Source of the DNA: Myxococcota bacterium
Lineage (GTDB): Bacteria > Myxococcota_A > UBA796 > CAJQPC01
Assembly: GCA_036012755.1 (NCBI GenBank)
Contig: DASCPX010000183.1
Coordinates: 15,849-79,848, forward strand
Direction: 5' to 3'
Length of the DNA: 64,000 bases
Every line of letters starts with the position of its first letter. Positions within the stretch are counted from its first letter, which is position 1. Below are positions 1 through 64,000 of the stretch, piece by piece. Position numbers and translations under genes: made by a program. The notes beneath the pieces were generated by a model. That model saw only the letters and a program-made list of their open reading frames with translations, made no database searches and had not been told where the DNA came from.

Positions 1-1321
1 TGCGAACATCCACCATCCAGCTTCCCGGGCGCAGCCCGACGTGAGAGAAGCTCCCGTCCTCCTCGCAGCGCACCATGCGCACCGCCGAGAGTCCGGCCAC
101 CAGGTCGGAGTTGGACGTGGGCAACCACACGGCGATCGCCTCGCACTCGGCCGGCTCCCCGTCGATCAAGACCCGGCCCATGACGCCGCCGCCGTAGCGG
201 AAGTCGAGCCAGACCTCCGTGTCCGGTGGCTCGACGCGGACGGCCTCTGCGCTGGCGCGGACCGTGGCGACGCCCTCGGGGCAGCTGCAGACGACGGGAT
301 CCTCCTCGGGATTGCAGGGCTCGCCGAAGGGGAGCCAGGGGTGGGTGCACATGATGAGCCCGACGTCCTGGCAGGAGTCCTCGGGCAGACCTGCGCAGTA
401 GACCGTGACCTCGCGGGTGGGCAACAGCACGTAGTCGTGCTCGGCGTAGTCCTGATCGGCGCCGACGCGCACCACCGCGGTCTCGCTCTCGTAGCCTTCC
501 TTGCTGGCGATCGTGAAGGACAGCGAGGCGGGGTTGACGAGCATCGAGAACAGCCCGTCCGGGCCCGTGCTGATGCTGTCGTGAGCGGCGTTGATCAGGG
601 CCTCGTCGAGGGGCTCGCCCTCGCCGTCGGTGACGCTGCCCTCGAAGAGCACTCCGTCGACCAGGCGCATCGTGATCTCCTGGGTGACCACCGTGTCGAC
701 GTCGTCGCGGTAGCCGAGGGGGTAGCCCTCCGCCCGCGCCTTCACCGTCGCCACGCCGCAGCTGGTGGCCGGCAGCTGCGCGAGGCCATCCTCCGTCATG
801 GCCTCTCCGGCGCCTCCCGTCCCCAGCTCGCTGAAGACGTAGACCTGGACCGTCGCCTCTGCCGGCGAGCCGTCCGGTAGCTCCACCCGGACATCAAGGG
901 GGCAGGCGTAGGGCACCACGAAGACGAGGTCGTCCCGGTCCCCCCTCGCGATGATCTCCTTGGGCCTGGAGGCCACGTCGTCGGGACGGATCTTCGCCGG
1001 CCCCTCGATCTCGAGGCCGAAGCTGCCGTCGTAGCCCGTGATGACCTCGGCCCGGACCTCGGAGGGTCCGAAGGCCTCGACGACCATCTCTTCGGCCGGG
1101 CTGCCGTCCGCGTAGACGAGCCGACCGGAGAGCGCGAGCGGGCCGGTGGGGGGCTCTTCCTCCAGGCGGGTGGTCCTCGCGGTGACGCGCTCGCGCTCCC
1201 GCAGCTCCGGCGCCGTCGGCTCCGCGTCCATCGCCTCGCCCCAGAGCCAGATCATCGAGCCCACAGCCAGGATCCCGAGGAGCAGACAGGCGACGGCGAC
1301 GTGCCAGATGCGCAGCTTCAT
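1..1321 (-). CDS. membrane-anchored beta-sandwich / Cys-rich module protein, N-terminal part only (3' end lies beyond window start); tandem paralogue of the next gene
   Basis: Absent from the ORF track because it has no stop inside the window. My translation of the minus strand from ATG 1321-1319 gives MKLRIWHVAVACLLLGILAVGSMIWLWGE... and stays open to position 1. It shares the block VYCAGLPxDSC..CTHP..C.CPEG..WLDFR with the 1330-3258 product. It starts 8 nt after the upstream stop. Confidence 0.6.
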   Translation of the reverse strand, partial: MKLRIWHVAVACLLLGILAVGSMIWLWGEAMDAEPTAPELRERERVTARTTRLEEEPPTGPLALSGRLVYADGSPAEEMVVEAFGPSEVRAEVITGYDGSFGLEIEGPAKIRPDDVASRPKEIIARGDRDDLVFVVPYACPLDVRVELPDGSPAEATVQVYVFSELGTGGAGEAMTEDGLAQLPATSCGVATVKARAEGYPLGYRDDVDTVVTQEITMRLVDGVLFEGSVTDGEGEPLDEALINAAHDSISTGPDGLFSMLVNPASLSFTIASKEGYESETAVVRVGADQDYAEHDYVLLPTREVTVYCAGLPEDSCQDVGLIMCTHPWLPFGEPCNPEEDPVVCSCPEGVATVRASAEAVRVEPPDTEVWLDFRYGGGVMGRVLIDGEPAECEAIAVWLPTSNSDLVAGLSAVRMVRCEEDGSFSHVGLRPGSWMVDVR

Positions 1322-1329
1322 GGGTGTTT

Positions 1330-3258
1330 CTATTGCAGGGGGATGTCGTGCAGCCCGTCATCCCGTTCGACGACGAGGTCCACGCCGGGCCCACTGTAGT
1401 TGTCCAGCACCCAGCGCGTCGCCTCGTCCGCGTACTGGGGCGCCCACGCGAGGACATCCATGCCCATGACGACCACACCGACGATGACGTCGCCCTCCGC
1501 CAAGCCGTTGTCTTCCGCGGCGCCGCCTGGCTCCAGCTCGGCGATCTCCAGCTCGCCGTCGGCGGTCCTCGCCACCGCGAAGCCGTTTTCGTCCAACAGG
1601 TCCGCTTCGCCGGTCTCGAGGACGACCTGCAGTGCGCTGTCGTCCTCGACGCCCAGCGTGACGACTTCGAGCGGGCGCCTGGCGAGGAAGACGTCGTAGA
1701 CGCCTGGCGGCAGCCCGGTCATCTCCACGACGCCCTCGGAGTCGCTCATGCCGCCGTGACCCACGGGGTTCACCGAGTCCCTGTCGCGCAGGTTGGCCAA
1801 CACCGCCTCCCAGGCGGCCGGCTCCCCGGTGAGCCCGTCGTAGACCGTGACGGTGATGGCCCCGCCCTCGGAGAGATCGATGTCGCCAAGGTCCACGACG
1901 GTCCCTTCGACGTACACGTCGTCCTGGGGCCACCTGCCGTCCGTGCTGTAGATCTCCACGACCCACCGACCTTCTTCCAGGCCGAGGATCTCGAAGGTGC
2001 CGTCATCCTCGCAGGAGCCGGTCCGCGCGTGTGTGCCGCCGCCGAGGACCTCGTCGACACCCTCTGGCATGCGGGCGGCGCCGTACCAGCAACGGAAGGG
2101 CGTCTCGTCTCTCCAGACCACGCCGCGGAGGCCGCCAGGGCTGCGGAAGTCGAGCCAGGCTGCGTCCTCGTCGGGGCCGACCTCGACCGCCTGGCCGCCA
2201 CCGCGGAGGGCCACCTGGCCTTCGGGGCAGACGCAGGTCGTCGTCGCGTAGCTCTCGCAGAGCTCGCCGACCGGTGACAGCGGATGGGTGCAGAGGATGG
2301 GCACGACGGTCTCGCAGGAGTCGTCTGGGAGGCCCGCGCAGTAGACCTCGACCAGCCGGAAGGACCTGGCGACGAAGTCGACTCGAAGCTCCTCTGCCCC
2401 CTCTGGGACGTGGACGCTGCGGGTCTCTCCGAGCCAGCCCGCCTCCGCCGGAGAAGCGACCAGCCTCCAGTCCCTGCCCGAGGCCAGGTGGATCTCCCAC
2501 ACGCCCTCTGCGTCCACCTCGCCCCGGAGCTCTCGAAAGCGGGCCCAGACCGCGCCGTCGATGGGATCTCCGGCGGGGGTCGTGAAGGTGCCCCACACAC
2601 GGGTCCCCTCTCCGAGGGTGAGCTCGATCCGGCGGGGCCCGGTGTGCTCGTCGCGGTGCTCGACGGTGCCGTAGCCTTCGCGTACGGCCAGCAGCGATAC
2701 GCGTCCGCAAGCAGCGAGCGGGAACTCGTGGTGCCCGTCGACGGTCTCGACCGAGCGGCTGGAGGTGAAGGGGAAGCCCTCGCTGTAGACGGAGAACAAC
2801 AGCGTGGCGTCCAGCGGCTCGGCGTGCTCGTCGACGACCTCCACGGTGACCGGGCAGAGGTCGGGGACCAGGAAGTCGAGGCCTTCGGCGGGCTCCGTCG
2901 CCGCGACGCGCCTGGGCTGGCTGGTGAGCTCGACGGGGTGGATCCAGGTCGAGGCCGAGAGCTTCAGCCGGTAGCTCCCGTCGGCGCTGGTCTTCACGGA
3001 CTCGCCCTCGCTCGAGCGGATCGTGAGGCCCTCGACGGGCTCGCCGCCGAGGGTGTGGACGGCGCCCGCGACCTCGAAGGCGGCCTCGGCCTCGGGCAGC
3101 ACCGGCCTGCTCCGGGTGCGCTGCTTCACCTCGTTCCCGAGCACCGCTCGCTGGGGTCGCAGGCCCTCCAGGATCCAGGCGCCCAGACCGGCGCATGCCA
3201 CCAGGAGGGTGATCGACAGCGCAGAGAGCGCGATGCGCCGGTTCTTGACGGGGCTCAG
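1330..3258 (-). CDS. lipoprotein with repeated carboxypeptidase-regulatory-like beta-sandwich segments and a C-terminal PDZ-like domain
   Basis: The ORF track gives 1330..3201 (GTG). The frame stays open upstream and encodes SPVKNRRIALSALSITLLVAC, a charged n-region, h-region and lipobox LVAC. The likely start is therefore CTG 3258-3256, overlapping the upstream TGA (CTGA). The C-terminal GLAEGDVIVGV is PDZ-like. Confidence 0.7.
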   Translation of the reverse strand: MSPVKNRRIALSALSITLLVACAGLGAWILEGLRPQRAVLGNEVKQRTRSRPVLPEAEAAFEVAGAVHTLGGEPVEGLTIRSSEGESVKTSADGSYRLKLSASTWIHPVELTSQPRRVAATEPAEGLDFLVPDLCPVTVEVVDEHAEPLDATLLFSVYSEGFPFTSSRSVETVDGHHEFPLAACGRVSLLAVREGYGTVEHRDEHTGPRRIELTLGEGTRVWGTFTTPAGDPIDGAVWARFRELRGEVDAEGVWEIHLASGRDWRLVASPAEAGWLGETRSVHVPEGAEELRVDFVARSFRLVEVYCAGLPDDSCETVVPILCTHPLSPVGELCESYATTTCVCPEGQVALRGGGQAVEVGPDEDAAWLDFRSPGGLRGVVWRDETPFRCWYGAARMPEGVDEVLGGGTHARTGSCEDDGTFEILGLEEGRWVVEIYSTDGRWPQDDVYVEGTVVDLGDIDLSEGGAITVTVYDGLTGEPAAWEAVLANLRDRDSVNPVGHGGMSDSEGVVEMTGLPPGVYDVFLARRPLEVVTLGVEDDSALQVVLETGEADLLDENGFAVARTADGELEIAELEPGGAAEDNGLAEGDVIVGVVVMGMDVLAWAPQYADEATRWVLDNYSGPGVDLVVERDDGLHDIPLQ

Positions 3259-3875
3259 AGCTGGTAGTCGACCGAGCGGGAGAACAGCGCGCTCGACGGG
3301 GCGCCAGAGGCGGAGGCGGTGCCGACGGTGATCTCCAGCGTGCCGCGCTGATCGGGGACCGGGACGAGCATCTTCACGAAGGCGATGGTGGGACCTGCCT
3401 GGGCGATGGCGGCCTTGTTGACCTGCTGGCGGGACTCGGCGACCTTCAAGCCGTCGGCGTAGACCTCTGCGGTCAGCCAGTAGGTCCGACCCTCGTAGTC
3501 CCCCGGGTTGCGGGCGAGCAGGATCGGGAGCTCGACGACGACCGCGTCGCGGTCAGCGAACACGACAATGGCTTCGTAGTTGTCGGCCAGCGGCGACTTG
3601 CCGACGACGGAGTAGGGGAGGGAGGTCGCCTTGTTGGTTCCCAGCGAAGGGCTCGAGCGCTCGGAGATGTCCGGTGCGGGGCCGAGGTTTCGCTCGTCGG
3701 GCGGGGCGGCGTCCTGCCAGTCGCCGAAGTCCGCCTCCTCCTCGACGTCGAAGTCGCTCGCCTCGATCGCCGCTGCCTTCGCGGCTGCCGCGGCCTCGTC
3801 GCCTTCGTCGAGGAAGCCGAAGTCGTCGTCGTCTTCGGCGAGGGCGAGGCTGACAACAGTGAGGAGCCAGAGCAT
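3255..3875 (-). CDS. secreted hypothetical protein with acidic N-terminal region
   Basis: 206-aa ORF with a short signal peptide (MLWLLTVVSLALA/EDDDD). Its codon bias is coding-like. It is the first gene of the minus-strand string 3875 to 1. Confidence 0.55.
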   Translation of the reverse strand: MLWLLTVVSLALAEDDDDFGFLDEGDEAAAAAKAAAIEASDFDVEEEADFGDWQDAAPPDERNLGPAPDISERSSPSLGTNKATSLPYSVVGKSPLADNYEAIVVFADRDAVVVELPILLARNPGDYEGRTYWLTAEVYADGLKVAESRQQVNKAAIAQAGPTIAFVKMLVPVPDQRGTLEITVGTASASGAPSSALFSRSVDYQL

Positions 3876-3915
3876 GTCGGTGTCCTATGAGCCTGCAAGA
3901 TAAGGGGCTTGCCAG

Positions 3916-5262
3916 ATGCGACGCAATCCCTACTCGATCGCCTGGAGGCGCCGGAGGTTCCATCGTTCTCGCGTGGAGGGCTGGCCTCGGAGGCTCCTGG
4001 GGCTGGTCCCGCTGGTGGCGCTGGCGGCCGCCGGACCGCTCGTGGAGCCGGTGTTCATGGGCTTCCTCTCCCGCCCTGGTGGGCTGCCGGCGGGGCTCAG
4101 CGGACTGGGGCTGAGGATCGGCATGCTGCTCTGCGGGGCGACGGTGCTGGCGAGCTACACGGCCCTGGTGCGCGGGCCGGAGCGCGCAATCCTCGACCCA
4201 CATCCTGCCGACGCCCCGGCGCTGTTGCGCTACCTCGGCCTGCGCACGGCGGTGGAGCGCCTGGGGTGGGTCCTGGCCGCCGGGGTGCTGCTCTTGCCCA
4301 TCATCCTGGCCGGCGAGCCCGTGGCATACGGGCTCGGAGTCTGGATCGCCTTGTCCGGCTGGCTGCTCGGGCTCGCCGTCGGCTTTCCGGTTCACCTCGG
4401 CAGCGTCTGGGCGGCGGAGTCGCCGGGCCTCTCGGGGGTGCTGAACCTGCTCCGCGGCGACAACCCATCGCTGCAGGCGGCGCTCATCTACGGCCCTGGC
4501 GTCGCCCTGACGGTGGGTGGCTGTGGGGTCTGGCTGGCCTGCCTCGGGGCCGAGCGAGTCCTGGGTACGGGGCTCGATCCGGCAGCTGTCGCCTTCTTGC
4601 TCGCGCCCCTCCCCCTGGCCTTGCTGAGCTGGCTCCCGGTCTCGGGGCTGGCCCGGCGCTACCACGTCGCGACCACGCTCATCCTCGCGGACATCGACGC
4701 CGCGGTGGCTGGGACGGAGGATCCCCAGGAGGCTCGGCGGGTCTACTTCGAGTGGGCGGTGCGCTTCGTGCCGGCAGCCCTGCGCTCGGAGCTCCTCAAG
4801 GAGCTGCGACATGGCTGGAGGGGTCTGCGCAGCTGGGTCCTGGGCGCCGCCTGGGGTTCGGGGCTGCTCGCGGCCATTTCGGCCTGGAGCGACGACCCGA
4901 CCGCGGCGGACCGGACGCGACTCGTCGCCGGCGCGGGCATCGTGCTGGTCGGCATCGTGGGCGTGCGCCTCGCGATGACCGATCCGGCCTGGCTCGACAA
5001 GGCCCTGCCCCACGTCGTCGGCAGGCGCCTGGGCGCCCGGCTGCTGGCGCTGTGGTTCTGGTTCCAGCCGGTCGTGGTGTTGCCGGTCCTGGCCCTGGGC
5101 ATCCGTCAGGGGCGGGTCGGCCTCGAGCTGTTCGGATGGCTGGAGCTCCTGGCCCTCGCCGCCGGGCTGGCGGCGGTCTTCGCGAGTCCCTTGCGCGCCC
5201 GGGGGCTCCCGACCTACCTGTTCGCGGCCCTCTTGTTGTGGGCTGGAGTCTCGAGCGCATGA
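3916..5262 (+). CDS. polytopic membrane protein, probable permease partner of the adjacent ABC ATPase
   Basis: ATG 3916, 448 aa, with many hydrophobic helices (LLGLVPLVALAAAG, IGMLLCGATVLASY, WVLAAGVLLLPIILAG ...). Its stop overlaps the ATG of the next gene (ATGA 5259-5262). No family recognised. Confidence 0.6.
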   Translation: MRRNPYSIAWRRRRFHRSRVEGWPRRLLGLVPLVALAAAGPLVEPVFMGFLSRPGGLPAGLSGLGLRIGMLLCGATVLASYTALVRGPERAILDPHPADAPALLRYLGLRTAVERLGWVLAAGVLLLPIILAGEPVAYGLGVWIALSGWLLGLAVGFPVHLGSVWAAESPGLSGVLNLLRGDNPSLQAALIYGPGVALTVGGCGVWLACLGAERVLGTGLDPAAVAFLLAPLPLALLSWLPVSGLARRYHVATTLILADIDAAVAGTEDPQEARRVYFEWAVRFVPAALRSELLKELRHGWRGLRSWVLGAAWGSGLLAAISAWSDDPTAADRTRLVAGAGIVLVGIVGVRLAMTDPAWLDKALPHVVGRRLGARLLALWFWFQPVVVLPVLALGIRQGRVGLELFGWLELLALAAGLAAVFASPLRARGLPTYLFAALLLWAGVSSA

Positions 5263-5936
5263 TCGAAGTCCGCGGACTGAGGAAGCAATACGGCCACGTC
5301 GTCGCGGTCGAGGACGTCAGCTTCTCGGTCGGCGCCGGAGAGCTGGTCGGGCTCATCGGTCACAACGGCGCCGGCAAGTCGACGACGATCAAGATGCTCA
5401 CGGGGCAGCTGCGGCCGACTGGGGGTGCGGTCACCGTCGGTGGAGTGGACGTGCTCGCGGACCCCGGTGGAGCGCGGCGTGTCTTCGGCTACGTGCCGGA
5501 GGATCCGCAGCTCTACGACTACCTCACCTGCCGCGAGTTCCTCGAGCTGGTCCTCGATCTGCGGGGCGAGGGCGATCTCGACTTCGCCCTGGAGTTGGCT
5601 GGGCTGGGCGAGGACGCGGACCGGCTGATCCGCGAGTACAGCCAGGGCATGCGGCGCCGCACGGCCCTGGCGGCCGCGGTGGTCGGCCGCCCTCCGGTCC
5701 TTGTTCTCGACGAGGCCCTCAACGGCCTGGACCCGCCCTCAGCAGCCCGGGTGAAGGGCCACCTCCGGGATCTCTGTGACGAGGGCGCTTGTGTGCTCTT
5801 GTCCACCCACGTCCTCGAGACGGTGGAGAAGCTCGCCGACCGCGTGGTGATGCTCGCCCACGGACGGGTGGTCGCGGACGAGGTTGTGGGCGATCAGGAC
5901 CTCGAGGCGATGTTCCTGGAGCACCTCCGGGACTAG
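5259..5936 (+). CDS. ABC transporter ATP-binding protein
   Basis: Internal ATG of track ORF 3909..5936. Motifs: Walker A GHNGAGKST, signature-like YSQGMRRR, Walker B VLVLDEALNGLD, H-loop LSTHV. Confidence 0.9.
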   Translation: MIEVRGLRKQYGHVVAVEDVSFSVGAGELVGLIGHNGAGKSTTIKMLTGQLRPTGGAVTVGGVDVLADPGGARRVFGYVPEDPQLYDYLTCREFLELVLDLRGEGDLDFALELAGLGEDADRLIREYSQGMRRRTALAAAVVGRPPVLVLDEALNGLDPPSAARVKGHLRDLCDEGACVLLSTHVLETVEKLADRVVMLAHGRVVADEVVGDQDLEAMFLEHLRD

Positions 5937-5937
5937 C

Positions 5938-5989
5938 GCCATCGAGCCATCGAGCCATCGAGAACGATCATCGATCCATCGAGCATCGG
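5938..5989. repeat. octamer tandem repeat: GCCATCGA x3 perfect, then degenerate copies
   Basis: Read directly: gccatcga gccatcga gccatcga gaacgatc atcgatcc atcgagc atcgg. It starts 2 nt after the TAG of the ABC ATPase, in a convergent intergenic region. Confidence 0.8.
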
Positions 5990-6031
5990 GGCGGGCAGCC
6001 CGGAAGCTCCAGTTGCGTACCTGTGGGGTAC

Positions 6032-7780
6032 CTAGGACAGCGTCGCGTCGAGGGACTCCGGGCTGAAGCCCGCGTCGTGGAGGTGGGCGTAGAGGCCGCC
6101 GAGCTCGATGAGCTCCTTGTGCGTGCCGACCTCTGCGACCTTGCCGGCGCGGAGCACGACGATGCGGTCGGCGGCGGCGATGGTCGAGAGCCGGTGGGCG
6201 ATGACGATGACGGTCTTGCGCTCGAAGATGCGGGCGATGGCGTCCTGGACGAGCTGCTCGGTGACCGGGTCGATCGAGGCGGTGGCCTCGTCGAGGATGA
6301 CCACCACCGGGTCGTAGGCCATGGTGCGGGCGAAGGTGAGGAGCTGGCCCTCGCCGACGCTCAGGTTCGAGCCGCGCTCCTTGAGGATCTGCCGCCAACC
6401 TTCTGGCAGATCCGAGATGAACTCGCGGGCGTGGACGAGCTCCGCTGCGCCCTCCAGGCGCGCCTCGTCCACCGCCGGGTTGTCGAGAGCGACGTTGAAG
6501 CGCACGGTCTCGGGGAAGAGCTGGATGTCCTGGCGCACAGCCGCGACGGCCTTGCGCACCGTGTCCAGCTTGAGCTCGCGGAGCTCGTGACCGTCGAGGG
6601 TGATCGAGCCGCGGTAGCCCTCGTAGCTGCGATCGACGAGCCGGGTCAGCGTCGTCTTGCCGCAGCCGGTCGGACCGACGATCGCCACCACCTCGCCGGG
6701 GTCGACCTGGAGGCTCACGCCCTTGAGGACGTCTTCGCCCTCGACGTAGCCGAACTCGACCTCGTCGAGGCGAACACGGCCCTCGATCCCCTCGAGCGAG
6801 ACCTCGCCGTCGCTGATCTCCTCCGTCGTGTCCATCAGCCTGAAGATCTTGTCCAGCGCCGCCAGGGCCCGCTGGATGATCGTGATCTTCTGCGAGAGCT
6901 GGCGCAGCGGCTGGAAGAGCCGGTTGAGGTAGTCGATGAAGGCCGCCAACAGGCCCGCCGAGACCACCGCTGTGAAGAGGTCGCCGGTCGCGTACCAGAG
7001 CATCAGGGCGATGCACATCGAGCCCACGCCGTCCACCGCTGCGTACATCAGCGCGTCGAAGATGTTCGAGCGGATCGTCGCGTCCCGGAAGGGCGTGTTC
7101 AGGGCGACGAAGCGCTCGTAGGCCCGCTGCTCGTCGTTGAAGAGCTGGATGATCTCCATGCCGCTGACGCGCTCGGCCATGTAGGCGTTGACCGCGGCGA
7201 GGGTCTCCCGGATGCGGTTGAAGTAGACCCTCAGCCGCCGCCTGCAGAGCTCGATGATCAAGAGCAGCGGCGGGGCCACCAAGAGCAGCACCAGCGTCAT
7301 CCGCCAGTTCAGCACGAACATCGCGGCGAGCACGCCGAAGACCATCAGCACGTCGAGGACGACCGTGATCACCCCAGAGCTGAGCGACTCGCCTAGGGAC
7401 TCGACGTCCGAGGTCGCCCGGGTCAACAGCTCCCCAGCCGGTCGGCGGTCGAAGAAGCGGGGCGCCCTCGTCAGCAGGTGCCTGAAGATGCCTTCTCTCA
7501 GGCGCAGGATCGTGCGCTGGCCACCGATGCCCAGGCAGATGCCGTAGGTCGTCTCCACGAGGTAGGCGGCGACGATGCAGCCGAGGTAGACGCCCGCGAG
7601 CTCGGCGAGGCCCTCGACCCGGCCGGTCACGACGTGCTCGTCCAGGATCTCCTTCATCAGCAGGGGCTGGTACAGGGCCAGACCCGCGGACAGCGGCGTG
7701 AGCAACATGGCCAGCAGGAACAGGGGAGCGTCCGCCTTCGCGTAGGGCCAGATGCGAGCGAGCAGCTTGAGGTCCTTCAC
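6032..7780 (-). CDS. ABC exporter half-transporter (TMD-NBD fusion), consensus ATP site
   Basis: GTG 7780-7778 overlaps the upstream TGA (GTGA). N-terminal six-helix exporter domain. Motifs: Walker A GPTGCGKTT, signature LSVGEGQ, Walker B VVILDEATASID, H-loop IAHRL. The track ORF 6032..9454 is over-extended into the neighbour in another frame. Confidence 0.9.
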   Translation of the reverse strand: MKDLKLLARIWPYAKADAPLFLLAMLLTPLSAGLALYQPLLMKEILDEHVVTGRVEGLAELAGVYLGCIVAAYLVETTYGICLGIGGQRTILRLREGIFRHLLTRAPRFFDRRPAGELLTRATSDVESLGESLSSGVITVVLDVLMVFGVLAAMFVLNWRMTLVLLLVAPPLLLIIELCRRRLRVYFNRIRETLAAVNAYMAERVSGMEIIQLFNDEQRAYERFVALNTPFRDATIRSNIFDALMYAAVDGVGSMCIALMLWYATGDLFTAVVSAGLLAAFIDYLNRLFQPLRQLSQKITIIQRALAALDKIFRLMDTTEEISDGEVSLEGIEGRVRLDEVEFGYVEGEDVLKGVSLQVDPGEVVAIVGPTGCGKTTLTRLVDRSYEGYRGSITLDGHELRELKLDTVRKAVAAVRQDIQLFPETVRFNVALDNPAVDEARLEGAAELVHAREFISDLPEGWRQILKERGSNLSVGEGQLLTFARTMAYDPVVVILDEATASIDPVTEQLVQDAIARIFERKTVIVIAHRLSTIAAADRIVVLRAGKVAEVGTHKELIELGGLYAHLHDAGFSPESLDATLS

Positions 7781-9504
7781 CCCTTGCCCCCCTTGTCCTG
7801 CTGGGCCAGCCAGGCCTCCCGGTAGGGCCCCGGCATGCCCACGAGGTCCTCGTGCCGCCCCTCGGCGACCTTCCTGCCTTTGTCGAGGACCAGGACGCGA
7901 TCGACGCGCCGCAGCACACTCATGCGGTGGCTGACCAGGATGGTCGTGGGTCTCTGGTCGCCGCTGGCGAGGCTCTCGAGGGTGTCGATGAGGTCGCGCT
8001 CGGTCGCCTGGTCGACGGCAGAGAGCACGTCGTCGAGCACGAGCAGGTCGTAGCGGCGGTACAGCGCCCGGGCCAGCGCCGTGCGCTGCCGCTGACCGCC
8101 GCTGAGCATGATCCCGCGCTCCCCGACGATGGTGTCCAGGCCGTCCGGGAGGGCCGGGAGGTCGGCCCGCAGCGCCGCCCGATCGACGGCGAGCTCGACG
8201 TCGCCCTCTCGGCCCATCGCCACGTTGTCGCGGATCGAGTCGGAGAAGAGGAAGGGCACCTGGGGTGCCACCGCCAGCTTCTGCCTCCAGGCGGCCAGGT
8301 CGAGCTCCCGCAGGTCCGTGCCGTCCACCTCGACCGCACCTGGCGGAGGGTTCCAGGTCCGCGTGAGGAGGCGCAACAGCGTGGTCTTTCCAGAGCCGGT
8401 CGGCCCGTAGATGCCGAGCACGCAGCCTGGCTCGATGTCCACGTCGAGCTCTGAGAGCGCCTCCTCGGCGCCCTCGCCGTAGGTGAAAGAGAGCCCCCGG
8501 ATCCGGATGTGTGGGGCCCCCTCTGGGAGCTCGACCCGCGTGTCCCGGTCCGGCCTCTCCGGCTCCCGGTAGAGGATCTCGTCGATGCGCTCCAGCGAGA
8601 TCATGCCTCGCTGGAAGACCGACACGAGCCAGCCCAGCGACATCAGCGGCCACAGCAGGTAGGCGATGAAGGTCACGAAGGCGACGAGCTCGCCGACGCT
8701 GACCTCGCCTGCGATGGCCATCGGGCCGCCACGGGACAACAGGAGGTAGATGCCCGTCGCTCCAGAGGCGCCCAGGAGAGGGAAGATGCTCGAGCGGACC
8801 AAGGCCAGCTTCACGTTCGTCCGCTTGTAGGCCTCGTTGCGCTCGGCGAAGCGTGCGACGAAGGCCTCTTCTGCCGTGAAGCCCTGGATGGTCTGCACGC
8901 CCTGGAGCGACGACAACACGACGTCCGAGAGCGCCGCCAGCTGCTGCTGGGCGACTCGGACGAGCTTGTGGAGGCGGAGGATGCCGACCTGCAGGATCAC
9001 CATCCCGATGAGGATCGGGGCGGTGACCATCAGCGTCAGCGTTGGCGACAGGCGGACCATCTCGCCGCCGGTCAACAACAGGGCCAGCGTCACGTTGCAG
9101 ATCTGGAGCCCACCGAAGCCGACGAGCGCCCGCAGGTAGGCGATGTCGTTGCTGGCGCGGCTGACGATGTCGCCGGTCTCCATGCCCGCGTAGAAGCGCG
9201 GCTGGACCCGGGTGAGCTGGGCGAACAGGTCGTTCTTCAGGTGGAACTCGACGAGCCGTCCCGGGGTGAAGAAGAGCACGCGGGACAGGCTGCGCACGCC
9301 GATCACGGAGAGCCCCATCAGGGCGATGACGACCACCTCCTCGCGGACCTTCTCGGCGTCGGAGAGCGAGTCGATGGCCGAGGCCATGTGGAGTGGGATC
9401 TGGACCGCCAGCCAGTTCGTCAGCGCGAGGAAGACGAAGCCGCCGATGTACCACTGCCAGTAGCGGGCCGCGTAGCGCAGCCCGAAGCGCCCCAGGCCCT
9501 TCAA
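7777..9504 (-). CDS. ABC exporter half-transporter (TMD-NBD fusion), degenerate catalytic site
   Basis: TTG 9504-9502 overlaps the upstream TGA (TTGA). Motifs: Walker A GPTGSGKTT, signature LSGGQRQR, H-loop VSHRM. Walker B is LLVLDDVLSAVD, with Asp where the catalytic Glu normally follows. Confidence 0.85.
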   Translation of the reverse strand: MKGLGRFGLRYAARYWQWYIGGFVFLALTNWLAVQIPLHMASAIDSLSDAEKVREEVVVIALMGLSVIGVRSLSRVLFFTPGRLVEFHLKNDLFAQLTRVQPRFYAGMETGDIVSRASNDIAYLRALVGFGGLQICNVTLALLLTGGEMVRLSPTLTLMVTAPILIGMVILQVGILRLHKLVRVAQQQLAALSDVVLSSLQGVQTIQGFTAEEAFVARFAERNEAYKRTNVKLALVRSSIFPLLGASGATGIYLLLSRGGPMAIAGEVSVGELVAFVTFIAYLLWPLMSLGWLVSVFQRGMISLERIDEILYREPERPDRDTRVELPEGAPHIRIRGLSFTYGEGAEEALSELDVDIEPGCVLGIYGPTGSGKTTLLRLLTRTWNPPPGAVEVDGTDLRELDLAAWRQKLAVAPQVPFLFSDSIRDNVAMGREGDVELAVDRAALRADLPALPDGLDTIVGERGIMLSGGQRQRTALARALYRRYDLLVLDDVLSAVDQATERDLIDTLESLASGDQRPTTILVSHRMSVLRRVDRVLVLDKGRKVAEGRHEDLVGMPGPYREAWLAQQDKGGKG

Positions 9505-10235
9505 GCAGGGTCGACCAGGAAGCGATGCAGCGCGAGCAGGGCCCGGCCGAGCACGAGTCGCGCTGGACCGTCCGTCGGTCGGAGGGTGAGCAGGGTGTCG
9601 ACGCGACGCCCTTCGATGTCCAGCGTCAAGACGACCGTCTCGGGAGCGCTCCCGCGGAGGAGCTCCAGCTCCCCGGTCTCGAGCTGGAGCACGACGTTCC
9701 CTCGCTCGCCGTCGCTCCAGTTGCAGACCAGCCAGGACTTCGACTCGGACAGGTCGATCGCAGCGGGCATGCGGAGCCCGTCGTGCAGCAGCAGCTTGGT
9801 GATGGGTCGCCAGCTGACGACCATCGGCTCGAGCTCGTCCGTGTCGTCCGGTGGAAGGAGCGGGCTGTGCCAGGAGGGCTCGGTGGAGTCGTCCTCGCTG
9901 TCGTCTTCGTCGACGTCTTCGGCCGGGTCGGGGATCGGGAGGTGGTCGTCGGGATCCTCGAGGATGTCGTCCCACTCGCCGACATCCTCCCAGCCCTCCT
10001 CGCCGTCGATCGTGGCCTCGTCCCAGGCGGGATCCGATGGCGCCAGGTCGTCGGCCTTCTCCAAGAGGTCCTCTGGCTCCCACAGCTCGTCATCGGCCGA
10101 GGTCTCCTCGTCCTCGTCGAGGTCCTCGTCGACCTCGAGCGGGTCATCGAGGAGGTCCTCGTCCTCCCACCAGGCCTCGTCCTCGACGTCGTCGGGGCTC
10201 TCCAAGGGGAGCTCGACGCTCTTGTCACGGCTCAC
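9501..10235 (-). CDS. highly acidic protein with C-terminal retropepsin-like (DUF785/RimB-type) domain, active-site motif not conserved
   Basis: GTG 10235-10233 overlaps the upstream TGA. About 130 N-terminal residues are extremely D/E-rich (DDVEDEAWWEDEDLLDDPLEVDEDLDEDEE...). The C-terminal ~105 aa (AAIDLSESKSW ... LVLGRALLALHRFLVDPA) resemble, from memory, the KIDTGA ... LLGR..L..F.VDP pattern of that family. Confidence 0.5.
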   Translation of the reverse strand: MSRDKSVELPLESPDDVEDEAWWEDEDLLDDPLEVDEDLDEDEETSADDELWEPEDLLEKADDLAPSDPAWDEATIDGEEGWEDVGEWDDILEDPDDHLPIPDPAEDVDEDDSEDDSTEPSWHSPLLPPDDTDELEPMVVSWRPITKLLLHDGLRMPAAIDLSESKSWLVCNWSDGERGNVVLQLETGELELLRGSAPETVVLTLDIEGRRVDTLLTLRPTDGPARLVLGRALLALHRFLVDPA

Positions 10236-10849
10236 TGGTTGCGCTGGAGCTTGAAGTAGGAGAACGCGATGTTGGAGATGCGGGCGCTGTTCTGCTCCCA
10301 CCAGAAGCCGCCGATGTCGCTCGCCGCCTCCACGACCGCCTGGGTCGCGAAGGTCTCTCCGCCGGTGGCGATGTCCTCGCCGAGCTTGCTGGCGAGGTTC
10401 ACCTCGTGGCCGTAGAAGTCGTCGCCGTCGATGTCGAGGATCTCGCCCCAGCCGAGCCCGAGGCTCACGCTGACGCTGTCGTTGAAGTGCCGCCCGACCG
10501 CATCCGCGAGGCAGGCCTCGTGCATGCCCACCGCGGCTCGAACAGCATCGCTCGGAGTCTGGAAGGTCGCGTAGAGGTTGTCCGCCTCTGCCTTCACCAG
10601 GTTTCCGCCGTGCTCGGCGATCACCGGCCCGACGAGCTCGCGCATGCGCTGGATGAGGCCCAGGAAGTGGAGGATGCCCTCCTCCTGGGTGATGCGTGAG
10701 AAGCCGGACATGTCCGAGATCAACACCGCGCGGCGAGCCAGGAAGCGCTGCTGGATGAGCCCATCGACCTCGGCGCGGCCGGCCGCGTCGATGTGCCGGT
10801 TTCGCGCCTGGAGGAGCGCGTTGAGCTCTTCGACGGCTGGTGTGGACAT
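10232..10849 (-). CDS. stand-alone class III nucleotidyl cyclase (adenylate/guanylate cyclase homology) domain protein
   Basis: ATG 10849, 205 aa. Motifs: AVLISDMSGFSRI (metal Asp + GFS), VKAEADNLYATF, SLGLGWGEI, GHEVNLASKLGE. No sensor or membrane domain. Confidence 0.75.
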   Translation of the reverse strand: MSTPAVEELNALLQARNRHIDAAGRAEVDGLIQQRFLARRAVLISDMSGFSRITQEEGILHFLGLIQRMRELVGPVIAEHGGNLVKAEADNLYATFQTPSDAVRAAVGMHEACLADAVGRHFNDSVSVSLGLGWGEILDIDGDDFYGHEVNLASKLGEDIATGGETFATQAVVEAASDIGGFWWEQNSARISNIAFSYFKLQRNQ

Positions 10850-11017
10850 CGCCAGAGCCTATCGCGCTCCGTCCGACGAGGGATGCCTGCGCCGAATCGA
10901 CGCAGCGCACCTGCTCCGATCTGGAGCACACCCGCCCTGCCTTTCACCTGATTTCAGCCCCTTACAGCCTGGCCCGCCTCGTGCATTGTTCGGTCTCCCA
11001 ACGAGACAGGGAGCCAA

Positions 11018-11810
11018 CATGGACGTCCGATTCTGGGGAGTGCGCGGCAGCATTCCCGTCTCCGGCGCGCGCTACCTCGGCGCCGGCGGCAACACATCCT
11101 GCGTCGAGTTCCTGCATCGGGGGCGTCGGCTGGTCATCGACGGGGGCACTGGTTTGCGCGCCCTCGGGGCCAGCCTGGGCTTCCGGCCCGTCGAGGCGAC
11201 CTTCTTGTTCACCCACGTGCACTGGGATCACATCCAGGGCGTTCCCTTCTTCGGGCCGGCCTTCCACCCGGACAGTCGCTTCGTCTTCGGCGGTGCGGCG
11301 GGTCTCCAGGAGGCCCTCTCCGAGCAGATGAAGGCCCCACAGTTCCCCATCACGCTGGAGGCCGTCCGAGCTGGAATCGACTGGTTGGAGCTCGAGAGCC
11401 AGCGCACCTTTCGCGTCGGCCCGTTTTCCGTGACTCCGCTGTCCATGAACCACCCGGACGGTGTCTTCGCCTACCGGGTCGAGACCGGGGACCACAGCGT
11501 CGTCTTCGCCACCGACGTCGAGCACGCCGGGGTCGTCGACGAGGCCCTCGTGGAGCTCTCCGCCGGCGCGGACCTGCTCGTGCACGACGCCCAGTACACC
11601 CCGGACGAGTACGCCGTGCGCCGGGGCTGGGGCCACTCCACCGTCGACGAGGCCATCGAGGTCGCGCGCCGAGCCGAGGTCGGAGCGCTGGCTCTCTTCC
11701 ACCACGACCCGGCGCGGGACGACGAGGCCCTGTGCCGCTTGGAGGCCCGAGCTCGCAGCCGGCTTCCCGGTGCCTTCGTGGCGCGGGAGGGGCCGGCCCT
11801 GGCGCTTTGA
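11018..11810 (+). CDS. MBL-fold metallo-hydrolase (HxHxDH), possibly phosphodiesterase-like
   Basis: ATG 11018 preceded by GGGAG. Begins MDVRFWGVRGS; HVHWDH motif; later His/Asp ligands (NHPDG, VHDAQY, WGHST, FHHDP). The track ORF 10578..11810 is over-extended. Confidence 0.85.
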
Positions 11811-13258
11811 CGTCCCGGTCGGCGAGGCAGTACGCTGAGGACATCCTTCGCCGAGTCCTCGATCGTCGCGTCACGCTGGGCCGAGTCGAGCTGGATCGCG
11901 TGCTGGAGCGGATCATCGACGAGGTGCGGGTTCAGCTCGGCGCCGATCGCGGCACCCTCTACCTCGTCGACCACGCCACCTGCGAGCTGGTCTCCCGGGT
12001 CGCCCACCTCCCGGAGATCCGGCGCATCCGGCTGCGCATCGGCGAGGGCGTCGCCGGACGCGTCGCGGCCACGGGCGAGGTCGTGCGCGTACCCCCTGGG
12101 CCCACGGCTCGCGGCATCGACGCCCTGACCGGCTACGTCACGAAGAACCTCGTCGCCGCCCCAGTGGTCTCTGGCGGCGCCGTCGTCGCCGTGCTGCAGG
12201 TGCTCAACAAGCCGGGAGGCTTCTCGGACGAGGACGTCGAGCTCCTCGCTGTCCTCTCCGAGCGGGTCGCCGAGCTCTTGGACCAGACCTCGCTGTCCGC
12301 GCAGCTCCGCCCTGGACACCGCCAGCCGCTGGCCTTTCGCTTCAACCACATCGTGGGGGACTCCGCGGTGATGCAGGCGGTCTACGAGCGCACCGCGAAG
12401 GCGGCGAGGTCCATGGCGACCGTGCTGGTGCGCGGAGAGTCGGGCACCGGCAAGGAGCTCATCGCCCGGGCCATCCACGAGAACTCGGGCCGGGCCGGGT
12501 GCCCTTTCGTCAAGGTCGACTGCGCCGCGCTACCCGAGAACCTCGTCGAGAACGAGCTCTTCGGCCACGTCCGAGGGGCCTACACCTCGGCTGGCAGCGA
12601 CGCCTCCGGCAAGGTCGACGCTGCACTGGGAGGCACCCTCTTCCTCGACGAGATCGGCGAGCTCGGGCTGCCGGTCCAGACCCGCCTGCTCCGGCTCTTG
12701 CAAGACCGGTGCTTCGTCCGGGTCGGCGGCACGCAGTCGATCGAGGCGGACGTTCGCTTCGTCTGCGCGACCCACGTCGACCTCGAGGAGGCCGTGCGGG
12801 ACAAGCGCTTCCGCCAGGACCTCTACTACCGGCTGCGGGTCATCGAGGTCCGCACTCCGGCGCTGAGGGAGCGAGGGGGAGGGGACCTCGACCGACTCGT
12901 CGACCACTTCCTCCACCGCTTCTGCCGGGAACACGATCGGGACGTCGAGCTGAGCGATGCGGCGCGAGCCGCGCTCCATGGCCACGACTGGCCCGGCAAC
13001 GTGCGGGAGCTGGAGCACTGCCTGGAGTCGGCGGTGGTCCTCGCGGAGGGGAGCACGATCGAGCGGGAGAGCCTGGCGCTGGGGCCCCACCGGCCGGCGG
13101 TCCCGGGGGTCTTCCGCTCCGGGGTCGTCCCGCTGGAGGAGCTCGAGCGCAGCTACGTCCAGCACGTGCTGGAGCTCTGCGGGGGCAACAAGTCAGAGGC
13201 CGCCCGGGTGCTCGGGATCGGCCGGAACCGGCTCTCCAGGAAGCTCTCCGACCGCTGA
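11807..13258 (+). CDS. sigma-54-dependent transcriptional activator with N-terminal GAF domain
   Basis: GAF-like region ([24 protein letters not shown]). AAA+ domain with Walker A GESGTGKE, a GAYTSA loop, Walker [10 protein letters not shown], and FRQDLYYRL. Fis-type HTH ([21 protein letters not shown]). Start uncertain: TTG 11807 overlaps the upstream TGA, while the track start is 11732. Confidence 0.9.
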
Positions 13259-13340
13259 CAATCGGTTTCAACTCAAGGACAATTGGTGTTTTCCCGATGC
13301 TCTCGTCAGGGATAGACTGTCGTCTTCCCCCGGAGGCCTC

Positions 13341-13517
13341 ATGTCGTCCTTCCTTCGTCGTTTCCTGGCTGACGAGTCGGCCGCCACGTCGATCGAATAC
13401 GGGCTGATCGCCGTGGTCGTGAGCGTTGGCATCCTCGCCAGCGTGCAGGCCTTCAGCGGCTCGCTGGCCAACCTCTGGAACTACACCGCGACGAACATCA
13501 CGGCGAACCTGCCCTAG
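13341..13517 (+). CDS. flp: Flp/Fap family type IVb pilin-like prepilin
   Basis: ATG 13341 with GGAGG 5 nt upstream, 58 aa. MSSFLRRFLADESAATSIEYGLIAVVVSVGILA matches the Flp leader plus the (G/A)TAIEYGLI motif and hydrophobic helix. Confidence 0.8.
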   Translation: MSSFLRRFLADESAATSIEYGLIAVVVSVGILASVQAFSGSLANLWNYTATNITANLP

Positions 13518-13519
13518 GG

Positions 13520-15601
13520 CTGCGCTACGGGGCGCTCCTGTGCGCCTCGGGGGCTTGCGCGCTGGCCTACGAGGTGTTGTGGATGCGGCGCTTCGCGCTG
13601 CTCTTCGGCGCCTCTGCGATCGCCACGACCTTGACCCTGGCCACGGTCTTCGGGGGGCTGGGGCTCGGGGGACTGCTCGGTGGTCGCCTGCCAGCGCACC
13701 GTCCGAACCGGACCTACGCCCTGCTCGAGGTCTCCGCGGCGCTCTGGGCCCTTGCCCTGCCCTTCGGGCTCGTCGCCCTCACGCCTCTGGTCCAGCGAGC
13801 GGACTCCCTGCTGGTCGACGCCTTGGTCGTCGCGCTGCTCGCCGGGCCTCCAGCGGTGGCCTTGGGCGCCACGCTCCCGGTGCTGGCCCGGGGCTTTCGG
13901 AGCCGGGCCACCGTCGCCGGGCTCTACGCGGCGAACACCGCCGGGGCAGTGATCGGCGCGCTGGCGGTTCCGGCTCTGTTGCTCCCGCTCTTCGGCGTCA
14001 CGGGCTCCGAGCGCCTCGTCGCCATCAGTGGCATCGCCGTCGCGGTCGTCGCTGGCCTCAGCGGTCTCCAGCGACGGGAGCGGGCGGTGGATCGGGTGCT
14101 GCGAGCCGACGCCCTGCTCGCCGTCGCCGCCGCGGGGTTCTCGGCGATGGTGCTGGAGGTCGCGTGGACACGCCTGGGCGCGGTGCTGCTCGGTCCCTCG
14201 ATCCATGCCCTCGCCTGGGTGCTGGCGGCCTTCCTGGGCGGTATCGCCGTCGGTGCGGCCCTCGGTCGTCGCAGAGGTCGCCTCGACCACGCGTTGGGGG
14301 CCATGGCCCTCTGCGCGCTCGCTGGCACCTTCGTCTACGCCCAGGCGCCCCTGATGTTCGCGAGCCTGTATGACCGCCTCGGCCCGGAGGGTCTCTGGCT
14401 CGCTTCGGTCGGTCTCGCGGTGCTCACGATGGCCGGGGCCCCCATCGCCAGTGGCTTCGTCTTCGCTCGAGCCCTGGAGCAGGGCGAGGTCGGCGCGCTC
14501 TACGGCGCCAACACGCTGCTGGGTGTGGTCGGCGCCGCGCTGGCCGGGCTGGTCCTCGTGCCAGCCCTCGGGGTGCAGGGGACCGTCGTCGTCGCCGCAG
14601 TCGTGGTGGCGCTCGCGGCCTCCGTGGTGGGCCGGAGACCGTGGTGGATCCTGGCCGCTGTCGCCCTCGCGGCGCTGATGCCGGACTGGGACGCCAGGCT
14701 GTATGCGGTCGGGATCTACAGCCGGGTCAGCGATCTCGGGGACCGCAGCCGCGAGGGCATCCGGAGCTTCGCGCAGGAGGGCTGGGACCTGCTCTTCTAC
14801 GAGGACGGTCGGACCGCGGCGGTGGCGGTCGGCCAGAGCACTACGACGGGCACGATCTGGCTGTCCATCAACGGCAAGGTCGACGCCTCCACCGGTGACG
14901 ACATGCCGACCCAGGTGCTCTCCGGCCAGATCCCGCTGCGCATGCACGGCGCCGCCAGGGACGTCCTCGTCGTGGGGCTCGCCTCCGGAGTCACGGCAGG
15001 GGCTGTGCTCGACGAGGGCGTGGAGTCCCTGGTCATCGTCGAGCTCGAGCCCAGGGTGGTCGAGGCCAGCCACTACTTCGACGATTACTCCGGAGCCCCG
15101 CTGTCCGACGAGCGCACGCGCCTGCGGGTCGACGACGCCCGGGCGGTCCTCTCGGAGCCCCAGACCTTCGACGTCATCATCAGCGAGCCCAGCAACCCCT
15201 GGATCACGGGGGTGTCGAACCTCTTCACCCTCGAGTACTGGGAGCTGGGGCGCAGCCGGCTCCGGGAAGGCGGGGTCTTCTGCCAGTGGATCCAGCTCTA
15301 CGGGCTCGGGACCCGGGAACTCCTCAGCGTCGTCGCTACCTTCGTCGAGGTCTTCCCCCAGACCTGGCTGTACGAGCCGCTCGAGGGCGGCGACGTGCTC
15401 CTCGTCGGTGCGCTCGGAGAGGTCTTGCTGGACGATCTCGACCCCGTGTTGGGCCCCGACGGCGTCCAGCGTCTGGCCGGTGGGGCCCGCCTCAACACCG
15501 ACGAGCACCCCTGGGTCGAGCTCGAGGCGCCCAGGGCGATGCACCTCGCGACGGTTGTGGCCAACAAGGAGGCCATCCGGCGCGTTAGCGGCCGACAGTG
15601 A
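13520..15601 (+). CDS. fused polytopic membrane / spermidine synthase-like (SAM-MTase fold) protein
   Basis: Track ORF 13574..15601 (GTG). N-terminal multi-TM region plus a C-terminal spermidine-synthase-like part (VLVVGLASGVTAG, VIVELEP, FDVIISEPSNPW). The first helix (YGALLCASGACALAYEVLW) lies upstream of any ATG/GTG/TTG, so a CTG start at 13520 is proposed. The start is uncertain. Confidence 0.75.
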   Translation: MRYGALLCASGACALAYEVLWMRRFALLFGASAIATTLTLATVFGGLGLGGLLGGRLPAHRPNRTYALLEVSAALWALALPFGLVALTPLVQRADSLLVDALVVALLAGPPAVALGATLPVLARGFRSRATVAGLYAANTAGAVIGALAVPALLLPLFGVTGSERLVAISGIAVAVVAGLSGLQRRERAVDRVLRADALLAVAAAGFSAMVLEVAWTRLGAVLLGPSIHALAWVLAAFLGGIAVGAALGRRRGRLDHALGAMALCALAGTFVYAQAPLMFASLYDRLGPEGLWLASVGLAVLTMAGAPIASGFVFARALEQGEVGALYGANTLLGVVGAALAGLVLVPALGVQGTVVVAAVVVALAASVVGRRPWWILAAVALAALMPDWDARLYAVGIYSRVSDLGDRSREGIRSFAQEGWDLLFYEDGRTAAVAVGQSTTTGTIWLSINGKVDASTGDDMPTQVLSGQIPLRMHGAARDVLVVGLASGVTAGAVLDEGVESLVIVELEPRVVEASHYFDDYSGAPLSDERTRLRVDDARAVLSEPQTFDVIISEPSNPWITGVSNLFTLEYWELGRSRLREGGVFCQWIQLYGLGTRELLSVVATFVEVFPQTWLYEPLEGGDVLLVGALGEVLLDDLDPVLGPDGVQRLAGGARLNTDEHPWVELEAPRAMHLATVVANKEAIRRVSGRQ

Positions 15602-16413
15602 GTATCCGCGATCGTGCAAGGACCGGGCTGCAGGCGCTGCCTCGAAGACTCAGGCGGCGACTGGGTTCCCGCGGCATACGACGCGAGGACATCGAGCTCC
15701 AGAGCCTCGTCGGCTACCGCATCGCCGGCACCATCTGGAGAGCCCCCGGGGCCAGGACCGCGATCATCCTGACGCCGGGAACCAACGACCCCGGGAGCGT
15801 GTTCGAGGGCTGGACCCAGCCGGTGAATGCCATGGAGATCGCCAGCCTCGGCTACGTGTGCGCGCACTTCGACCCGGCGGGTCGGGGGAGGAGCTGGGGC
15901 GAAGAGGACTACGGCGGCCCCGAGCACCAGGACGACCTCCGGGTGGTCATCGAGCACCTCCGCCCACAGGTGGAAAGCCTGGGCGTGCTCAGCATCTCGT
16001 TGGGAATCGCGATGGCGGCGGGAGCCCTGACAGAGGACCTCGGCGTCGACTGGCTGCTGGACTGGGAGGGCCCCTGTGATCGCGAGATCATCTGCGCGGG
16101 CGGTCGCATGATGGCCCCGGCGCTGGGCCACGACCTCGAGGACGACACCTACTGGTGCCCGCGCGAGGCGGTCGTCCACGTCCCGAGGCTCCGCTGCGGC
16201 TACGTGCGCGTCCAGTCCAGCCGCGACCACGCTCAGCCCGGCGAGCTGCGTCATGCCACCCGCATGATCGAGGCGGCCGCCGGCGGAGATCTCCCCTTCT
16301 TTCATCTCAACGAGCACGGCGACGGGGTCGTGCCCGAAGAACCCGACTGGTACGCTCCCGGGCGCGCAGTCGCGAACCGGACCCTGCTTGGCTGGGTACA
16401 GAGGTTGACATGA
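15598..16413 (+). CDS. alpha/beta hydrolase fold protein
   Basis: GTG 15598 overlaps the upstream TGA (GTGA), 271 aa. The nucleophile-elbow-like motif is GVLSISLG. A later Asp/His pair is plausible. Confidence 0.65.
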   Translation: MSIRDRARTGLQALPRRLRRRLGSRGIRREDIELQSLVGYRIAGTIWRAPGARTAIILTPGTNDPGSVFEGWTQPVNAMEIASLGYVCAHFDPAGRGRSWGEEDYGGPEHQDDLRVVIEHLRPQVESLGVLSISLGIAMAAGALTEDLGVDWLLDWEGPCDREIICAGGRMMAPALGHDLEDDTYWCPREAVVHVPRLRCGYVRVQSSRDHAQPGELRHATRMIEAAAGGDLPFFHLNEHGDGVVPEEPDWYAPGRAVANRTLLGWVQRLT

Positions 16414-16883
16414 TGCTCTGGCTCCTCACATCGCTCGCGCTCGCTGGCGCGCGCAGTCTGGACATGACCCTGCAGGTGGACGGGGTGGCGATCTCCGAAG
16501 GCAGCTACGTGCTGCCGACCCAGCCCGAGAGCGTCGAGTTCGACGTCGAGGGAGCGCCGCACCTCGCCACCGCGACCTTCGAGAGCCGACACGACACGGT
16601 GCGTGTGCACATCCGCGTCGACGAGCTCAAGGGCAAGAAGCGCAAGCCCTCCGAGGTGACCGCGCTGGAGCTCACGCTCTACGAGGACTACCCCGGCGTC
16701 CTGGACCGCAGCGTCGAGGGCAGCGCCTACAAGCTCGAGGCGGTCTGGACCGACACCAACCCGAAGAAGACACGCCTCGAGGTGCCCCCGGTCCCGCCGG
16801 AGGCGCTCGAGGCCCCGCCCGCAGGGGAGACACCGGAGGCCCCGCCCGCAGGGGAGACACCGGCCGAGGAGCCAGCCGGCTGA
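16410..16883 (+). CDS. secreted hypothetical protein with Pro-rich repeat tail
   Basis: ATG 16410 overlaps the upstream TGA (ATGA). Short signal peptide MMLWLLTSLALAGA. The C-terminus carries EAPPAGETP twice. Confidence 0.6.
   Translation: MMLWLLTSLALAGARSLDMTLQVDGVAISEGSYVLPTQPESVEFDVEGAPHLATATFESRHDTVRVHIRVDELKGKKRKPSEVTALELTLYEDYPGVLDRSVEGSAYKLEAVWTDTNPKKTRLEVPPVPPEALEAPPAGETPEAPPAGETPAEEPAG
16809..16862. repeat. perfect 27-bp tandem duplication inside a CDS
   Basis: gaggccccgcccgcaggggagacaccg occurs twice back to back (16809-16835 and 16836-16862) and encodes EAPPAGETP x2. Confidence 0.9.
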
Positions 16884-16885
16884 CC

Positions 16886-18869
16886 GTGCTCCTCCTCGTC
16901 GCTGCTGCCCTGGCTCAGGAGCCCGAGGGCCAACCCATCGACGAGGTCGTCGAGCGCACCGCCACGGCCTTCGAGGAGTCGCGGGTCCTGCGGGTCGTCC
17001 CGGCGGTGCTCGATGAGCTGCAGGTCAAGGAGCTCGTGCCCATCCTGCGCGAGGTCGAGACCAGGGACGACAAGGACGTCCGGGACTACATCCTCCTGTC
17101 CCGGCTGTACAGGCACCTCGACGAGCCAGACCAGGCCGTCAGGGCGCTGTCGGAGGGAGGCCTTGAGCCTCGAACCCGACAACGCCCAGCTCCGCATCGA
17201 GTACGCCTACGCCCTGCTGGAGAAGGGGGAGCTGGAGGAGGCCCGCGCCAGCGCGCGTGAGGGCGTGCTGCTCGACGAGTCACAGATCCGCGTCGCCACC
17301 GTCTACGCCGCCGCGCTGGGGTGGCCCTGGCCCTTTCTCGGCGCCAGCCTCGGCTCGATCTGGATCGCCGGGCTGCTGGGCTGGCGACGTCACCGGGGCG
17401 TCTCGGCCTGGATCGGCCGCACGGATGGAATCGCCGGGAGTCGGCACATCCTCCCGGCCCTGGCTCTCTGCGTCAGCGTCTCGCTCGGGCTGCAGTTCCT
17501 CTTCACCGCCCACAAGGTGGCCTTCGTGCTGCTGTCGTCCTGGGCGATCCTCAGCGCGGCATGGCTCGTCTTCGATCCCTTCCGCGAGCCGCTCGGACGC
17601 GCGGCCCGGGCCGTCGGCGGCTCTCTCTCCCGGCTCGCCACGGGGCGCCTCGGGGCTCCGCTGTCACGGCTGCCCCCCGGGACCCAGGTGCTGTTGCTCC
17701 TGGCCAGCGCCTTCTTCCTCGTGTCGGTGGCGCCCTTCATCGAAAACGCGGATCTGCGGCTCGTCGCGATCTTCCTCGGCGGGATGCTGTTCTTCTCCAC
17801 CCTCGGCGGGATCATCCTGCGCCTGCTCGGACGCTCCGCCAGCCTGCGCCGTAGCCTGCGATGGCTGGCTCTCGGCGGCACGCTGCCCTTCCTGGTCTTC
17901 TTCGTCTACGCCGAGCACGAGTCCATCCGCGTCTCCATCCAGTCAGCAGAGGCGCTCAGCAGCGCCGCGGCCGATCGCCTGGTCGGCTACCTCGTCGTCT
18001 GGGGCATCGGCGCGCTGCTCGCGCTGCTGCTCGCAGGCATCATCAGCCGCAGCATCCTCGACCCGGTGCGCAGCATCCTCAGCGCCGTCGAGGCGGTTCG
18101 GGCCGGCGACCTGGGGTCCCGCACACAGGTCGATCGTAGAGACGAGATCGGCACGCTGGCCGGTGCGGTCGACGAGATGGCGGCGGGACTGGCCGAGCGG
18201 CGCCGCATCGAGCAGACCTTCCGCCAGTACGTCGCCGGCGCGGTCGCCGAGCGCTTGATCGCCGGGGACACCCTGGTCTCGGAGCCTCGCCGTGTGCACG
18301 CGGTCGTGCTGTTCTGCGACGTGCGTGGCTTCACGGCGCTGTCCGAGAAGCTCGAGCCCGAAGACGTCGTCCGCCTCCTCAACGGGGTCTTCGGCCGCAT
18401 CGCCCCGGTGGTCCGCACCTGGGGTGGGGTCGTCGACAAGTTCCTCGGCGACGGCATGATGGCCGTCTGGGGCGTGCCCGAGCCTCTCCGCAAGGGGGCC
18501 CACGTGGGGGTCTCGGGCGAGGAGCTCGCTTCCCGCGCGGCGCTGCAGATGGTGGCCGAGGTGGAGGCGCTCGAGGCCGAGCTCTGACAGCGGGGGCTGC
18601 CCGCGATCTCGATCGGTGTCGGCGTCAACGCCGGCGAGGTCGTCGCCGGTCCCATCGGGAGCACCGAGCGCAAGGAGTACACGGTCATCGGCGACGCGGT
18701 GAACACGGCGCAGCGGGCCGAGTCCCAGGCCCGGGGCGAGGTCGTGCTCACCGAGGCGGTCATCGAGGTGCTCGGTGACCTCGTCGAGGTCGTGCCACGC
18801 GATCCTGTGGCGCTGAAGGGGAAGTCCGAGCCCGTCCTGCTCTACACCCTCACTCGCCTCCGCAGATAG
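16886..18869 (+). pseudogene. signal peptide-TPR-multi-TM-HAMP-class III adenylate cyclase gene, disrupted by a frameshift (~17155) and an in-frame TGA (18585-18587)
   Basis: Track ORFs 16886..17260 (frame 2) and 17013..18587 (frame 0) join inside one TPR motif. After TGA 18585 the same frame continues as [45 protein letters not shown]..., the second half of the cyclase catalytic domain, to TAG 18867-18869. A HAMP region (ILDPVRSILSAVEAVRAGDLG...DEIGTLAGAVDEMAAGL) is present. Confidence 0.65.
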
Positions 18870-19326
18870 CGGTCTCGGCGTCGCACTCGAAGAGCACGCC
18901 CAGGTCGCGGCAGGGGCCCGTGCCGCTGTCGAGGCAGTCGCCGACGGCGAGCGAGGTGATCGCGTGGCCGTGCCACCAGGCGCAGCGCTCCGCCGGGTCG
19001 TAGAGGACCTGGAGCTCAAAGGTCATCTCCGGGGGCACCTCGATGCAGAACACCCCGCCGACGTTGGCGGTGGTCTCGTTCAGCAGCGTGCAGTCCGTCG
19101 GGTCCCAGGCCCGGACCGCCGCGCTGGGGGCCCCCTGGTTGTCGTAGTCGCGCGCGACTCCGCTCACGCAGGCGTCGTTGGTGCGGCTGTCCTCGTCTTC
19201 GCTGTCCTCGTCTTCGCTGTCCGAGTCGTCCGTCGGCGAGCTGTCCACCGAGTCCTTCGGAGACGTGCAGGCCAGCAGGATCAGGAGCATGTGGACATCA
19301 TGGATCACCCACCCGGTGGATGGCAC
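18850..19326 (-). CDS. Cys-rich lipoprotein with acidic Ser/Asp/Glu linker
   Basis: Track ORF start is GTG 19326; the alternative ATG 19290 gives MLLILLAC. Lipobox LLAC, then [18 protein letters not shown], then a domain with 8 Cys. The 3' end overlaps the convergent cyclase 3' end by 20 nt. Confidence 0.6.
19186..19230. repeat. 15-bp tandem repeat (2 perfect copies + 1 diverged) inside a CDS
   Basis: gctgtcctcgtcttc occurs at 19186-19200 and 19201-19215, followed by gctgtccgagtcgtc. On the minus strand it encodes the EDEDS repeats. Confidence 0.85.
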
Positions 19327-20521
19327 CGTGACCGAGGCTCTCCTTGGTTCCGGTGACCTCGACCAACGGGTCGAGCACGAAGACCGCGCCGCCCTCGCTC
19401 CTCACCGCCGAGCCGCGATGGCCAGCGATGCGTCCCCCCTCCACCGTCGCTCTGGCGGCGTCCTGGCCAAGCAGACCGCAGTCCATGCCCTCGACGATCG
19501 TGCAGTCCACCAGGCCCAGGCGGGCCTTGTCGCGGAGCAGCACGCCGTGGCTGGTCATCCTGGAGAGCGTGCACCCTTCTGCGCGCACCTCGGCGTTGTC
19601 GGAGATCTCGAGCGCTTGGAAGGCGCAGCGGTTGACCTCGAAGTCCACGAGCTCGGCGACCGCGTCGTCGTGCACCCAGATCCCACCGGAGTTGGAGCCC
19701 TCGAGCAGGCCTCGCTCGAGCTCGGGCCGGGCGTCTTCGGAGATCTCGATGGACGCCAGCGCCCCCCCCTCGACCTGGATCTCCAGGTAGGTCCCCTTGC
19801 TCTGGCCGTGCAGGAAGAGACCGCTGGCTCCGCTGTCGCGCACCAGGAAGCCGTCGATGGTCGGGTCCGCGTCGCCCGTCACCTCGAGGGCAGCCAGGCC
19901 GCAGTGCAGGGCCGCGCAGCCGTGCAGCCGGGGCTTCGCGTTGCCGTGGATGAAGAAGGCCCCCCGTCCCGCGGCAGCCACGGTCACGCCGACCAGGGTG
20001 GGGGCGGCGTCGGCTCCGACCTCGACCCCCGCCATCTGGCCGGCCGCGATCGCGCAGGCGCTGACGGTGCCGCGGGCCTCTCCCGTGAAGAAGAGCCCAG
20101 AGCCCGAAGCGGTGATCTTGAGGTCCTCTGCGATCGGCGCTGCTTTGTCCTGCACCGAGAGCCCGATGGCGCAGCGCTCGGCGCGAACCCTGTTGATGCG
20201 TGGGGTGACCTCCCACCCGCAGGCGATCGCCGTTCCGCCGACAGACAGCTCCAGGTCTTCCAGCGTCGGGCTGCCGGCCTTGACGACGATGCCGTGGTGG
20301 TCGTTCTCCACGCGAAGACCCGTGATGGTCGCGTCGGCCCTGATGGCCAGCACCACGGGCTCCTTGCCACGGAGCACGCCGCCCCTGATGGTCACGGCCT
20401 TGGTCACGATCGTCATCTCGACGATGTGGACGCCTTCGAGCTGCAGGACGTCGCCTTCGGCCGCGGCGGCCAGGCCAGCCTCGAGATTGGGCACATCGCC
20501 GGGTACGGTCCAGGTCTTCAT
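19298..20521 (-). CDS. right-handed parallel beta-helix repeat protein
   Basis: 407 aa. Roughly 22-25 residue periodic segments with G/A..V....A.P.L..C.I pattern (e.g. GIVVKAGSPTLEDLELS, GLFFTGEARGTVSACAI, GVEVGADAAPTLVGVTV). It follows the PilT-like gene by 7 nt. Confidence 0.75.
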   Translation of the reverse strand: MKTWTVPGDVPNLEAGLAAAAEGDVLQLEGVHIVEMTIVTKAVTIRGGVLRGKEPVVLAIRADATITGLRVENDHHGIVVKAGSPTLEDLELSVGGTAIACGWEVTPRINRVRAERCAIGLSVQDKAAPIAEDLKITASGSGLFFTGEARGTVSACAIAAGQMAGVEVGADAAPTLVGVTVAAAGRGAFFIHGNAKPRLHGCAALHCGLAALEVTGDADPTIDGFLVRDSGASGLFLHGQSKGTYLEIQVEGGALASIEISEDARPELERGLLEGSNSGGIWVHDDAVAELVDFEVNRCAFQALEISDNAEVRAEGCTLSRMTSHGVLLRDKARLGLVDCTIVEGMDCGLLGQDAARATVEGGRIAGHRGSAVRSEGGAVFVLDPLVEVTGTKESLGHGAIHRVGDP

Positions 20522-20528
20522 CGCGTCC

Positions 20529-21545
20529 TCAGGTGTCGGCGATGACGCGTGGGTCCCTCACCGATGCTCGGGCCGTCTCTAAGGTGATGATCTCGTCGCG
20601 CAACAAGCGACGGATCGTGTGATCCATGAGACTCATGCCCACGCGCCGCCCGATGGTCATCGCCTGCGGGATGGCCTCGAGCTCGTCGCTCCTGATCGCC
20701 TGGCGCACGGACTCCGTCGAAACCAGGAACTCGCTGGCCAGCACGCGTCCCCCATTCGCCCTCGGCAGGAGGCGTTGGGCATGGATGCCCAGCAGCGTGG
20801 TGGCAAGCTGACGGCAGGCGGCCGGACGGCGACCCTCCGACCAGGCGTCGAGCAGGCACCCGATCGTGTCCTGGACCGTCGCGAAGTGCAGCGTCACGAG
20901 CACGAGGTGGCCGGCCTCTGCTGCCATCATCGCCAGCTGCACGCTCTCCAGGTCGGGCAGATCGGAGAGCGCCAGGACGTCTGCGTCCATGCGCATGGCG
21001 AGCTCCAGTCCGCTGGCGATGTCGGGCACGTCCGGTCCCACCCCCAGGGGAACGACGACGCCGTGCTTGTGGGAGTGGATGCGCTCGACCGGATCCTCGA
21101 TGCAGACGACGGTGGACCGGGTGCGCTGGTTGAGCTGGTCGACGAGGGCGTGGAGCGTGGTCGTGGTCCCCGCCCCGGCGGTCCCGGTCAGGAGCAGGAG
21201 CCCCGAAGGTCTCTGGAGGAGCGCGACGAGGTGAGGGGAGAGGCTGAGCTCGTCTGGGGTCTGGGGTGGGGCGATCACCCGGACGCTCGCACCACTGCGA
21301 CCCTGGGCCGTGAACACCGTCACCCGGAACGTGCCGAGGCCCTCTACGGTGCGCCGAAAGGTCGAGCGGGTCTCGTCCTTGGCGATCTCGGCCACGAAGG
21401 CCGCTGTCTCGGTGGAGTGCAGCGCCGGCGCCCTGAGCAGCTTGATTCGCCCGTCGACGCGCACGGCGGGTGGCGCGCCAGCGTGAACGTGCAGATCGGA
21501 GGCTCCCAGCTTCACCGCCGTCCTGAGCAGCTTCAACACGTCCAT
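20529..21545 (-). CDS. PilT/PilU-family hexameric ATPase homologue with degenerate Walker A and B (probable pseudo-ATPase)
   Basis: Internal ATG 21545 gives the canonical PilT N-terminus MDVLKLLRTAVKLGASDLHVHAGAPPAVRVDGRI. Asp box CIEDPVE and His box GHLVLVTLH are present. Walker A is GTAGAGTT (no Lys) and Walker B is DVLALSDLPD (no GEMRD Glu). Confidence 0.8.
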   Translation of the reverse strand: MDVLKLLRTAVKLGASDLHVHAGAPPAVRVDGRIKLLRAPALHSTETAAFVAEIAKDETRSTFRRTVEGLGTFRVTVFTAQGRSGASVRVIAPPQTPDELSLSPHLVALLQRPSGLLLLTGTAGAGTTTTLHALVDQLNQRTRSTVVCIEDPVERIHSHKHGVVVPLGVGPDVPDIASGLELAMRMDADVLALSDLPDLESVQLAMMAAEAGHLVLVTLHFATVQDTIGCLLDAWSEGRRPAACRQLATTLLGIHAQRLLPRANGGRVLASEFLVSTESVRQAIRSDELEAIPQAMTIGRRVGMSLMDHTIRRLLRDEIITLETARASVRDPRVIADT

Positions 21546-21552
21546 CGAGCCG

Positions 21553-23691
21553 ATGCTATCTCGGCTGTGGCAGCCTGGGTGCATGTGGCTGCTCGTCGTC
21601 CTGTCCTGTCGCGAGAACATCGGCATCGCCGATGTCGGCTCGGGCGAGGGAGAGCCCTGCGAGGATCACGAGACCTGCGCCAGCGGGCTGGTCTGCGCCC
21701 ACGACGGAACCTGCCAGGTCGAAGACAGCCCAGGGACCTACGCCATCGGCGAGGAATGCCTCCACGCAGAGGAGTGCCAGCTGGGCCTGATCTGCGACTC
21801 CGACGGACAGTGCGCCGAGCCTGGCGCCGAGGGCACCGGACAGGCGGACGACGCCTGCGAGGACGACGGGGACTGCGCGCTGGGACTGGTCTGCTCGGAC
21901 GGGCTCTGCGAGGACCTCGGCGTGCCCTACTGGGAGGGCGTCACGTGCGAGGCGGACTCGGGCGACTTCCGCATCTACACCGAGGTCCCGAGCCTGCCCG
22001 AGGAAGACACCATCGAGTTCTACCGGATGCCCTTCGCCTCCGACGCGCGTGTCGACGGAGATGGCCACCTCGAGCTCTCCGGCCACAGCTCTCCTGGAGG
22101 CGCGGTCGACTCCTGGCTCGCGGCCGCCCTGCGACCCTCCGACCTGGGACTCACGCCCACGGTGTTGTTTCGAGCCAGCGGTCGCCTGGACACGGACAGC
22201 GTGCGTGGTCTCTCCGACGACGACACCCTGTCGATGGCCGACCTCGACCAGAGCTCAGAGGACTACGGCTTTCGAGGCAGCTTCACCTGGCGTGTGAGCC
22301 CGGGACGCGGCCGCTACCACTGCGAGAACTGGATCGGGGTCCAGACCTTCCCGGGTGTGCCGCTGGCCGCTGACGGCAGCTACGGCGTCTGGCTCACCAG
22401 CGGGGTCCAGAGCGCCACCGGCGAGTCGGCTTCCCGAGACGAGGATCTCGACGCGCTGCTCTCGGAGGAGACCCCCACCGACGCCCGCCTGCTCGTCGCG
22501 TGGAATGCGTGGTCCCCGCTCCGCGACTTCTTCTCTCGCAACGGGGTCGACCCCGACACGGTCGTCGGGGCGGCGGTGCTCAGCACTGGGAATCCCGCCG
22601 CTCGGGTCCGCTCCATCGAGGACCGGCTCGAGGGCGAGGCCGTCTCCTCGGACTTCCCCGAGCTGGTCGACTGCGCCTCCAGTCCTTGCGAAGGGGGCTG
22701 CGCAGACGACGTCACGGAGCTCCATGGGCAGCTCGCACTGCCGATCTTCCAGGACGAGGCCGGCGCCTGGGACTGGGACACCTTCGGAAACCCCTACCTG
22801 CGCGGCGAGGAGCTGGCCTGCGTCGCCATGACGACCCCTGGAGCTGGCGAGGACTGGCCTGTCGTCGTGGTCGTCCAGGACGAGGGCGCCGGCTTCCGGG
22901 ACTGGATCGACACGGGGCTGGCCAGGGAGCTGGCGGAGGCTGGCTTCGCGGCGATCAGCGTCGAGCTGCCCCACCACGGCACCCGCGGTCGAGGGGACGG
23001 CAGCCTCTACGACCTCGAGGATCCGGAGCGTTGGCTCGGCGATCGGCTCCAGCTGGTCGCGGACCTCGTCCAGCTCTCGCGAGTCCTGGAGGGGCGCGAA
23101 GTCCACGCCGTCGGTCATGGCGTCGGCGGTGAGATCGCGCTGGGCTGGGCATCGACCCGGCGGGACGTGTCCACGCTGGTCGTCGGCGGAGTTGGGGGCG
23201 GGCTCACGGACCGCCTGCTCGAGGTGGAGCGCGACGGGGTGCCCGTCCACTACAGGCTCCAGGTCATGCTCGCGGACTCCAAGCTCGGCAGCTACCACCC
23301 GATGCTGGCGCTGATGCAGTACGTGCAGGAGCGTGCCGATCCCCTCGTTTGGGCCGAGGACGTCTGGAAGAACCCCCCCACCGCGACCGAACCCAGCCAC
23401 GTGCTCCATCTCTACGGCGCCGAGGACGAGGTGGTCGGCGCCCCGGCTCAGCAAGCCCTGCAGCGGGCCCTCGGCCTCCCCACGCTGGAGCCGGTGTTGG
23501 TGGACTTCGAGCAGTCCACTGTTACCGGCTCCGCCTCGCGCAACCTGCTGAACGACCGCGGTGATCGCATCACCGGCGCGTCGGTGCAGCTCGACGCGGG
23601 CCACGACGCGATCTGGTCCGACGAAGGACGTGACTACGTCGTGCGCTTCCTGGCGTCCTCGCTCGAGGCGGACGAGCCGACGATCGAGTGA
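21553..23691 (+). CDS. lipoprotein with N-terminal Cys-rich repeats and C-terminal alpha/beta-hydrolase-like domain lacking the nucleophile Ser
   Basis: Signal peptide and lipobox MLSRLWQPGCMWLLVVLSC (alternative ATG 21583). Four C..(D/E).C..GL.C..DG.C repeats. The C-terminal fold has GHGVGG (23113-23130) where GHSxGG is expected. Confidence 0.7.
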   Translation: MLSRLWQPGCMWLLVVLSCRENIGIADVGSGEGEPCEDHETCASGLVCAHDGTCQVEDSPGTYAIGEECLHAEECQLGLICDSDGQCAEPGAEGTGQADDACEDDGDCALGLVCSDGLCEDLGVPYWEGVTCEADSGDFRIYTEVPSLPEEDTIEFYRMPFASDARVDGDGHLELSGHSSPGGAVDSWLAAALRPSDLGLTPTVLFRASGRLDTDSVRGLSDDDTLSMADLDQSSEDYGFRGSFTWRVSPGRGRYHCENWIGVQTFPGVPLAADGSYGVWLTSGVQSATGESASRDEDLDALLSEETPTDARLLVAWNAWSPLRDFFSRNGVDPDTVVGAAVLSTGNPAARVRSIEDRLEGEAVSSDFPELVDCASSPCEGGCADDVTELHGQLALPIFQDEAGAWDWDTFGNPYLRGEELACVAMTTPGAGEDWPVVVVVQDEGAGFRDWIDTGLARELAEAGFAAISVELPHHGTRGRGDGSLYDLEDPERWLGDRLQLVADLVQLSRVLEGREVHAVGHGVGGEIALGWASTRRDVSTLVVGGVGGGLTDRLLEVERDGVPVHYRLQVMLADSKLGSYHPMLALMQYVQERADPLVWAEDVWKNPPTATEPSHVLHLYGAEDEVVGAPAQQALQRALGLPTLEPVLVDFEQSTVTGSASRNLLNDRGDRITGASVQLDAGHDAIWSDEGRDYVVRFLASSLEADEPTIE

Positions 23692-23692
23692 G

Positions 23693-23989
23693 TCACTGCC
23701 CGAGCTTGGGCGGCGGTGTCAGGCCGATGCCCCCACCCGCGCCGGGCCCGCCGAGCTGAGGGGGTCCTCCACCCAGGGTAGGCGCTCCGGTGGTCCCGCC
23801 GAGCTGTGGTGGGGTACCCAGGGTCGGGGCTCCGGTCGAGGTCGTCGCGGGTGGGACCTCGTCGGGCACCTCGGGTGCCACCTCCGTGACCTCCTCGAGC
23901 ACGATCTCCTCTTCCTCGACCGGTGGGGGCGTCGGCTCGGGTGTCGCCTCTTCGGAACAGGCGAGGATCGCAGCAAAAAGCAGGCTCAT
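23693..23989 (-). CDS. small Pro/Gly-rich lipoprotein
   Basis: ATG 23989-23987 has AAGGAG 7 nt upstream and overlaps the upstream TGA by 1 nt (TGATG). MSLLFAAILAC lipobox. Internal GAPTLG.PPQLGG repeat. The track start at 24010 is an alternative. Confidence 0.55.
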   Translation of the reverse strand: MSLLFAAILACSEEATPEPTPPPVEEEEIVLEEVTEVAPEVPDEVPPATTSTGAPTLGTPPQLGGTTGAPTLGGGPPQLGGPGAGGGIGLTPPPKLGQ

Positions 23990-26010
23990 CAGTGCTCCTT
24001 CAGCCGACAAGGTAGCCCGACCATCTCCGGACTACCCGACAAGGGATCGACATCCTCGGTTCCGACGACCTCTCCGACCTCGACGGACCAGCCCCACGGC
24101 ACGACCACACCGATGGGATGGACGTCCTCGTCGAGGACGACGCGTCCCGACACGGAGCCGTGTGCGGTCTCCAGGACCACGGAGGCGCCGCCTTTGAGTC
24201 CGAGATCCGGGTGGACCCGGATCCCAGGCTCCACCGCGTCCGCGGACCGATAGCGCCAGCCCTTGCCGCCAGCCCAGGTGATGGCCGTCGTCAGGCGGAG
24301 TGGGTAGGCATCGGAGATCGGCGGCGGGTCGAGGTCGCGGATGATCTCGCCGATCGGTGCAGGGGCCAGGTTCAGGCGCTCGTCGTCGTCGGCGGGTCGC
24401 CAGCCGGCGCGGTCGGTCTCCCCAGCGTCGAGTCCGCTCGGCATCTTCTCGAGCGTCGCCCGATCCGGCAGCCCGGACCAGTCCAGCGCCTGGTCGATCC
24501 AGGCGTCGAGGTCCGCGCCCCCGAGGAACCGACCCAGGAGCCTGAGGTGCCCGCCCCACTCGCCGCCTCTGAGCGGCGGCGCCGCGGCCTCCAGGAGGTC
24601 CCCGAGGATGGCGGCGACATCGCGGGCCTGCCCGTGCGGAGGGAGCAGCGCCGGGGTGGCCTGGGTGTAGCGGCTGGGCAGGCTGGATGTATCCAGCAGG
24701 TGGAGGTCGGCCCGCTCCCAGAAGTGGGTGCTCGGCAGGATCCAGTCGGCTCGCGCGGTCGTGGCGCCGGGCATGGAGTCGATGGCGACGAGGAGCTCGA
24801 GGGCTTCGAAGGCGGCCCCGGTCCTCTCGGGATCCGGGAGCTCGGTGAGGGGGCAGCCGTCCACGCAGACCAGCGCCCTGACGGGGGTCGAGCTCTGGAG
24901 GATCTCCTCGGCCAGGGCGGTGCCGGGGAGCTGGGCCAAGAGCGCCTTGAAGCCGCGCACACTGCTCGCTGGCGCGCCAGAGGTCGGGAAGCTCCCCAGG
25001 ATCGCGCTCAGATCCACGAGTCCACCGGTCTCGTACAGCCCGCCTGGGCGGAGCAGGTTCGCCGTGACCGCTGCGTGCACGAGCCAGGCCCAGCTGGCCA
25101 CCGTGCCGTGCCTGGACTGGGTCAGGGTGGGGGATGCAACGACGCAGCCCATGGCCGACCGCCCGAACTTCAGGCCGACGCCTGCGAGCACCTCGACGTC
25201 GATTCCGCAGATCTCCGCGCAGCGAGCTGGCGTCCACGGTTCGAGCCACTCGAGCGCCTGGTCGAAGCCGCGGGTGTAGTCGGAGACGTACTGCTTGTCG
25301 ATCCAGCGGTTCTCGAGCGTCGCGCTTGCGAGCCCGAGCATGTAGAAGACCTCTGTCCCGGGTCGGACCTGGATGAAGGAGTCGGCCCCCTCCGCCAGCG
25401 CTGTCTTGCGGGAGTCGACGACGACGAGCTTGGTGCCCTTGCGGCGGCCGCGGAAATAGCTGAGCGCCTGGTGGTGGACGGTGCCGGCCTGCATCGGGCC
25501 CCAGTTGCCCTCCTCCTGGCCGCCGCCGATGAGGATCGTGTAGTGGCTGCGGCCCACGTCGGCCTGCAGCGCCATCGGCGCGCCCATCACCAGGTCGGTC
25601 GCGTAGAGCTTGCTCGCCCCGTACATCGCGAGCTCGGTGAAGACATTCGGCGTCCCCATCGCGAAGGCGAAGGCGCCCAGTCGCAGCACTCCGGCGTGGT
25701 CGTTGGCCAGGGGCCCCCCGGCATAGAGACCGATCGATCGCGGCCCGTGCTCTCGGCGGAGTCCCTTCAGCGTCGAGGCGATCGCGCACACGGCTTCGTC
25801 CCAGGAGACGGGCTGGTAGCCGGAGCCGACTCGCTTCAGCGGCGTGGCGAGGCGCTCCCGGGGGACGGCGCTGTTTTCGCCGACAGGGCAGAGTGCGCCT
25901 GCGCTCTTCGGGTTGGCTGGATCCCCGCGGAGCGCCGTGATGCGGCCGTCCTGGACCTCGGCGTGGACTCCGCAGAGACCTTCGCAGACGCGGCAATAGC
26001 TTGAGATCAT
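23989..26010 (-). CDS. molybdopterin (MopB superfamily) oxidoreductase, cytoplasmic
   Basis: 673 aa. N-terminal 4Fe-4S motif YCRVCEGLCGV...ALCPVG. The length and GGP.., VVDSRKT, and C-terminal barrel-like segments are typical of bis-MGD enzymes. No Tat signal. Confidence 0.85.
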   Translation of the reverse strand: MISSYCRVCEGLCGVHAEVQDGRITALRGDPANPKSAGALCPVGENSAVPRERLATPLKRVGSGYQPVSWDEAVCAIASTLKGLRREHGPRSIGLYAGGPLANDHAGVLRLGAFAFAMGTPNVFTELAMYGASKLYATDLVMGAPMALQADVGRSHYTILIGGGQEEGNWGPMQAGTVHHQALSYFRGRRKGTKLVVVDSRKTALAEGADSFIQVRPGTEVFYMLGLASATLENRWIDKQYVSDYTRGFDQALEWLEPWTPARCAEICGIDVEVLAGVGLKFGRSAMGCVVASPTLTQSRHGTVASWAWLVHAAVTANLLRPGGLYETGGLVDLSAILGSFPTSGAPASSVRGFKALLAQLPGTALAEEILQSSTPVRALVCVDGCPLTELPDPERTGAAFEALELLVAIDSMPGATTARADWILPSTHFWERADLHLLDTSSLPSRYTQATPALLPPHGQARDVAAILGDLLEAAAPPLRGGEWGGHLRLLGRFLGGADLDAWIDQALDWSGLPDRATLEKMPSGLDAGETDRAGWRPADDDERLNLAPAPIGEIIRDLDPPPISDAYPLRLTTAITWAGGKGWRYRSADAVEPGIRVHPDLGLKGGASVVLETAHGSVSGRVVLDEDVHPIGVVVPWGWSVEVGEVVGTEDVDPLSGSPEMVGLPCRLKEH

Positions 26011-26015
26011 TGCGC

Positions 26016-26774
26016 CTAGCCTATGTCAGCGCGCATCCCGGCGCTGATGATGGCCAGGAGCTTCCACTCCTCTGGGAAGGGAGACAGATCACGTTGCAGT
26101 CGCTCGGCCGCGGCGCGGCTCCGAAGACGGGGGAGCAGCGCGCGGATGAGGACCCTGACGCCCGCTCCTCTGGCTGCGCACACATAGGGCACGATCGGAC
26201 AGGAGGGGTCGGCCTCGAGCGCCCGAGCGGCGGCCTGGACGAAGGCCTCGTCGTGTCCGTTGGCGGCCAGCGCAGCGATGATCTCCGGGCGGGCGCTCTC
26301 CGCCAGATCGACCAGGGCGTCGACGTGCCCCCGGGCGGCGTACGCGGTGCAGACGCTGGCGAAGGCCGGGTGGTCGAGCGCCGAGGTGAGGTGGCGACGC
26401 CCGACCGGGGTCTCCACCTGCTCGGACAGCGCCAGCATCCAGCCCGCCGCGGGGTGGCGCCCTGCGGCGAGCTCGAGCAGCTCGACGGACAGGTCGGGGG
26501 CCAGGTCCGACAGCCGCCGGTAGACGGCGGCGGGGGTGGCGCCCTTCTCCACGGCCTCGATCACCGTCATGGCGGCCAGTACGGCTTGCCGACCCGAGAG
26601 CGCCTTGGGTCCGAGCACGAGATCCCCGAGCGCCAGGGGCTCGCTCTCCGCCAGCGCCGCGTAGAGCGGTCCGAGGTCCACGCCATCGGCGAGGGCGTTC
26701 CGGGCGTCATCGCGGAGCACCTCCAGGTCCCGAGGGAGGAGCAGCCCAGACAGATCGCCGCTTGTCCAGCTCAT
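26016..26774 (-). CDS. hypothetical helical protein
   Basis: 252-aa ORF. ATG 26774 overlaps the upstream TGA (ATGA). Ala/Leu-rich helical repeats. No family recognised. Confidence 0.55.
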   Translation of the reverse strand: MSWTSGDLSGLLLPRDLEVLRDDARNALADGVDLGPLYAALAESEPLALGDLVLGPKALSGRQAVLAAMTVIEAVEKGATPAAVYRRLSDLAPDLSVELLELAAGRHPAAGWMLALSEQVETPVGRRHLTSALDHPAFASVCTAYAARGHVDALVDLAESARPEIIAALAANGHDEAFVQAAARALEADPSCPIVPYVCAARGAGVRVLIRALLPRLRSRAAAERLQRDLSPFPEEWKLLAIISAGMRADIG

Positions 26775-27235
26775 CCGACGAGGGCCTCGATGTCGTCCAT
26801 GTCGCGGGGCTCGGGGTCTCCCTCGCCGAGGGCGACGAGAGCTTCGGAGATCGCCTCGCCCTCCTGGACCGGGCGCAGCCCCTCCACCGTCCAGACCCGC
26901 GCCAGCCCGCGTCCGGCCCAGGACCAGCCGAGCTCGTCACTGGCGACGATCAGCAGCGCGAGGTCCTCGCCCCGGGCAGGGCCCAGCCCCTCCGCGCCTT
27001 CGTCGAGTCGGCGGATGACCTCGGCGATCAGGGCCAGGCCGTTGCCCTCTGAGGGCACGTCGTGGAGCAGCCGGTGCAGCTCGACCACGGCGGCCCAGGC
27101 CTGGACGGGAGGACAGCCCGCGGCGACCCTGGCGGCGATGTCCGCGGAGGCGGTCGCGTCCCCGACCCGGAAGCGCACGTGTCCGTTGAACCGCAGGCGC
27201 CCGGAGGCGCCGATCAAGAGGGCGCGCTGCAACAC
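26771..27235 (-). CDS. hypothetical protein
   Basis: 154-aa ORF (GTG 27235 or TTG 27232). It is the first gene of the minus-strand string ending with the small lipoprotein. No family recognised. Confidence 0.5.
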   Translation of the reverse strand: MLQRALLIGASGRLRFNGHVRFRVGDATASADIAARVAAGCPPVQAWAAVVELHRLLHDVPSEGNGLALIAEVIRRLDEGAEGLGPARGEDLALLIVASDELGWSWAGRGLARVWTVEGLRPVQEGEAISEALVALGEGDPEPRDMDDIEALVG

Positions 27236-27302
27236 CGATGCGGCCTAACGCTATTGCCGGAGGACGGCCTGCGGGCTATTTCGGCGGCCCCGGGAGGCAC
27301 CT

Positions 27303-27548
27303 GTGCACCAGTACCTCATTCCCTTCGGTGGCGTCGTCGCTGGCGCCGGATTCATGACCATGCTGTTTGGCTGGGAAGGCCCTGGTGGCGTGCACATCGC
27401 GGAGCAGATCTCGATGGTGGGCTTCTCCGCGGTCGGCGACATCAGCCTCAATTCCCTCGGTCAGCTCGCCTTTGCGTTGATTCTGATCGGAATCGGGATG
27501 ATGGTGTGGGGAAACCGCACGGCTTGGAAGGAGACCAGCGGCTACTAG
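27303..27548 (+). CDS. small membrane protein (2-3 predicted helices)
   Basis: GTG 27303 preceded by GGGAGG, 81 aa. Hydrophobic segments FGGVVAGAGFMTMLFGW and LAFALILIGIGMMVWG. GC is visibly lower than in the neighbours. Confidence 0.5.
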   Translation: MHQYLIPFGGVVAGAGFMTMLFGWEGPGGVHIAEQISMVGFSAVGDISLNSLGQLAFALILIGIGMMVWGNRTAWKETSGY

Positions 27549-27557
27549 GTACACGCT

Positions 27558-28619
27558 GTGTCACGCGACCCCTTCGAGAGCGTCGAGTCTCCCTACCGGC
27601 CCCGACTCCACCGTGGCCTCAAGCGCTTGGCGCGCCCCCTCATCACGGAGCTCGAGCGAGCCTTCGACGAGTTCGAGGAGCCCCTCGGACGCATAGAGAG
27701 GAGCGTCGCCGAGCTCATGCTCGGTCATGGCCTGCCGACCGGCGTCTCCCCGGGCAGCCACATCGCGCCCGGTGTTCCGCGTGTCCGTCCGGTCCTCGTC
27801 CTGCTGGCGACCCGGGCGGCTGGCGGAGATCAGGACGCCGAAGAGGCCGCCTTCTCTGCGGAGCTCCTCCACAAGGCGGTCGTACTCCACGACGCGGCTC
27901 TGGGACGGCAGGACGGTCGTCGTCGTCGCATCACGCGGCGGCTGCTCGGGGGAGCGGCACATTGGCTCGGCGGTCACCATCTCGGTCTGCGCGCCCTCGA
28001 GGTCGTGCGAGCGTCTCGGCCGGAGCTCCTCGGCGAGGTCCTCGACACCATGCGCGAGATCACGGAGGGGCACGCCCTGGCAGAGCGACTCCGCGATGCT
28101 GACCCGGACCTCGAGGACTGGCGCGACTACGCTGAGCTCCACATCGGCGCTGTGTACGCATTCTCCTGCCGGGCCGGGGCGCGCCTCGCCGGAGCCCCGC
28201 GAGAGATCGGCTCGGCCCTGGGGCGGTACGGCCGCCACATGGGCATCGCCTGGCACGCGCTGGAGGACCAGTGGCTGATCACGGTCTCAGCAGAGGAGCT
28301 CCCGAAGATCCTGGCCCACCGCACAGCCTCCGGTCGCCCGGTGCTCCCTCTCATCGTCGCTCTCGAGGAGGACCCGGAGGTCGACGCCCTGGTCGACCGC
28401 GTGCTCGCAGACGGTGACGTCGCCGCCGCCCGTGAGCTCCAGCGACGGCTGGTCTGCACAGAGGGTCTCTTCGAGACGCGCAAGACGATGGTCGAGCACA
28501 GCCTCGCCGCGCGGCGCGCGCTGCGCGTCCTCCGTCCTGGCCCTCACCGTGACGCGCTCGACCGGCTGGCCTACAGCCTCGCGGCCAGCGGGGCGCGGAT
28601 CGCCGAGGAGAACGAATAG
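27558..28619 (+). CDS. polyprenyl (trans-isoprenyl) diphosphate synthase-like protein with both Asp-rich motifs degenerate
   Basis: 353 aa. It aligns by eye to the IspB/GGPPS pattern: LLHKAVVLHDAALGRQDGRRRR in place of LLHDDxxDxxxxRRG, and GIAWHALEDQWL in place of GxAFQxxDDxLD. Confidence 0.55.
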   Translation: MSRDPFESVESPYRPRLHRGLKRLARPLITELERAFDEFEEPLGRIERSVAELMLGHGLPTGVSPGSHIAPGVPRVRPVLVLLATRAAGGDQDAEEAAFSAELLHKAVVLHDAALGRQDGRRRRITRRLLGGAAHWLGGHHLGLRALEVVRASRPELLGEVLDTMREITEGHALAERLRDADPDLEDWRDYAELHIGAVYAFSCRAGARLAGAPREIGSALGRYGRHMGIAWHALEDQWLITVSAEELPKILAHRTASGRPVLPLIVALEEDPEVDALVDRVLADGDVAAARELQRRLVCTEGLFETRKTMVEHSLAARRALRVLRPGPHRDALDRLAYSLAASGARIAEENE

Positions 28620-28796
28620 GAGCTTGGTGCACGTTGATCCCGGCTTGTCGAGGCTCGACCTCGGGACTCGTCGCCGCGGACGTGCGCTTTGGCTCGTCTC
28701 CTCCGGCCGCTCGGGCTGGCAGCGGCGACCCCCGCTTGGGCGAGGGGCCGCCTCGCCAACGAGAGCGGCCTCCGGGTGAGCCTTCTCAACGCGAAG

Positions 28797-28865
28797 CGCC
28801 ACAAACTGTGGCGTTTCGGCCCGAGAAGCCTGTCTTGTCCGTCCCATCCGCCACACTTTGTGGCG
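28797..28865. repeat. two near-identical stem-loops CGCCACA-N3-TGTGGCG, 52 bp apart, in a convergent intergenic region
   Basis: 28797-28813 is cgccacaaactgtggcg, followed by TTTCGG. 28849-28865 is cgccacactttgtggcg. A third hairpin, ggcgagg-ggccg-cctcgcc, sits at about 28738-28756. Confidence 0.6.
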
Positions 28866-28883
28866 ATCGGCTGGCGCAGAGAC

Positions 28884-30203
28884 TCAGAGCGGGTAGTCCG
28901 TCTGGAAGACCGTGAAGCGGTAGTAGGCAGCGGGGCCGTACTCGGTCCCGTCGTCGTTGGTCACCTGGATGAAGTACTGCCCTCCGTCGAGGGGACCGAT
29001 GGGGCCGACGTCGCTGAAGTCGTCGTCCGTGCCGATGTCGTCGCCCTCTCCGACGACCTCGCCGTCCTCGTCGTAGATCGTGACCTCGGCGTCGATCAGC
29101 GAGCCGAAGAGATCGGCGGTGCCGTTGAGGTAGAGGTAGTTGTCCGGGTCGACCGAGATGCTGTACCAGTCCTCGTCGTAGCCGTAGTCCATGATGCCCC
29201 AGGCCAGGGCGGTGCCCTGCTCGCCGTCGTCGTTGGTCTCCCACACGAAGTCCATGACGTTGGCTTCGCCGTCGTAGTCGTTCGGCTCGAGCTCGGCCTC
29301 GTAGTGGTAGCCACGATCGTAGACGCGGACGTAGACGAAGCCCCAGTGGCTCTCGCCCCCATCTCCGCTGGCGTCGCTGACCGCCAAGGTGGCCTCGCCG
29401 CCGTCGACCTCGAAGTAGAAGCCCGAGCCGTTGTCGCCGCCCGGGGACTCCTTGCGCAGCAACAGGTCGCCCTCGATGTCGTAGAGCTCGTAGAGCGGCG
29501 TGGCGTCGGAGTCGACGGCGTAGGAGCTGCCGGTCAGCACGGTCGGGCACTCCTCGTAGGGCAGGGCGAGCTCGATGTAGTCGGTGTCGCCCTCCTCCTC
29601 GAGCAGCCAGCCGACGGCGTAGAAGTAGCCGGAGTCGACCTCGAGGAGCTCTCCGTTCTCGAAGCTGTCCGGGTCCTCTGTGCGGCGGCCGTACTCGGCC
29701 ACCTCGAGCGTGTAGCTGAAGTCCGGGATGCCGATGTCGTTGATGTCCTCGACCATGACCGTCCAGGCGCCTTCCTCGGGCAGGTAGGCAAAGAGCACCG
29801 TGTCGTAGGTCGTCACCGGGCCGAGGGCGTGGTCGTTCTCCTGAGCGTGGAGCTTGCCGGTGGGGCTGTACAGGGAGAGGAGGGTGTCGTTGTCTTCGTC
29901 ATCGGTGATCGTGTCGATGCGGATGAACTCACCACCATCGGCGTTGAAGGTGAAGAAGTCCTGGTCGTCGTCGTCCTGCAGGACGCCTTCGACGGGAGCG
30001 TCCCAGAGGATCGACTCGGCCTCTTCCAGGGAGTTGTTCCGGTCCCCGGTGGTGCACTCCTCCTCGTCGCAGATCTGCCAGCTGCTGCAGTCGGTGTCCT
30101 CGGCGCAGGGAGTTTCGTCTGGGGGCGAGTCGTCGTTCGGCAGGTAGCCGGAGTCATCGGGGTTGCCGCGGTTGCAGCCCAGGACCAAGAGAGAGATCAG
30201 CAT
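28884..30203 (-). CDS. acidic lipoprotein with three PPC (pre-peptidase C-terminal)-like repeats
   Basis: MLISLLVLGC lipobox. Three repeats carry the D.D(F/Y/W)(F/Y).(F/I/L) motif (DQDFFTFNA, DTDYIELAL, DEDWYSISV). Very D/E/G-rich. Confidence 0.65.
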   Translation of the reverse strand: MLISLLVLGCNRGNPDDSGYLPNDDSPPDETPCAEDTDCSSWQICDEEECTTGDRNNSLEEAESILWDAPVEGVLQDDDDQDFFTFNADGGEFIRIDTITDDEDNDTLLSLYSPTGKLHAQENDHALGPVTTYDTVLFAYLPEEGAWTVMVEDINDIGIPDFSYTLEVAEYGRRTEDPDSFENGELLEVDSGYFYAVGWLLEEEGDTDYIELALPYEECPTVLTGSSYAVDSDATPLYELYDIEGDLLLRKESPGGDNGSGFYFEVDGGEATLAVSDASGDGGESHWGFVYVRVYDRGYHYEAELEPNDYDGEANVMDFVWETNDDGEQGTALAWGIMDYGYDEDWYSISVDPDNYLYLNGTADLFGSLIDAEVTIYDEDGEVVGEGDDIGTDDDFSDVGPIGPLDGGQYFIQVTNDDGTEYGPAAYYRFTVFQTDYPL

Positions 30204-30273
30204 GAGCGAAACTTAGCTTGCCAGCCGCACCATGGCGGCTAATACGGGCGGCTGTCGCCTCTGGAGGTCCACC

Positions 30274-31257
30274 ATGCCGCGTCCGCGTGCTCTCACGGGC
30301 ATCCAGCCATCCGGGATCCCGCACGTCGGGAACCTCAAGGGCATGATCGAGCCGGCCCTGTCCCTCCAGGAGACCCACGAGCCCTTCTACTTCATCGCCA
30401 GCTACCACGCCCTGACGACCCTCAAGGACCCCCGGCTCCTTCGCGAGTACCAGCGCGAGGCGGCCATGTCGTTCATGGCCTTCGGCCTGGACCCGGGCGT
30501 CACCGCGTTGTTCCTGCAGCAGGACGTGCCAGAGGTCTGCGAGCTCGGTTGGATTCTGGGCTGCCACGTGAACACAGGAGTGCTCGAGCGCGCACATGCA
30601 TACAAAGCGGCGCGGGATGCGGGCCGCGAGATCAACCTCGGGACCTTCAGCTACCCCGTGCTCATGGCAGCGGACATCCTCATCTACGACTCCCACCATG
30701 TCCCCGTCGGCAAGGACCAGAAGCAGCACGTGGAGATGGCGCGGGACATGGCCGCGGGCTTCAACCACCGCTACGGCGCGGATGTCTTCGTCCTTCCGGA
30801 GCCGCTCATCCGCGAAGAGGTCGCGACGGTCCCTGGAGTCGACGGGCGCAAGATGTCCAAGTCCTACGACAACACGCTGCCGCTGTTCCTCCCGCCGAAG
30901 GAGCTGCGCAAGCGCATCATGAAGATCGTCACCGACAGCAAGGGTGTCGAAGAGGCGAAGGACCCGGAGACCTGCAACGTCTTCGGGCTCTACCAACTCT
31001 TCGCGACGACGGAGGAGCAGGAAGCCCTCGCGATCCGCTATCGCGCCGGAGGCATGGGGTACGGGCAGGCCAAGCAGGAGCTCTTCGAGGTCATGGACCG
31101 CTCCCTCGCCGAACCCCGTGAGCGCTACGGTGCTCTCTGTTCTGATCCGTCGACGGTGGATCGGGTGCTCGCCCAAGGGGCCGAAAAAGCGAGATTCATT
31201 GCCCAGCAGACCTTGGCGCGCGTCCGTGGGGCCGTAGGTTTGGGGTCCGCGCGTTAA
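30274..31257 (+). CDS. trpS: tryptophan--tRNA ligase
   Basis: ATG 30274 with GGAGG 6 nt upstream. Motifs: TGIQPSG.PHVGN (HIGH-like), GKDQKQH, KMSKS. 327 aa. Confidence 0.95.
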   Translation: MPRPRALTGIQPSGIPHVGNLKGMIEPALSLQETHEPFYFIASYHALTTLKDPRLLREYQREAAMSFMAFGLDPGVTALFLQQDVPEVCELGWILGCHVNTGVLERAHAYKAARDAGREINLGTFSYPVLMAADILIYDSHHVPVGKDQKQHVEMARDMAAGFNHRYGADVFVLPEPLIREEVATVPGVDGRKMSKSYDNTLPLFLPPKELRKRIMKIVTDSKGVEEAKDPETCNVFGLYQLFATTEEQEALAIRYRAGGMGYGQAKQELFEVMDRSLAEPRERYGALCSDPSTVDRVLAQGAEKARFIAQQTLARVRGAVGLGSAR

Positions 31258-31431
31258 TTCGGTGTCAGGGGACTGTCAGCTGATTGACGCGGTCTTGACA
31301 AACAGTTCGGGCAGGTGGCTGTAGAACCCCTCCGGAACGCCTCCACCCTGGGAACCTAATGCACCACCCCCGGGCTCAGACGAACAAAACCCCCAGAACG
31401 GTTGTCCCATGTCGGGACCTCAGGAGACTCG

Positions 31432-32505
31432 ATGCCTTCGTATCGACCCGAATCCTTTGACGAAGAAAACCCCTTCCAGCAGCGGAGCACGGGTCGCGGT
31501 GAGCGGCTGAGCGCCGAGGAAGAGAAGGACATGGCGCGCCGGATCCGCGTCGCCGAGGATGCAGCCCGGGACGCCATCATCGACATTCCCGACGCGCGCG
31601 CCATCATCGGTCGCCGTCCGGACCGTGCCGAGCGCACTCGAGCCGGCGCCGTCAGCCGCCTGGAAGAGGCCGTCATGGCGACCTGTGCCCAGGCCAAGAC
31701 CAACCGGGAGTTCCGGCAGCCGGCCCGCAAGGCCTCGGGCGCCTGGCAGGCCGCCGAGAACCTCCGCTGGCGCCTCGCGATGTCCGGCCGCCGGATCGCC
31801 CATGGAGAGGCCCGCAAGCTTGCCGGGCCGTTCATGGACGAAGAGGACCTGGTCCAGGAGGGCTACATCGGCCTCCTCCGCGCCGCCAAGCGCTTCGACC
31901 CCGACCGTGGCATTCGCTTCAGCACCTACGCGCGCTGGTGGGTCAGGGCACAGATGACCCGCGCCATCGACCACACGGGCCGCCCTGTGCGCCTCCCCGG
32001 GTGTGCCGTCGAGCAGACCCGCAACCTCCGCAAGGCCATGAAGCGCTTCGAGTCCGGCGGCGTGGAATACAACGTCCAGGATCTCGCGGAAGAGGTCGGC
32101 ATCGACAAGGAGCGCGCGGAGCTCCTCCTGTCCCAGGGCAACACGATCTCGCTCGAGCAGCCGGTGGACGACGGACCCCGCCCCAGGCCGCTGGAGCGCT
32201 TCCTCTCGGACGACGACGCCCCGCCGCCCGATGGCGAGGCCATCCAGTCCCAGGAGCTCGCGCGGATGCACACCGCCTTCGCCGCCGTGCTCTCCGATCG
32301 CCAGCGCTTCGTCCTGACCCGTCGGTACGGGCTCGACGACGGCGAGTTCCGCACCCTGTCAGAGGTCGGCAAGGAGATGGGGCTTTCCCGCGAGCGCGTC
32401 CGCCAGATCGAGCGCGAAGCCCTCATCAGGCTGCGCGACCACAGCGGCATTCGGGACAACCCCTTCTTCCTCCGCCAGCTCGCGCGGGTCGCCGCCCAGG
32501 CATAG
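31432..32505 (+). CDS. RNA polymerase sigma factor, sigma-70 family with regions 2, 3 and 4 (non-ECF, alternative RpoD-like)
   Basis: ATG 31432 with AGGAG 5 nt upstream. EGYIGLLRAAKRFDP, FSTYARWWVRAQMTRAI (region 2.3/2.4), and EVGKEMGLSRERVRQIEREAL (region 4.2). Confidence 0.9.
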   Translation: MPSYRPESFDEENPFQQRSTGRGERLSAEEEKDMARRIRVAEDAARDAIIDIPDARAIIGRRPDRAERTRAGAVSRLEEAVMATCAQAKTNREFRQPARKASGAWQAAENLRWRLAMSGRRIAHGEARKLAGPFMDEEDLVQEGYIGLLRAAKRFDPDRGIRFSTYARWWVRAQMTRAIDHTGRPVRLPGCAVEQTRNLRKAMKRFESGGVEYNVQDLAEEVGIDKERAELLLSQGNTISLEQPVDDGPRPRPLERFLSDDDAPPPDGEAIQSQELARMHTAFAAVLSDRQRFVLTRRYGLDDGEFRTLSEVGKEMGLSRERVRQIEREALIRLRDHSGIRDNPFFLRQLARVAAQA

Positions 32506-32541
32506 CGGGCGGCCTCGGGGGCAGTTTTCTGGCACACAGAA

Positions 32542-32559
32542 CCTCACGTACGCGTGAGG
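32542..32559 (+). terminator. stem-loop CCTCACG-TACG-CGTGAGG downstream of the sigma factor gene
   Basis: Perfect 7-bp stem, 36 nt after the stop, with no U-tract. It is therefore only terminator-like. Confidence 0.35.
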
Positions 32560-32566
32560 AATCCGC

Positions 32567-32594
32567 TTGCTCGTTGGTTCCGCGTCGCTATTAT
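32567..32594 (+). promoter_or_regulatory. candidate sigma-70-type promoter: TTGCTC-N16-TATTAT
   Basis: -35 TTGCTC (32567-32572), 16-nt spacer, -10 TATTAT (32589-32594). The -10 ends 9 nt before ATG 32604 and there is no Shine-Dalgarno sequence in between. Confidence 0.4.
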
Positions 32595-32603
32595 GGTTGA
32601 CCT

Positions 32604-33245
32604 ATGAGTACGCGCATTCCCGACCTCGACCTCGTCAGGGCCTACCTCGACGAAGATGACATCCAGGCCTTCGAGCTCATCTACAAGCGCTACGCGAACG
32701 ACGTCTACAGGGCGATGTCCCGGGCCCTTTCGGGCTTCTCCTTCGCAGAGGTCGACGAGTTCAGCCAGGAGCTCTGGGCCCGTGGTCGCGCGCTGCTCGA
32801 GCCCTATGACCCGGAGCGCGGCACCCTGCGCACCTACCTGGTCGTGCAGGCCACCTGGGGTGCTCGCTCGGCGGAGGCCAAGCGCATGCGGCGCCACGCC
32901 AGCCGCCGCGCCGCCCAACTCCCTGCCACTGGCCAGGATCCCGCGGCGATGCGCTGCATGAGCGCCTGGTCCCTCGAGAACGCGGACGGCGCTGTCGCGC
33001 GCATGGGCGGAAACGGAGCCCGCAAGGCTGGCGCCACCCGCGCGGTGCGCACCTACCTCGCCCAGAACACCGATCGTCCCGCCCAGGTGCTCGAGGCCTG
33101 GCTGGAAGGCCGCACCGGCCGTGACATCGCGCAGGAGCTGGGTGTCCACCCGGCGCAGATCAGCCGCGACCTCGCCCGCGCCCGCTCCAGGATGGAGGGC
33201 TTCCTCCCGGCCCGCCCCCGGCTGGCCGCCCCGAGCGACGACTAG
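32604..33245 (+). CDS. ECF-type (sigma-24 family) sigma factor
   Basis: Region 2 is AFELIYKRYANDVYRA...AEVDEFSQELW. Region 4.2 is GRTGRDIAQELGVHPAQISRDLARARSRM. There is an unusually long Arg/Ala-rich linker. Confidence 0.75.
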   Translation: MSTRIPDLDLVRAYLDEDDIQAFELIYKRYANDVYRAMSRALSGFSFAEVDEFSQELWARGRALLEPYDPERGTLRTYLVVQATWGARSAEAKRMRRHASRRAAQLPATGQDPAAMRCMSAWSLENADGAVARMGGNGARKAGATRAVRTYLAQNTDRPAQVLEAWLEGRTGRDIAQELGVHPAQISRDLARARSRMEGFLPARPRLAAPSDD

Positions 33246-33357
33246 CGCCCCTCGGCAGAAGTCGCGATGCGCCTTCCACCGGCGCCTTCGGCGCGCGGCG
33301 CGGCGCATCGTTCACCCCGTCGCAGCCCGACTGCGTCGGAACTCGTGCCGGAGAGAA

Positions 33358-34065
33358 CTAGCGCTTCTGCTTCAAGGCATGGGCCGCCCGGCGGCGCCGG
33401 CCCAGGTCCGAGACCTCCTTGACGGCGTCTAGCTGATCGAGCACGTCGTCGACCTCGTCGATGGCCAGATCGGCCGTGACGCGGGTCGAGGCCACGTGCA
33501 GCGTGCGCACCGTCTCGATGAGGTCCTCCACCTCCTCCTCGTCCTCCGCGTTTCCAAGAGGCACTCGGAGCAAGGCCGAGCGGAAGGCCTCGCGGATCCG
33601 GCGGGCGGCCTCGACCACGCGCGGGTTCTCGTGGCGGGCCAACTCGTCGAGCAGGGTCAGCGCCGCCTGCTGGCGGGTGTCGCCAGGTGCGATCTGCGAG
33701 GTGGCGGGCGGTGCGATCTGCGAGGTGGCGGGCGGTGCGATCTTCTTGACCTGCTCCGTCGTGAACAGGATGCGGTCTCCCTCCCAGGCCGTGCAGTGCA
33801 TCGTGAAGCCGTTGTAGGAGACGACCTGGATCCTGAGCGTGCGGCCCGAGACGACCACCTGGTGGATCGCCTCGGTGACGTAGTTGCCGCCGATCCGAGT
33901 CGTGTCCTGGACGACGCCGCTGACGGCGACGGTCTCCCGCAGGCCGTAGTTCCGGATCTTGATCGTGCTGCCGGCGAACTCGAACTCCCAGCTGTGGAAG
34001 GGGATGACCCACATCAGCGTCGGCAGCACACCGAGCAGGAAGACGAGCAGGGCTAGGACCTCCAT
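33358..34065 (-). CDS. N-terminally anchored membrane protein with internal IAPPATSQ repeat
   Basis: ATG 34065-34063 overlaps the upstream TGA by 1 nt. TM helix MEVLALLVFLLGVLPTLMWVIPF. It is the last gene of the five-gene operon. Confidence 0.6.
   Translation of the reverse strand: MEVLALLVFLLGVLPTLMWVIPFHSWEFEFAGSTIKIRNYGLRETVAVSGVVQDTTRIGGNYVTEAIHQVVVSGRTLRIQVVSYNGFTMHCTAWEGDRILFTTEQVKKIAPPATSQIAPPATSQIAPGDTRQQAALTLLDELARHENPRVVEAARRIREAFRSALLRVPLGNAEDEEEVEDLIETVRTLHVASTRVTADLAIDEVDDVLDQLDAVKEVSDLGRRRRAAHALKQKR
33686..33743. repeat. perfect 24-bp tandem repeat (2.4 copies) inside a CDS
   Basis: ggtgcgatctgcgaggtggcgggc occurs at 33686-33709 and 33710-33733, then ggtgcgatct. It encodes IAPPATSQ-IAPPATSQ-IAP on the minus strand. 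Confidence 0.9.
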
Positions 34066-35066
34066 CAGCCGGCGACCTCCGTGAGCACGCGCAGGAAGTT
34101 CCCTCCCCAGCAGGCAAGGATCTCGGGCGCCGTCCATCCCCGCTCGAGCAGGGCCTGGGTCAACAGCGGCAGCTTGTCGGCGCCGTCGAGGTCGCGAGGG
34201 TAGAGGCTCCAGCCCTCCCAGTCGCTGCCGATGGCGCAGTGCTCGACGCCGACCACGTCGCGGATGTGGGTGAGGTGGTCGACGACCGCGGCCAGGCCGC
34301 CTGGGCCGATGAAGGGCGTGACGAAGATCACACCGATGACACCGCCGGTGTCCGCGATAGCGCGCAGCTGGGAGTCGTCGAGTCCGCGCGGGCTGTGGTG
34401 GACGCTGTTGCAGGCGGTGTGGGAAGCGATGACCGGGGCCCGGGTCCGCTCGCAGAGCTCGAGCAGCCCCGCTCGGTTCAAGTGCGCGACGTCGATGACC
34501 ATCTGCAAGCGGTTCAGCTCGTCGACGAGGTCACGACCGTAGTCCGTCAGGCCAGCCTTCGGGTCCTGACCCCAGCCGACCATCGGCTTGCAGGCCTCGT
34601 TCTCGCTGAAGTGGGCGAAGCCGACGTAGCGCATGCCGCGGTCGCGGTAGTGGGAGAGCTTCCCGAGCGAACCGACCAGTCCGTGGGCGCCCTCCAGGCC
34701 CGCGAAGCAGGCGATGCGACCAGCCTCGCAGGAGGCACGGATCGTCGCGCTGGTCGTGGCCAGCTCGAGGTCGTCGGGGTGGGCGGCGAGCTTGGCGTGC
34801 ATCCGGTCGAGCATGCGCTCGATCTTCGTGGGGCCGCGGCGGCCCGCCAGGGGGGAGACCACCACACCCAGGGCCAGGCAGCCGACGTTGCCGGCGCGCA
34901 GACGAGGCAGGTCGACGTGCCCCATCAGGGCGGCGCCCGGGAGCAGGTTCGGGCGGTGCTCCCGAGCCCAGTTCCACGCGAGGAAGGTGGTCGTGAGCAG
35001 GACGTCGCAGTGGAGATCGATGATCAGCGCCTGCTCGTGGATCGCCCGGGCCTCTTCGCTGATCAC
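34065..35066 (-). CDS. membrane (renal-type) dipeptidase family M19 protein
   Basis: GTG 35066-35064 overlaps the upstream TGA. Motifs: IIDLHCD (HxD), AGLEGAH, FAHFSEN, IDVAHLN, IASHT, IGSDWEG. Confidence 0.85.
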   Translation of the reverse strand: MISEEARAIHEQALIIDLHCDVLLTTTFLAWNWAREHRPNLLPGAALMGHVDLPRLRAGNVGCLALGVVVSPLAGRRGPTKIERMLDRMHAKLAAHPDDLELATTSATIRASCEAGRIACFAGLEGAHGLVGSLGKLSHYRDRGMRYVGFAHFSENEACKPMVGWGQDPKAGLTDYGRDLVDELNRLQMVIDVAHLNRAGLLELCERTRAPVIASHTACNSVHHSPRGLDDSQLRAIADTGGVIGVIFVTPFIGPGGLAAVVDHLTHIRDVVGVEHCAIGSDWEGWSLYPRDLDGADKLPLLTQALLERGWTAPEILACWGGNFLRVLTEVAG

Positions 35067-35971
35067 AGGAGCCTCCCGACCACGTCGACACCTTCCCAGC
35101 TCCCGTTGTCGACAGGTCGCTGGAGCTGGCCCGGGGCGCAGAGGGTGTGGAAGCCCACGGGCTCGACGTCGGTCGCACAGGCTCCGAGCGGGAGACCCTC
35201 CAGGATGGCGAGATCGTCCAGCGTCGCGATGGCGTGGACCGGCAGCATGCGGGGCAGGGGCGCCGGCGCGAGGAACTCCAGCGGCAACAGCGGGACCGCC
35301 CACTCGTTGCCGCTCCAGCAGCGCCCGCGGACCCGCCCGAGCCCGCAGCGTCGGCGCCACTCGGGGCCGACGGCCGGGTCGACCTCGCCGCGCGGCATGC
35401 TGATCGCGAGCTCGCGAAGGGCCTGGGCGACGCGCATCGCGAGGCGCTCGGCGTCCCCGAGGCAGAAGATCGCGGCGGGGCTGCGGCACCCCGCCCCGTC
35501 GTAGAGCGCCGCGTCCTCTGCCAGGGCTCGCGCGGTCGCATTGGAGATGTCCTCTACGACGGCGAAGCTGACCCGGTGGCCGAAGAGGGCCTTCGGACCA
35601 GCGAAGGCGCTCTCGAGGGTGGACATCGCCGCGTCGGCGCCAAAGGCGAGGAGGGCGTCGACCTGCTCCAGCAGGGTGAGATCGTGGCCCTCGACGCAGC
35701 GGACGCCGTAGGCCTCTGCGATGGCGCGAGTCGCCTCGGGCCTGCGGGACGGGGCCTTGAGCACCACCTCGCAGCCGAGCCTGGTGAAGCGGTCGACCCA
35801 GCGCAGAGGCGCGGTGAAGACGTTCTGCGCGCACCAGATGGCCACCCTGCGTGCGCTGCCGCTTCGCGTGGTCGCCGTCGAGATGCACTCCAACTCGACG
35901 CGCAGTGCCTCTCGGGCGCCCTCCTCCGAGAGGCCGGTGTTCCAGGTCGCGGGGTCGCCGAGAGCTCTCAC
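35063..35971 (-). CDS. LuxC-like acyl-CoA/acyl-protein reductase (aldehyde-forming)
   Basis: GTG 35971 overlaps the upstream TGA. VVLKAPSRRPEATRAIAEA and DGAGCRSPAAIFC (candidate catalytic Cys) fit the LuxC family pattern from memory. Confidence 0.65.
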   Translation of the reverse strand: MRALGDPATWNTGLSEEGAREALRVELECISTATTRSGSARRVAIWCAQNVFTAPLRWVDRFTRLGCEVVLKAPSRRPEATRAIAEAYGVRCVEGHDLTLLEQVDALLAFGADAAMSTLESAFAGPKALFGHRVSFAVVEDISNATARALAEDAALYDGAGCRSPAAIFCLGDAERLAMRVAQALRELAISMPRGEVDPAVGPEWRRRCGLGRVRGRCWSGNEWAVPLLPLEFLAPAPLPRMLPVHAIATLDDLAILEGLPLGACATDVEPVGFHTLCAPGQLQRPVDNGSWEGVDVVGRLL

Positions 35972-36822
35972 TCGGCCGCCAGCGAGCAGCCTCGGGGCTC
36001 GGCTCTCTGAAGTCGGCCCTGGAGGAAGACGCGACCCCCGCGGACCTCGCCGAGATCTTCGGTCTCGATCGCGAGCAGGCTGCTCCAGTTCGCCAGGTCC
36101 ACGAAGCGCAAGAGCCCGACTCCCTCCGTGGGCTCGCCGCTGAGCGGATCGACCGCGTAGGGAACGAGCCAGCGGGGCGGAAGGTAGCCCTCACCGGGGG
36201 CACCCCACAGCTGGGAGGACAGCTCCGTCATGCCGTACTCGTCGATGCGCCGGAAGTGGGGCCCCAGGCCAGCGCGAAGGTCGAGGTGCTCCGGGGAGTC
36301 ACCCTTGAAGCCACCCGTGACCATCACGACCGAGCCCGGCGGGAGCTCCATGACAGGCAGCTCGGCGGCTCGGGACGCGGTGGTGGCGACGAACACCGGG
36401 CCCTCGCCTGAGGGGGCATCAGCGGTGGCGTCCGGGAAGAGCATTCGCATCATGTGACCCAGGGAGCTGTCAGCTGCCCTCGGGCAGAGGTTCAGGGCTT
36501 GTGGGGGCGGGTCCGTCACGCAGGCCTCGAAGTGGAGACGCGCGGCCACATCGTAGGCCTCTGTGTCGGCCATCATGTGCACGCCCCGCTCCCCGGTCGT
36601 GCCGCTGGTGCGGAAGGTGACGCCCTGTCTCGAGGTGCAGAACACGAGCGCCCGGCAGAGTCGGACAGGCACCGCCGGGATCTCGTGGAGCGAGGTCGGC
36701 TCGACCCCCGCGGCGAAGTCCCGGTGGACCGGGGACACGGTGACCTGCCAGCGGAAGAGCTCCAGCGCGAAGGCCTCGACGTCGCCGCCGTGCCGGAGGA
36801 AGTCCAGGACACGAGCCCTCAC
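35968..36822 (-). CDS. LuxE-like acyl-protein synthetase / adenylate-forming enzyme
   Basis: GTG 36822 overlaps the upstream TGA. FALELFRWQVTVSPVHRDFA, IPAVPVRL, FRTSGTTGERG, EYGMTELSSQL, and C-terminal RGCSLAAE. Confidence 0.65.
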   Translation of the reverse strand: MRARVLDFLRHGGDVEAFALELFRWQVTVSPVHRDFAAGVEPTSLHEIPAVPVRLCRALVFCTSRQGVTFRTSGTTGERGVHMMADTEAYDVAARLHFEACVTDPPPQALNLCPRAADSSLGHMMRMLFPDATADAPSGEGPVFVATTASRAAELPVMELPPGSVVMVTGGFKGDSPEHLDLRAGLGPHFRRIDEYGMTELSSQLWGAPGEGYLPPRWLVPYAVDPLSGEPTEGVGLLRFVDLANWSSLLAIETEDLGEVRGGRVFLQGRLQRAEPRGCSLAAE

Positions 36823-38060
36823 GACAGCTCTCCGAGGGCGCCCAGGAAGGCCTCGAGCTGCTCCTTGGTGACGGTCAGCGGTGGGGTCAGGGCCAGGACC
36901 TCGGCCTGCTCCCCGGCTGGCAGCGCGATGAACCCGCGCTCCAGCAGCCCGCGGCTCAGGGCCAGGCTGTCGGTGACCTCGAGACCCAGCAGGAGCCCGC
37001 GACCCCTGACCTGGCCGAAGCCGGCCAGCTCATCGGCGAACCAGCGCCCGAGCTCGGCAGCGCGCTGGGGAAGGGCCGTCTCGAGGATCACCTGGATGCA
37101 GGCCAGCGCCATCGCGCAGCCCGGGGGATGACCGAGGAAGGTCTGGGTGTGGAGCGCCTCGCCAGCGCTGGCGCCCCAGGCCTCCATGATCTCCCGGCGA
37201 CCGACACAGGCCGAGATGGGCGCCCCTCCGGCCATGCCCTTGCCGAGGCAGACGAGGTCGGGGAGGAGGCCCTCTGCCTGGAAGGCGAAGAGGCTGCCGG
37301 TGCGCCCGAAGCCCGTGTAGATCTCGTCGAGGATCAAGACGGCGCCTGCCTGATCGCAGGCCTCGCGCAGGTCCCCGAGCCAGCCGGCCGGGGGCACGCG
37401 GATGCCGCCGCGTCCCTGGATCGGCTCGACGAGCACGGCGCCGGCGTCGCCGAGATCGATCGCCCCACCAAAGGGGGCGTGGCGCACGTGGTGGCCGAGC
37501 TGCTCCTCGAAGGGCGCGCGGAAGGAAGCTGACTTGTAGGCGGTGGCGGCGAGCGCACCGTAGGAGAGGCCGTGGTAGCCGCCGGAGAAGGCCAGCACGC
37601 CTGGGCGCCCGCTGGCGATGCGTGCCGTCTTCAGCGCCGCCTCCACCGCGTCGGAGCCAGAGGTCCCGAGGATGCTGTGGTCGAGCCCCGTGATCGCCGC
37701 GAGGCGCTCCAGGAGCTCGATGCGTCGCGGGTCCGGGAAGGCGTCTCCCATCGCGTGGGGAAGGCGCGAGAGCTGGGCTCGCCCCGCGGCGACGACCCGG
37801 GGGTGGCGGTGACCGACGCTGGCCGCGCCGAAGCCAGCGGTGAGGTCGACGAAGACGTTGCCGTCGACATCACGGACGTTGGCTCCCAGGGCCTCGTCCC
37901 AGACCATCGGATCGGTGTCGGCGGTGCCGAGGGTCGCAGCGCGACGGGCTCGCCGCGCCGTGATCGCGGGGCACTCCCGCCGGGCGAGCCGGTCCACCCA
38001 GGCGCGCGAAGTCGGGCCCGGGACCGCGGTCTTCAGCGCTGGCAGGGAGCGACCGTCCAC
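36819..38060 (-). CDS. class III pyridoxal-phosphate-dependent aminotransferase (GABA/ornithine aminotransferase family)
   Basis: GTG 38060. Motifs: GFGAASVGHRHP, SGSDAVEAALK, VEPIQGRGG, LILDEIYTGFGRTG, LGKGMAGG (PLP Lys). Confidence 0.9.
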   Translation of the reverse strand: MDGRSLPALKTAVPGPTSRAWVDRLARRECPAITARRARRAATLGTADTDPMVWDEALGANVRDVDGNVFVDLTAGFGAASVGHRHPRVVAAGRAQLSRLPHAMGDAFPDPRRIELLERLAAITGLDHSILGTSGSDAVEAALKTARIASGRPGVLAFSGGYHGLSYGALAATAYKSASFRAPFEEQLGHHVRHAPFGGAIDLGDAGAVLVEPIQGRGGIRVPPAGWLGDLREACDQAGAVLILDEIYTGFGRTGSLFAFQAEGLLPDLVCLGKGMAGGAPISACVGRREIMEAWGASAGEALHTQTFLGHPPGCAMALACIQVILETALPQRAAELGRWFADELAGFGQVRGRGLLLGLEVTDSLALSRGLLERGFIALPAGEQAEVLALTPPLTVTKEQLEAFLGALGELS

Positions 38061-38087
38061 CTCGGCCCTCTAACCCCAGGCAAGATA

Positions 38088-39518
38088 GTGGAGCGCGTGC
38101 TCCTCCCCATCCTGCTGGCCTGCACAGGTGGGCCGACGCTGGTCCAGCCCGAGGGCACCATCGTGCTGGACCTCGTCAACCCGACCCCGACCGACGCGTT
38201 CAGCGGCGTCGACGAGATCTCGATCGAGCTCCGCGTCGGCGGCGTCGTAGTGGCGTCGGAGACCTTCGGCGTCGACGAGCCGGCCGAGATTCCAGGCCTC
38301 GATGCCTTCGGCACAGGGCGCTTCCACGTCGCTGGGCTCTCCGGCGGCACCGTCATCAGCTATGGCCGCTCGCCAGAGATCCTGCTTGGACCCGACCAGG
38401 ACCACAACGTCGCGATCACCTTCCTGCCGGTCAACCAGGTCCTTTCCATCGCGGACTCGATGGCCGAGCCCCGCTCGCAGCATGGCGCCGTCCGGCTCCC
38501 CGACAACCGCATCCTGCTGCTCGGCGGGGCCAATCCGAACCGGGACGCCAGCTACGACGACGTCGAGATCTACGACCCGAGCGAGGGCATCTTCAAGCCC
38601 ACCGGGACCTACCTGCCGCTGTCGCTGTACGACGTCGAGCTGTCGTTCTCGACGGACCGGACGATCTGGCTCAACGGAGGGCGGACGCTGTTGTCAGAGG
38701 GGCCGAAGGTGCAGGCCATTTTCTTCGAGTACGACCCGGTCACCGAGCAGATAGAGATGGCCGCCGACATGAACGTGTCCCGGGCCGGTCACTGCTTCCA
38801 CGAGTTCCGCGACGGCTTCGGCGCCGCCATGGGTGGGAACCGGGACACCCCCGCGATCGACTACCTGCGTCCGGACCCCGACACCGGCGAGTGGACCTGG
38901 TCAGAGGTCGTGATCAGCGGCCTGGACCAGACGGCGATGACGGGCTGCGCCGCGCTGCCCACCGGCGAGGTCTTCGTCCAGGGCCTCAGTGACGACTCCA
39001 CCGGCCTCTTCGACTTCAGCGAGGACGCCGCCGCAGCCAACCCGAACATCTCTGACGCCTTCTACGCCGTCGAGAGCGGGACCTACGAGCTGCTCGACGG
39101 CGCGATGCTGATCCCCGTCTCCGATGAGCAGGTCTGGGTCGGCGGTGGGCGCACCATCGGTGGCGTGTCCGACACCACCGGGCGCATCTTCGACGTCCCG
39201 ACCCGCAGCTTCGTGGGTGGGGTGGATCCCTCTCGCGAGCGGGTCGACGGCCAGTGGGACGAGTGGATCGAGGATGGCTGGTACGCCCTGGGCTGCGGCT
39301 CGCCCGACGGCGACAACTCTCGCTCCCAGACCACGATCGAGCTCATCAACCTGCTCTCCGGCGAGCGCTACTCCTACGTCGAGGGGGACCGCAGCCGTCC
39401 AGGTTGTGAGCTGACGGTGCAAGCCGACGGCGCGATCCTCATCACCGGTGGCTTCGAGTCCGGCGGTGACGCCGAAGCGAGCGCCGCCGTGATGGTCCCC
39501 TACAACCCCCAGGAGTGA
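38088..39518 (+). CDS. Kelch-repeat lipoprotein
   Basis: GTG 38088 (or 38097). Lipobox PILLAC. Repeats of the type PRSQHGAVRLPDNRILLLGG and SRAGHCFHEF. The track ORF 37572..39518 is over-extended antisense to the aminotransferase. Confidence 0.7.
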   Translation: MERVLLPILLACTGGPTLVQPEGTIVLDLVNPTPTDAFSGVDEISIELRVGGVVVASETFGVDEPAEIPGLDAFGTGRFHVAGLSGGTVISYGRSPEILLGPDQDHNVAITFLPVNQVLSIADSMAEPRSQHGAVRLPDNRILLLGGANPNRDASYDDVEIYDPSEGIFKPTGTYLPLSLYDVELSFSTDRTIWLNGGRTLLSEGPKVQAIFFEYDPVTEQIEMAADMNVSRAGHCFHEFRDGFGAAMGGNRDTPAIDYLRPDPDTGEWTWSEVVISGLDQTAMTGCAALPTGEVFVQGLSDDSTGLFDFSEDAAAANPNISDAFYAVESGTYELLDGAMLIPVSDEQVWVGGGRTIGGVSDTTGRIFDVPTRSFVGGVDPSRERVDGQWDEWIEDGWYALGCGSPDGDNSRSQTTIELINLLSGERYSYVEGDRSRPGCELTVQADGAILITGGFESGGDAEASAAVMVPYNPQE

Positions 39519-39519
39519 G

Positions 39520-40956
39520 TCACGGGCCGAAGCGGTGGGTCAGCGCGGCGATGAGCCTGGCGTGGATGCCGTCGAAGCTGCCGTTGCTGAAGATCGCGAC
39601 GACGTCCCCCTCGACGGCGTTGGCAGCGACGGCGGCGACGATGTCCTCTGTGTGGTCGAGGCAGGTCGCCTCCACGCCACGGGCTCGGATGTCGCTGGCG
39701 AGGGCGTGGGGGTCGAGGCGCTCCTCCGCCCCGATGCGCTCGTCGTAGGTGGCCTTGATGATCACGCAGTCCGCGCCGTCGAAGGCCTCTGCGTAGGGTC
39801 GCTGGAAGATCTTGCGGCGAGATGTGTTCGAGCGCGGCTCGAAGACGACCCAGAGGCGGCGCCCCCCGAAGCGGAGGCGGAGGGCCTCTGTGGTCACCCG
39901 CACGGCGGTCGGGTGGTGGGCGAAGTCGTCGACGACGGTCACACCTCCGACCTCGCCGATGATGTCCTGGCGCCGCTTGATGCCGCGGAAGGTGTCGAAG
40001 CCGCGAGACAGCTGATCCGCTGAGAGCCCCTCGCGCTCGAGCGCCGCGACAGCCGCGACCTGGTTGTAGAGGTTGTGCTCGCCGACGAGGATCGAGCTGA
40101 ACACGCCGAAGGGCTGGCCCTCGCGCAGCACCGAGAAGCGCATGACGCCGCGGTCGTGGTCGACGGCCTCGACGCGCCCGTCCCACTGCTGGTTTGGCCC
40201 GTACTTCCGGACCTCGCAGGGGGCGTCCTCGCAGACCGCGCGAACCGTCGGGTGGTCCCAGCGCGCGACGAGGCAGCCGTCCTCTGGCATCGACGCCACC
40301 AGCTCGCGGAAGGCCTCCTGGCAGTGCTCCAGGTCCCGGTAGATGTCCGCGTGGTCGAACTCGACGCTCGTGATGATCGCGGTGTCGGCGCGGTAGCTCA
40401 GGAACTTCGGGCGCTTGTCGAAGAAGGCGGTGTCGTACTCGTCCCCCTCGATGACGAAGTGACTGCCGCCACCGGCCCTCGCCGTGCGATCCCAGCCGTG
40501 CACCACGCCGCCGACGAGGTAGCCGGGATCGAGCCCGGCGTCGTCGGCCAGCCAGGCGGCGATCGCGGTCGTGGTCGTCTTTCCGTGGGTGCCGGCGCAG
40601 ACGATGGACCTGGCCTCGCGCAGGAAGAGCTCGCCGAGCACGTGCGGGAAGGAACAGTAGGCGAGGTCCCGCTCGAGCACGGCCGCGGCCTCTTCGTAGA
40701 CCGCTCGGATGACGTTGCCGACGACCACGAGGTCGGGGCCGTGGTCGAGGTTCGAGGCGACGTAGCCCTTCTGGATCTCGATCCCGAGCGAGGCGAGGTA
40801 GTCGCTCATCGGTGGGTAGGCGCCGGTGTCGGAGCCGGTCACGGTGAAGCCGGCGTCCGACAACATGCCGGCGATGGCACCCATGGCCGTGCCGCAGATG
40901 CCCATCACGTGGATGGTCTTCAGCTCCTCTGGGAGCCCTTGGTCGTAGAGAGGCAT
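39520..40956 (-). CDS. mpl: UDP-N-acetylmuramate:L-alanyl-gamma-D-glutamyl-meso-diaminopimelate ligase
   Basis: IHVMGICGTAMG, YPPMS, GTHGKTTTT, FFDKRPKF, EFDHADIY, VGEHNLYN, DDFAHHPTA, EPRSNT, SNGSFDGIH. These match E. coli Mpl closely from memory. Confidence 0.9.
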   Translation of the reverse strand: MPLYDQGLPEELKTIHVMGICGTAMGAIAGMLSDAGFTVTGSDTGAYPPMSDYLASLGIEIQKGYVASNLDHGPDLVVVGNVIRAVYEEAAAVLERDLAYCSFPHVLGELFLREARSIVCAGTHGKTTTTAIAAWLADDAGLDPGYLVGGVVHGWDRTARAGGGSHFVIEGDEYDTAFFDKRPKFLSYRADTAIITSVEFDHADIYRDLEHCQEAFRELVASMPEDGCLVARWDHPTVRAVCEDAPCEVRKYGPNQQWDGRVEAVDHDRGVMRFSVLREGQPFGVFSSILVGEHNLYNQVAAVAALEREGLSADQLSRGFDTFRGIKRRQDIIGEVGGVTVVDDFAHHPTAVRVTTEALRLRFGGRRLWVVFEPRSNTSRRKIFQRPYAEAFDGADCVIIKATYDERIGAEERLDPHALASDIRARGVEATCLDHTEDIVAAVAANAVEGDVVAIFSNGSFDGIHARLIAALTHRFGP

Positions 40957-41543
40957 GCTCGGGTGTGCGGAGCGACGGTGGAGGGGAGGGTGCGGAGTGA
41001 CTGACGCAGCATGGACAGCGCGTCGGGGGTGTCCACGTCATACCAGAAGGGAAGCAGATCGCAGTCGAGGTGTGCGGCTCGCAGCAGGGTCTCGGCGAGG
41101 ACGGCGTCCGTGCTCCAGGGCATCTCCGCCATCAACTCCGGGTGCGGGCGCTGCCAGGCGATGCCCCAGTAGCCTCCGTCGAAGGCCGGGCCTATGGCGA
41201 GCTCGTGTCGCCCGGCGGCGAGGCGCTGGAGCAGCTCTGGCGGCAGGGTAGGGGAGTCCGTTCCCAGCGCCACAGACGGCCCCCGCATCGCGTGGAGCAT
41301 GCGCGCGCCGAGGTCCCCCTGGACCTGGGCTTCGACCGGACAGTCGAGAGCCTGCACCCAGGGATGGTCGAGGTCTCCGGCGATCGAGGCGGTGAGCTCC
41401 AGGTCACAGGACCGCACCAGCGCGAAGACATCCGCGGCCATCGCGGCGTGGAGCTCGGCAGCGCCCTCTGGACCGAGGGCCGGGATCAGCCGGGTCTTCA
41501 CCGTGCCCGGGACCGGAGGCCTGGTGAACACGACGGCCCTCAC
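40920..41543 (-). CDS. DUF2064 / TIGR04282-like nucleotidyltransferase-fold protein
   Basis: GTG 41543 overlaps the upstream TGA. N-terminal TRPPVPGTVKTRL motif; LGTDSP; GPAFDGGYW. The 3' end overlaps the mpl start by 37 nt. Confidence 0.6.
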   Translation of the reverse strand: MRAVVFTRPPVPGTVKTRLIPALGPEGAAELHAAMAADVFALVRSCDLELTASIAGDLDHPWVQALDCPVEAQVQGDLGARMLHAMRGPSVALGTDSPTLPPELLQRLAAGRHELAIGPAFDGGYWGIAWQRPHPELMAEMPWSTDAVLAETLLRAAHLDCDLLPFWYDVDTPDALSMLRQSLRTLPSTVAPHTRACLSTTKGSQRS

Positions 41544-42220
41544 GTTCGATGCCGCCAGGTCGCGCGCAGGATGCCGATGCCTGCTCGGATCGTGCCGCGG
41601 ACGGTGCCCGAGATCTTCGAGCGACCGCCGCCCCGAGGCCGGTAGCGCACGGGCACCTCCTGGACCCGAAGGCCGTTCTGGACTGCCTTCATCTGCATCT
41701 CCACGTTCCAGCCGTAGGTCATCTCCGACATGCGCAGGGCCAGCAGCACGTCCCAGCGGAGGGCTCGGAAGGGGCCCATGTCCCGGTAGGTCCAGCCCGT
41801 CCAGCGGCGGATGAGGCGGGTCGCCAGCAGGTTCCCGAAGCGCTGGTTGGGCAGGAGCGCGCCCTGCTCGGCGAGGCTGACGCGCTCTCCCAGGACCATG
41901 TCGGCTTCGCCCTTGAGGATGGGCCTCAACAACAGCGGCAGGTCGTCCACGTTGTCGCTTCCGTCCGCGTCGAGGATGACGATGATGTCCGGTGGTGTCT
42001 CCTCCAGGTGTGCAAAGCCCGCGAGACAAGCAGAGCCGTAGCCCCTGCGCTCCTCGATCACGAGCTCGGCGCCCCCTTCCAGCGCGATGTCTCTGGTGCG
42101 GTCCGTGGAGCCGTTGTCGACGACGATGACCCGCCCGGGACGAAGTCTGCGGAGGTCCGCGAGCACCGACGGGAGGGCCTCCTCCTCGTTGAGGGCGGGG
42201 ATGACGACCGCGACGCGCAC
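41540..42220 (-). CDS. family 2 glycosyltransferase
   Basis: VVIPALNEE, VVDNGSTD, ILDADGSD (DxD). 226 aa. Confidence 0.85.
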   Translation of the reverse strand: MRVAVVIPALNEEEALPSVLADLRRLRPGRVIVVDNGSTDRTRDIALEGGAELVIEERRGYGSACLAGFAHLEETPPDIIVILDADGSDNVDDLPLLLRPILKGEADMVLGERVSLAEQGALLPNQRFGNLLATRLIRRWTGWTYRDMGPFRALRWDVLLALRMSEMTYGWNVEMQMKAVQNGLRVQEVPVRYRPRGGGRSKISGTVRGTIRAGIGILRATWRHRT

Positions 42221-42225
42221 CGTCG

Positions 42226-42684
42226 GTGGTTAATGTGCACCTGATGCTCGCGCTTGCACTGCTGTTGTCCGTCGACGCCGCCGACAACCCCTTCCGCGTG
42301 CAGCCCCAGGGGCTCTCCGTGCCTGCTGGGTCCTCTGCCAAGGCCACCTTCGTCATCACCGTCCCCGACGGCACCTTCCTGTACCAGGACATGACGGAGG
42401 TGAAGGTGGTGGCCTCCGCGCCGCTGACCGCTGGTGCGCCCGACCTGCCTCCTGCGGTCGAGAAGGAGGACCCGGTCCTGGGCATGACGCGATCCATCTG
42501 GGATCAAGACGTCTACATCGAGATCCCGGTCACGGCTCCGGCAGAGCTGGGCGACCACTCGCTGGTCCTCGAGGCCAGGTACCAGGGCTGCAAGGGCACG
42601 CTCTGCTACATGCCGGTGACAGAGGAGGTCACGATCCCCGTGCGCGTCCTAGCCGCCGTAGATGCCGACGCTGGAGCTCCCTGA
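42226..42684 (+). CDS. secreted DsbD N-terminal (DsbD-alpha)-like domain protein
   Basis: Signal peptide LMLALALLLSVDA. The C-terminal YQGCKGTLCYMPV motif is characteristic of that domain. Start is 42226, 42235 or 42244. The 3' end overlaps the convergent CotH gene by 36 nt. Confidence 0.55.
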   Translation: MVNVHLMLALALLLSVDAADNPFRVQPQGLSVPAGSSAKATFVITVPDGTFLYQDMTEVKVVASAPLTAGAPDLPPAVEKEDPVLGMTRSIWDQDVYIEIPVTAPAELGDHSLVLEARYQGCKGTLCYMPVTEEVTIPVRVLAAVDADAGAP

Positions 42685-44325
42685 GACCACGTCACCGCGG
42701 GTCGAGCCCGTCGTCTCGAGCGACAGCGTGCCCTCGCCCAGGTACGCCCAGACCTGCCAGTTGTCCAGGTCGCCCGCGTCGTAGAGCAGGTAGGCCTGCA
42801 CCCTGTTCCAGTCCACCGGCAGCGTGCCTTCCTGGGTGAGGTCGTCGGTCTCGGCCAGGGCGTAGTAGGCGATGGCGTCGCCGCCCTCGAGCCGCCCCGA
42901 GGCGAAGAGGATGGACGAGCCGGTCTCGTGCTCGCCGATGACGGCGCTCATGAACTCCACCGGCATCTCCTCCCCGTAGAGGGTCACCTCGAAGGAGCCT
43001 GAGCCGTAGGCGAAGGTGTTCTCTGTTCCGTAGCTGCCCCAGGTCGTGTCGAAGGTGACATCGAAGCGTCCCTGCTCGGCGAGGCAGATCGCCTCCCGAA
43101 GCGAGTCGTCGATGGTGGGGGGACCGCTGGCGAGCTCGTCTTCGATGTGTCCGCGCCTCGAGGTGATGAAGTCACCCATGTTCTGGATGGTCTGGCGCCG
43201 CAGGGACTTGTCCTCGTAGTCGCTCAGGTAGGGCTTGGTCAGCGCCTCCATCTCGTCGAGCCGGGTCGCCCAGTGGGACTCGTCCCAGGTCGTCTCGAGC
43301 AGGCCATCGAGGGCCTCGAAGTAGCGGTCCTGACCCTCGGCCGTGTTGTAGATCCGCCATGCCAGCATGCTCTCACCGGTCACGCTGGTCGGGCTGTAGG
43401 CGCCGAAGGGCTGCTCGCCCTCCAGGACGGCGTCGACACCCCACGGGATGAAGTGGAAGCGGTCGCCGTCGTCCGGATCCGCGTAGACGTAGAAGTTGTT
43501 GGTGTTGGCCGTGTAGCTGTCCCAGTGGCCGATGAGCACCTCTGTGGCCCATGCCCGCAGGAAGGCGTCGACGTCCACGACCTCGTCCAGCTCGGCCAGC
43601 ACCTCGTCGTCATCGGCCTCGAGCGCGGCCACCACGGCGGCGAGGTCCGCTCGGTCGCTGCCACCCCACTCGTCCTCGAAGGTGTCTGTCCAGCCCTCGC
43701 GGAAGTCCGACAGGGTGCCCTCGTAGAGGTGGCCGTCGCCGTCGCCGAACTCCCGTCGAAGCAGCTGGCGCTTGACCGGCTCGATGTTGGAGTACAGCCC
43801 GAGATCCTCGCCGTTGACGACCACGTGGGCGAAGTTGCAGCGCGACGCGGGCACCCCGGCGGCCTCGTAGATCTCGAGGGCCATGCAGGTCTTCAGCCGC
43901 GAGGGGTCCTGGCGGGTGTTGTTGAGCGTCAGGTGCTCGACCTCGTGCCAGCGCTGTCCGCTGACGATGTCGTCGAGGTCCAGCTTGATGCCCGGACGTG
44001 TCGACTCCTGGGAGCCGATGAGCCCCTTCTTCCTGATGGCGACTGACTCCATGAGGTCGCCGTCGAGGGTCACGTCAGCCTCGAACCAGGTGTAGGGATG
44101 AGCGAAGGGCTCATCCATGCAGTCCTCGCCGGCGAGGATGTCGAAGATGTTCCGCGCCTGGTTCCGCATCTCCTCGAAGTCCGCCTCCGACATCTCGATC
44201 TCGACCTCGATGACGTGGTCGGGGTCGTAGACGACCGCGGTCGGGTCGGTCTCCGGAGCGGCCGAGTCGTCGACGGGCAGGTTCGGGACGCTGTTCCGGG
44301 TGCAGGCCAGCAGGAGGATGGTCAC
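42649..44325 (-). CDS. CotH kinase family lipoprotein
   Basis: GTG 44325 overlaps the upstream TGA (alternative TTG 44333). Lipobox ILLLAC. NNFYVYADPDDGDRFHFIPWGVDAVL and surrounding blocks are typical of CotH. The track ORF 42649..44823 is over-extended. Confidence 0.8.
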   Translation of the reverse strand: MTILLLACTRNSVPNLPVDDSAAPETDPTAVVYDPDHVIEVEIEMSEADFEEMRNQARNIFDILAGEDCMDEPFAHPYTWFEADVTLDGDLMESVAIRKKGLIGSQESTRPGIKLDLDDIVSGQRWHEVEHLTLNNTRQDPSRLKTCMALEIYEAAGVPASRCNFAHVVVNGEDLGLYSNIEPVKRQLLRREFGDGDGHLYEGTLSDFREGWTDTFEDEWGGSDRADLAAVVAALEADDDEVLAELDEVVDVDAFLRAWATEVLIGHWDSYTANTNNFYVYADPDDGDRFHFIPWGVDAVLEGEQPFGAYSPTSVTGESMLAWRIYNTAEGQDRYFEALDGLLETTWDESHWATRLDEMEALTKPYLSDYEDKSLRRQTIQNMGDFITSRRGHIEDELASGPPTIDDSLREAICLAEQGRFDVTFDTTWGSYGTENTFAYGSGSFEVTLYGEEMPVEFMSAVIGEHETGSSILFASGRLEGGDAIAYYALAETDDLTQEGTLPVDWNRVQAYLLYDAGDLDNWQVWAYLGEGTLSLETTGSTRGDVVSGSSSVGIYGG

Positions 44326-45011
44326 GAACCCAAGGGTAGCGTCGGATCGGCGAGGTGGGCGTGGTCGTTGAGGCGATGGACGCGCAGACCGGACTCCGAC
44401 CAGCCGAGCAGCGACAGCGCCGTGTTCGGTTGGCGGACGTAGGGCAGGAAGCGGAAGGGGAGACCAACAGCGGTGAGCACGGCCACCGCCAGCGCCATCT
44501 GGTGGGTGACGATGACGACGGGGACGCCTGGACCGTGACGCCTGCCGAGGTCTTCCAGCGCTGGGATCACTCGGGCTGCCAGCTCTCGCAGGGTCTCTCC
44601 GCCGGGGACCCGCACGTCGGTCGGGTCGATGGCCCAGGCGGTGAAGATCTCGGGGTTGTCCGGGACCACCTCCTGTGCGAGCAGGCCCTCGAAGTCGCCC
44701 TGGTCGAGCTCCTGGAGGGCTGGGAGCAGCCGAGGTGGCCCGAGAGGCTCCGCGGTCTGGGCCGCCCTCGACAGCGGCGAGCTGTAGAGCGCCGCCCGGG
44801 GGAGGGATCGGAGCCGGCGGCACACGGCCTCTGCCTGGTCACGTCCCACCTCGTCCAGAGGGACGTCCATGCAGCCCACGAAGCGGCGCTCGACGTTGGC
44901 TCGTGTGCGGCCGTGTCGGAGCAGCAACAGCGGCGTCTCGCCCCCCTCCGCGCACTCGGCGAGGGCTCGTGAGAGAGGGTCGGGCGGGGGCAGTTTTTGC
45001 ACGCTCTGCAC
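44322..45011 (-). CDS. histidine phosphatase (phosphoglycerate mutase-like) family protein
   Basis: LLLLRHGRTRAN (RHG motif), SSPLSRAAQTAE, second His in VIVTHQMAL. Start is GTG 45011 or 45002. Confidence 0.8.
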   Translation of the reverse strand: MQSVQKLPPPDPLSRALAECAEGGETPLLLLRHGRTRANVERRFVGCMDVPLDEVGRDQAEAVCRRLRSLPRAALYSSPLSRAAQTAEPLGPPRLLPALQELDQGDFEGLLAQEVVPDNPEIFTAWAIDPTDVRVPGGETLRELAARVIPALEDLGRRHGPGVPVVIVTHQMALAVAVLTAVGLPFRFLPYVRQPNTALSLLGWSESGLRVHRLNDHAHLADPTLPLGS

Positions 45012-45065
45012 GTACCCCCTACCACCGGGGCGGGGTAGGGTGAAGTGCACTCTCGAGGCGGAGAA

Positions 45066-46043
45066 ATGGCTGACCCAAAGAAGGGCTTCGACCCCCTGGC
45101 GAGCCTGTTCGACGGGCCTGATCTCAGGGACTTCTCTGGCGCTGGCTCGCCGCTGCCGGAGGTGGACGAGTCCATCGAGTTCACGGATCCATCGCCGGAG
45201 GCCACCGATCCCCTGATCTCGATGCCGGTCGACGGCCTGCCGCTGGAGACCCTCAAGGGCTCCGAACCGGGCAGCTCGCCGGCTCCGGCACCCATCCCGC
45301 CTCGGGCGCGCGCTGAGATGCCCAGCGCCCTGGAGCCCCCCGAGCCCGCCGCGCTGGAGCCCACGCCCATCGCTCCGAGCGCCGAGCCCGACGCTGCGGA
45401 GGACGCCCCGACAGAGGAGGGTCCCACGAGCGAGGACAAGGCAAAGCTGGCGAAGGCGCTGGCCGCCGCCGCGCTCGCAAAGGCCCAGGAGAAGCAGAAG
45501 ATCGAGGGCCTGGCCAAGGCCGAGAGCAAGCGTCGCCGCTCTATTCCTCCCCCTCCGGAGATGGCGGAGCCCGAGGCACCGAAGAGCCGTCTGGAGGGCC
45601 TGGCGGCGCGCGCACCCAGGCCAGTCTCTGCGTTGGAGGCAGCTCGGGCCGCCGCCAGCGCCGAGGCCGCAAGGAAGGAGGCTGCCGACGTCGCGCATCT
45701 GCTCGAGCTGCCGAACCGGATCGACAAGATCTTGCGCCGCCAGCTCAAGGGCATCCGCACCCTCGACGTCGTCAACGCGCTGTTGATGGACGACAGGCCC
45801 CTGCTGCAGGCCCTCTGGAAGGGGCATCGAGCCCGCTTTGCTGCGACGGGGAGCCTCTCAGAGGTCGTCGCCACGACCAACGTCATCCGGGCGCTCGGGG
45901 CCGTGCCCAAGGGCCAACTCGTCGCGGCGATCGTGGAGACCGAGAAGACCGACTACCTCGTCTGGGTGGACCTTGGCAGCGAAGCGACCATCGCGGCCTT
46001 CCCCGATGCCCGCGCCTGGTACGCCCACGCTCGGGACACCTAG
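45066..46043 (+). CDS. hypothetical protein: Pro/Ala/Glu-rich disordered N-half and folded C-terminal domain
   Basis: ATG 45066 after GAGGCGGAG. No family recognised. Its TAG shares the CTAG tetranucleotide with the TAG of convergent asnB. Confidence 0.55.
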   Translation: MADPKKGFDPLASLFDGPDLRDFSGAGSPLPEVDESIEFTDPSPEATDPLISMPVDGLPLETLKGSEPGSSPAPAPIPPRARAEMPSALEPPEPAALEPTPIAPSAEPDAAEDAPTEEGPTSEDKAKLAKALAAAALAKAQEKQKIEGLAKAESKRRRSIPPPPEMAEPEAPKSRLEGLAARAPRPVSALEAARAAASAEAARKEAADVAHLLELPNRIDKILRRQLKGIRTLDVVNALLMDDRPLLQALWKGHRARFAATGSLSEVVATTNVIRALGAVPKGQLVAAIVETEKTDYLVWVDLGSEATIAAFPDARAWYAHARDT

Positions 46044-47887
46044 GTCGGTCCCCAGGGCGATCCCCGCCACCTCGACAGGGTCAACAGGGTCCACAGTCTC
46101 CGACGGTGGTCCCGGTGGCCGCGCTCGTGTTCATCCAGGATCCGCCTGACCGTTTGCGGGTCACACAGACCCTCGAGGGACTCGGGCAGGTCGTCCAGCA
46201 GGTGCTTGCACGGGCCGGCCAGCCAGTGGGCCAGGGGGGTGCCGAAGCCCTTCTTGGGGCGCTCCACGACCCAGTCGGGGACGAGCCCGGAGAGCGCCCG
46301 GCGAAGGAGGACCTTGGTCTTCCTCCCTCGGATCTTGTGCCGTACCGGCAGGTTCTGGGCGAGCTCGACGAGGCGGTGGTCCAGGAAGGGGCTGCGGAGC
46401 TCGATGGAGTGGAGCATCGTCGCCCGGTCCGCCTTCGCGAGGACACCCTCTCCGAGGTAGAGGCGCTGGTCGAGGAACATCGCCGCCTCGGCCACGTCCA
46501 GGCCCTGGACCACGCGACCCCAGCGGTCCACGGTGTCCCAGGGGTCGACCTGGAGGCCGAGCAGCGGCTCGAGCTCGTCGGGGAGGAAGGCTCCCAGCCA
46601 GACCTGGTTGCGTCTGGCCAGGGCATGGGGCAGGCCGGCCGTGAAGCGACGGGCGAGGTAGCCGGCGCCGAGGTTCTCACGGCTGGCCGGGAGTCGCCCG
46701 GCGACTCGCCCGAGGAGCCCGCTCCCCACGCTGGCGGGAGCTGCGATGCGGTGTGCGAAGTAGGTGGGGTAGCCGCCGAAGTGCTCGTCGGCGCCGTCGC
46801 CGCTTATCGCCAGCTTGTGACCGGCGGCTCGGATGCCTTCGGCGAGCACCCAGGTCGAGGGCAGGGAGCCGTCCGCGAGGGGCTCGCACATGCCGGCGCT
46901 CAAGGCGTCCAGGACCTCTGGCATCCGGCCCGCCCGGAAGCGGACCTCCGTGTGCTCCAGGCAGAGGTGCTCGGCGACCGCGCGGGCCGGTCCGGACTCG
47001 TCGAAGCTCTGCTCGTCGAAGACCAGGGAGAAGGAATGCAGCGGCGCCTTCCGCTCCTTCACCGCCAGCGCCGCGATGGCCGAGCTGTCGATTCCACCGC
47101 TCAACAGGATGGCGAGCGGCAGGTCCGTGTCGCAGCGCTTGCGTACAGCCATGCGCAAGGAGGTGGTGATGGCTTCGACCCAGCGCTCCTCGGCGATGCC
47201 CTTTCGCTGGGCCCCGTGTCCGGGCAGCGGCGGGTCCCACCAGCGCTCGAGCCGCTCGCCCTCGGCCGTGCAGACCAGGACGGTCCCGGCCTCGAGCTTG
47301 TGGATGTCCGCGTAGATGCTGCGTGGCGCCGGCACGTACTCGAACATCAGGTACTGGGACAGCGCCACCTCGTCGATCCGCCTGGAGACCCCTGGGTGGA
47401 CGAGGAGTCCCTTGAGCTCGGAGGCGAAGAGCACCGTGCCGTCCTCCAGCCGCGTCCAGTAGAGGGGCTTCTGGCCGAGCCGGTCCCGCGCCAGCCAGAG
47501 GGTGCCGGGCTGCCAGGCGGCGACCGCGAACATGCCCTCTGTACGGCGCAGCCCACGCTTCAGGCCGACCTCTGCAGTCAGCGCCGCGAGCACCTCTGTG
47601 TCGCACTCCGTGTCGAAGCGGAAGCCCAGCGCCGCGTGCTCGGAGCGCAGGGGGTTGTGGTTGTAGATCTCGCCGTTGAAGGCGACCCACACCCCGCCTC
47701 CCGAGAGCGGCTGCCGGCCGTTTTCGCGGTCGACGATGGCCAGCCGCCGCGCGGCCAGCGCGCCCTCGGCGACCTCGACGATGTGCTCGTCGTCGGGGCC
47801 GCGGTGCTCCAGCACCCGGACCATCTTCGCGACGGGTCCTCGGTCGACGGGCCCCCTGAAGTTGAAGGCCCCGGCGATGCCGCACAT
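46040..47887 (-). CDS. asnB: asparagine synthase (glutamine-hydrolysing)
   Basis: MCGIAG N-terminal nucleophile, RGPDD, LLSGGIDSS PP-loop. 615 aa. Confidence 0.95.
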   Translation of the reverse strand: MCGIAGAFNFRGPVDRGPVAKMVRVLEHRGPDDEHIVEVAEGALAARRLAIVDRENGRQPLSGGGVWVAFNGEIYNHNPLRSEHAALGFRFDTECDTEVLAALTAEVGLKRGLRRTEGMFAVAAWQPGTLWLARDRLGQKPLYWTRLEDGTVLFASELKGLLVHPGVSRRIDEVALSQYLMFEYVPAPRSIYADIHKLEAGTVLVCTAEGERLERWWDPPLPGHGAQRKGIAEERWVEAITTSLRMAVRKRCDTDLPLAILLSGGIDSSAIAALAVKERKAPLHSFSLVFDEQSFDESGPARAVAEHLCLEHTEVRFRAGRMPEVLDALSAGMCEPLADGSLPSTWVLAEGIRAAGHKLAISGDGADEHFGGYPTYFAHRIAAPASVGSGLLGRVAGRLPASRENLGAGYLARRFTAGLPHALARRNQVWLGAFLPDELEPLLGLQVDPWDTVDRWGRVVQGLDVAEAAMFLDQRLYLGEGVLAKADRATMLHSIELRSPFLDHRLVELAQNLPVRHKIRGRKTKVLLRRALSGLVPDWVVERPKKGFGTPLAHWLAGPCKHLLDDLPESLEGLCDPQTVRRILDEHERGHRDHRRRLWTLLTLSRWRGSPWGPT

Positions 47888-47894
47888 CCTGAGC

Positions 47895-48869
47895 TCAGAC
47901 CTCTCTCAAGGAGGCACGAGCGATGACCTCTTCGTCGGTCTCGAGGTTTCGCACGCTGTGGATGCGATACGGCGCCTTGTCGCGGACGTCGTAGTGCATC
48001 CGGATGAGGACCTCGGCGACGATGCCGAGCGTGACCTCGACGACACCGAGCATCGCCATCAAGGCCGCGCCGACGCCCAGGACGGCGACGACGGCAGGGT
48101 CCAGCCAGAGCGCAGCGACGAAGGCCCCGGCTCCGGTCAGCACGCCCAGCAGCAGGAAGAGGAAGCCCGCCCAGCCGAAGAAGTAGATCGGCGTGACGTA
48201 GAAGTCGCGCAGGAACTTGACGGTGGTGAGGTCCAGCAGGACCTTCGGGATCCTGCCCAGACCGTACTTCGAGACGCCGCGTGTTCGCGCGTGGTGGCGG
48301 ACGGGCATCTCGGCGAGCTTCGCGCCCGCCCAGGTGACGTAGATCGGGATGAAGCGGTGCATCTCGCCGTAGAGCGGGATGTGGCGGATGTACTCGGCCT
48401 TGTAGATCCGCAGGGTGCAGCCGTAGTCGTGGAGGTGCACGTTGGACAGGGTGGAGATCAGCTTGTTCGCGATCCGACTGGGGAAGGTCCGCGTGAGCGT
48501 CGAGTCCTGGCGGTCCTTGCGCCACCCGCACACGACGTCGTAGCCCTCCTCGAGGCGAGCCAGCATCGCCGGGATGTCCGCCGGGTCGTTCTGGAGATCT
48601 GCGTCCATCGTGACGATCAGCGGCATGGTGGCGTGCCGGATGCCGGCGGTGAGCGCCGCGGTCTGTCCGTAGTTGCGCACGAACCGGATCACGCGCACGC
48701 GGTCGTCTGCGGCGGCCAGCTGGAGGAGCTCCTCGTGGCTGCCGTCTTCTGACCCGTCGTCGATGTAGAGCACCTCGAAGTCGATGTTCTCCAGCGCCGC
48801 CACGATGGCCTCGTGTAGAGGCTGGAGGTTGCCCTCCTCCTCGTAGACCGGGACGACTACGGAGATCAT
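47895..48869 (-). CDS. family 2 glycosyltransferase with C-terminal TM helices (polyprenyl-phosphate glycosyltransferase type)
   Basis: VVVPVYEEE, YIDDGSEDGS, MDADLQNDP, NYGQTAAL, plus two C-terminal hydrophobic helices. Confidence 0.9.
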   Translation of the reverse strand: MISVVVPVYEEEGNLQPLHEAIVAALENIDFEVLYIDDGSEDGSHEELLQLAAADDRVRVIRFVRNYGQTAALTAGIRHATMPLIVTMDADLQNDPADIPAMLARLEEGYDVVCGWRKDRQDSTLTRTFPSRIANKLISTLSNVHLHDYGCTLRIYKAEYIRHIPLYGEMHRFIPIYVTWAGAKLAEMPVRHHARTRGVSKYGLGRIPKVLLDLTTVKFLRDFYVTPIYFFGWAGFLFLLLGVLTGAGAFVAALWLDPAVVAVLGVGAALMAMLGVVEVTLGIVAEVLIRMHYDVRDKAPYRIHSVRNLETDEEVIARASLREV

Positions 48870-49546
48870 TCGCTGGGAGGGGCCTCCTCATCTGGTTCGG
48901 CCGCTGGTGCCTCCTCGGGTGGCCCGCCGCCTTCGTCTTCGGGCCGGACCTCGCCCGGGGCTGCTTCGTCGGGCTCCGGTTGGGGATCGTCCACAGGTTG
49001 GTCGGCGCCATCTGGCTGTGGGGGCTGATCCGTTGGCGGTGGGCCCGGGCGCAGGTTGCCGAGATCCGGATCCTCGCTCAGCACGAGCTCGAGCTCGCCG
49101 ATGTCGACCTCGCCGATCTCGACGGACAGCTTGCCCGCAGGGTCGTCCTCAGACGGGCCATCGCCCTGCTGGTCGACGAAGCCGAGGATGTGGAGGTCTC
49201 CGAAGTTCTTCGGCACCTCGAAGCTGAAAGGCCCCAGCTCAGGCACCGACTCGGCCGAGACCAGCTCCGGAGCGGAGATGCCCTCTTGCGTGAGGAGGTC
49301 CATTCGGATCGTGCCTGTCTTGTCCCCCTCGTAGATCACCGTTCCGGTGAGCATCACGGAGCCATCGGTCAGGTCGAAGCCTCCCGGTGTCTCGGTCCGC
49401 TGCTCGTCGGGAGCGCCCGGTATGGCGCCTCCAGGGGGGACTTCGCCCCCAGGGAGGGTCTCCTGGGCCTGGGGGCAAGCGGTCAGTAGCATCAGCGAGC
49501 AAACGACAAGCGCTGGTTTCAACGGTGACTCTCCGTCCTTGGACAC
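48866..49546 (-). CDS. lipoprotein with Pro/Glu/Asp-rich C-terminal tail
   Basis: Lipobox LLTAC. Its stop overlaps the ATG of the GT2 gene (ATGA). Confidence 0.6.
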
Positions 49547-49669
49547 CTTCGGCTACCACCGGCGGGCTCACGCTGTCAACGGCGGGACCCCAGCTTGACG
49601 TCGCTCGCACGCGCGCGGTACAGACGTCGCGGACAGTCCTGCCTCCCCAGACGCCGAGTTCGCGCTCTC

Positions 49670-50284
49670 ATGTCGGTCACCGTTCGCGGTTACGTCTTCA
49701 TCGACTCCCTCCAGCCGCAGCTGGCTGCTTTCACCGGCACGACCTGCCGGGGCTTCCTCCCCCTCGCCGGACAGGCGTCGCTGTGGGTGGAGACGGCTCC
49801 GGGGATGATCATCAACCGGGTGACGGACGTCGCGCTCAAGGCGACGCGCGCGGTGCCCGCGGTGCAGGTGGTGGAGCGGGCCTTCGGCCTGCTCGAGATC
49901 CACCACGACGACAAGGGCGAGGTGCTCTCAGCGGGTGACGCGATCCTCGAGTACCTCGGCGCCGACAGGGCCGCCGTGAGCAAGCCGAAGGTGGTCAGCA
50001 ACCAGATCATCCGCGCGGTAGAGGCCTACCAGGCCCAGCTCATCAACCGGAACCGCCAGGGCATGTTGCTCATTCCGGGACAGTCGCTCTTCATCCTCGA
50101 GACCGAACCAGCTGTGTGGGCGGTCATCGCGGCGAACGAGGCCGAGAAGGCCGCGAACGTCAACCTCGTGAACCTCCGGCCCTTTGGCGCCTTCGGGCGC
50201 TTGTGGATGGCTGGGACCGAGTCCGAGATCGACTCGGCCGCCCAGGCCGCCCAGGCCGTGATCGAGTCTCTCTCTACCTCCTGA
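49670..50284 (+). CDS. bacterial microcompartment shell protein, tandem BMC domains (BMC-T)
   Basis: ATG 49670, 204 aa, made of two ~95-aa halves. Each half has a BMC-like core ([32 protein letters not shown]; [32 protein letters not shown]). Confidence 0.75.
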
Positions 50285-50301
50285 ACAAACCGGAGATCCA
50301 G

Positions 50302-50592
<291 letters not shown>

Positions 50593-50595
50593 TAG

Positions 50596-50909
50596 ATGAA
50601 GCTCGGCCGCATCGTCGGGACCGTGGTCTCGACGCGAAAGGACCCCAAGATCGAGGGCTTGCGCCTGTACCTCGTGCAGGACCTGTCCCTCGCTCTGGAA
50701 GGCAGGGAGTCCTTTGTCGTCGCGGCCGACGCGATGGGCGCGGGAGTCGGCGAGGTCGTCCTCTACGCCTCGGGCTCCTCCGCTCGCCAGACGGACATCA
50801 CGGACAACCGGCCAGTCGACGCCGTCGTCATGGCGATCGTCGACTCGATCCATCGCTACGGCGAGCTGGTGTTCAACAAGGTGCCGCCGTTTCCGAAGGC
50901 TGACGGCTG

Positions 50910-50910
<1 letters not shown>
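50596..50910 (+). CDS. microcompartment vertex pentamer (BMC-P, EutN/CcmL family)
   Basis: [28 protein letters not shown] ... AVVMAIVD is the typical EutN/CcmL pattern. Confidence 0.9.
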
Positions 50911-52313
<1,403 letters not shown>

Positions 52314-52318
52314 GCGAC

Positions 52319-52897
52319 ATGAGCGGAACCGGGGATGCGCTCGCACTCGTCGAGCTCGACTCGATCGCGCGTGGCTACCGCGTCCTGGACGCCATGGTGA
52401 AGCGCTCGCCGGTCGAGATCCTCGAGGCCAACCTCGTCGAGCCGGGCAAGTACCTGATCCTCTTCGCTGGCGGTGTCGCCGAGGTCGAGGAGAGCTACTC
52501 GGCGGCCCTCGAGGCCGGGGCCGGACACCACCTCGACGCGATGCTCCTTCCGATGGTCCACGGCGCCATCGTGCCGGGACTGCGCGGCTACCACAACTGC
52601 GAGGAGCCAGACACCATCGGGGTGATCGAAGCGACCTCCGTGGCGGCGATGCTCGAGTCCTGCGACCGCTCGCTCAAGGACGCCGAGGTCGTGCTCGCCG
52701 GCCTGCGCCTCACCCCGGCGCTCGGCGGAAAGGCCTTCTTCGTCGTGCACGGCGAGCAGGCCGATGTCGAAGCGGCTGCGGAGATCGCAGGGGCTGTGCT
52801 GCTCGAGCGCAAGGTCCAGATCGAGGTCATCGCGCGGCCGCACGAGGACTTCCTGGCCTACCTGCTTCGCCCCGCGCCCTTTAGAGTGGAGACCTGA
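52319..52897 (+). CDS. bacterial microcompartment shell protein, tandem BMC domains (BMC-T, PduT-like architecture)
   Basis: ALALVELDSIARGYRVLDAMVKRSPVEIL and TIGVIEATSVAAMLESCDRSLKDAEVVL are the cores of two BMC domains. 192 aa. Confidence 0.8.
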   Translation: MSGTGDALALVELDSIARGYRVLDAMVKRSPVEILEANLVEPGKYLILFAGGVAEVEESYSAALEAGAGHHLDAMLLPMVHGAIVPGLRGYHNCEEPDTIGVIEATSVAAMLESCDRSLKDAEVVLAGLRLTPALGGKAFFVVHGEQADVEAAAEIAGAVLLERKVQIEVIARPHEDFLAYLLRPAPFRVET

Positions 52898-53166
52898 TGG
52901 AGCTCGCGCGCGTCATCGGCACGGTCGTTGCCACCCAAAAGCACGAGGCCCTCGAGGGGGTCAAGCTGCTCGTCATCCAGCCCCATGACCACAACGGAGA
53001 CGCCCAGGGCGACCCCATCGTCGCCGCGGATCCGCTCCAGGCGGGGGTCGGAGACACGGTCCAGTGGATCTGCGGGCGAGAGGCCGCCCTCGCGCTGCCC
53101 CAGACCTTCACCCCGGTCGACGCCTCGATCGTGGCCATCGTCGATCACGTCTGGGGTCGCGAGTGA
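52897..53166 (+). CDS. microcompartment vertex pentamer (BMC-P) paralogue 2
   Basis: MELARVIGTVVATQKHEALEGVKLLVIQ ... ASIVAIVD. Its ATG overlaps the upstream TGA by 1 nt. Confidence 0.9.
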   Translation: MELARVIGTVVATQKHEALEGVKLLVIQPHDHNGDAQGDPIVAADPLQAGVGDTVQWICGREAALALPQTFTPVDASIVAIVDHVWGRE

Positions 53167-53435
53167 TCCTCTGCCGGGTCATCGGCAACGCCGTCGCCAC
53201 CGTGAAGCTGCCGGTCTACGTGGGCCACACGGTGCTGGTCTGCCGCCCGGTGAAGTGGGACGGTGAGACCCCCAACGGCCACGTCTTCCTGGCCAGCGAC
53301 TCGGTCCAGGCGGGCGAGGGCGACCTGGTGCTCTGCGCCCGAGAGGGCAACACGGCGAGGCAGATCCTGGCCGACGACGACTCGCCTGTCCACGCCGTCG
53401 TGGTTGGCATCGTGGACGACATCCACACGGAGTAG
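53163..53435 (+). CDS. microcompartment vertex pentamer (BMC-P) paralogue 3
   Basis: GTG 53163 overlaps the upstream TGA (GTGA). VILCRVIGNAVATVKLPVYVGHTVLVCRP ... AVVVGIVD. Confidence 0.85.
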   Translation: MILCRVIGNAVATVKLPVYVGHTVLVCRPVKWDGETPNGHVFLASDSVQAGEGDLVLCAREGNTARQILADDDSPVHAVVVGIVDDIHTE

Positions 53436-53497
53436 GGTCGGAGGATGCTCCTCCTGCTGGCACCCCAGCGAGGCGGAGTTCTTCGCTCGCTGAGCGG

Positions 53498-54178
53498 TCA
53501 GCGCCGGCCCATGAAGATCCGCAGCACGTACCAGAACAACATCGCCACGCTGGCGAAGAGGGAGAGCGAGGCCGAGACGTAGCGGTCCCGCGGGTAGCGG
53601 TGGAGGATGTTGCTCGTGTCGTAGAGGATGGCGGCGCCGGCGAAGACGACCATGCCCACCGAGAACCAGGTCCCCAGCTGGAAGCCGAAGACCACGCTGC
53701 CGACGATGAGCAGGATCACCCCCACGCCGATCCAGCGCAGCATCCCTCCCATGAAGGAGAAGTCCTTGCGCGTGGAGATCGCGACGCCGGTCAGCCCCGC
53801 GAAGCCGATCAGCGTCACGAGCGCGGCGCTCTGGATGGCCCCCGGGGCGTAGTGCTCCGCGAGGTAGAGCATCGGGACGAAGATCAGGGCCTCGGCCGTC
53901 ACGAAGGTGGCCAGGGCGAGGTACTGCAGGGGGAGCGGCCTCACCCGGGCCGCCGCGGCGCTGGCGATCCAGCCGACGACCATGAAGGCGCCAAGGACCA
54001 GCAGCCAGCTGACGCTGAGCATCGCGGTGGCGATGGGCTCTGCGAGGCCTGTCCAGAACAGGGCGACCTCGATGAGCGTGAAGGCGATGATGGCGCCGAA
54101 GAGGTGGACGTAGGTCTTGGCGATGAAGGCCGCTCGTGCTTTGACGGAGGCCTGCGCGACAGGGGTGAGAGTAGTCAT
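53498..54178 (-). CDS. Bax inhibitor-1/YccA family membrane protein
   Basis: 226 aa with seven hydrophobic helices. FIAKTYVHLFGAIIAF start and LFASVAMLFWYVLRIF end are typical of the BI-1 family. Confidence 0.9.
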   Translation of the reverse strand: MTTLTPVAQASVKARAAFIAKTYVHLFGAIIAFTLIEVALFWTGLAEPIATAMLSVSWLLVLGAFMVVGWIASAAAARVRPLPLQYLALATFVTAEALIFVPMLYLAEHYAPGAIQSAALVTLIGFAGLTGVAISTRKDFSFMGGMLRWIGVGVILLIVGSVVFGFQLGTWFSVGMVVFAGAAILYDTSNILHRYPRDRYVSASLSLFASVAMLFWYVLRIFMGRR

Positions 54179-54191
54179 GACCGAGAGCTAA

Positions 54192-56102
54192 TCACGGGAG
54201 GCGGTCTCGTCGGTCGGGATTGCAGACTTCGAAGGCCCTCAGCGTCTCCATGTGGGCCATGCCCGACAGCGCGCTGTCCGCCAGGACCACCGCCCGGAGC
54301 GAGTTGTTCTTCATGGACCTGGCGTCCTCTGCGGCCACGACCGCCGCAGCCGCCGCGATCGCCTCGTCGGAGGTCAGCTCTACGAGCGCGGTCTGCCAGG
54401 CCCGCCGGGCGCGGGCGATGCGTCCCTCGCAGTCGAGGTCCTCTGCCTGGACGGGGGCCACGATGTCCTCGACGGCGACCTTCGGTCGAGGCCAGATCCG
54501 GGCGGGCGGGTTGTCCGGGTCGAGGCGGCTCGGGCAGCCGGTCTGGGCCGCGGCTCCGCGGGTGCCTTGGAGCCGCTCGTGCCACCGGTCGAGGTCCTCG
54601 TCGGAGGCCCCCGCCACACGAGCCTCCTCGATGAGGACGGAGTGGAAGGTGCTCATGTGGGGGACGCGCGACCAGGCCAGATCGACTCGGCTGGCGAGAT
54701 CCGTGGGGGGCTCGACGTCACCCTTCGTGAACACCCACCAGGTCTCGCAGCCGTCGTATGGCTCCCATCCGGCTACGCGCAGCGCGGGCTTGGCCCGCCC
54801 GAAGTGGCCGCCGGTGATGTCGACGAAGAGCACGTCGGTGCGCTCGGAGAGCCAGGCGACCCGGTCGCTGGGGTCGTACATGCCGACCAGGCCAGGCTCC
54901 GTGAGGCCGAGGGGATCGACGATGTGGTTGTCGACCACGTAGCCGAAGAGCCCCAGCTCGGAGAACGACAGGCGAGCGTCTTTTGGGGTGTTGGCGACCG
55001 CCCAGGCGGCTGGCCAGGCTCCGAAGGAGTTGTCGTCCCAGCCCCAGTGGATGTGACCCGCGAGCACGCCGGTCTTCTGAGTACGCCGGGTCGATGGCAT
55101 GGGAATGGCCTCGTGGATGGCGAGGTCGCGCACCCGGTCGGTGGGCGCCAGGGCCACGCCCAGCCCGAGGGACAGCGCCAGCACCGGCCAGCGCAGCCGC
55201 CCTCGAGCGCAGAGGGCCAGGCAGATGGCCATTGCCGGCAGCGCCGGCATCAAGAGGCGGAAGTTGTCGAAGATGTCGCCTCCGACGGCCACGCTCATCG
55301 CCAGGTAGGCCAGGGCCACCAGCGCCGGCAGGCTGCGAATCCGCCACAGCACGGCGGCTACGAGGACCACCCCGAGGCCCATCTCCCAGCCGAAGTTCAA
55401 GAGGTACATGACCCCCTTGATCCAGCCGTCGGCCTGCACCTTGACGTGGAAGGTGTTGGGCAGCACCGAGCCGAACAGGACGAGCTTGGTGACCACGAGC
55501 ACGAGCCCGCTGGCGAGCACGATGGCGCCGCCTCGCAGCAGCGTCCGCCGAGGTCCGCGGGTCGCCAGGTGCCAGGCCACGACGATCAGCGGCACCATCA
55601 CCGCGTCCGGGCGGATCCACGGCGCCATGGCCATGGCCATGGAGGCCAGCGGTAGGCCGCCTTCGCGCTCCTTGGGGTAGAAGACCCAGGAGGCGGTGAC
55701 CAACAGCGCCACCACCGGGGTCTCCATGCCCTGCACCGCCCAGAAGGGGAAGAAGGGCACCACCGCCAGGATGCAGGCGGCGACGAGCATCTCGAGGGGA
55801 GTCTTCAGCGCCTGGAGCGCCAGCCCGACCGCCGCCAGCGCACAGATCAGCCCGATGACCCGCGCCGCCCTCAGCCCGTCTCCGTTGGTGAAGGGTGCAA
55901 GGACGAGCGCCCAGCCCAGGTTCGTGATGCCCTCGACGTGCTCGCCCGGGTTGAAGACGAGGCCTTCGCCAGCCCAGAGGTTCCGGGCATAGCGAAGGGT
56001 GATGAAGGTGTCGTCGACCCAGTGGGCCGTGTAGTGCAGCGCGTGCAGCAGGCAGGCACCGACCGCCGCGATCGGAACCAGGGCGCGCCGGGTCCAGCTC
56101 AG
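54192..56102 (-). CDS. GT-C-fold-like polytopic membrane protein (putative glycosyltransferase) with C-terminal soluble domain
   Basis: The N-terminal motif HWVDDTFITLRYARNLWAGEGLVFNPGEHVEGITNLGW is followed by ~10 TM helices. The track start 56249 would overlap the upstream gene by 151 nt in an Arg/Pro-rich off-frame stretch. I propose CTG 56102-56100, overlapping the upstream TGA. The start is uncertain. Confidence 0.6.
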   Translation of the reverse strand: MSWTRRALVPIAAVGACLLHALHYTAHWVDDTFITLRYARNLWAGEGLVFNPGEHVEGITNLGWALVLAPFTNGDGLRAARVIGLICALAAVGLALQALKTPLEMLVAACILAVVPFFPFWAVQGMETPVVALLVTASWVFYPKEREGGLPLASMAMAMAPWIRPDAVMVPLIVVAWHLATRGPRRTLLRGGAIVLASGLVLVVTKLVLFGSVLPNTFHVKVQADGWIKGVMYLLNFGWEMGLGVVLVAAVLWRIRSLPALVALAYLAMSVAVGGDIFDNFRLLMPALPAMAICLALCARGRLRWPVLALSLGLGVALAPTDRVRDLAIHEAIPMPSTRRTQKTGVLAGHIHWGWDDNSFGAWPAAWAVANTPKDARLSFSELGLFGYVVDNHIVDPLGLTEPGLVGMYDPSDRVAWLSERTDVLFVDITGGHFGRAKPALRVAGWEPYDGCETWWVFTKGDVEPPTDLASRVDLAWSRVPHMSTFHSVLIEEARVAGASDEDLDRWHERLQGTRGAAAQTGCPSRLDPDNPPARIWPRPKVAVEDIVAPVQAEDLDCEGRIARARRAWQTALVELTSDEAIAAAAAVVAAEDARSMKNNSLRAVVLADSALSGMAHMETLRAFEVCNPDRRDRLP

Positions 56103-56941
56103 GGCTCGTTGACCCGGTCGAAGAACAGCGCGTGGTCGCGTGAGAAGTCCCCGAAGCCGAGGAAGACCTGCTCCTTGAGTTCTTCGTGCCAGGCGAGGTC
56201 GCAGAACTGGAAGGCTCGGCGCAGGCCCATCACCGCCTGATCGAAGCACTCCGCGTTGGCGCCGCAGCCATGGGCGCTGTGCTTGGAGATCCAGGCGTAG
56301 GCGAGGTGTTCTCCGCCCGCCACCTCGATCTTCGTGCTCCGCAGGTAGGCCACCAGCGCGGGATCGCCGCTGTCGAGGGCCTCGTCGATCAGCGAGAACT
56401 CCCCGTCGGCGAGGACCTCGCTGCCGAGGTGGTAGCCGATGGAGCGGAAGATGTTCGGCAGCGTGTCAGGCGTGTGCGTGCCGTAGCCGATGGCAACTCG
56501 CTGTTGGAGCCCGTCCAGCCACGTGGGGTCCGCCAACGCCGCGTTGATCTTCTCTGTGTCGGTCATCCGGCCGTACTGCAAGATGCCCCGCAGCGTGGCC
56601 TGGGCCAGACATCGGTGGGTGTCCCTGTGCTCCGTGTCGGAGTCGTCGAACTCGTCGCGGGCGGCGTCGAAGAAGAAGCTCGCCACCAGGACGCTGCGGT
56701 CTGACAAGGCCACGATGGGCTCGTCCCGGTCGCGGAAGAGCTCTCGACTGCGGCCGATCTTCGCGGCCAGCGCGGCCACGCCGCTGCCGAAGTAGCCGTT
56801 CCAGCTCGCGTAGCGGGCGACGAAGCGCAGGAGCGAGGCGTGATTGCGCATCGCGCGGCCCAGCGCCCCCGCCACCAGGTCGTTGCTGGCGTCGAAGTCG
56901 AAGCGCTCTCGGAGGTCCTGCCTCTGGAACCGGGTCGTCAT
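56099..56941 (-). CDS. heme-oxygenase-like fold / iron-containing redox enzyme family protein (tentative)
   Basis: 280 aa, all-helical. Candidate metal-ligand segments are AARDEFDDSDTEHRDTH, GYHLGSEVLADGEF and SKHSAHG. The assignment is by eye only. Confidence 0.45.
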   Translation of the reverse strand: MTTRFQRQDLRERFDFDASNDLVAGALGRAMRNHASLLRFVARYASWNGYFGSGVAALAAKIGRSRELFRDRDEPIVALSDRSVLVASFFFDAARDEFDDSDTEHRDTHRCLAQATLRGILQYGRMTDTEKINAALADPTWLDGLQQRVAIGYGTHTPDTLPNIFRSIGYHLGSEVLADGEFSLIDEALDSGDPALVAYLRSTKIEVAGGEHLAYAWISKHSAHGCGANAECFDQAVMGLRRAFQFCDLAWHEELKEQVFLGFGDFSRDHALFFDRVNEP

Positions 56942-57825
56942 CGGACCTTCTGCTTCTTGGCGCGACGCTTCTTGAAGAGGTCCTCCAGCTCCGTGTCGAC
57001 CGCAAAGTCGAGGGCCTCTTCGACGCGCATGCGCTCGACCGCGTCGTCCAGGGCTTCCGTGACGTCCGCGCTGCCGGGGTTCGCGACCACCCGCTGGTAG
57101 ACCTCTTCAAAAGTGTCCGCCATCGACAACATCGCGGCCTCCACGGCGGCGGCCCGGCCCCAAAGCGACTTCCGGCGCTCGAGGATGCGCGTCAGATCGG
57201 CCTGCGCCTTCTGGAGGTGCCTCCTGTCGACGGCGTCGGTGGCCTGGCCCAGCTGGACCTCGATCTCGCCGAGGCGCCGGTTCAAGCCGCGCTCGTCCAC
57301 GTCGTCCCAGCGCTCTCGCATGGCGAGCCACGCCATCCAGAGCCCGAGGAAGTCGACCGAGGCGTCGTCGAGGTCCTCGATGTTGCGACCGGTCAGCTGC
57401 GTGCTGCGCGATCCGGCGATCTGGCGCAGGGAGTCGAGGCGGTCGAGCATCTTGTTGTAGGCGCGCCAGTTCTTGTCGTCCGGCCGCGCCTTGCGCTCCA
57501 GCTCTGCGATGAGGTGGGCGCGAACGGCGGCTCGTCGCTCAGCGCGCTTCTTGCGGTTGACGAACTCCCGGAAGACCGGCGAGGAGGGCACGAAGAGCGC
57601 CGCGATGCCCTCGACGGCGAGGGCGGCGATGATCGGGATGACCCCGACGCCGATGCCCAGTGGGATGCTGAGGACGGCGCCCAGGCCCAGGGCTCCGACC
57701 AGCCCCAGCACGCTCATCTGCGAGGTCACCATCTCCTTGAAGTAGTTGGCGTTGGCCTCCGGGACATCGTCAGCGGCCTGCCAGAGGCGCTTGATGGGGG
57801 CCAGAGGCTTGTTGTGATCGGCCAT
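56938..57825 (-). CDS. membrane protein (two TM helices) with long cytoplasmic coiled coil
   Basis: 295 aa. LGLVGALGLGAVLSIPLGIGVGVIPIIAALAVEGIAALF, then heptad-like charged helices. Both ends overlap neighbouring genes (TGATG, ATGA-type). Confidence 0.55.
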   Translation of the reverse strand: MADHNKPLAPIKRLWQAADDVPEANANYFKEMVTSQMSVLGLVGALGLGAVLSIPLGIGVGVIPIIAALAVEGIAALFVPSSPVFREFVNRKKRAERRAAVRAHLIAELERKARPDDKNWRAYNKMLDRLDSLRQIAGSRSTQLTGRNIEDLDDASVDFLGLWMAWLAMRERWDDVDERGLNRRLGEIEVQLGQATDAVDRRHLQKAQADLTRILERRKSLWGRAAAVEAAMLSMADTFEEVYQRVVANPGSADVTEALDDAVERMRVEEALDFAVDTELEDLFKKRRAKKQKVR

Positions 57826-58634
57826 CAGAGCGAGACCCGCACCTGGCCCTTGCCGCTGGCGTGGAGCTGCTCGAGGATGCGCTCCTCCATCGCCACGGCC
57901 GAACTCGAGCGCTGCCAGTGAGTGCAGCGTGGGCGTGGCTCCTCGATGGTGAAGTCATCCGCGATCTTCGCGGGCTGGGTGGAGAGCACGACGACCCGGT
58001 CCCCGAGCAGGAGCGCCTCTGTGACGTCGTGGGTCACGAAGGCGACGACGCAGGGGTTGGTCTCCAAGAGCGTGCTCAAGAGCTCCTGCATCTCCTCGCG
58101 CGTCTGGGCGTCCAGGGCCCCGAAGGGCTCGTCCATGAGCAGGATGCGTGGCTGGAGCACCAGGGCGCGCGCCAGGGCCACCCGCTGGTTCTGCCCGCCG
58201 GAGAGCTGCGCGGGCCTGAGCTCGGCCTTGTCCGCGAGCCCGACCTGCTCGAGGATGGCCTCGAGGCGGGCCTTCTGCTCGGCCGCCGAGACGCGCTCCT
58301 TCCACAGGCCCAGGCGGAAGGGGAAGGCGACGTTCTCTCGCACGCTCAAATCCGGCCTGTTCGCGTAGCGCTGGAAGACCATCACCGCGTCGTCGTGGGG
58401 ACCCACGCAGGCCTCGCCGTCGATGAGGACCTCTCCAGAGGTGGGGGTCACGACGTTCAGCGGTCGGACGCCGCCCATCATGCGGAGGATGGTGGACTTT
58501 CCGCAGCCCGAAGGCCCCAGGATCATGGTGATGCCCGGCCCCTCGAGCTTCAGGCTGATGCCGTCGACCACGCGCAGGATGCCGCCCTCCGGCTTCGGGT
58601 ACTCCTGGACGACGTCGCACAGCTCGACGCTCAC
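57825..58634 (-). CDS. ABC transporter ATP-binding protein, NitT/TauT (nitrate/sulfonate/taurine/bicarbonate) type
   Basis: GTG 58634 overlaps the upstream TGA. Motifs: GPSGCGKST, VFQRYANRPDLSVRENV, LSGGQNQR, ILLMDEPFGALD, VTHD. Confidence 0.9.
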   Translation of the reverse strand: MSVELCDVVQEYPKPEGGILRVVDGISLKLEGPGITMILGPSGCGKSTILRMMGGVRPLNVVTPTSGEVLIDGEACVGPHDDAVMVFQRYANRPDLSVRENVAFPFRLGLWKERVSAAEQKARLEAILEQVGLADKAELRPAQLSGGQNQRVALARALVLQPRILLMDEPFGALDAQTREEMQELLSTLLETNPCVVAFVTHDVTEALLLGDRVVVLSTQPAKIADDFTIEEPRPRCTHWQRSSSAVAMEERILEQLHASGKGQVRVSL

Positions 58635-59422
58635 GTGACCTCCCAGTCGTAGAAGCGCTTCTTGACCGCGGTCATGGCCGTGAAGGTCACGAGCGCCAGG
58701 CCGATGATGACGAAGATGCTCGCAAAGACCTGGTCCATCGCGGAGAACCGTCGGGCGTGGGACATCAGTTGCCCGAGGCCGACCTCTGCGTTCACGTACT
58801 CGGCGACCGTGATGTAGGTCCACTCGATGCTGACCGCGACGATGACCGCGTCCGCGATGCGCGGCATGGCCATCGGCACGACCGCGTGGCGGATGGACTC
58901 CCAGGGCGTCGCCCCGAGGTCCCTGGCCGAGATGTAGTAGGTGCTCGGTACCGCCCGGACCGCGTCGCGCACCATCGGGATGAGGTAGACGACCGCGCCC
59001 AGGAAGAGGAAGGTGATCTTCATCGACTCCTGGATCCCCAGCCACATCACGAGGATGGGCAGGACCGCCACGATGGGTGCGGAGCGAAAGGGGTCGACCA
59101 GCGGGGAGAGCGCCGCGTTCACGCGGGTCGAGGCGCCCATCAGGATGCCGATGGGAACGCCGATCGCGACGAGCAGGAGCCCCGCTACCGCCACCCGGGA
59201 CAGCGACGCAGCTGTCGCCCGACCGAGGGGGGACTCGCCCTTTTCGGGGTTCCAGGCGAGGTTCACGAAGGCCTCTGCGACCTCCCACGGAGCCGGCAGC
59301 TTGTTGGCCTCTACGAGTCCGGCGCCGCTCAGGACGCACCAGACGGCGATGACCGTGGCCACCGCCGCGACGCCGAGGATGCGCCTCGTCTTGGCGTCGA
59401 GGACGTCGTAGGGGTTCCACAT
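58631..59422 (-). CDS. ABC transporter permease, NitT/TauT type
   Basis: 263 aa, six helices, EAA-loop-like ARDLGATPWESIRHAVVPMAMP. Confidence 0.9.
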   Translation of the reverse strand: MWNPYDVLDAKTRRILGVAAVATVIAVWCVLSGAGLVEANKLPAPWEVAEAFVNLAWNPEKGESPLGRATAASLSRVAVAGLLLVAIGVPIGILMGASTRVNAALSPLVDPFRSAPIVAVLPILVMWLGIQESMKITFLFLGAVVYLIPMVRDAVRAVPSTYYISARDLGATPWESIRHAVVPMAMPRIADAVIVAVSIEWTYITVAEYVNAEVGLGQLMSHARRFSAMDQVFASIFVIIGLALVTFTAMTAVKKRFYDWEVT

Positions 59423-59428
59423 CCGGGC

Positions 59429-61069
59429 TCAGCCCCGGCTGTGGATTGCCAGACGGGTGGTCCGGTTGGCTGAGCGGCAGTCCTCGAGAGACAGCTCCTC
59501 GGCGGCGGGGTTGGACTCGTCGCAGATCGGCTTGTCGGGTCCGTACCCGACGACGACGAAGCGCTCGCGCGGGAACTCCCACTGCAGGACCAGGTAGTCG
59601 ACCACGACGGCGGCCCGCTTGCCGGAGAGGGTCATGTTCGTGCCGCGCGAGCCGGTCGAGTCCGTGTTGCCGCTGACCTCGAAGTAGGCGGCGCCGTTGT
59701 TCTCGATGAGGGGGACCATCTCGTCGTCGATGATCTGCTCGCTGCGCTTGGTGAGCTCGGCGCTGCCGGTAGCGAAGTTGATCGTGATGGGCTTGGTGAG
59801 CTGGGCCTGGCGGGCGTGGGCCTCGTCACGCTCCTTCTCGGTGAAGACGAACTGCGGCTTGGCGGCCGCGGCCTTCGCAGCGGCGTCCTCGGCGAGGAGC
59901 TTCTGGACGTACTTGTACTCGAAGCTGTCCTGCGGGTTGATGACCGGCGAGTTGGGGTTCGCCAGCGCTCCGGCTCCCCGGTAGATGCCGTCGAAGCGCT
60001 TGTAGACGCGCTCGTAGTGGTTCGTGCCTCCGGCCATGCCGAGGATGCGGGCGTTGTCCTCGAGCCCGGTCCAGACGATGCCGTCGAAGAGGCCCTTCAC
60101 GAAGGCGTCGCCCTCTTCGCGGGCGAGCAGGTCGAAGAACTCCTCTGTCTCCCGCAGCGCGCGGACGGCGTTGTCCGGGTCGGACTCGGCGGCGGTGACG
60201 CCCTCGAGCCAGCCCTGCACGAAGCCCTGGAAGGCTGCGTCGTTGGCCGGGTCGTCGAGGTGTCGCGTGTCGCAGACGATGACGTCGTAGACCAGGTTCG
60301 TGGCGGTGGCCGTCGAGTAGATGACGTGGGCGCCGTCGATGCCCGTGGCGGCCAGGGACAGGTCCGGATCCCAGAGGGCGGCGGCGTCGGCGTTGCCGGA
60401 CTCCAGCGCGGCTCTCACGCCGGCGAGGCCTTCGTCGGGGTTCACGTAGATGAACTTGATCGAGTTCTTCTTGCGCGCCGTCAGGGAGCTGTTGTCGATG
60501 GCGTCGATGACCATTCCGTCCGAGGGCGTGTACTGCAACAGGGCGATGGACTTGCCGGCGAGGTCCTCGATGGAGTTGACCTTTGGATCGGTCGCGATGA
60601 CCGCGTCGGCCCCCTGGGTGTTGTCGACGACGACGACGGCCTTGGCGTCGAGCCCTGCGTTGCGGAGGTTCGGGTGCTCCTGGGCCCAGAAGTCGCTGGT
60701 ACGCCAGGAACAGTGTGCCGTCTTGCTGGTGAAGATCGTGGACAGCGTCGGGATGTCGTCCTGGATGACGAGCTCCACGTTCACGCCGGCCTTGTCGAAG
60801 ATGGAGCCGGGCTGGGTCGTCAGCGAGTTCCCGTTGGCGACCAGCGCCGGGGCGTAGCCGTGGAAGGAGACGATCGACACCTTGAGCGGGTTGCTCTTGG
60901 TCCCGAGCGCTCCACCGTCCCCGCCGAAGGTCGGCACGCTGGGGTCGCCCTCTGAGAGGGGGTCGACCTCGCCCGGGTCGGAGAACCCGAGGTGGTAGAT
61001 GGCGGCGCCTGCTACGGCGATGATGGCGAATGCGATGAGTCCCTTGGACAACGGCGTCAGCTTGGCCAT
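59429..61069 (-). CDS. ABC substrate-binding protein (NMT1/SsuA/TauA-like) fused to a C-terminal OmpA/MotB peptidoglycan-binding domain
   Basis: N-terminal anchor LIAFAIIAVAGAAIY. The periplasmic binding-protein region runs to about residue 400. Then comes an Ala/Lys linker and ITINFATGSAELT...VSGNTDSTGSRGTNMTLSGKRAAVVVDYLV...VVGYGPDKPI...NRTTRL, the OmpA-like motif set. Confidence 0.75.
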   Translation of the reverse strand: MAKLTPLSKGLIAFAIIAVAGAAIYHLGFSDPGEVDPLSEGDPSVPTFGGDGGALGTKSNPLKVSIVSFHGYAPALVANGNSLTTQPGSIFDKAGVNVELVIQDDIPTLSTIFTSKTAHCSWRTSDFWAQEHPNLRNAGLDAKAVVVVDNTQGADAVIATDPKVNSIEDLAGKSIALLQYTPSDGMVIDAIDNSSLTARKKNSIKFIYVNPDEGLAGVRAALESGNADAAALWDPDLSLAATGIDGAHVIYSTATATNLVYDVIVCDTRHLDDPANDAAFQGFVQGWLEGVTAAESDPDNAVRALRETEEFFDLLAREEGDAFVKGLFDGIVWTGLEDNARILGMAGGTNHYERVYKRFDGIYRGAGALANPNSPVINPQDSFEYKYVQKLLAEDAAAKAAAAKPQFVFTEKERDEAHARQAQLTKPITINFATGSAELTKRSEQIIDDEMVPLIENNGAAYFEVSGNTDSTGSRGTNMTLSGKRAAVVVDYLVLQWEFPRERFVVVGYGPDKPICDESNPAAEELSLEDCRSANRTTRLAIHSRG

Positions 61070-61071
61070 GT

Positions 61072-61806
61072 TCAGCTCTCCTGGGGGAATGTGACGTTCA
61101 GGGTCTTCAGGCGATCGATCTCCGCCTCGTAGCGGGCTCGTTCCTGAGTGCAGATGTTGCGTGTCTCGGCGAGGCGGACGTTGACCTGCGCCTTGGCGTC
61201 GGCCACGTCCTGCAGCTCCTGGGCGAGCAGGGCCTCGAGGTCCGCGATCTGCTTGCGGATCTCTGTCGAGGCCTTCTCCTTGTACTGGTCTTGCGAGCTC
61301 AGATCGTCGGCCGCCTTGGTCTCTGCTTCCGCGACGGTCGCGTCGAGCTCGGCCTGGGCGGTGCGCAGGGCCTCCATCTTGCGGTCGGCGTCGAGCAGGG
61401 GGTCGCTGATGGTCCAGGTCGGCTCCGCGGTGTCCATCGCGAGGATCGCCGCCTTGCGTGCTGCCGGGTCCAGCGCCTTCATCGCGTCCAGGATCGTGAG
61501 CAGCTTCTCCGCCGGATATGGCGAGCCGGTGACACCCAGGCGGTCGTAGACCTGGTCCAGCGGCACGCCGGACTGCACGTCGACGAGGGGCTCGACGTGG
61601 ACAGGCGGGGGCTCCGGGGGTTCCAGAGCCGGGTCGGTGTCCGCCTCGAGGTCCACCTCGCCGCTCTCCAGCGCGCGGGACTCAGCCAGGATGCGCTCGA
61701 TCTCCTCCGGATCGGCGGGGCCAGCGCCTCCACCGACCCGCTCGCGCTCGGCGTCGGTCAAGTCGACCAGCCCAGCTTTCGCCAGGGCCTTCAACCATCT
61801 GCTCAT
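61072..61806 (-). CDS. hypothetical coiled-coil protein
   Basis: 244 aa. N-terminal MSRWLKALAKAGLVDL, an acidic Pro-rich linker, and a C-terminal ~100-aa coiled coil. It is the first gene of the seven-gene string. Confidence 0.55.
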   Translation of the reverse strand: MSRWLKALAKAGLVDLTDAERERVGGGAGPADPEEIERILAESRALESGEVDLEADTDPALEPPEPPPVHVEPLVDVQSGVPLDQVYDRLGVTGSPYPAEKLLTILDAMKALDPAARKAAILAMDTAEPTWTISDPLLDADRKMEALRTAQAELDATVAEAETKAADDLSSQDQYKEKASTEIRKQIADLEALLAQELQDVADAKAQVNVRLAETRNICTQERARYEAEIDRLKTLNVTFPQES

Positions 61807-61883
61807 CGGGAACCTCTAGGCGTCCTCGCCCGTCTTTCGGGCGCTCCAAACCCCTTATTGCCAGGGCTGCCCCGCGGCCACGG

Positions 61884-62594
61884 TCAGGAGTGTCGCTTGA
61901 GCGCGTCGGCGACGATCGAGGTGGCCGAGCCGGAGCGGCGTGTCCAGGTGGACTCGGCGGGGCTGTCCGCCTCGCGCTCGAAGATCCCCTCGTGTTTCTC
62001 GTGGAGCTGCGCGACGAGGTCCTCTGGGAGCGCGACGGGACCTCCCAGCTGGCGGGCGACGAGGGCGATCTTCGCGAGGTGCTCGACGAGCTCCATGCGC
62101 AACAGCGCGGTCTCGAGGTCCGGCCCCACCGTGAGCACGCCGTGGTTGGCGAGCATCAGGGCGTCGGCCTCTTCAAGCTCTTGGAGGTCCGGCTCCATGG
62201 AGAACGGGACCAGCGGGATCCGGCGTCCCAGGGAGACGACCGGCTCGGCCATGAAGGGAGGGCCGAGCTCTACCTGGGCCACGGCGAAGCCCGTCGCGGT
62301 CGGAGGATGGGCGTGGATGACGCAGTGGACGTCTGGGCGGATCCGGTAGGCGGCCAGGTGCAGCTTCAGCTCGGAGAAGCCCTTGCGCGTTCCACTCACC
62401 AGCTCGCCCTCTCCGTCGACGACGATGAGCATCTCGGCGCTGACGGCGCCCTTCGACATGGACGTCGGCGTCGCCAGGAAGTGATCGCCGAGCCGGGCGC
62501 TGACGTTGCCGTCGTGGTTCGCCACCCAGCCGCTGGCGTGGAGCTGGCGCGCCGTGGTGACGAGCTCGGCGCGGAGGGTCTCTTCGCTGGACAT
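61884..62594 (-). CDS. class II aldolase/adducin-domain protein (FucA-like) with ~33-aa C-terminal extension
   Basis: Internal ATG 62594. Motifs: HDGNVSAR, SELKLH, VIHAHPP and ANHGVL (zinc His ligands). The core ends near LHEKH, followed by EGIFEREADSPAESTWTRRSGSATSIVADALKRHS. Confidence 0.85.
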   Translation of the reverse strand: MSSEETLRAELVTTARQLHASGWVANHDGNVSARLGDHFLATPTSMSKGAVSAEMLIVVDGEGELVSGTRKGFSELKLHLAAYRIRPDVHCVIHAHPPTATGFAVAQVELGPPFMAEPVVSLGRRIPLVPFSMEPDLQELEEADALMLANHGVLTVGPDLETALLRMELVEHLAKIALVARQLGGPVALPEDLVAQLHEKHEGIFEREADSPAESTWTRRSGSATSIVADALKRHS

Positions 62595-62598
62595 GGGC

Positions 62599-63105
62599 CT
62601 ACTCGGTCCTGCAGGCGCTGCCGATGGACGCGACGGTGGCGTTGCCGATGCCCTTGACCCGCGTGAGGTCGCCGCAGCTGGAGTAGGAGCCGTTGGCGGT
62701 GCGGTCGTCGATGATGGCCTGCGCCTTCGCCGGGCCGATGCCATTGAGGGCCTGGAGCTCGCTCACCGAGGCTTCGTTCACGTCGATGGCGTCAGCGGCC
62801 GGCTCTGTCGCCACTGTCGCTGTCGCCTCCGCTGCCTCCGGCGCGTCAGTTGCCTCACCCGCCTCACCGAACTCGACCATCGCCGAGATGCTCTGGAGCG
62901 TGGCCGGGCCGATGCCCGGGACGCTGTCGAGCTCGTTCAGGGTCGAGAAGGGGCCGTTGGCCGTGCGGTACTCGATGATGGCGGAGGCCTTCGACGGACC
63001 GATGCCAGGGAGGGTCTCGAGCTCGGAGGACGACGCGGTGTTCACGTTGACCCCCGCGAACGCTGGACTGACGAAGAGCAACAGGCCGAGGATCCAGCTG
63101 AACAT
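62599..63105 (-). CDS. comEA: ComEA-family helix-hairpin-helix DNA-binding protein with a duplicated HhH module
   Basis: ATG 63105 with AAGGAG upstream. Signal peptide MFSWILGLLLFVSPAFA. Two copies of VN.A...EL..L.GIGP.KA.AII..R..NG.(F/Y)S....L..V.GIG. Confidence 0.85.
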   Translation of the reverse strand: MFSWILGLLLFVSPAFAGVNVNTASSSELETLPGIGPSKASAIIEYRTANGPFSTLNELDSVPGIGPATLQSISAMVEFGEAGEATDAPEAAEATATVATEPAADAIDVNEASVSELQALNGIGPAKAQAIIDDRTANGSYSSCGDLTRVKGIGNATVASIGSACRTE

Positions 63106-63107
63106 CC

Positions 63108-64000
63108 CTACTCCTTTGTCTGGTCGCGACGAGTGCTGCGCCGCTGCCACCATTGTCTGATACGCCAGAACAAGCCCCTCGGGGGCTCGATCTCGTCCGG
63201 ATCGCTCGTTCGGGGCCGCGCGCCGCCCGATCCGGCGATCTTCGGGGCCGTCTCGGGGAGGGGCTCGATGGCCGGGCGCGGGGCGGCGACCGTGGCGTCC
63301 CGCGGCAACCACCCCAGGTTCGCGGCCGAGGGGAGGCCGTCGAGGACCTCGACGTTGCGGCCGTCGCTCTCGAGTGTGAGCACTCCCCACGCGTCCGTGC
63401 GGTAGATCACGGCGCCGGATGCTGCCAGCCGCGCGGTCGTCTGGTCCCCCGGGTGGTGGTAGCGATTGCCCAGGCCGCAGCTGATGAGGGCGATGTCGGG
63501 GTCCACCGCGCGCAGGAAGGCCGCCGAGGTGGAGTGGTTCGAGCCGTGGTGGGCCACCTTGAGCACCTCGCAGCGCTCGATCCCCCCGGATATCAGCGCG
63601 CGCTCGGTCGGGGCCTCGGCGTCACCGGTCAACAGGAAGCAGACCTCGCCGTGGTCCAGGCGCAGGACCACCGAGTTCGAGTTGAGGTCCGAGCGCGTGC
63701 CCCGCAGCGTCTTCGGTCCGGGCCACAACACCGTCACGGTCAGGTCGTCATAGGTGAAGACCTCGCCTTTCTGGGCCGTGCGATGGGTGACGGCCTCCTC
63801 GTCGAGCGTCTGGACCAGCTCCCCGTAGGTCTTCGTCGTGTGCTCCAGCCCGTTGTCGAGGAAGAGCTCGACGTCGAAGGACCGGACGATCTGTTGCATG
63901 CCCCCGATGTGGTCGGCGTGCGGGTGGGTGGCGACGACGAGGTCGAGGTCCTCGACTCCGAGGGCGCTCAGGACCGGAACCAGGTCCGCGCTGCGGGTGC
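63108..64000 (-). CDS. MBL-fold hydrolase of the ComEC/Rec2 C-terminal domain type (5' end beyond window)
   Basis: The frame is open to the window end: ...DLDLVVATHPHADHIGGMQQIV (HxHxDH), LLTGDAE, VLKVAHHGS. There is a basic Trp-rich C-terminal tail. The track ORF 63108..63899 is an internal-Met truncation. Confidence 0.75.
   Translation of the reverse strand, partial: TRSADLVPVLSALGVEDLDLVVATHPHADHIGGMQQIVRSFDVELFLDNGLEHTTKTYGELVQTLDEEAVTHRTAQKGEVFTYDDLTVTVLWPGPKTLRGTRSDLNSNSVVLRLDHGEVCFLLTGDAEAPTERALISGGIERCEVLKVAHHGSNHSTSAAFLRAVDPDIALISCGLGNRYHHPGDQTTARLAASGAVIYRTDAWGVLTLESDGRNVEVLDGLPSAANLGWLPRDATVAAPRPAIEPLPETAPKIAGSGGARPRTSDPDEIEPPRGLFWRIRQWWQRRSTRRDQTKE

Follow-up and report, generated by a model that had tools for sequence, protein, structure and literature searches.

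What does a TGA codon do in the middle of the catalytic domain of a bacterial adenylate cyclase? The question is raised by a gene in the window, the whole stretch of 64,000 nucleotides from a Myxococcota bacterium analysed here (contig DASCPX010000183.1), which belongs to a 6.7-Mb, 250-contig, MAG-like genome assembly that is 96% complete. The original prediction, read from the sequence letters, left three options: a nonsense mutation in a pseudogene, a sequencing error, or regulated readthrough. Comparison with near-identical contigs and with orthologues favours the first, and we put at about 0.86 the probability that the TGA is a recent, still segregating G>T nonsense change in a cyclase gene already hit by a 4-bp duplication, with gene decay and no recoding.

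The interrupted cyclase gene

The window reads AGCTC TGA CA at 18580-18589, with the TGA at 18585-18587 and C as the next base; the codons around the stop are GAG CTC TGA CAG CGG GGG CTG CCC GCG. The open reading frame 17013..18587 ends in ...MVAEVEALEAEL (...EALEAEL) and then TGA, beyond which the unshifted frame stays open for 93 codons, ending in ...LYTLTRLRR, up to TAG 18867-18869. Sequence and translation agree on this same-frame continuation past TGA-C, as originally described. Translated through the stop, the gene matches the Pfam profile PF00211 over residues 430-612 (positions 9-180 of the 183 in the profile, E 2.7e-23), and the 93-residue piece 3' of the TGA matches the profile on its own (E 2.6e-13), which bears out its assignment to the latter half of a class III cyclase domain. 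Judged by these scores, the downstream match is not due to chance and the stop splits a class III cyclase domain.

The encoded domains follow in the order exported/TPR N-terminal module, multi-pass membrane region, HAMP and cyclase domain (Table 1). The intact orthologues P0003, P0004 and P0005 begin with a stretch that aligns to the translated N-terminal fragment, which is now out of frame with the remainder of the gene. Gene finders call the 474-codon ORF (protein P0122), in which the first cyclase half covers positions 9-75 of the 183 of PF00211.

Table 1. Coordinates in the window of the features of the interrupted cyclase gene (residue numbering of P0001)
Feature	Position	Strand	Remarks
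N-terminal fragment of the cyclase gene	16886..17162	+	Signal-peptide-like start, then conserved N-terminal domain
GGAG|GGAG tandem 4-bp duplication	17152..17159 (units 17152-17155, 17156-17159)	+	Frameshifting
474-codon ORF (gene-finder call)	17163..18584	+	TPR remnant, transmembrane region, HAMP, first cyclase half
HAMP	18042-18191	+	Pfam E 5e-12
Cyclase domain across the stop	18300-18848	+	PF00211
Metal-binding Asp D436	18318-18320	+	Before the stop
Lys K476 (substrate)	18438-18440	+	Before the stop
Metal-binding Asp D480	18450-18452	+	Before the stop
Untranslated second cyclase half	18588..18869	+	PF00211 positions 100-181 of 183; PDB alignments 2W01, 6FHT
5-bp GC hairpin GCGGG-ggctg-CCCGC	18590..18604	+	2 nt after the stop
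Specificity Thr T557	18681-18683	+	After the stop
Transition-state Asn N564	18702-18704	+	After the stop
Transition-state Arg R568	18714-18716	+	After the stop

All six catalytic residues (D436, K476, D480, T557, N564 and R568) are invariant in a 19-sequence alignment, and the Lys/Thr pair is that of class IIIb adenylate cyclases. The best PDB matches are 6FHT and 2W01 (E 1e-30 to 1e-32), and the closest solved catalytic domains are 2W01 (Synechocystis Cya2), 3R5G (Pseudomonas aeruginosa CyaB) and 1WC0 (Spirulina CyaC). In the PDB alignments the stop maps to a variable loop directly before strand beta4, where there is no redox centre. The product translated with table 11 lacks the transition-state Asn/Arg pair, as predicted, and the second specificity residue as well, while the protein of the intact allele described below (P0123) keeps T557, N564 and R568. 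Reinitiation 3' of the TGA was considered and rejected, the next in-frame start, GTG 18699, yielding just 56 residues.

HAMP-linked class IIIb cyclases, such as the mycobacterial Rv3645-type HAMP-CHD proteins, also have a HAMP followed by a cyclase homology domain, and the two metal-binding Asp and the Lys/Thr and Asn/Arg pairs are all encoded in the window gene. It differs from them in its N-terminal periplasmic/TPR and multi-pass membrane module, which is specific to its orthologue group, and in a frame that is interrupted twice, whereas that of the orthologues P0003, P0004 and P0011 runs through unbroken.

Two alleles, a shared frameshift and the age of the lesions

A protein search retrieved a 568-aa protein that is 99% identical and reads ...EAEL-G-QRGLPA... 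across the site. The 90% cluster of this protein consists of three sequences, one truncated (474 aa) and two intact (568 aa) with Gly. The truncated product, identical to that of the window ORF, is found in 19 public contigs (sources SRR13782126, SRR13782129, SAMN18055974, SAMN21575216, GCA_002896315.2 and GCA_024712055.1) and the intact Gly-bearing products in six, five for one version and one for the other (sources SRR13782125, SRR13782127, SAMN18055977 and GCA_024712105.1). At the DNA level, and with the N runs of one scaffold left out of account, identity to the window is 99.88-99.96% for ten population contigs. Four of them (L021, L022, L023 and L024) have GGA at 18585-18587, and the window and the other six (L025-L030) have TGA. 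The GGA contigs differ from the window at only 1-4 other sites over 2.6-10.7 kb, and the TGA allele occurs on at least three SNP backgrounds, in several samples and in three assembly sources (NCBI, ENA and Logan). A scan of JGI metagenomes with a 42-nt pattern over the site, with N at the SNP, gave no match.

Since TGA is assembled repeatedly and GGA stands in near-identical contigs, the TGA is a real single-base polymorphism and not an assembly error. That the TGA arose by a sequencing, assembly or consensus error in an organism that truly has GGA could be suspected from the MAG-like, 250-contig nature of the window's assembly and from the GGA versions of the same locus, but a substitution error would not recur across 19 contigs obtained independently from several samples and pipelines and on different backgrounds. 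This option of the original prediction is effectively excluded, and we regard it as highly improbable.

Each of the four possible pairings of the alleles at 17642 and 18585 is seen among the contigs. The two alleles thus coexist on mixed backgrounds, a pattern that suggests either recombination or the merging of co-existing strains in the consensus, metagenome contigs being consensus sequences that may be chimeric. Six of the nine variable sites fall inside the cyclase gene, a SNP density that would hint at relaxed constraint, but the count suffers from uneven contig coverage and is too small to be given weight. Within the population, the SNPs in the gene are three synonymous, two missense and one nonsense, too few to show relaxed selection.

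Two further observations concern the assemblies around the gene. Contig ends of independent assemblies and scaffold N-gaps (L027, L029) coincide at window positions 15238 and 18733, which suggests that strain-level heterogeneity breaks assembly graphs close to the cyclase gene. Position 19344, in the minus-strand beta-helix gene 19298-20521, is T (Lys) in the window and G (Thr) in 7/7 of the other covering contigs; the T appears to be a variant private to the window's assembly.

The second lesion, the upstream frameshift, is also real, but is better read as a 4-bp tandem duplication than as a 1-nt insertion of an extra G. In DNA alignment with the 78%-identical locus L031, the window is 4 bases longer at TCGGAGGGAGGCC, the extra bases being absent from L031. 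Removal of one GGAG unit gives ...RALSEALSLEPDNAQ..., equal in length to the ...TALNEALSIEPDNAQ... of the orthologues. The sequence of the duplication site is identical in the near-identical contig L021, and the other nine population contigs have no indels relative to the window across it. As the duplication is present in all population contigs examined, the frameshift is fixed in the population; the nonsense change is not.

The duplication creates a Shine-Dalgarno-like GGAGG 6 nt before TTG 17163, and because this motif precedes the codon, gene callers start both the 474-aa and the 568-aa products there. The ORF from TTG 17163 may be translated on its own. In principle, the truncated 474-aa protein might be retained for some task other than catalysis, such as that of a partner or an inhibitor of a second cyclase, since the TGA allele is frequent and the new GGAGG and TTG start could let the downstream ORF be translated. 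But a cyclase homology domain cut in half is not likely to fold, no other lineage shares the truncation, and nothing sets such a role apart from a null allele that is neutral or mildly harmful. We consider it very unlikely.

The direction of the change is given by the relatives. Across 18 homologues (99% to 39% identity), the residue aligned to the TGA is G, A, S, E, Q, V or T, encoded in every one by a sense codon, and neither Cys nor a stop occurs at the aligned position. The orthologue of G002, a genome of the same genus, and that of G021 have open frames, free of internal stops. These sense residues and open orthologues indicate that TGA is derived from GGA (Gly) by a G>T transversion. The age of the lesions is addressed by comparison with the syntenic L031. 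The dN/dS ratio is 0.20 over the 568-codon part and 0.18 over the N-terminal fragment, on par with the 0.17-0.41 of five neighbouring genes, which indicates normal purifying selection for nearly all of the divergence and hence recent lesions.

Next to the cyclase gene, a 157-aa gene (16410-16883), which has a tail rich in Pro and contains a perfect 27-bp duplication, sits between a 271-aa gene and the cyclase. L031, otherwise syntenic, is without this gene, its 273-aa gene stopping 8 nt before the cyclase start.

Decoding of the UGA codon

In E. coli, UGA-C is a leaky, weakly terminating context. Leaky or regulated readthrough of the cyclase UGA-C, by near-cognate decoding (for instance by tRNA-Trp) and possibly aided by 3' structure, would yield some full-length active cyclase and make the TGA allele a low-expression rather than a null allele. 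Besides the TGA-C context, the commonness of this allele and a 3' frame that every TGA contig keeps intact, free of further stops and indels, are compatible with such decoding, but a recent mutation explains the intact frame equally well. In programmed readthrough the stop would be conserved among relatives; here it is found in no orthologue and is replaced by GGA in sister strains, and nothing suggests a selected recoding signal.

The 5-bp hairpin noted in the original prediction is present, but its structural significance does not hold up. The predicted minimum-energy fold does not contain it, and shuffled sequences fold as well as 18585-18650 does (z = -0.96). The hairpin is probably incidental, its sequence coding for QRGLPA and being present also in the GGA allele. 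As for the context, TGA ends 2272 of the 3208 long ORFs with a coding signature (71%), 407 of them with TGA-C. TGA is thus the main stop codon of the genome and TGA-C a routine terminator. Readthrough, whether regulated as once proposed or by the near-cognate route, is accordingly given very little credence, although basal leakiness of UGA-C may leave traces of full-length protein, which would not be regulation. It is a shade more doubtful still that TGA-C makes a leaky, low-output cyclase allele kept at intermediate frequency beside the GGA allele; if true, populations would tune cAMP signalling by stop-codon polymorphism rather than by losing the gene.

In the genome, ARAGORN detected no suppressor tRNA apart from tRNA-Sec. 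Genetic code 25 (UGA = Gly), considered since the alternative allele has Gly, was rejected, TGA being the dominant stop and no tRNA-Gly(UCA) being present. ARAGORN also reports in G000, the genome of the window, a tRNA-Gly with anticodon ACC, unusual for bacteria, which could be a pseudo-tRNA or a miscall.

Selenocysteine requires separate consideration. If the UGA were read as selenocysteine by the organism's SelB and tRNA-Sec with the help of a 3' SECIS hairpin, the machinery would be at hand, since the genome has a tRNA-SeC(tca) (ARAGORN) and a SelB (TIGR00475, 291 bits, over the cut-off), as well as a convincing Sec codon, likewise TGA-C, in an FdhA-like gene. The GC hairpin 3' of the cyclase TGA even has a loop starting with GG. 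But there is neither Cys nor Sec in the homologues, the sister strains have Gly, and the site is a variable loop instead of a redox centre. Bacterial selenoprotein genes obey a distance rule for the SECIS. At the cyclase the first loop nucleotide of the hairpin lies 8 nt past the UGA, against ~19 nt for the FdhA-like SECIS of the same genome, and the hairpin is plain coding sequence, unchanged in the GGA allele. A stronger hairpin farther 3' has a UCAA loop, and the cyclase TGA is not followed by any hairpin that combines SECIS spacing with a G in its apical loop. Rfam, searched over 18300-18900, gave no sense-strand match and two minus-strand hits at chance level (E about 8-10). Selenocysteine insertion is therefore extremely improbable. 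With genes such as fdhF and fdnG, the cyclase gene shares an in-frame UGA, a near 3' hairpin and a genome with Sec machinery; it differs in its variable, non-catalytic site without Cys or Sec homologues, in the Gly of the sister-strain allele, and in a hairpin of the wrong place and size.

The FdhA-like gene deserves mention in its own right. It encodes a molybdopterin oxidoreductase (G000 contig C59:125829, locus L036) with an in-frame TGA-C that occupies the canonical Sec position in the motif CAAT-U-HAPTVAGL and, ~19 nt downstream, a hairpin with a GGUCU apical loop. It is likely a genuine selenoprotein gene, one that automatic gene calling would break in two. It was flagged by a genome-wide scan for in-frame stops flanked by coding-like GC3, whose 306 hits are mostly adjacent same-frame genes, the scan being too unspecific to estimate pseudogene load.

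Proposed stepwise loss of a paralogous cyclase

The preferred reading remains a nonsense mutation in a decaying gene, the option of the original prediction that agrees with GGA in near-identical contigs, with sense codons in orthologues and with the second lesion upstream. As in a pseudogene or null allele, the disabling change stands out against contigs ~99.95% identical and removes essential residues. In the proposed course of events, the 4-bp tandem duplication, carried by the whole population, would first have cut off the exported N-terminal domain. The change from GGA to TGA would then have truncated the protein in the loop before strand beta4. Removal of the specificity Thr and the transition-state Asn/Arg would leave a product that cannot be an active cyclase. 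The TGA allele segregates with the GGA allele in the natural population of this uncultured, high-GC bacterium behind several metagenomes. Many class III cyclase paralogues are found in the window's genome and in its relatives, and the process probably amounts to one dispensable gene of a large paralogous family being lost in steps. The polymorphism, the frameshift common to the population, the absence of catalytic residues from the product and the sense codons of the orthologues are direct observations; the loss of activity and the dispensability of the gene are deduced.

Ordinary bacterial pseudogenes and nonsense alleles in accessory signalling genes present the same features, namely one base change that makes a stop where sister strains have none, another disabling lesion elsewhere in the gene, intact orthologues, and recent lesions in a sequence that otherwise still follows the old codon pattern. 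There is no substantive difference from them; mildly unusual is the presence of both alleles across several metagenome samples. The phenomenon is ordinary gene decay, and the finding has little importance beyond annotation. In the window's assembly the appropriate annotation of the locus is a disrupted (pseudo) adenylate cyclase gene and not a recoding candidate. Screens for selenoproteins and for readthrough could use it as a clean negative control from a genome that truly uses UGA for Sec. The fixed frameshift and the nonsense allele that still segregates represent gene decay caught in the act.

Follow-up and report, generated by a model that had tools for sequence, protein, structure and literature searches.

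An aminotransferase–LuxE–LuxC gene trio in a Myxococcota operon and its candidate acid-to-amine chemistry

The window, a 64,000-nucleotide stretch of a Myxococcota bacterium contig, carries a run of minus-strand genes in which LuxE- and LuxC-like proteins stand next to an aminotransferase and a dipeptidase. Which of these genes work together, and what would they make? The original prediction read the coupled genes as a pathway from acid through aldehyde to amine plus a dipeptidase, with a dipeptide-like or N-acyl amino compound as substrate or product.

Operon architecture

The five minus-strand genes form a genuine operon. Between 38060 and 33358, all five open reading frames were found where the original prediction had placed them, in the order class III aminotransferase (AT), LuxE-like protein, LuxC-like protein, M19 dipeptidase, and membrane-anchored gene 5. 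Three GTGA junctions and one TGATG junction were read from the sequence, confirming both the order and the coupling (Table 1). Independent gene calls on public contigs with the same DNA gave the identical five genes. The 4-nt overlaps at AT/LuxE, LuxE/LuxC, and LuxC/M19 were seen again in relatives with 46–61% LuxE identity, and the translational coupling is therefore conserved rather than a product of chance. Relative to the closest relative, the four enzyme genes yielded dN/dS values of 0.16–0.25, indicating purifying selection. Gene 5 gave 0.51, a much weaker constraint.

Table 1. Features of the operon, with positions in the window
Feature	Position	Strand	Evidence
Class III PLP aminotransferase (AT), 413 aa, first gene of the operon	36819..38060	-	PF00202, E 1.5e-82
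GTGA start/stop overlap, AT/LuxE	36819..36822	-	Sequence; 4-nt overlap also in relatives L001, L003, L004
LuxE-like adenylating acyl-protein synthetase, 284 aa	35968..36822	-	Ortholog profile matching LuxE 7xc6_E
GTGA overlap, LuxE/LuxC	35968..35971	-	Sequence; genes fused in some relatives
Minimal LuxC-like acyl-thioester reductase, 302 aa	35063..35971	-	PF05893, E 6.7e-12 (partial)
GTGA overlap, LuxC/M19	35063..35066	-	Sequence; 4-nt overlap also in L001, L003
Cytosolic M19 zinc dipeptidase, 333 aa	34065..35066	-	PF01244, E 1.8e-79, full length
TGATG overlap, M19/gene 5	34063..34067	-	Sequence
Gene 5, 235 aa: N-terminal anchor, repeat linker, acidic helical tail	33358..34065	-	
24-bp perfect tandem repeat (IAPPATSQ units) in gene 5	33686..33743	-	TRF

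Gene 5 matched no Pfam or NCBIfam family, and its Kyte-Doolittle score exceeded 1.6 at residues 1–25 only. Conservation was limited to the N-terminal ~60 residues, for which the closest relative (L089) has a counterpart in an ORF of 119 aa, and the gene was not found in relatives with LuxE identity of 61% or less. Judged by these comparisons, gene 5 is fast-evolving and confined to the window's genus. Its repeat (period 24, 2.4 copies, 100% matches) differs in copy number between populations: contigs that are otherwise 99.97–100% identical over the operon carry one, two, or three units and encode 227-, 235-, and 243-aa proteins.

Conservation and context of the trio

Relatives were present in at least 587 species-level genomes, and the survey covered 81 non-redundant related loci from among these. 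AT was adjacent in 64 of the 81 loci (directly upstream in 56), LuxC was adjacent or fused in 64, and all three genes occurred together in at least 52. The trio spans Myxococcota, Polyangiaceae, Planctomycetia, Omnitrophota, Verrucomicrobiota, and Eremiobacterota, and the AT–LuxE adjacency holds across phyla while every other neighbor changes. LuxE and LuxC were fused into a single ORF in five loci (L008, L013, L024, L028, and L038) and in 13 of the 25 best cluster representatives; many representatives are such fusions, 655–771 aa in length. M19 adjoined LuxC in just 10 of the 81 loci, besides the window and two close relatives, and on this distribution it is a lineage-specific addition found in one Myxococcota subclade only. 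The comparison indicates that AT, LuxE, and LuxC alone, rather than all five genes, make up the conserved functional unit. M19 therefore points only weakly to a dipeptide-like substrate.

The neighborhoods of the trio were housekeeping or regulatory (rpoA-rplQ, trpS, ychF, sigma factors, GGDEF). No ACP, thioesterase (LuxD), FAS, acyltransferase, or lipid gene stood beside the trio in the annotated loci; near it there was no carrier protein, KS, or NRPS, and no biosynthetic-cluster context was found around it. No neighboring gene or riboswitch named the metabolite, and no hydrolase other than M19 recurred. A microcompartment locus lies on the plus strand at ~49.6–53.4 kb. The original prediction had called the operon a second aldehyde-handling module in the same window; we saw no link, the two being 11.5 kb apart with many unrelated genes between.

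Catalytic features of the enzymes

The LuxE assignment stands only at the family level. The window protein itself had no Pfam or NCBIfam match, with PF04443 absent at E ≤ 0.1, but PF04443 is present in its relatives. A profile from 12 orthologs matched LuxE (7xc6_E, E 4e-20) over nearly the full length, and the alignment covers the C-terminal (R/K)GCSL motif with the acyl-accepting Cys. TSGTT, GGFKG, YGM(T/S)ELSSQ, and Cys279 were invariant. Compared with most orthologs, the window protein has an internal deletion of ~25 residues and is, by its sequence, a shortened member of the LuxE family. The AF2 model (pLDDT 84) showed a PaaK-family AMP-ligase fold, with aryl-acid ligases as the nearest folds.

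For the LuxC-like protein, PF05893 scored 45.4 bits (cutoff 21) over profile positions 166–336 of 401, and the family was present in 63 of 63 homologs. Cys162 was invariant within a DGxGCxSP motif. The best PDB fold for the AF2 model (pLDDT 96) was LuxC itself (7xc6_A, E 6.5e-13, TMq 0.79), although the window protein is ~175 aa shorter than the canonical 477-aa LuxC. The dipeptidase is homologous over its full length to DPEP1 (human renal dipeptidase, 1itq; best PDB match, 1.9e-43) and to Streptomyces Sco3058 (3id7), with all zinc ligands retained. Aligned to 1itq, it keeps HxD, the bridging Glu, both His ligands, GSDWEG, and the substrate-carboxylate Arg (PRGLDD). Unlike the renal-type enzymes, it has no signal peptide or anchor, lacks any hydrophobic segment at the N-terminus, and shares its operon with a carboxylate reductase.

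AT met no NCBIfam equivalog cutoff (best, ArgD-type, 266 bits vs. 457), and its top models were acetylornithine transaminases and LysJ. The best PDB match was putrescine aminotransferase YgjG (PatA; 4uox, 9e-64); LysJ/AcOAT 1vef also ranked high, and racemases and epimerases were among the matches. The PLP-binding Lys274 and Asp245 were invariant. Two further motifs marked the trio-linked enzymes, QG-R-GG in 60 of 61 and HG-L in 58 of 62. This signature is near-universal among them, and AT belongs to a separate subfamily dedicated to LuxE/LuxC. Both canonical carboxylate-binding arginines are absent from AT, and an Arg occupies the Glu-switch position. One of the missing arginines is the canonical binder of the Glu/2-oxoglutarate α-carboxylate; the canonical Arg position is non-Arg in 46 of 47 ATs. 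The canonical Glu/Arg pair was kept in only one trio-linked AT, the most divergent (L065). The original prediction had described an omega-type aminotransferase; the enzyme is no ordinary omega-transaminase, and given its racemase and epimerase relatives, it might be other than a simple transaminase. The AT motif YHGLSYGALA resembles that of YgjG, in which the residue after the YHG/FHG motif is likewise non-Arg. Unlike AT, YgjG retains the glutamate of QGEGG as well as the C-terminal Arg.

A candidate route and its alternatives

The conservation of the trio across phyla and the frequent LuxE–LuxC fusions strengthen the acid-to-aldehyde-to-amine logic, although not its five-gene scope. We consider this generic chemistry probable. 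The direction, the covalent relay, and the cofactors we infer as follows. The LuxE-like enzyme would use ATP to adenylate a free carboxylic acid, then form an acyl thioester on its own C-terminal Cys279. The acyl group would pass to Cys162 of the minimal LuxC, where NAD(P)H-dependent reduction would release the free aldehyde, with neither CoA nor ACP taking part. In the last step, the dedicated class III PLP enzyme would aminate the aldehyde, giving R-CH2-NH2. In the Myxococcota subclade to which the window belongs, M19 may free the acid from a dipeptide or an N-acyl amino acid; it most likely acts upstream of the reduction rather than on the amine product, because the Arg that holds the free C-terminal carboxylate of the substrate is kept. 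This complete reading, a self-contained, ATP-dependent, and CoA-independent module, is the best we can offer, and we hold it with slightly less than even confidence. Counting against it are the missing direct family match and the internal deletion of the LuxE-like protein, the short LuxC, the loss from AT of the Arg for the Glu/2-oxoglutarate α-carboxylate, and the absence of M19 from most trio loci. As for the substrate, a small non-lipid acid whose aldehyde has no nearby carboxylate (such as an omega-amino acid giving a diamine) is our best, though tentative, guess; we consider a small, polar substrate of this diamine type less likely than not. The guess is based on an AT that lacks both carboxylate-binding arginines and is closest to putrescine aminotransferase, and on the lack of lipid, ACP, and thioesterase genes in most trio loci. 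The likeness of the LuxE model to aryl-acid ligases supports neither this guess nor a fatty-acid route.

The first alternative is a fatty-acid route of the kind known from bioluminescence and the tambjamines. M19 would cleave an N-acyl amino acid to free a medium- or long-chain fatty acid, LuxE/LuxC would reduce this to the fatty aldehyde, and AT would form a fatty amine for a lipid or a signal. Tetradecanoate is the substrate of the only characterized LuxE/LuxC, the Photobacterium phosphoreum fatty acid reductase complex (7xc6), which is also the best PDB match of our profile. The pairs are homologous, with the catalytic and acylated Cys residues conserved and the genes likewise adjacent, coupled, or fused. 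In contrast to the lux operons, luxD, luxAB, and a luminescence context are absent here, the proteins are much shorter (284 vs. 373 aa and 302 vs. 477 aa) and miss the NCBIfam LuxE and LuxC equivalog cutoffs by far, and an aminotransferase is the constant third partner; the substrate need not be a fatty acid. A hydrophobic aldehyde would suit an AT without carboxylate-binding arginines, and the alpha/beta hydrolase directly preceding the LuxE–LuxC fusion in L038 could point to fatty substrates. The housekeeping contexts, the missing lipid genes, the aryl-acid-ligase likeness, and a sister branch that evidently acts on a thiamine-related acid argue against this route, which we regard as unlikely.

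Amine formation after reductive release has precedents. PigE (prodigiosin) and the MxcG reductase (MxcG-R) with MxcL (myxochelin B) lead from thioester through aldehyde to amine. The tambjamine enzymes, LuxC-like TabE and the transaminase TabA, yield dodecylamine, in keeping with a fatty route; within the ALDH superfamily, TabE falls into the LuxC cluster, and TamH is a further precedent (bioRxiv 10.1101/2025.08.11.669332). All share reductive aldehyde release followed by a class III transaminase. However, they use ACP- or PCP-bound substrates within biosynthetic gene clusters, whereas the trio has a LuxE-type self-acylating ligase, a different AT active-site signature, and housekeeping neighborhoods in many phyla. 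The original statement that no such pathway has been characterized holds for the route, although not for the chemistry, and we found no published description of the trio.

In a second, improbable alternative, the genes are co-transcribed without forming one pathway. M19, perhaps with a nearby Mpl-like ligase, would recycle peptides or murein peptides, gene 5 would serve the envelope, and only AT–LuxE–LuxC would cooperate, or the class III enzyme would work elsewhere as a racemase or lyase. Both M19 and gene 5 are indeed lineage-specific, class III racemases and epimerases are among the PDB relatives, and the ligase (TIGR01081, 380.9 bits; cutoff 388.7) sits upstream across the Myxococcota relatives, immediately next to AT in L004 and L011. 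On the other hand, the LuxC/M19 overlap is conserved, AT adjoins LuxE across phyla despite differing neighbors, and the AT signature follows the LuxE/LuxC linkage.

A further reading, slightly more improbable, is an analog of arginine or lysine biosynthesis. Starting from N-protected (aminoacyl-) Glu, Asp, or aminoadipate, the enzymes would activate, reduce, and transaminate the carboxylate of the side chain, and M19 would strip the protecting residue like ArgE or LysK to give ornithine, diaminobutyrate, or lysine. The four enzyme functions match ArgB/ArgC/ArgD/ArgE one-to-one, LysZ/LysY/LysJ/LysK follow the same outline (activate, reduce, transaminate, deprotect), and the best NCBIfam models and 1vef point the same way. 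Nevertheless, AT falls below the ArgD and LysJ cutoffs and lacks the substrate and cosubstrate carboxylate arginines of ArgD, LysJ, GabT, and LAT. Activation here is by adenylation and thioester formation instead of phosphorylation, the reductase has an ALDH/LuxC fold, not that of ArgC, and the hydrolase is M19, not M20. Most trio loci have no such deprotecting enzyme.

We also found a sister LuxE/LuxC branch in thiamine loci, downstream of TPP riboswitches; its neighbors are cytX, thiXYZ-like genes, an SDR, thiD, thiO, and thiS. These LuxE-LuxC-ThiXYZ-SDR operons contain a homologous cassette (LuxE ~34% identical) followed by an aldehyde-processing last enzyme, and are related to the orphan thiamine-salvage SDR OarX (PMC11223231). 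Since an SDR takes the place of AT there, the comparison suggests that LuxE/LuxC is a reusable carboxylate-reducing cassette that takes non-fatty substrates and can be combined with different last enzymes. The branch also raises a very improbable alternative, cofactor-damage salvage, by which the trio would recycle a metabolite that bears an aminomethyl group when active and a carboxyl group once oxidized (for example, pyrimidine carboxylate to formylpyrimidine, aminomethylpyrimidine, and HMP via TenA). Housekeeping contexts and absent partner genes would fit such a role. However, the thiamine branch is separate and deep, with a full-length LuxC, no AT, and an alcohol-forming SDR. The window operon has none of its riboswitch or thiamine transport and synthesis neighbors, and no thi gene is adjacent. 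No riboswitch was found in the window, in L089/L090, or in 80 of the 81 related loci, the single match being at a locus without an aminotransferase (L058).

The least probable reading is the reverse, catabolic direction, with amine converted to aldehyde, LuxC oxidizing it to the enzyme thioester, and LuxE releasing acid and ATP: YgjG is catabolic (paired with an ordinary aldehyde dehydrogenase) and aldehyde oxidation is the normal role of ALDH-fold enzymes, but the operon lacks a transporter or regulator typical of catabolic operons, and we know of no LuxE/LuxC system that runs backwards.

The trio is present in hundreds of uncultured bacterial species, and most likely gives them a route from carboxylic acid through aldehyde to primary amine that has so far gone uncharacterized.

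Operon layout and the conserved trio

The five open reading frames and their junctions were borne out on the sequence itself, as the original prediction had described them, and public contigs with identical DNA carry the same five genes in the gene calls of others. Relative to the closest relative L089 (~80% protein identity), the four enzyme genes gave dN/dS values of 0.16-0.25, and gene 5 gave 0.51. The operon is bounded by a divergent lipoprotein gene on the 5' side and by a convergent sigma-factor-like gene on the 3' side. Only 27 nt (38061-38087) separate the aminotransferase start (38060, minus) from the lipoprotein GTG (38088, plus), so unless the transcripts have almost no leader, both promoters must extend into coding sequence. 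Promoter and terminator scans of 33000-38600 gave no matches; such scans carry no information at the G+C content of the window (~70%).

Coordinates of the operon, its junctions, nearby features and the sister-branch operons in related loci
Feature	Position	Strand	Remark
Aminotransferase	38060-36819	minus	
LuxE-like	36822-35968	minus	
LuxC-like	35971-35063	minus	
M19 peptidase	35066-34065	minus	
Gene 5	34065-33358	minus	
GTGA overlaps	36822-36819, 35971-35968, 35066-35063	minus	sequence itself
TGATG overlap, M19/gene 5	34067-34063	minus	sequence itself
Kelch-like lipoprotein gene, divergent	GTG start 38088	plus	signal VERVLLPILLAC
Microcompartment locus	~49595-53435	plus	by eye, crude ORF calls
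Sister-branch operon, L058	genes 7968-13772		
Sister-branch operon, L091	~5505-13237		
Sister-branch operon, L092	~5560-13069		
Sister-branch operon, L093	~6940-12995		

A scan for relatives of the LuxE-like protein, with one genome per species, yielded at least 587 stretches containing a relative. The best 80 of these were all from metagenome-assembled genomes and spanned Myxococcota, Polyangiaceae, Planctomycetia, Omnitrophota, Verrucomicrobiota/Chthoniobacterales, Eremiobacterota, Sumerlaeota, KSB1, Eisenbacteria and Gemmatimonadaceae. Neighbours were counted from same-strand gene chains in 81 non-redundant loci; stop-to-stop all-against-all clustering was dropped because of conserved shadow frames in DNA of 70% G+C. 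A class III aminotransferase gene adjoined the LuxE gene on the same strand in 64 of the 81 loci and lay directly upstream in 56, and a LuxC homolog was adjacent or fused to LuxE in 64. The trio was complete in at least 52 of the 81, several exceptions being contig ends. LuxE and LuxC formed one polypeptide in five of the 81 loci (L008, L013, L024, L028, L038). When 1.8 billion cluster representatives were searched exhaustively, 3,695 matched at E ≤ 0.001 and 1,246 at E ≤ 1e-30; fusions of 655-771 aa made up 13 of the best 25 matches among these representatives (P0121-P0132, P0136). Since the trio is co-conserved and the M19 gene and gene 5 are lineage-restricted, we consider aminotransferase, LuxE and LuxC to be the unit kept by evolution. 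The five-gene unit originally proposed thus shrinks to three genes, with M19 found in 10 of the 81 loci and gene 5 in the nearest relative only.

Properties of the three enzymes

The LuxE-like protein itself (36822-35971) matched no Pfam or NCBIfam family at E ≤ 0.1. For this protein alone, the predicted LuxE assignment therefore failed in the HMM search, and it held at the level of the family. We accept the LuxE-like identity despite the missing match on the basis of the ortholog profile, the motifs and the fold. There are thousands of LuxE-like homologs, some with PF04443 or PF00501, and PF04443 was found on orthologs (in L072 at 1.3e-11). A 12-ortholog profile aligned with LuxE of the P. 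phosphoreum LuxC-LuxE complex (7xc6, chain E) at E 4e-20 over 293 of 315 profile positions, the C-terminal (R/K)GCSL among them. The motifs TSGTT, GGFKG and YGM(T/S)ELSSQ were invariant among the aligned orthologs. Cys279 (RGCSL) was likewise invariant and paired in the alignment with KGCSL of LuxE, the cysteine of which we take to be the acylation site. The AF2 model (pLDDT 84) matched PaaK-family AMP ligases at TMq 0.64-0.68. Sequence and model together point to a divergent, shortened LuxE/PaaK-type adenylating enzyme.

The LuxC-like protein matched PF05893 with 45.4 bits (cutoff 21; E 6.7e-12), only over profile positions 166-336 of 401, and the family was present in all 63 detectable LuxC-like homologs. 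Cys162 in DGxGCxSP, an ALDH-type catalytic Cys motif, was invariant, and the homologous Cys of a Planctomycetia member aligned with QQACFS of 7xc6 chain A (LuxC). This chain was also the top PDB fold match of the AF2 model (pLDDT 96; E 6.5e-13, TMq 0.79); generic ALDHs ranked below LuxC in the fold search, with TMq values of ~0.6. At 302 aa, the protein falls short of the full-length LuxC architecture (~480 aa), the target-normalised TM-score being only 0.52, and it scored 20.2 bits for the NCBIfam LuxC equivalog NF052251 (cutoff 750). We regard it as a pared-down LuxC. In comparison with lux, the LuxE/LuxC pair thus agrees in homology, motifs and fold, but not at the equivalog level or in full length. 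The other lux operon genes, luxD (acyltransferase) and luxAB (luciferase), were absent within 10 kb on either side of the operon.

The aminotransferase matched PF00202 (E 1.5e-82), with PLP Lys274 and Asp245 invariant. It did not reach the named NCBIfam equivalogs (ArgD, GabT, PatA, LysJ, BioA), the best score being 266 bits against 457, and all 25 of the NCBIfam families listed for it scored under their cutoffs. Its closest solved relative is the putrescine aminotransferase YgjG. In the alignments, the C-terminal xxRxxPPL motif reads TVRFRPPL in lysine epsilon-aminotransferase (LAT), VIRFLPPL in LysJ (Thermus AcOAT/LysJ) and VLALTPPL in the window. The canonical Arg of this motif (GabT R398 and its LAT and LysJ equivalents), which we assume to bind the alpha-carboxylate of Glu/2-oxoglutarate, was replaced by a small or polar residue in 46 of 47 trio-linked aminotransferases. 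The QGEGG motif reads QGRGG in 60 of 61, and the position after (Y/F)HG, the second carboxylate-binding Arg in GabT, ArgD and OAT, is occupied by Leu in 58 of 62. DE(I/V) is mostly followed by an aromatic residue, not by Gln. This signature recurred across phyla; the only linked enzyme with the canonical Glu/Arg pair, that of L065, was also the most divergent.

The window enzyme has neither the canonical alpha-carboxylate Arg, nor the paired Glu switch, nor the second Arg after (Y/F)HG. The missing carboxylate-binding arginines make it unlikely that it would bind omega-amino acids of the GABA, ornithine or acetylornithine type in the classical manner. Arg217, relocated to the Glu-switch position, is a candidate for amino-donor binding.

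Lineage-specific partners, neighbourhoods and a sister branch

The M19 protein matched PF01244 over the full profile (E 1.8e-79). Alignment with human renal dipeptidase (1itq) showed that HxD, Glu, His, His, Arg and Asp, comprising the zinc ligands and the substrate-carboxylate Arg, are all kept. Its start, VISEEARAIHEQ, has no hydrophobic N-terminus or signal sequence of the kind needed for the membrane attachment or secretion of a 'membrane dipeptidase'. Besides the window and two close relatives, the 10 loci with M19 carry it after LuxC, and the M19-bearing loci form two groups within one Myxococcota clade of the LuxE tree. We read M19 as a later, lineage-specific addition to the trio. Pfam searches on the neighbours of diverse loci revealed no recurrent hydrolase in its place.

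Gene 5 is peripheral to the conserved unit. It had no family match in Pfam or NCBIfam, and its similarity to the nearest relative covers only the first ~60 residues. The protein has a single hydrophobic helix at its N-terminus, together with a small conserved domain, a repeat of IAPPATSQ units and a helical, acidic tail. The repeat is encoded by a perfect 24-bp tandem repeat (window 33686-33743). Contigs from different samples carry 1, 2 or 3 IAPPATSQ units, resulting in 227, 235 and 243 aa, and are 99.97-100% identical across the remaining operon. The protein is membrane-anchored, and the repeat forms a linker of variable copy number in it.

The neighbourhoods of the trio vary with lineage and are housekeeping or regulatory in character. 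Myxococcota relatives have HSP33, DsbD, GT2, DUF2064, an Mpl-like ligase, sigma factors and TrpRS as neighbours; Planctomycetia and Omnitrophota have a TrxB-like flavoprotein, GH57, YchF and a DeoC aldolase. PtsP or a Ser/Thr kinase lies downstream in Polyangiaceae. In some Polyangiales and Eremiobacterota, rpoA-rplQ is directly upstream, which is a strongly housekeeping position; the trio (or LuxE) of L074 (4859-7917), L075 and L069 directly follows rpoA-rplQ, where the ribosomal protein gene cluster ends. Other arrangements were seen in single loci. An alpha/beta hydrolase gene (7086-7979) lies directly 5' of the LuxE-LuxC fusion in L038, with no aminotransferase nearby. In a Sumerlaeota locus (L076:8001-10227), the gene after the LuxE homolog encodes an AspC-like aminotransferase of class I/II, not class III, and no adjacent LuxC was found.

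Upstream of the operon, the minus strand of the window (39520-42220) encodes an Mpl-like murein tripeptide ligase, a DUF2064 protein and a GT2 glycosyltransferase. This block keeps its place beside the trio throughout the relatives in Myxococcota; in L004/L011, the ligase and aminotransferase genes are immediate neighbours. The ligase scored 380.9 bits against TIGR01081 (cutoff 388.7). We rejected a peptidoglycan-recycling link through this ligase: its adjacency is limited to Myxococcota relatives, alongside HSP33, DsbD, GT2 and DUF2064, and is most simply explained as inherited gene order. A link with the microcompartment was also rejected, its locus being on the other strand at 49.6-53.4 kb with more than 10 unrelated genes between. 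That locus has small shell-protein-like ORFs (90, 104, 192, 89 and 90 aa) surrounding an ORF of 467 aa, which the original prediction had read as an aldehyde dehydrogenase.

The sole recurrent extra partner, according to Pfam searches on the neighbours of diverse loci, was a GGDEF diguanylate cyclase (11 loci). Its gene lies 5' of the aminotransferase in L051, L052, L053, L060, L061, L067, L071, L073 and L081, and an FHA-GGDEF form is directly upstream of the aminotransferase in Polyangiaceae. It is located between aminotransferase and LuxE in a Planctomycetia locus (L072:7118-7996) and after M19 in L022 (10996-12456). Operonic coupling of GGDEF and trio occurs in three separate lineages, in some cases with a Ser/Thr kinase or PtsP alongside. 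The coupling hints at a connection between c-di-GMP signalling and the pathway or its product. The ±10 kb gene map contained no carrier protein, PKS or NRPS, which makes the operon unlike a secondary-metabolite island.

An Rfam scan of the whole window and all loci returned only tRNAs above the gathering score, except for one TPP riboswitch in L058, a locus with no aminotransferase. A thiamine role for the operon of the window was rejected, since the sole TPP riboswitch sits in that locus. The element (L058:7809-7911) lies ~60 nt 5' of the LuxE gene and scored 58 bits against a gathering score of 54.3. Relatives of L058 in Limnohabitans-like Betaproteobacteria share the element; its stem shows compensatory changes, or a hairpin has been inserted. 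The gene order of this sister branch is (cytX)-LuxE-full-length LuxC-ABC ATPase-permease-NMT1/THI5-type binding protein-FabG-like SDR; the operon adjoins thiD, thiO and thiS and has no aminotransferase. This arrangement suggests that a carboxylated breakdown product of the thiamine pyrimidine is reduced, at the expense of ATP, to the aldehyde and on to HMP. Oliveira-Filho, Rodionov and Hanson hypothesised that salvage step for the orphan SDR OarX, and the activating and reducing enzymes were not found; their study never mentions LuxC or LuxE (PMC11223231). The sister branch is thus a testable candidate for the activation and reduction steps that the OarX study left open (PMC11223231). It further points to LuxE/LuxC as a modular cassette in which the last enzyme (luciferase, SDR or aminotransferase) determines the product.

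Proposed pathway, substrate and significance

With the gene identities, catalytic residues, coupling, co-conservation and fusions established, we propose a pathway based on homology with the LuxC-LuxE complex; its direction, cofactors and substrate are ones that we infer. The LuxE-like protein would adenylate a free acid and move the acyl group onto its own C-terminal Cys279. The acyl group would pass to Cys162 of the LuxC-like protein, where NAD(P)H reduction would give the aldehyde, and the dedicated PLP enzyme would turn this into a primary amine. Where M19 is present, it would most plausibly act upstream of the reduction, freeing the acid from a dipeptide or an N-acyl amino acid, because M19 keeps its carboxylate-binding Arg and LuxE/LuxC destroy a carboxylate.

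We class the system as a LuxE/LuxC cassette for carboxylate reduction that ends in a dedicated, atypical aminotransferase. PigE and MxcG/MxcL follow the same logic, from thioester through aldehyde to amine. Tambjamine biosynthesis also proceeds from an acid or thioester to the aldehyde and the amine, through TabE (a LuxC-cluster enzyme) with TabA, and through TamH (bioRxiv 10.1101/2025.08.11.669332). In all these systems, however, the substrate is carrier-bound and the genes belong to biosynthetic clusters, whereas no carrier gene lies near the trio of the window. Our literature search on the gene combination returned nothing past lux, flagellin glycosylation islands and tambjamine, and no paper on the trio was found. 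The acid-to-aldehyde-to-amine chemistry and the tight coupling of the original prediction hold up, while the size of its unit does not; the aminotransferase proved atypical, and the chemistry has precedents.

As for the substrate, we have a weak and quite uncertain preference for a small acid that is not a lipid, perhaps an omega-amino acid that would yield a diamine. The aminotransferase is similar to YgjG and has no carboxylate-binding arginines, most neighbourhoods are devoid of lipid or ACP genes, and the sister branch clearly uses a non-fatty, thiamine-related acid. The latter two points also weigh on the serious rival, a route from a fatty acid, to which we give a rather low chance. A protected pathway of the Arg/Lys type is weakened: the four enzymes mirror the outline of ArgB/C/D/E and LysZ/Y/J/K, but the aminotransferase is devoid of the defining arginines and the M19 hydrolase is not conserved with the trio.

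The trio is a real conserved, uncharacterised pathway. We also put forward, tentatively, a broader reading that we hold to be possible rather than probable. The trio may be an unrecognised, widespread primary-metabolic route in at least several hundred species-level genomes (Myxococcota, Planctomycetota, Verrucomicrobiota, Omnitrophota, Eremiobacterota and others), making a common amine, such as a diamine/polyamine or a salvaged aminomethyl metabolite, from its acid independently of CoA, ACP or phosphate activation. Its aminotransferases may form a new subfamily with the carboxylate-binding Arg moved to the Glu-switch position, and the GGDEF coupling may link the amine to c-di-GMP.

If the trio works as its components suggest, it would be a compact three-protein route from a free acid to a primary amine that needs no CoA or carrier protein, and nature's parallel to the cascades engineered for biocatalysis from CAR and a transaminase. 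An aminotransferase with Arg at the Glu-switch position would show a new way of achieving specificity in a heavily studied enzyme class. The trio occurs in many uncultured lineages whose metabolism is otherwise inferred from known pathways only, and identification of its substrate would close an annotation gap in hundreds of genomes.
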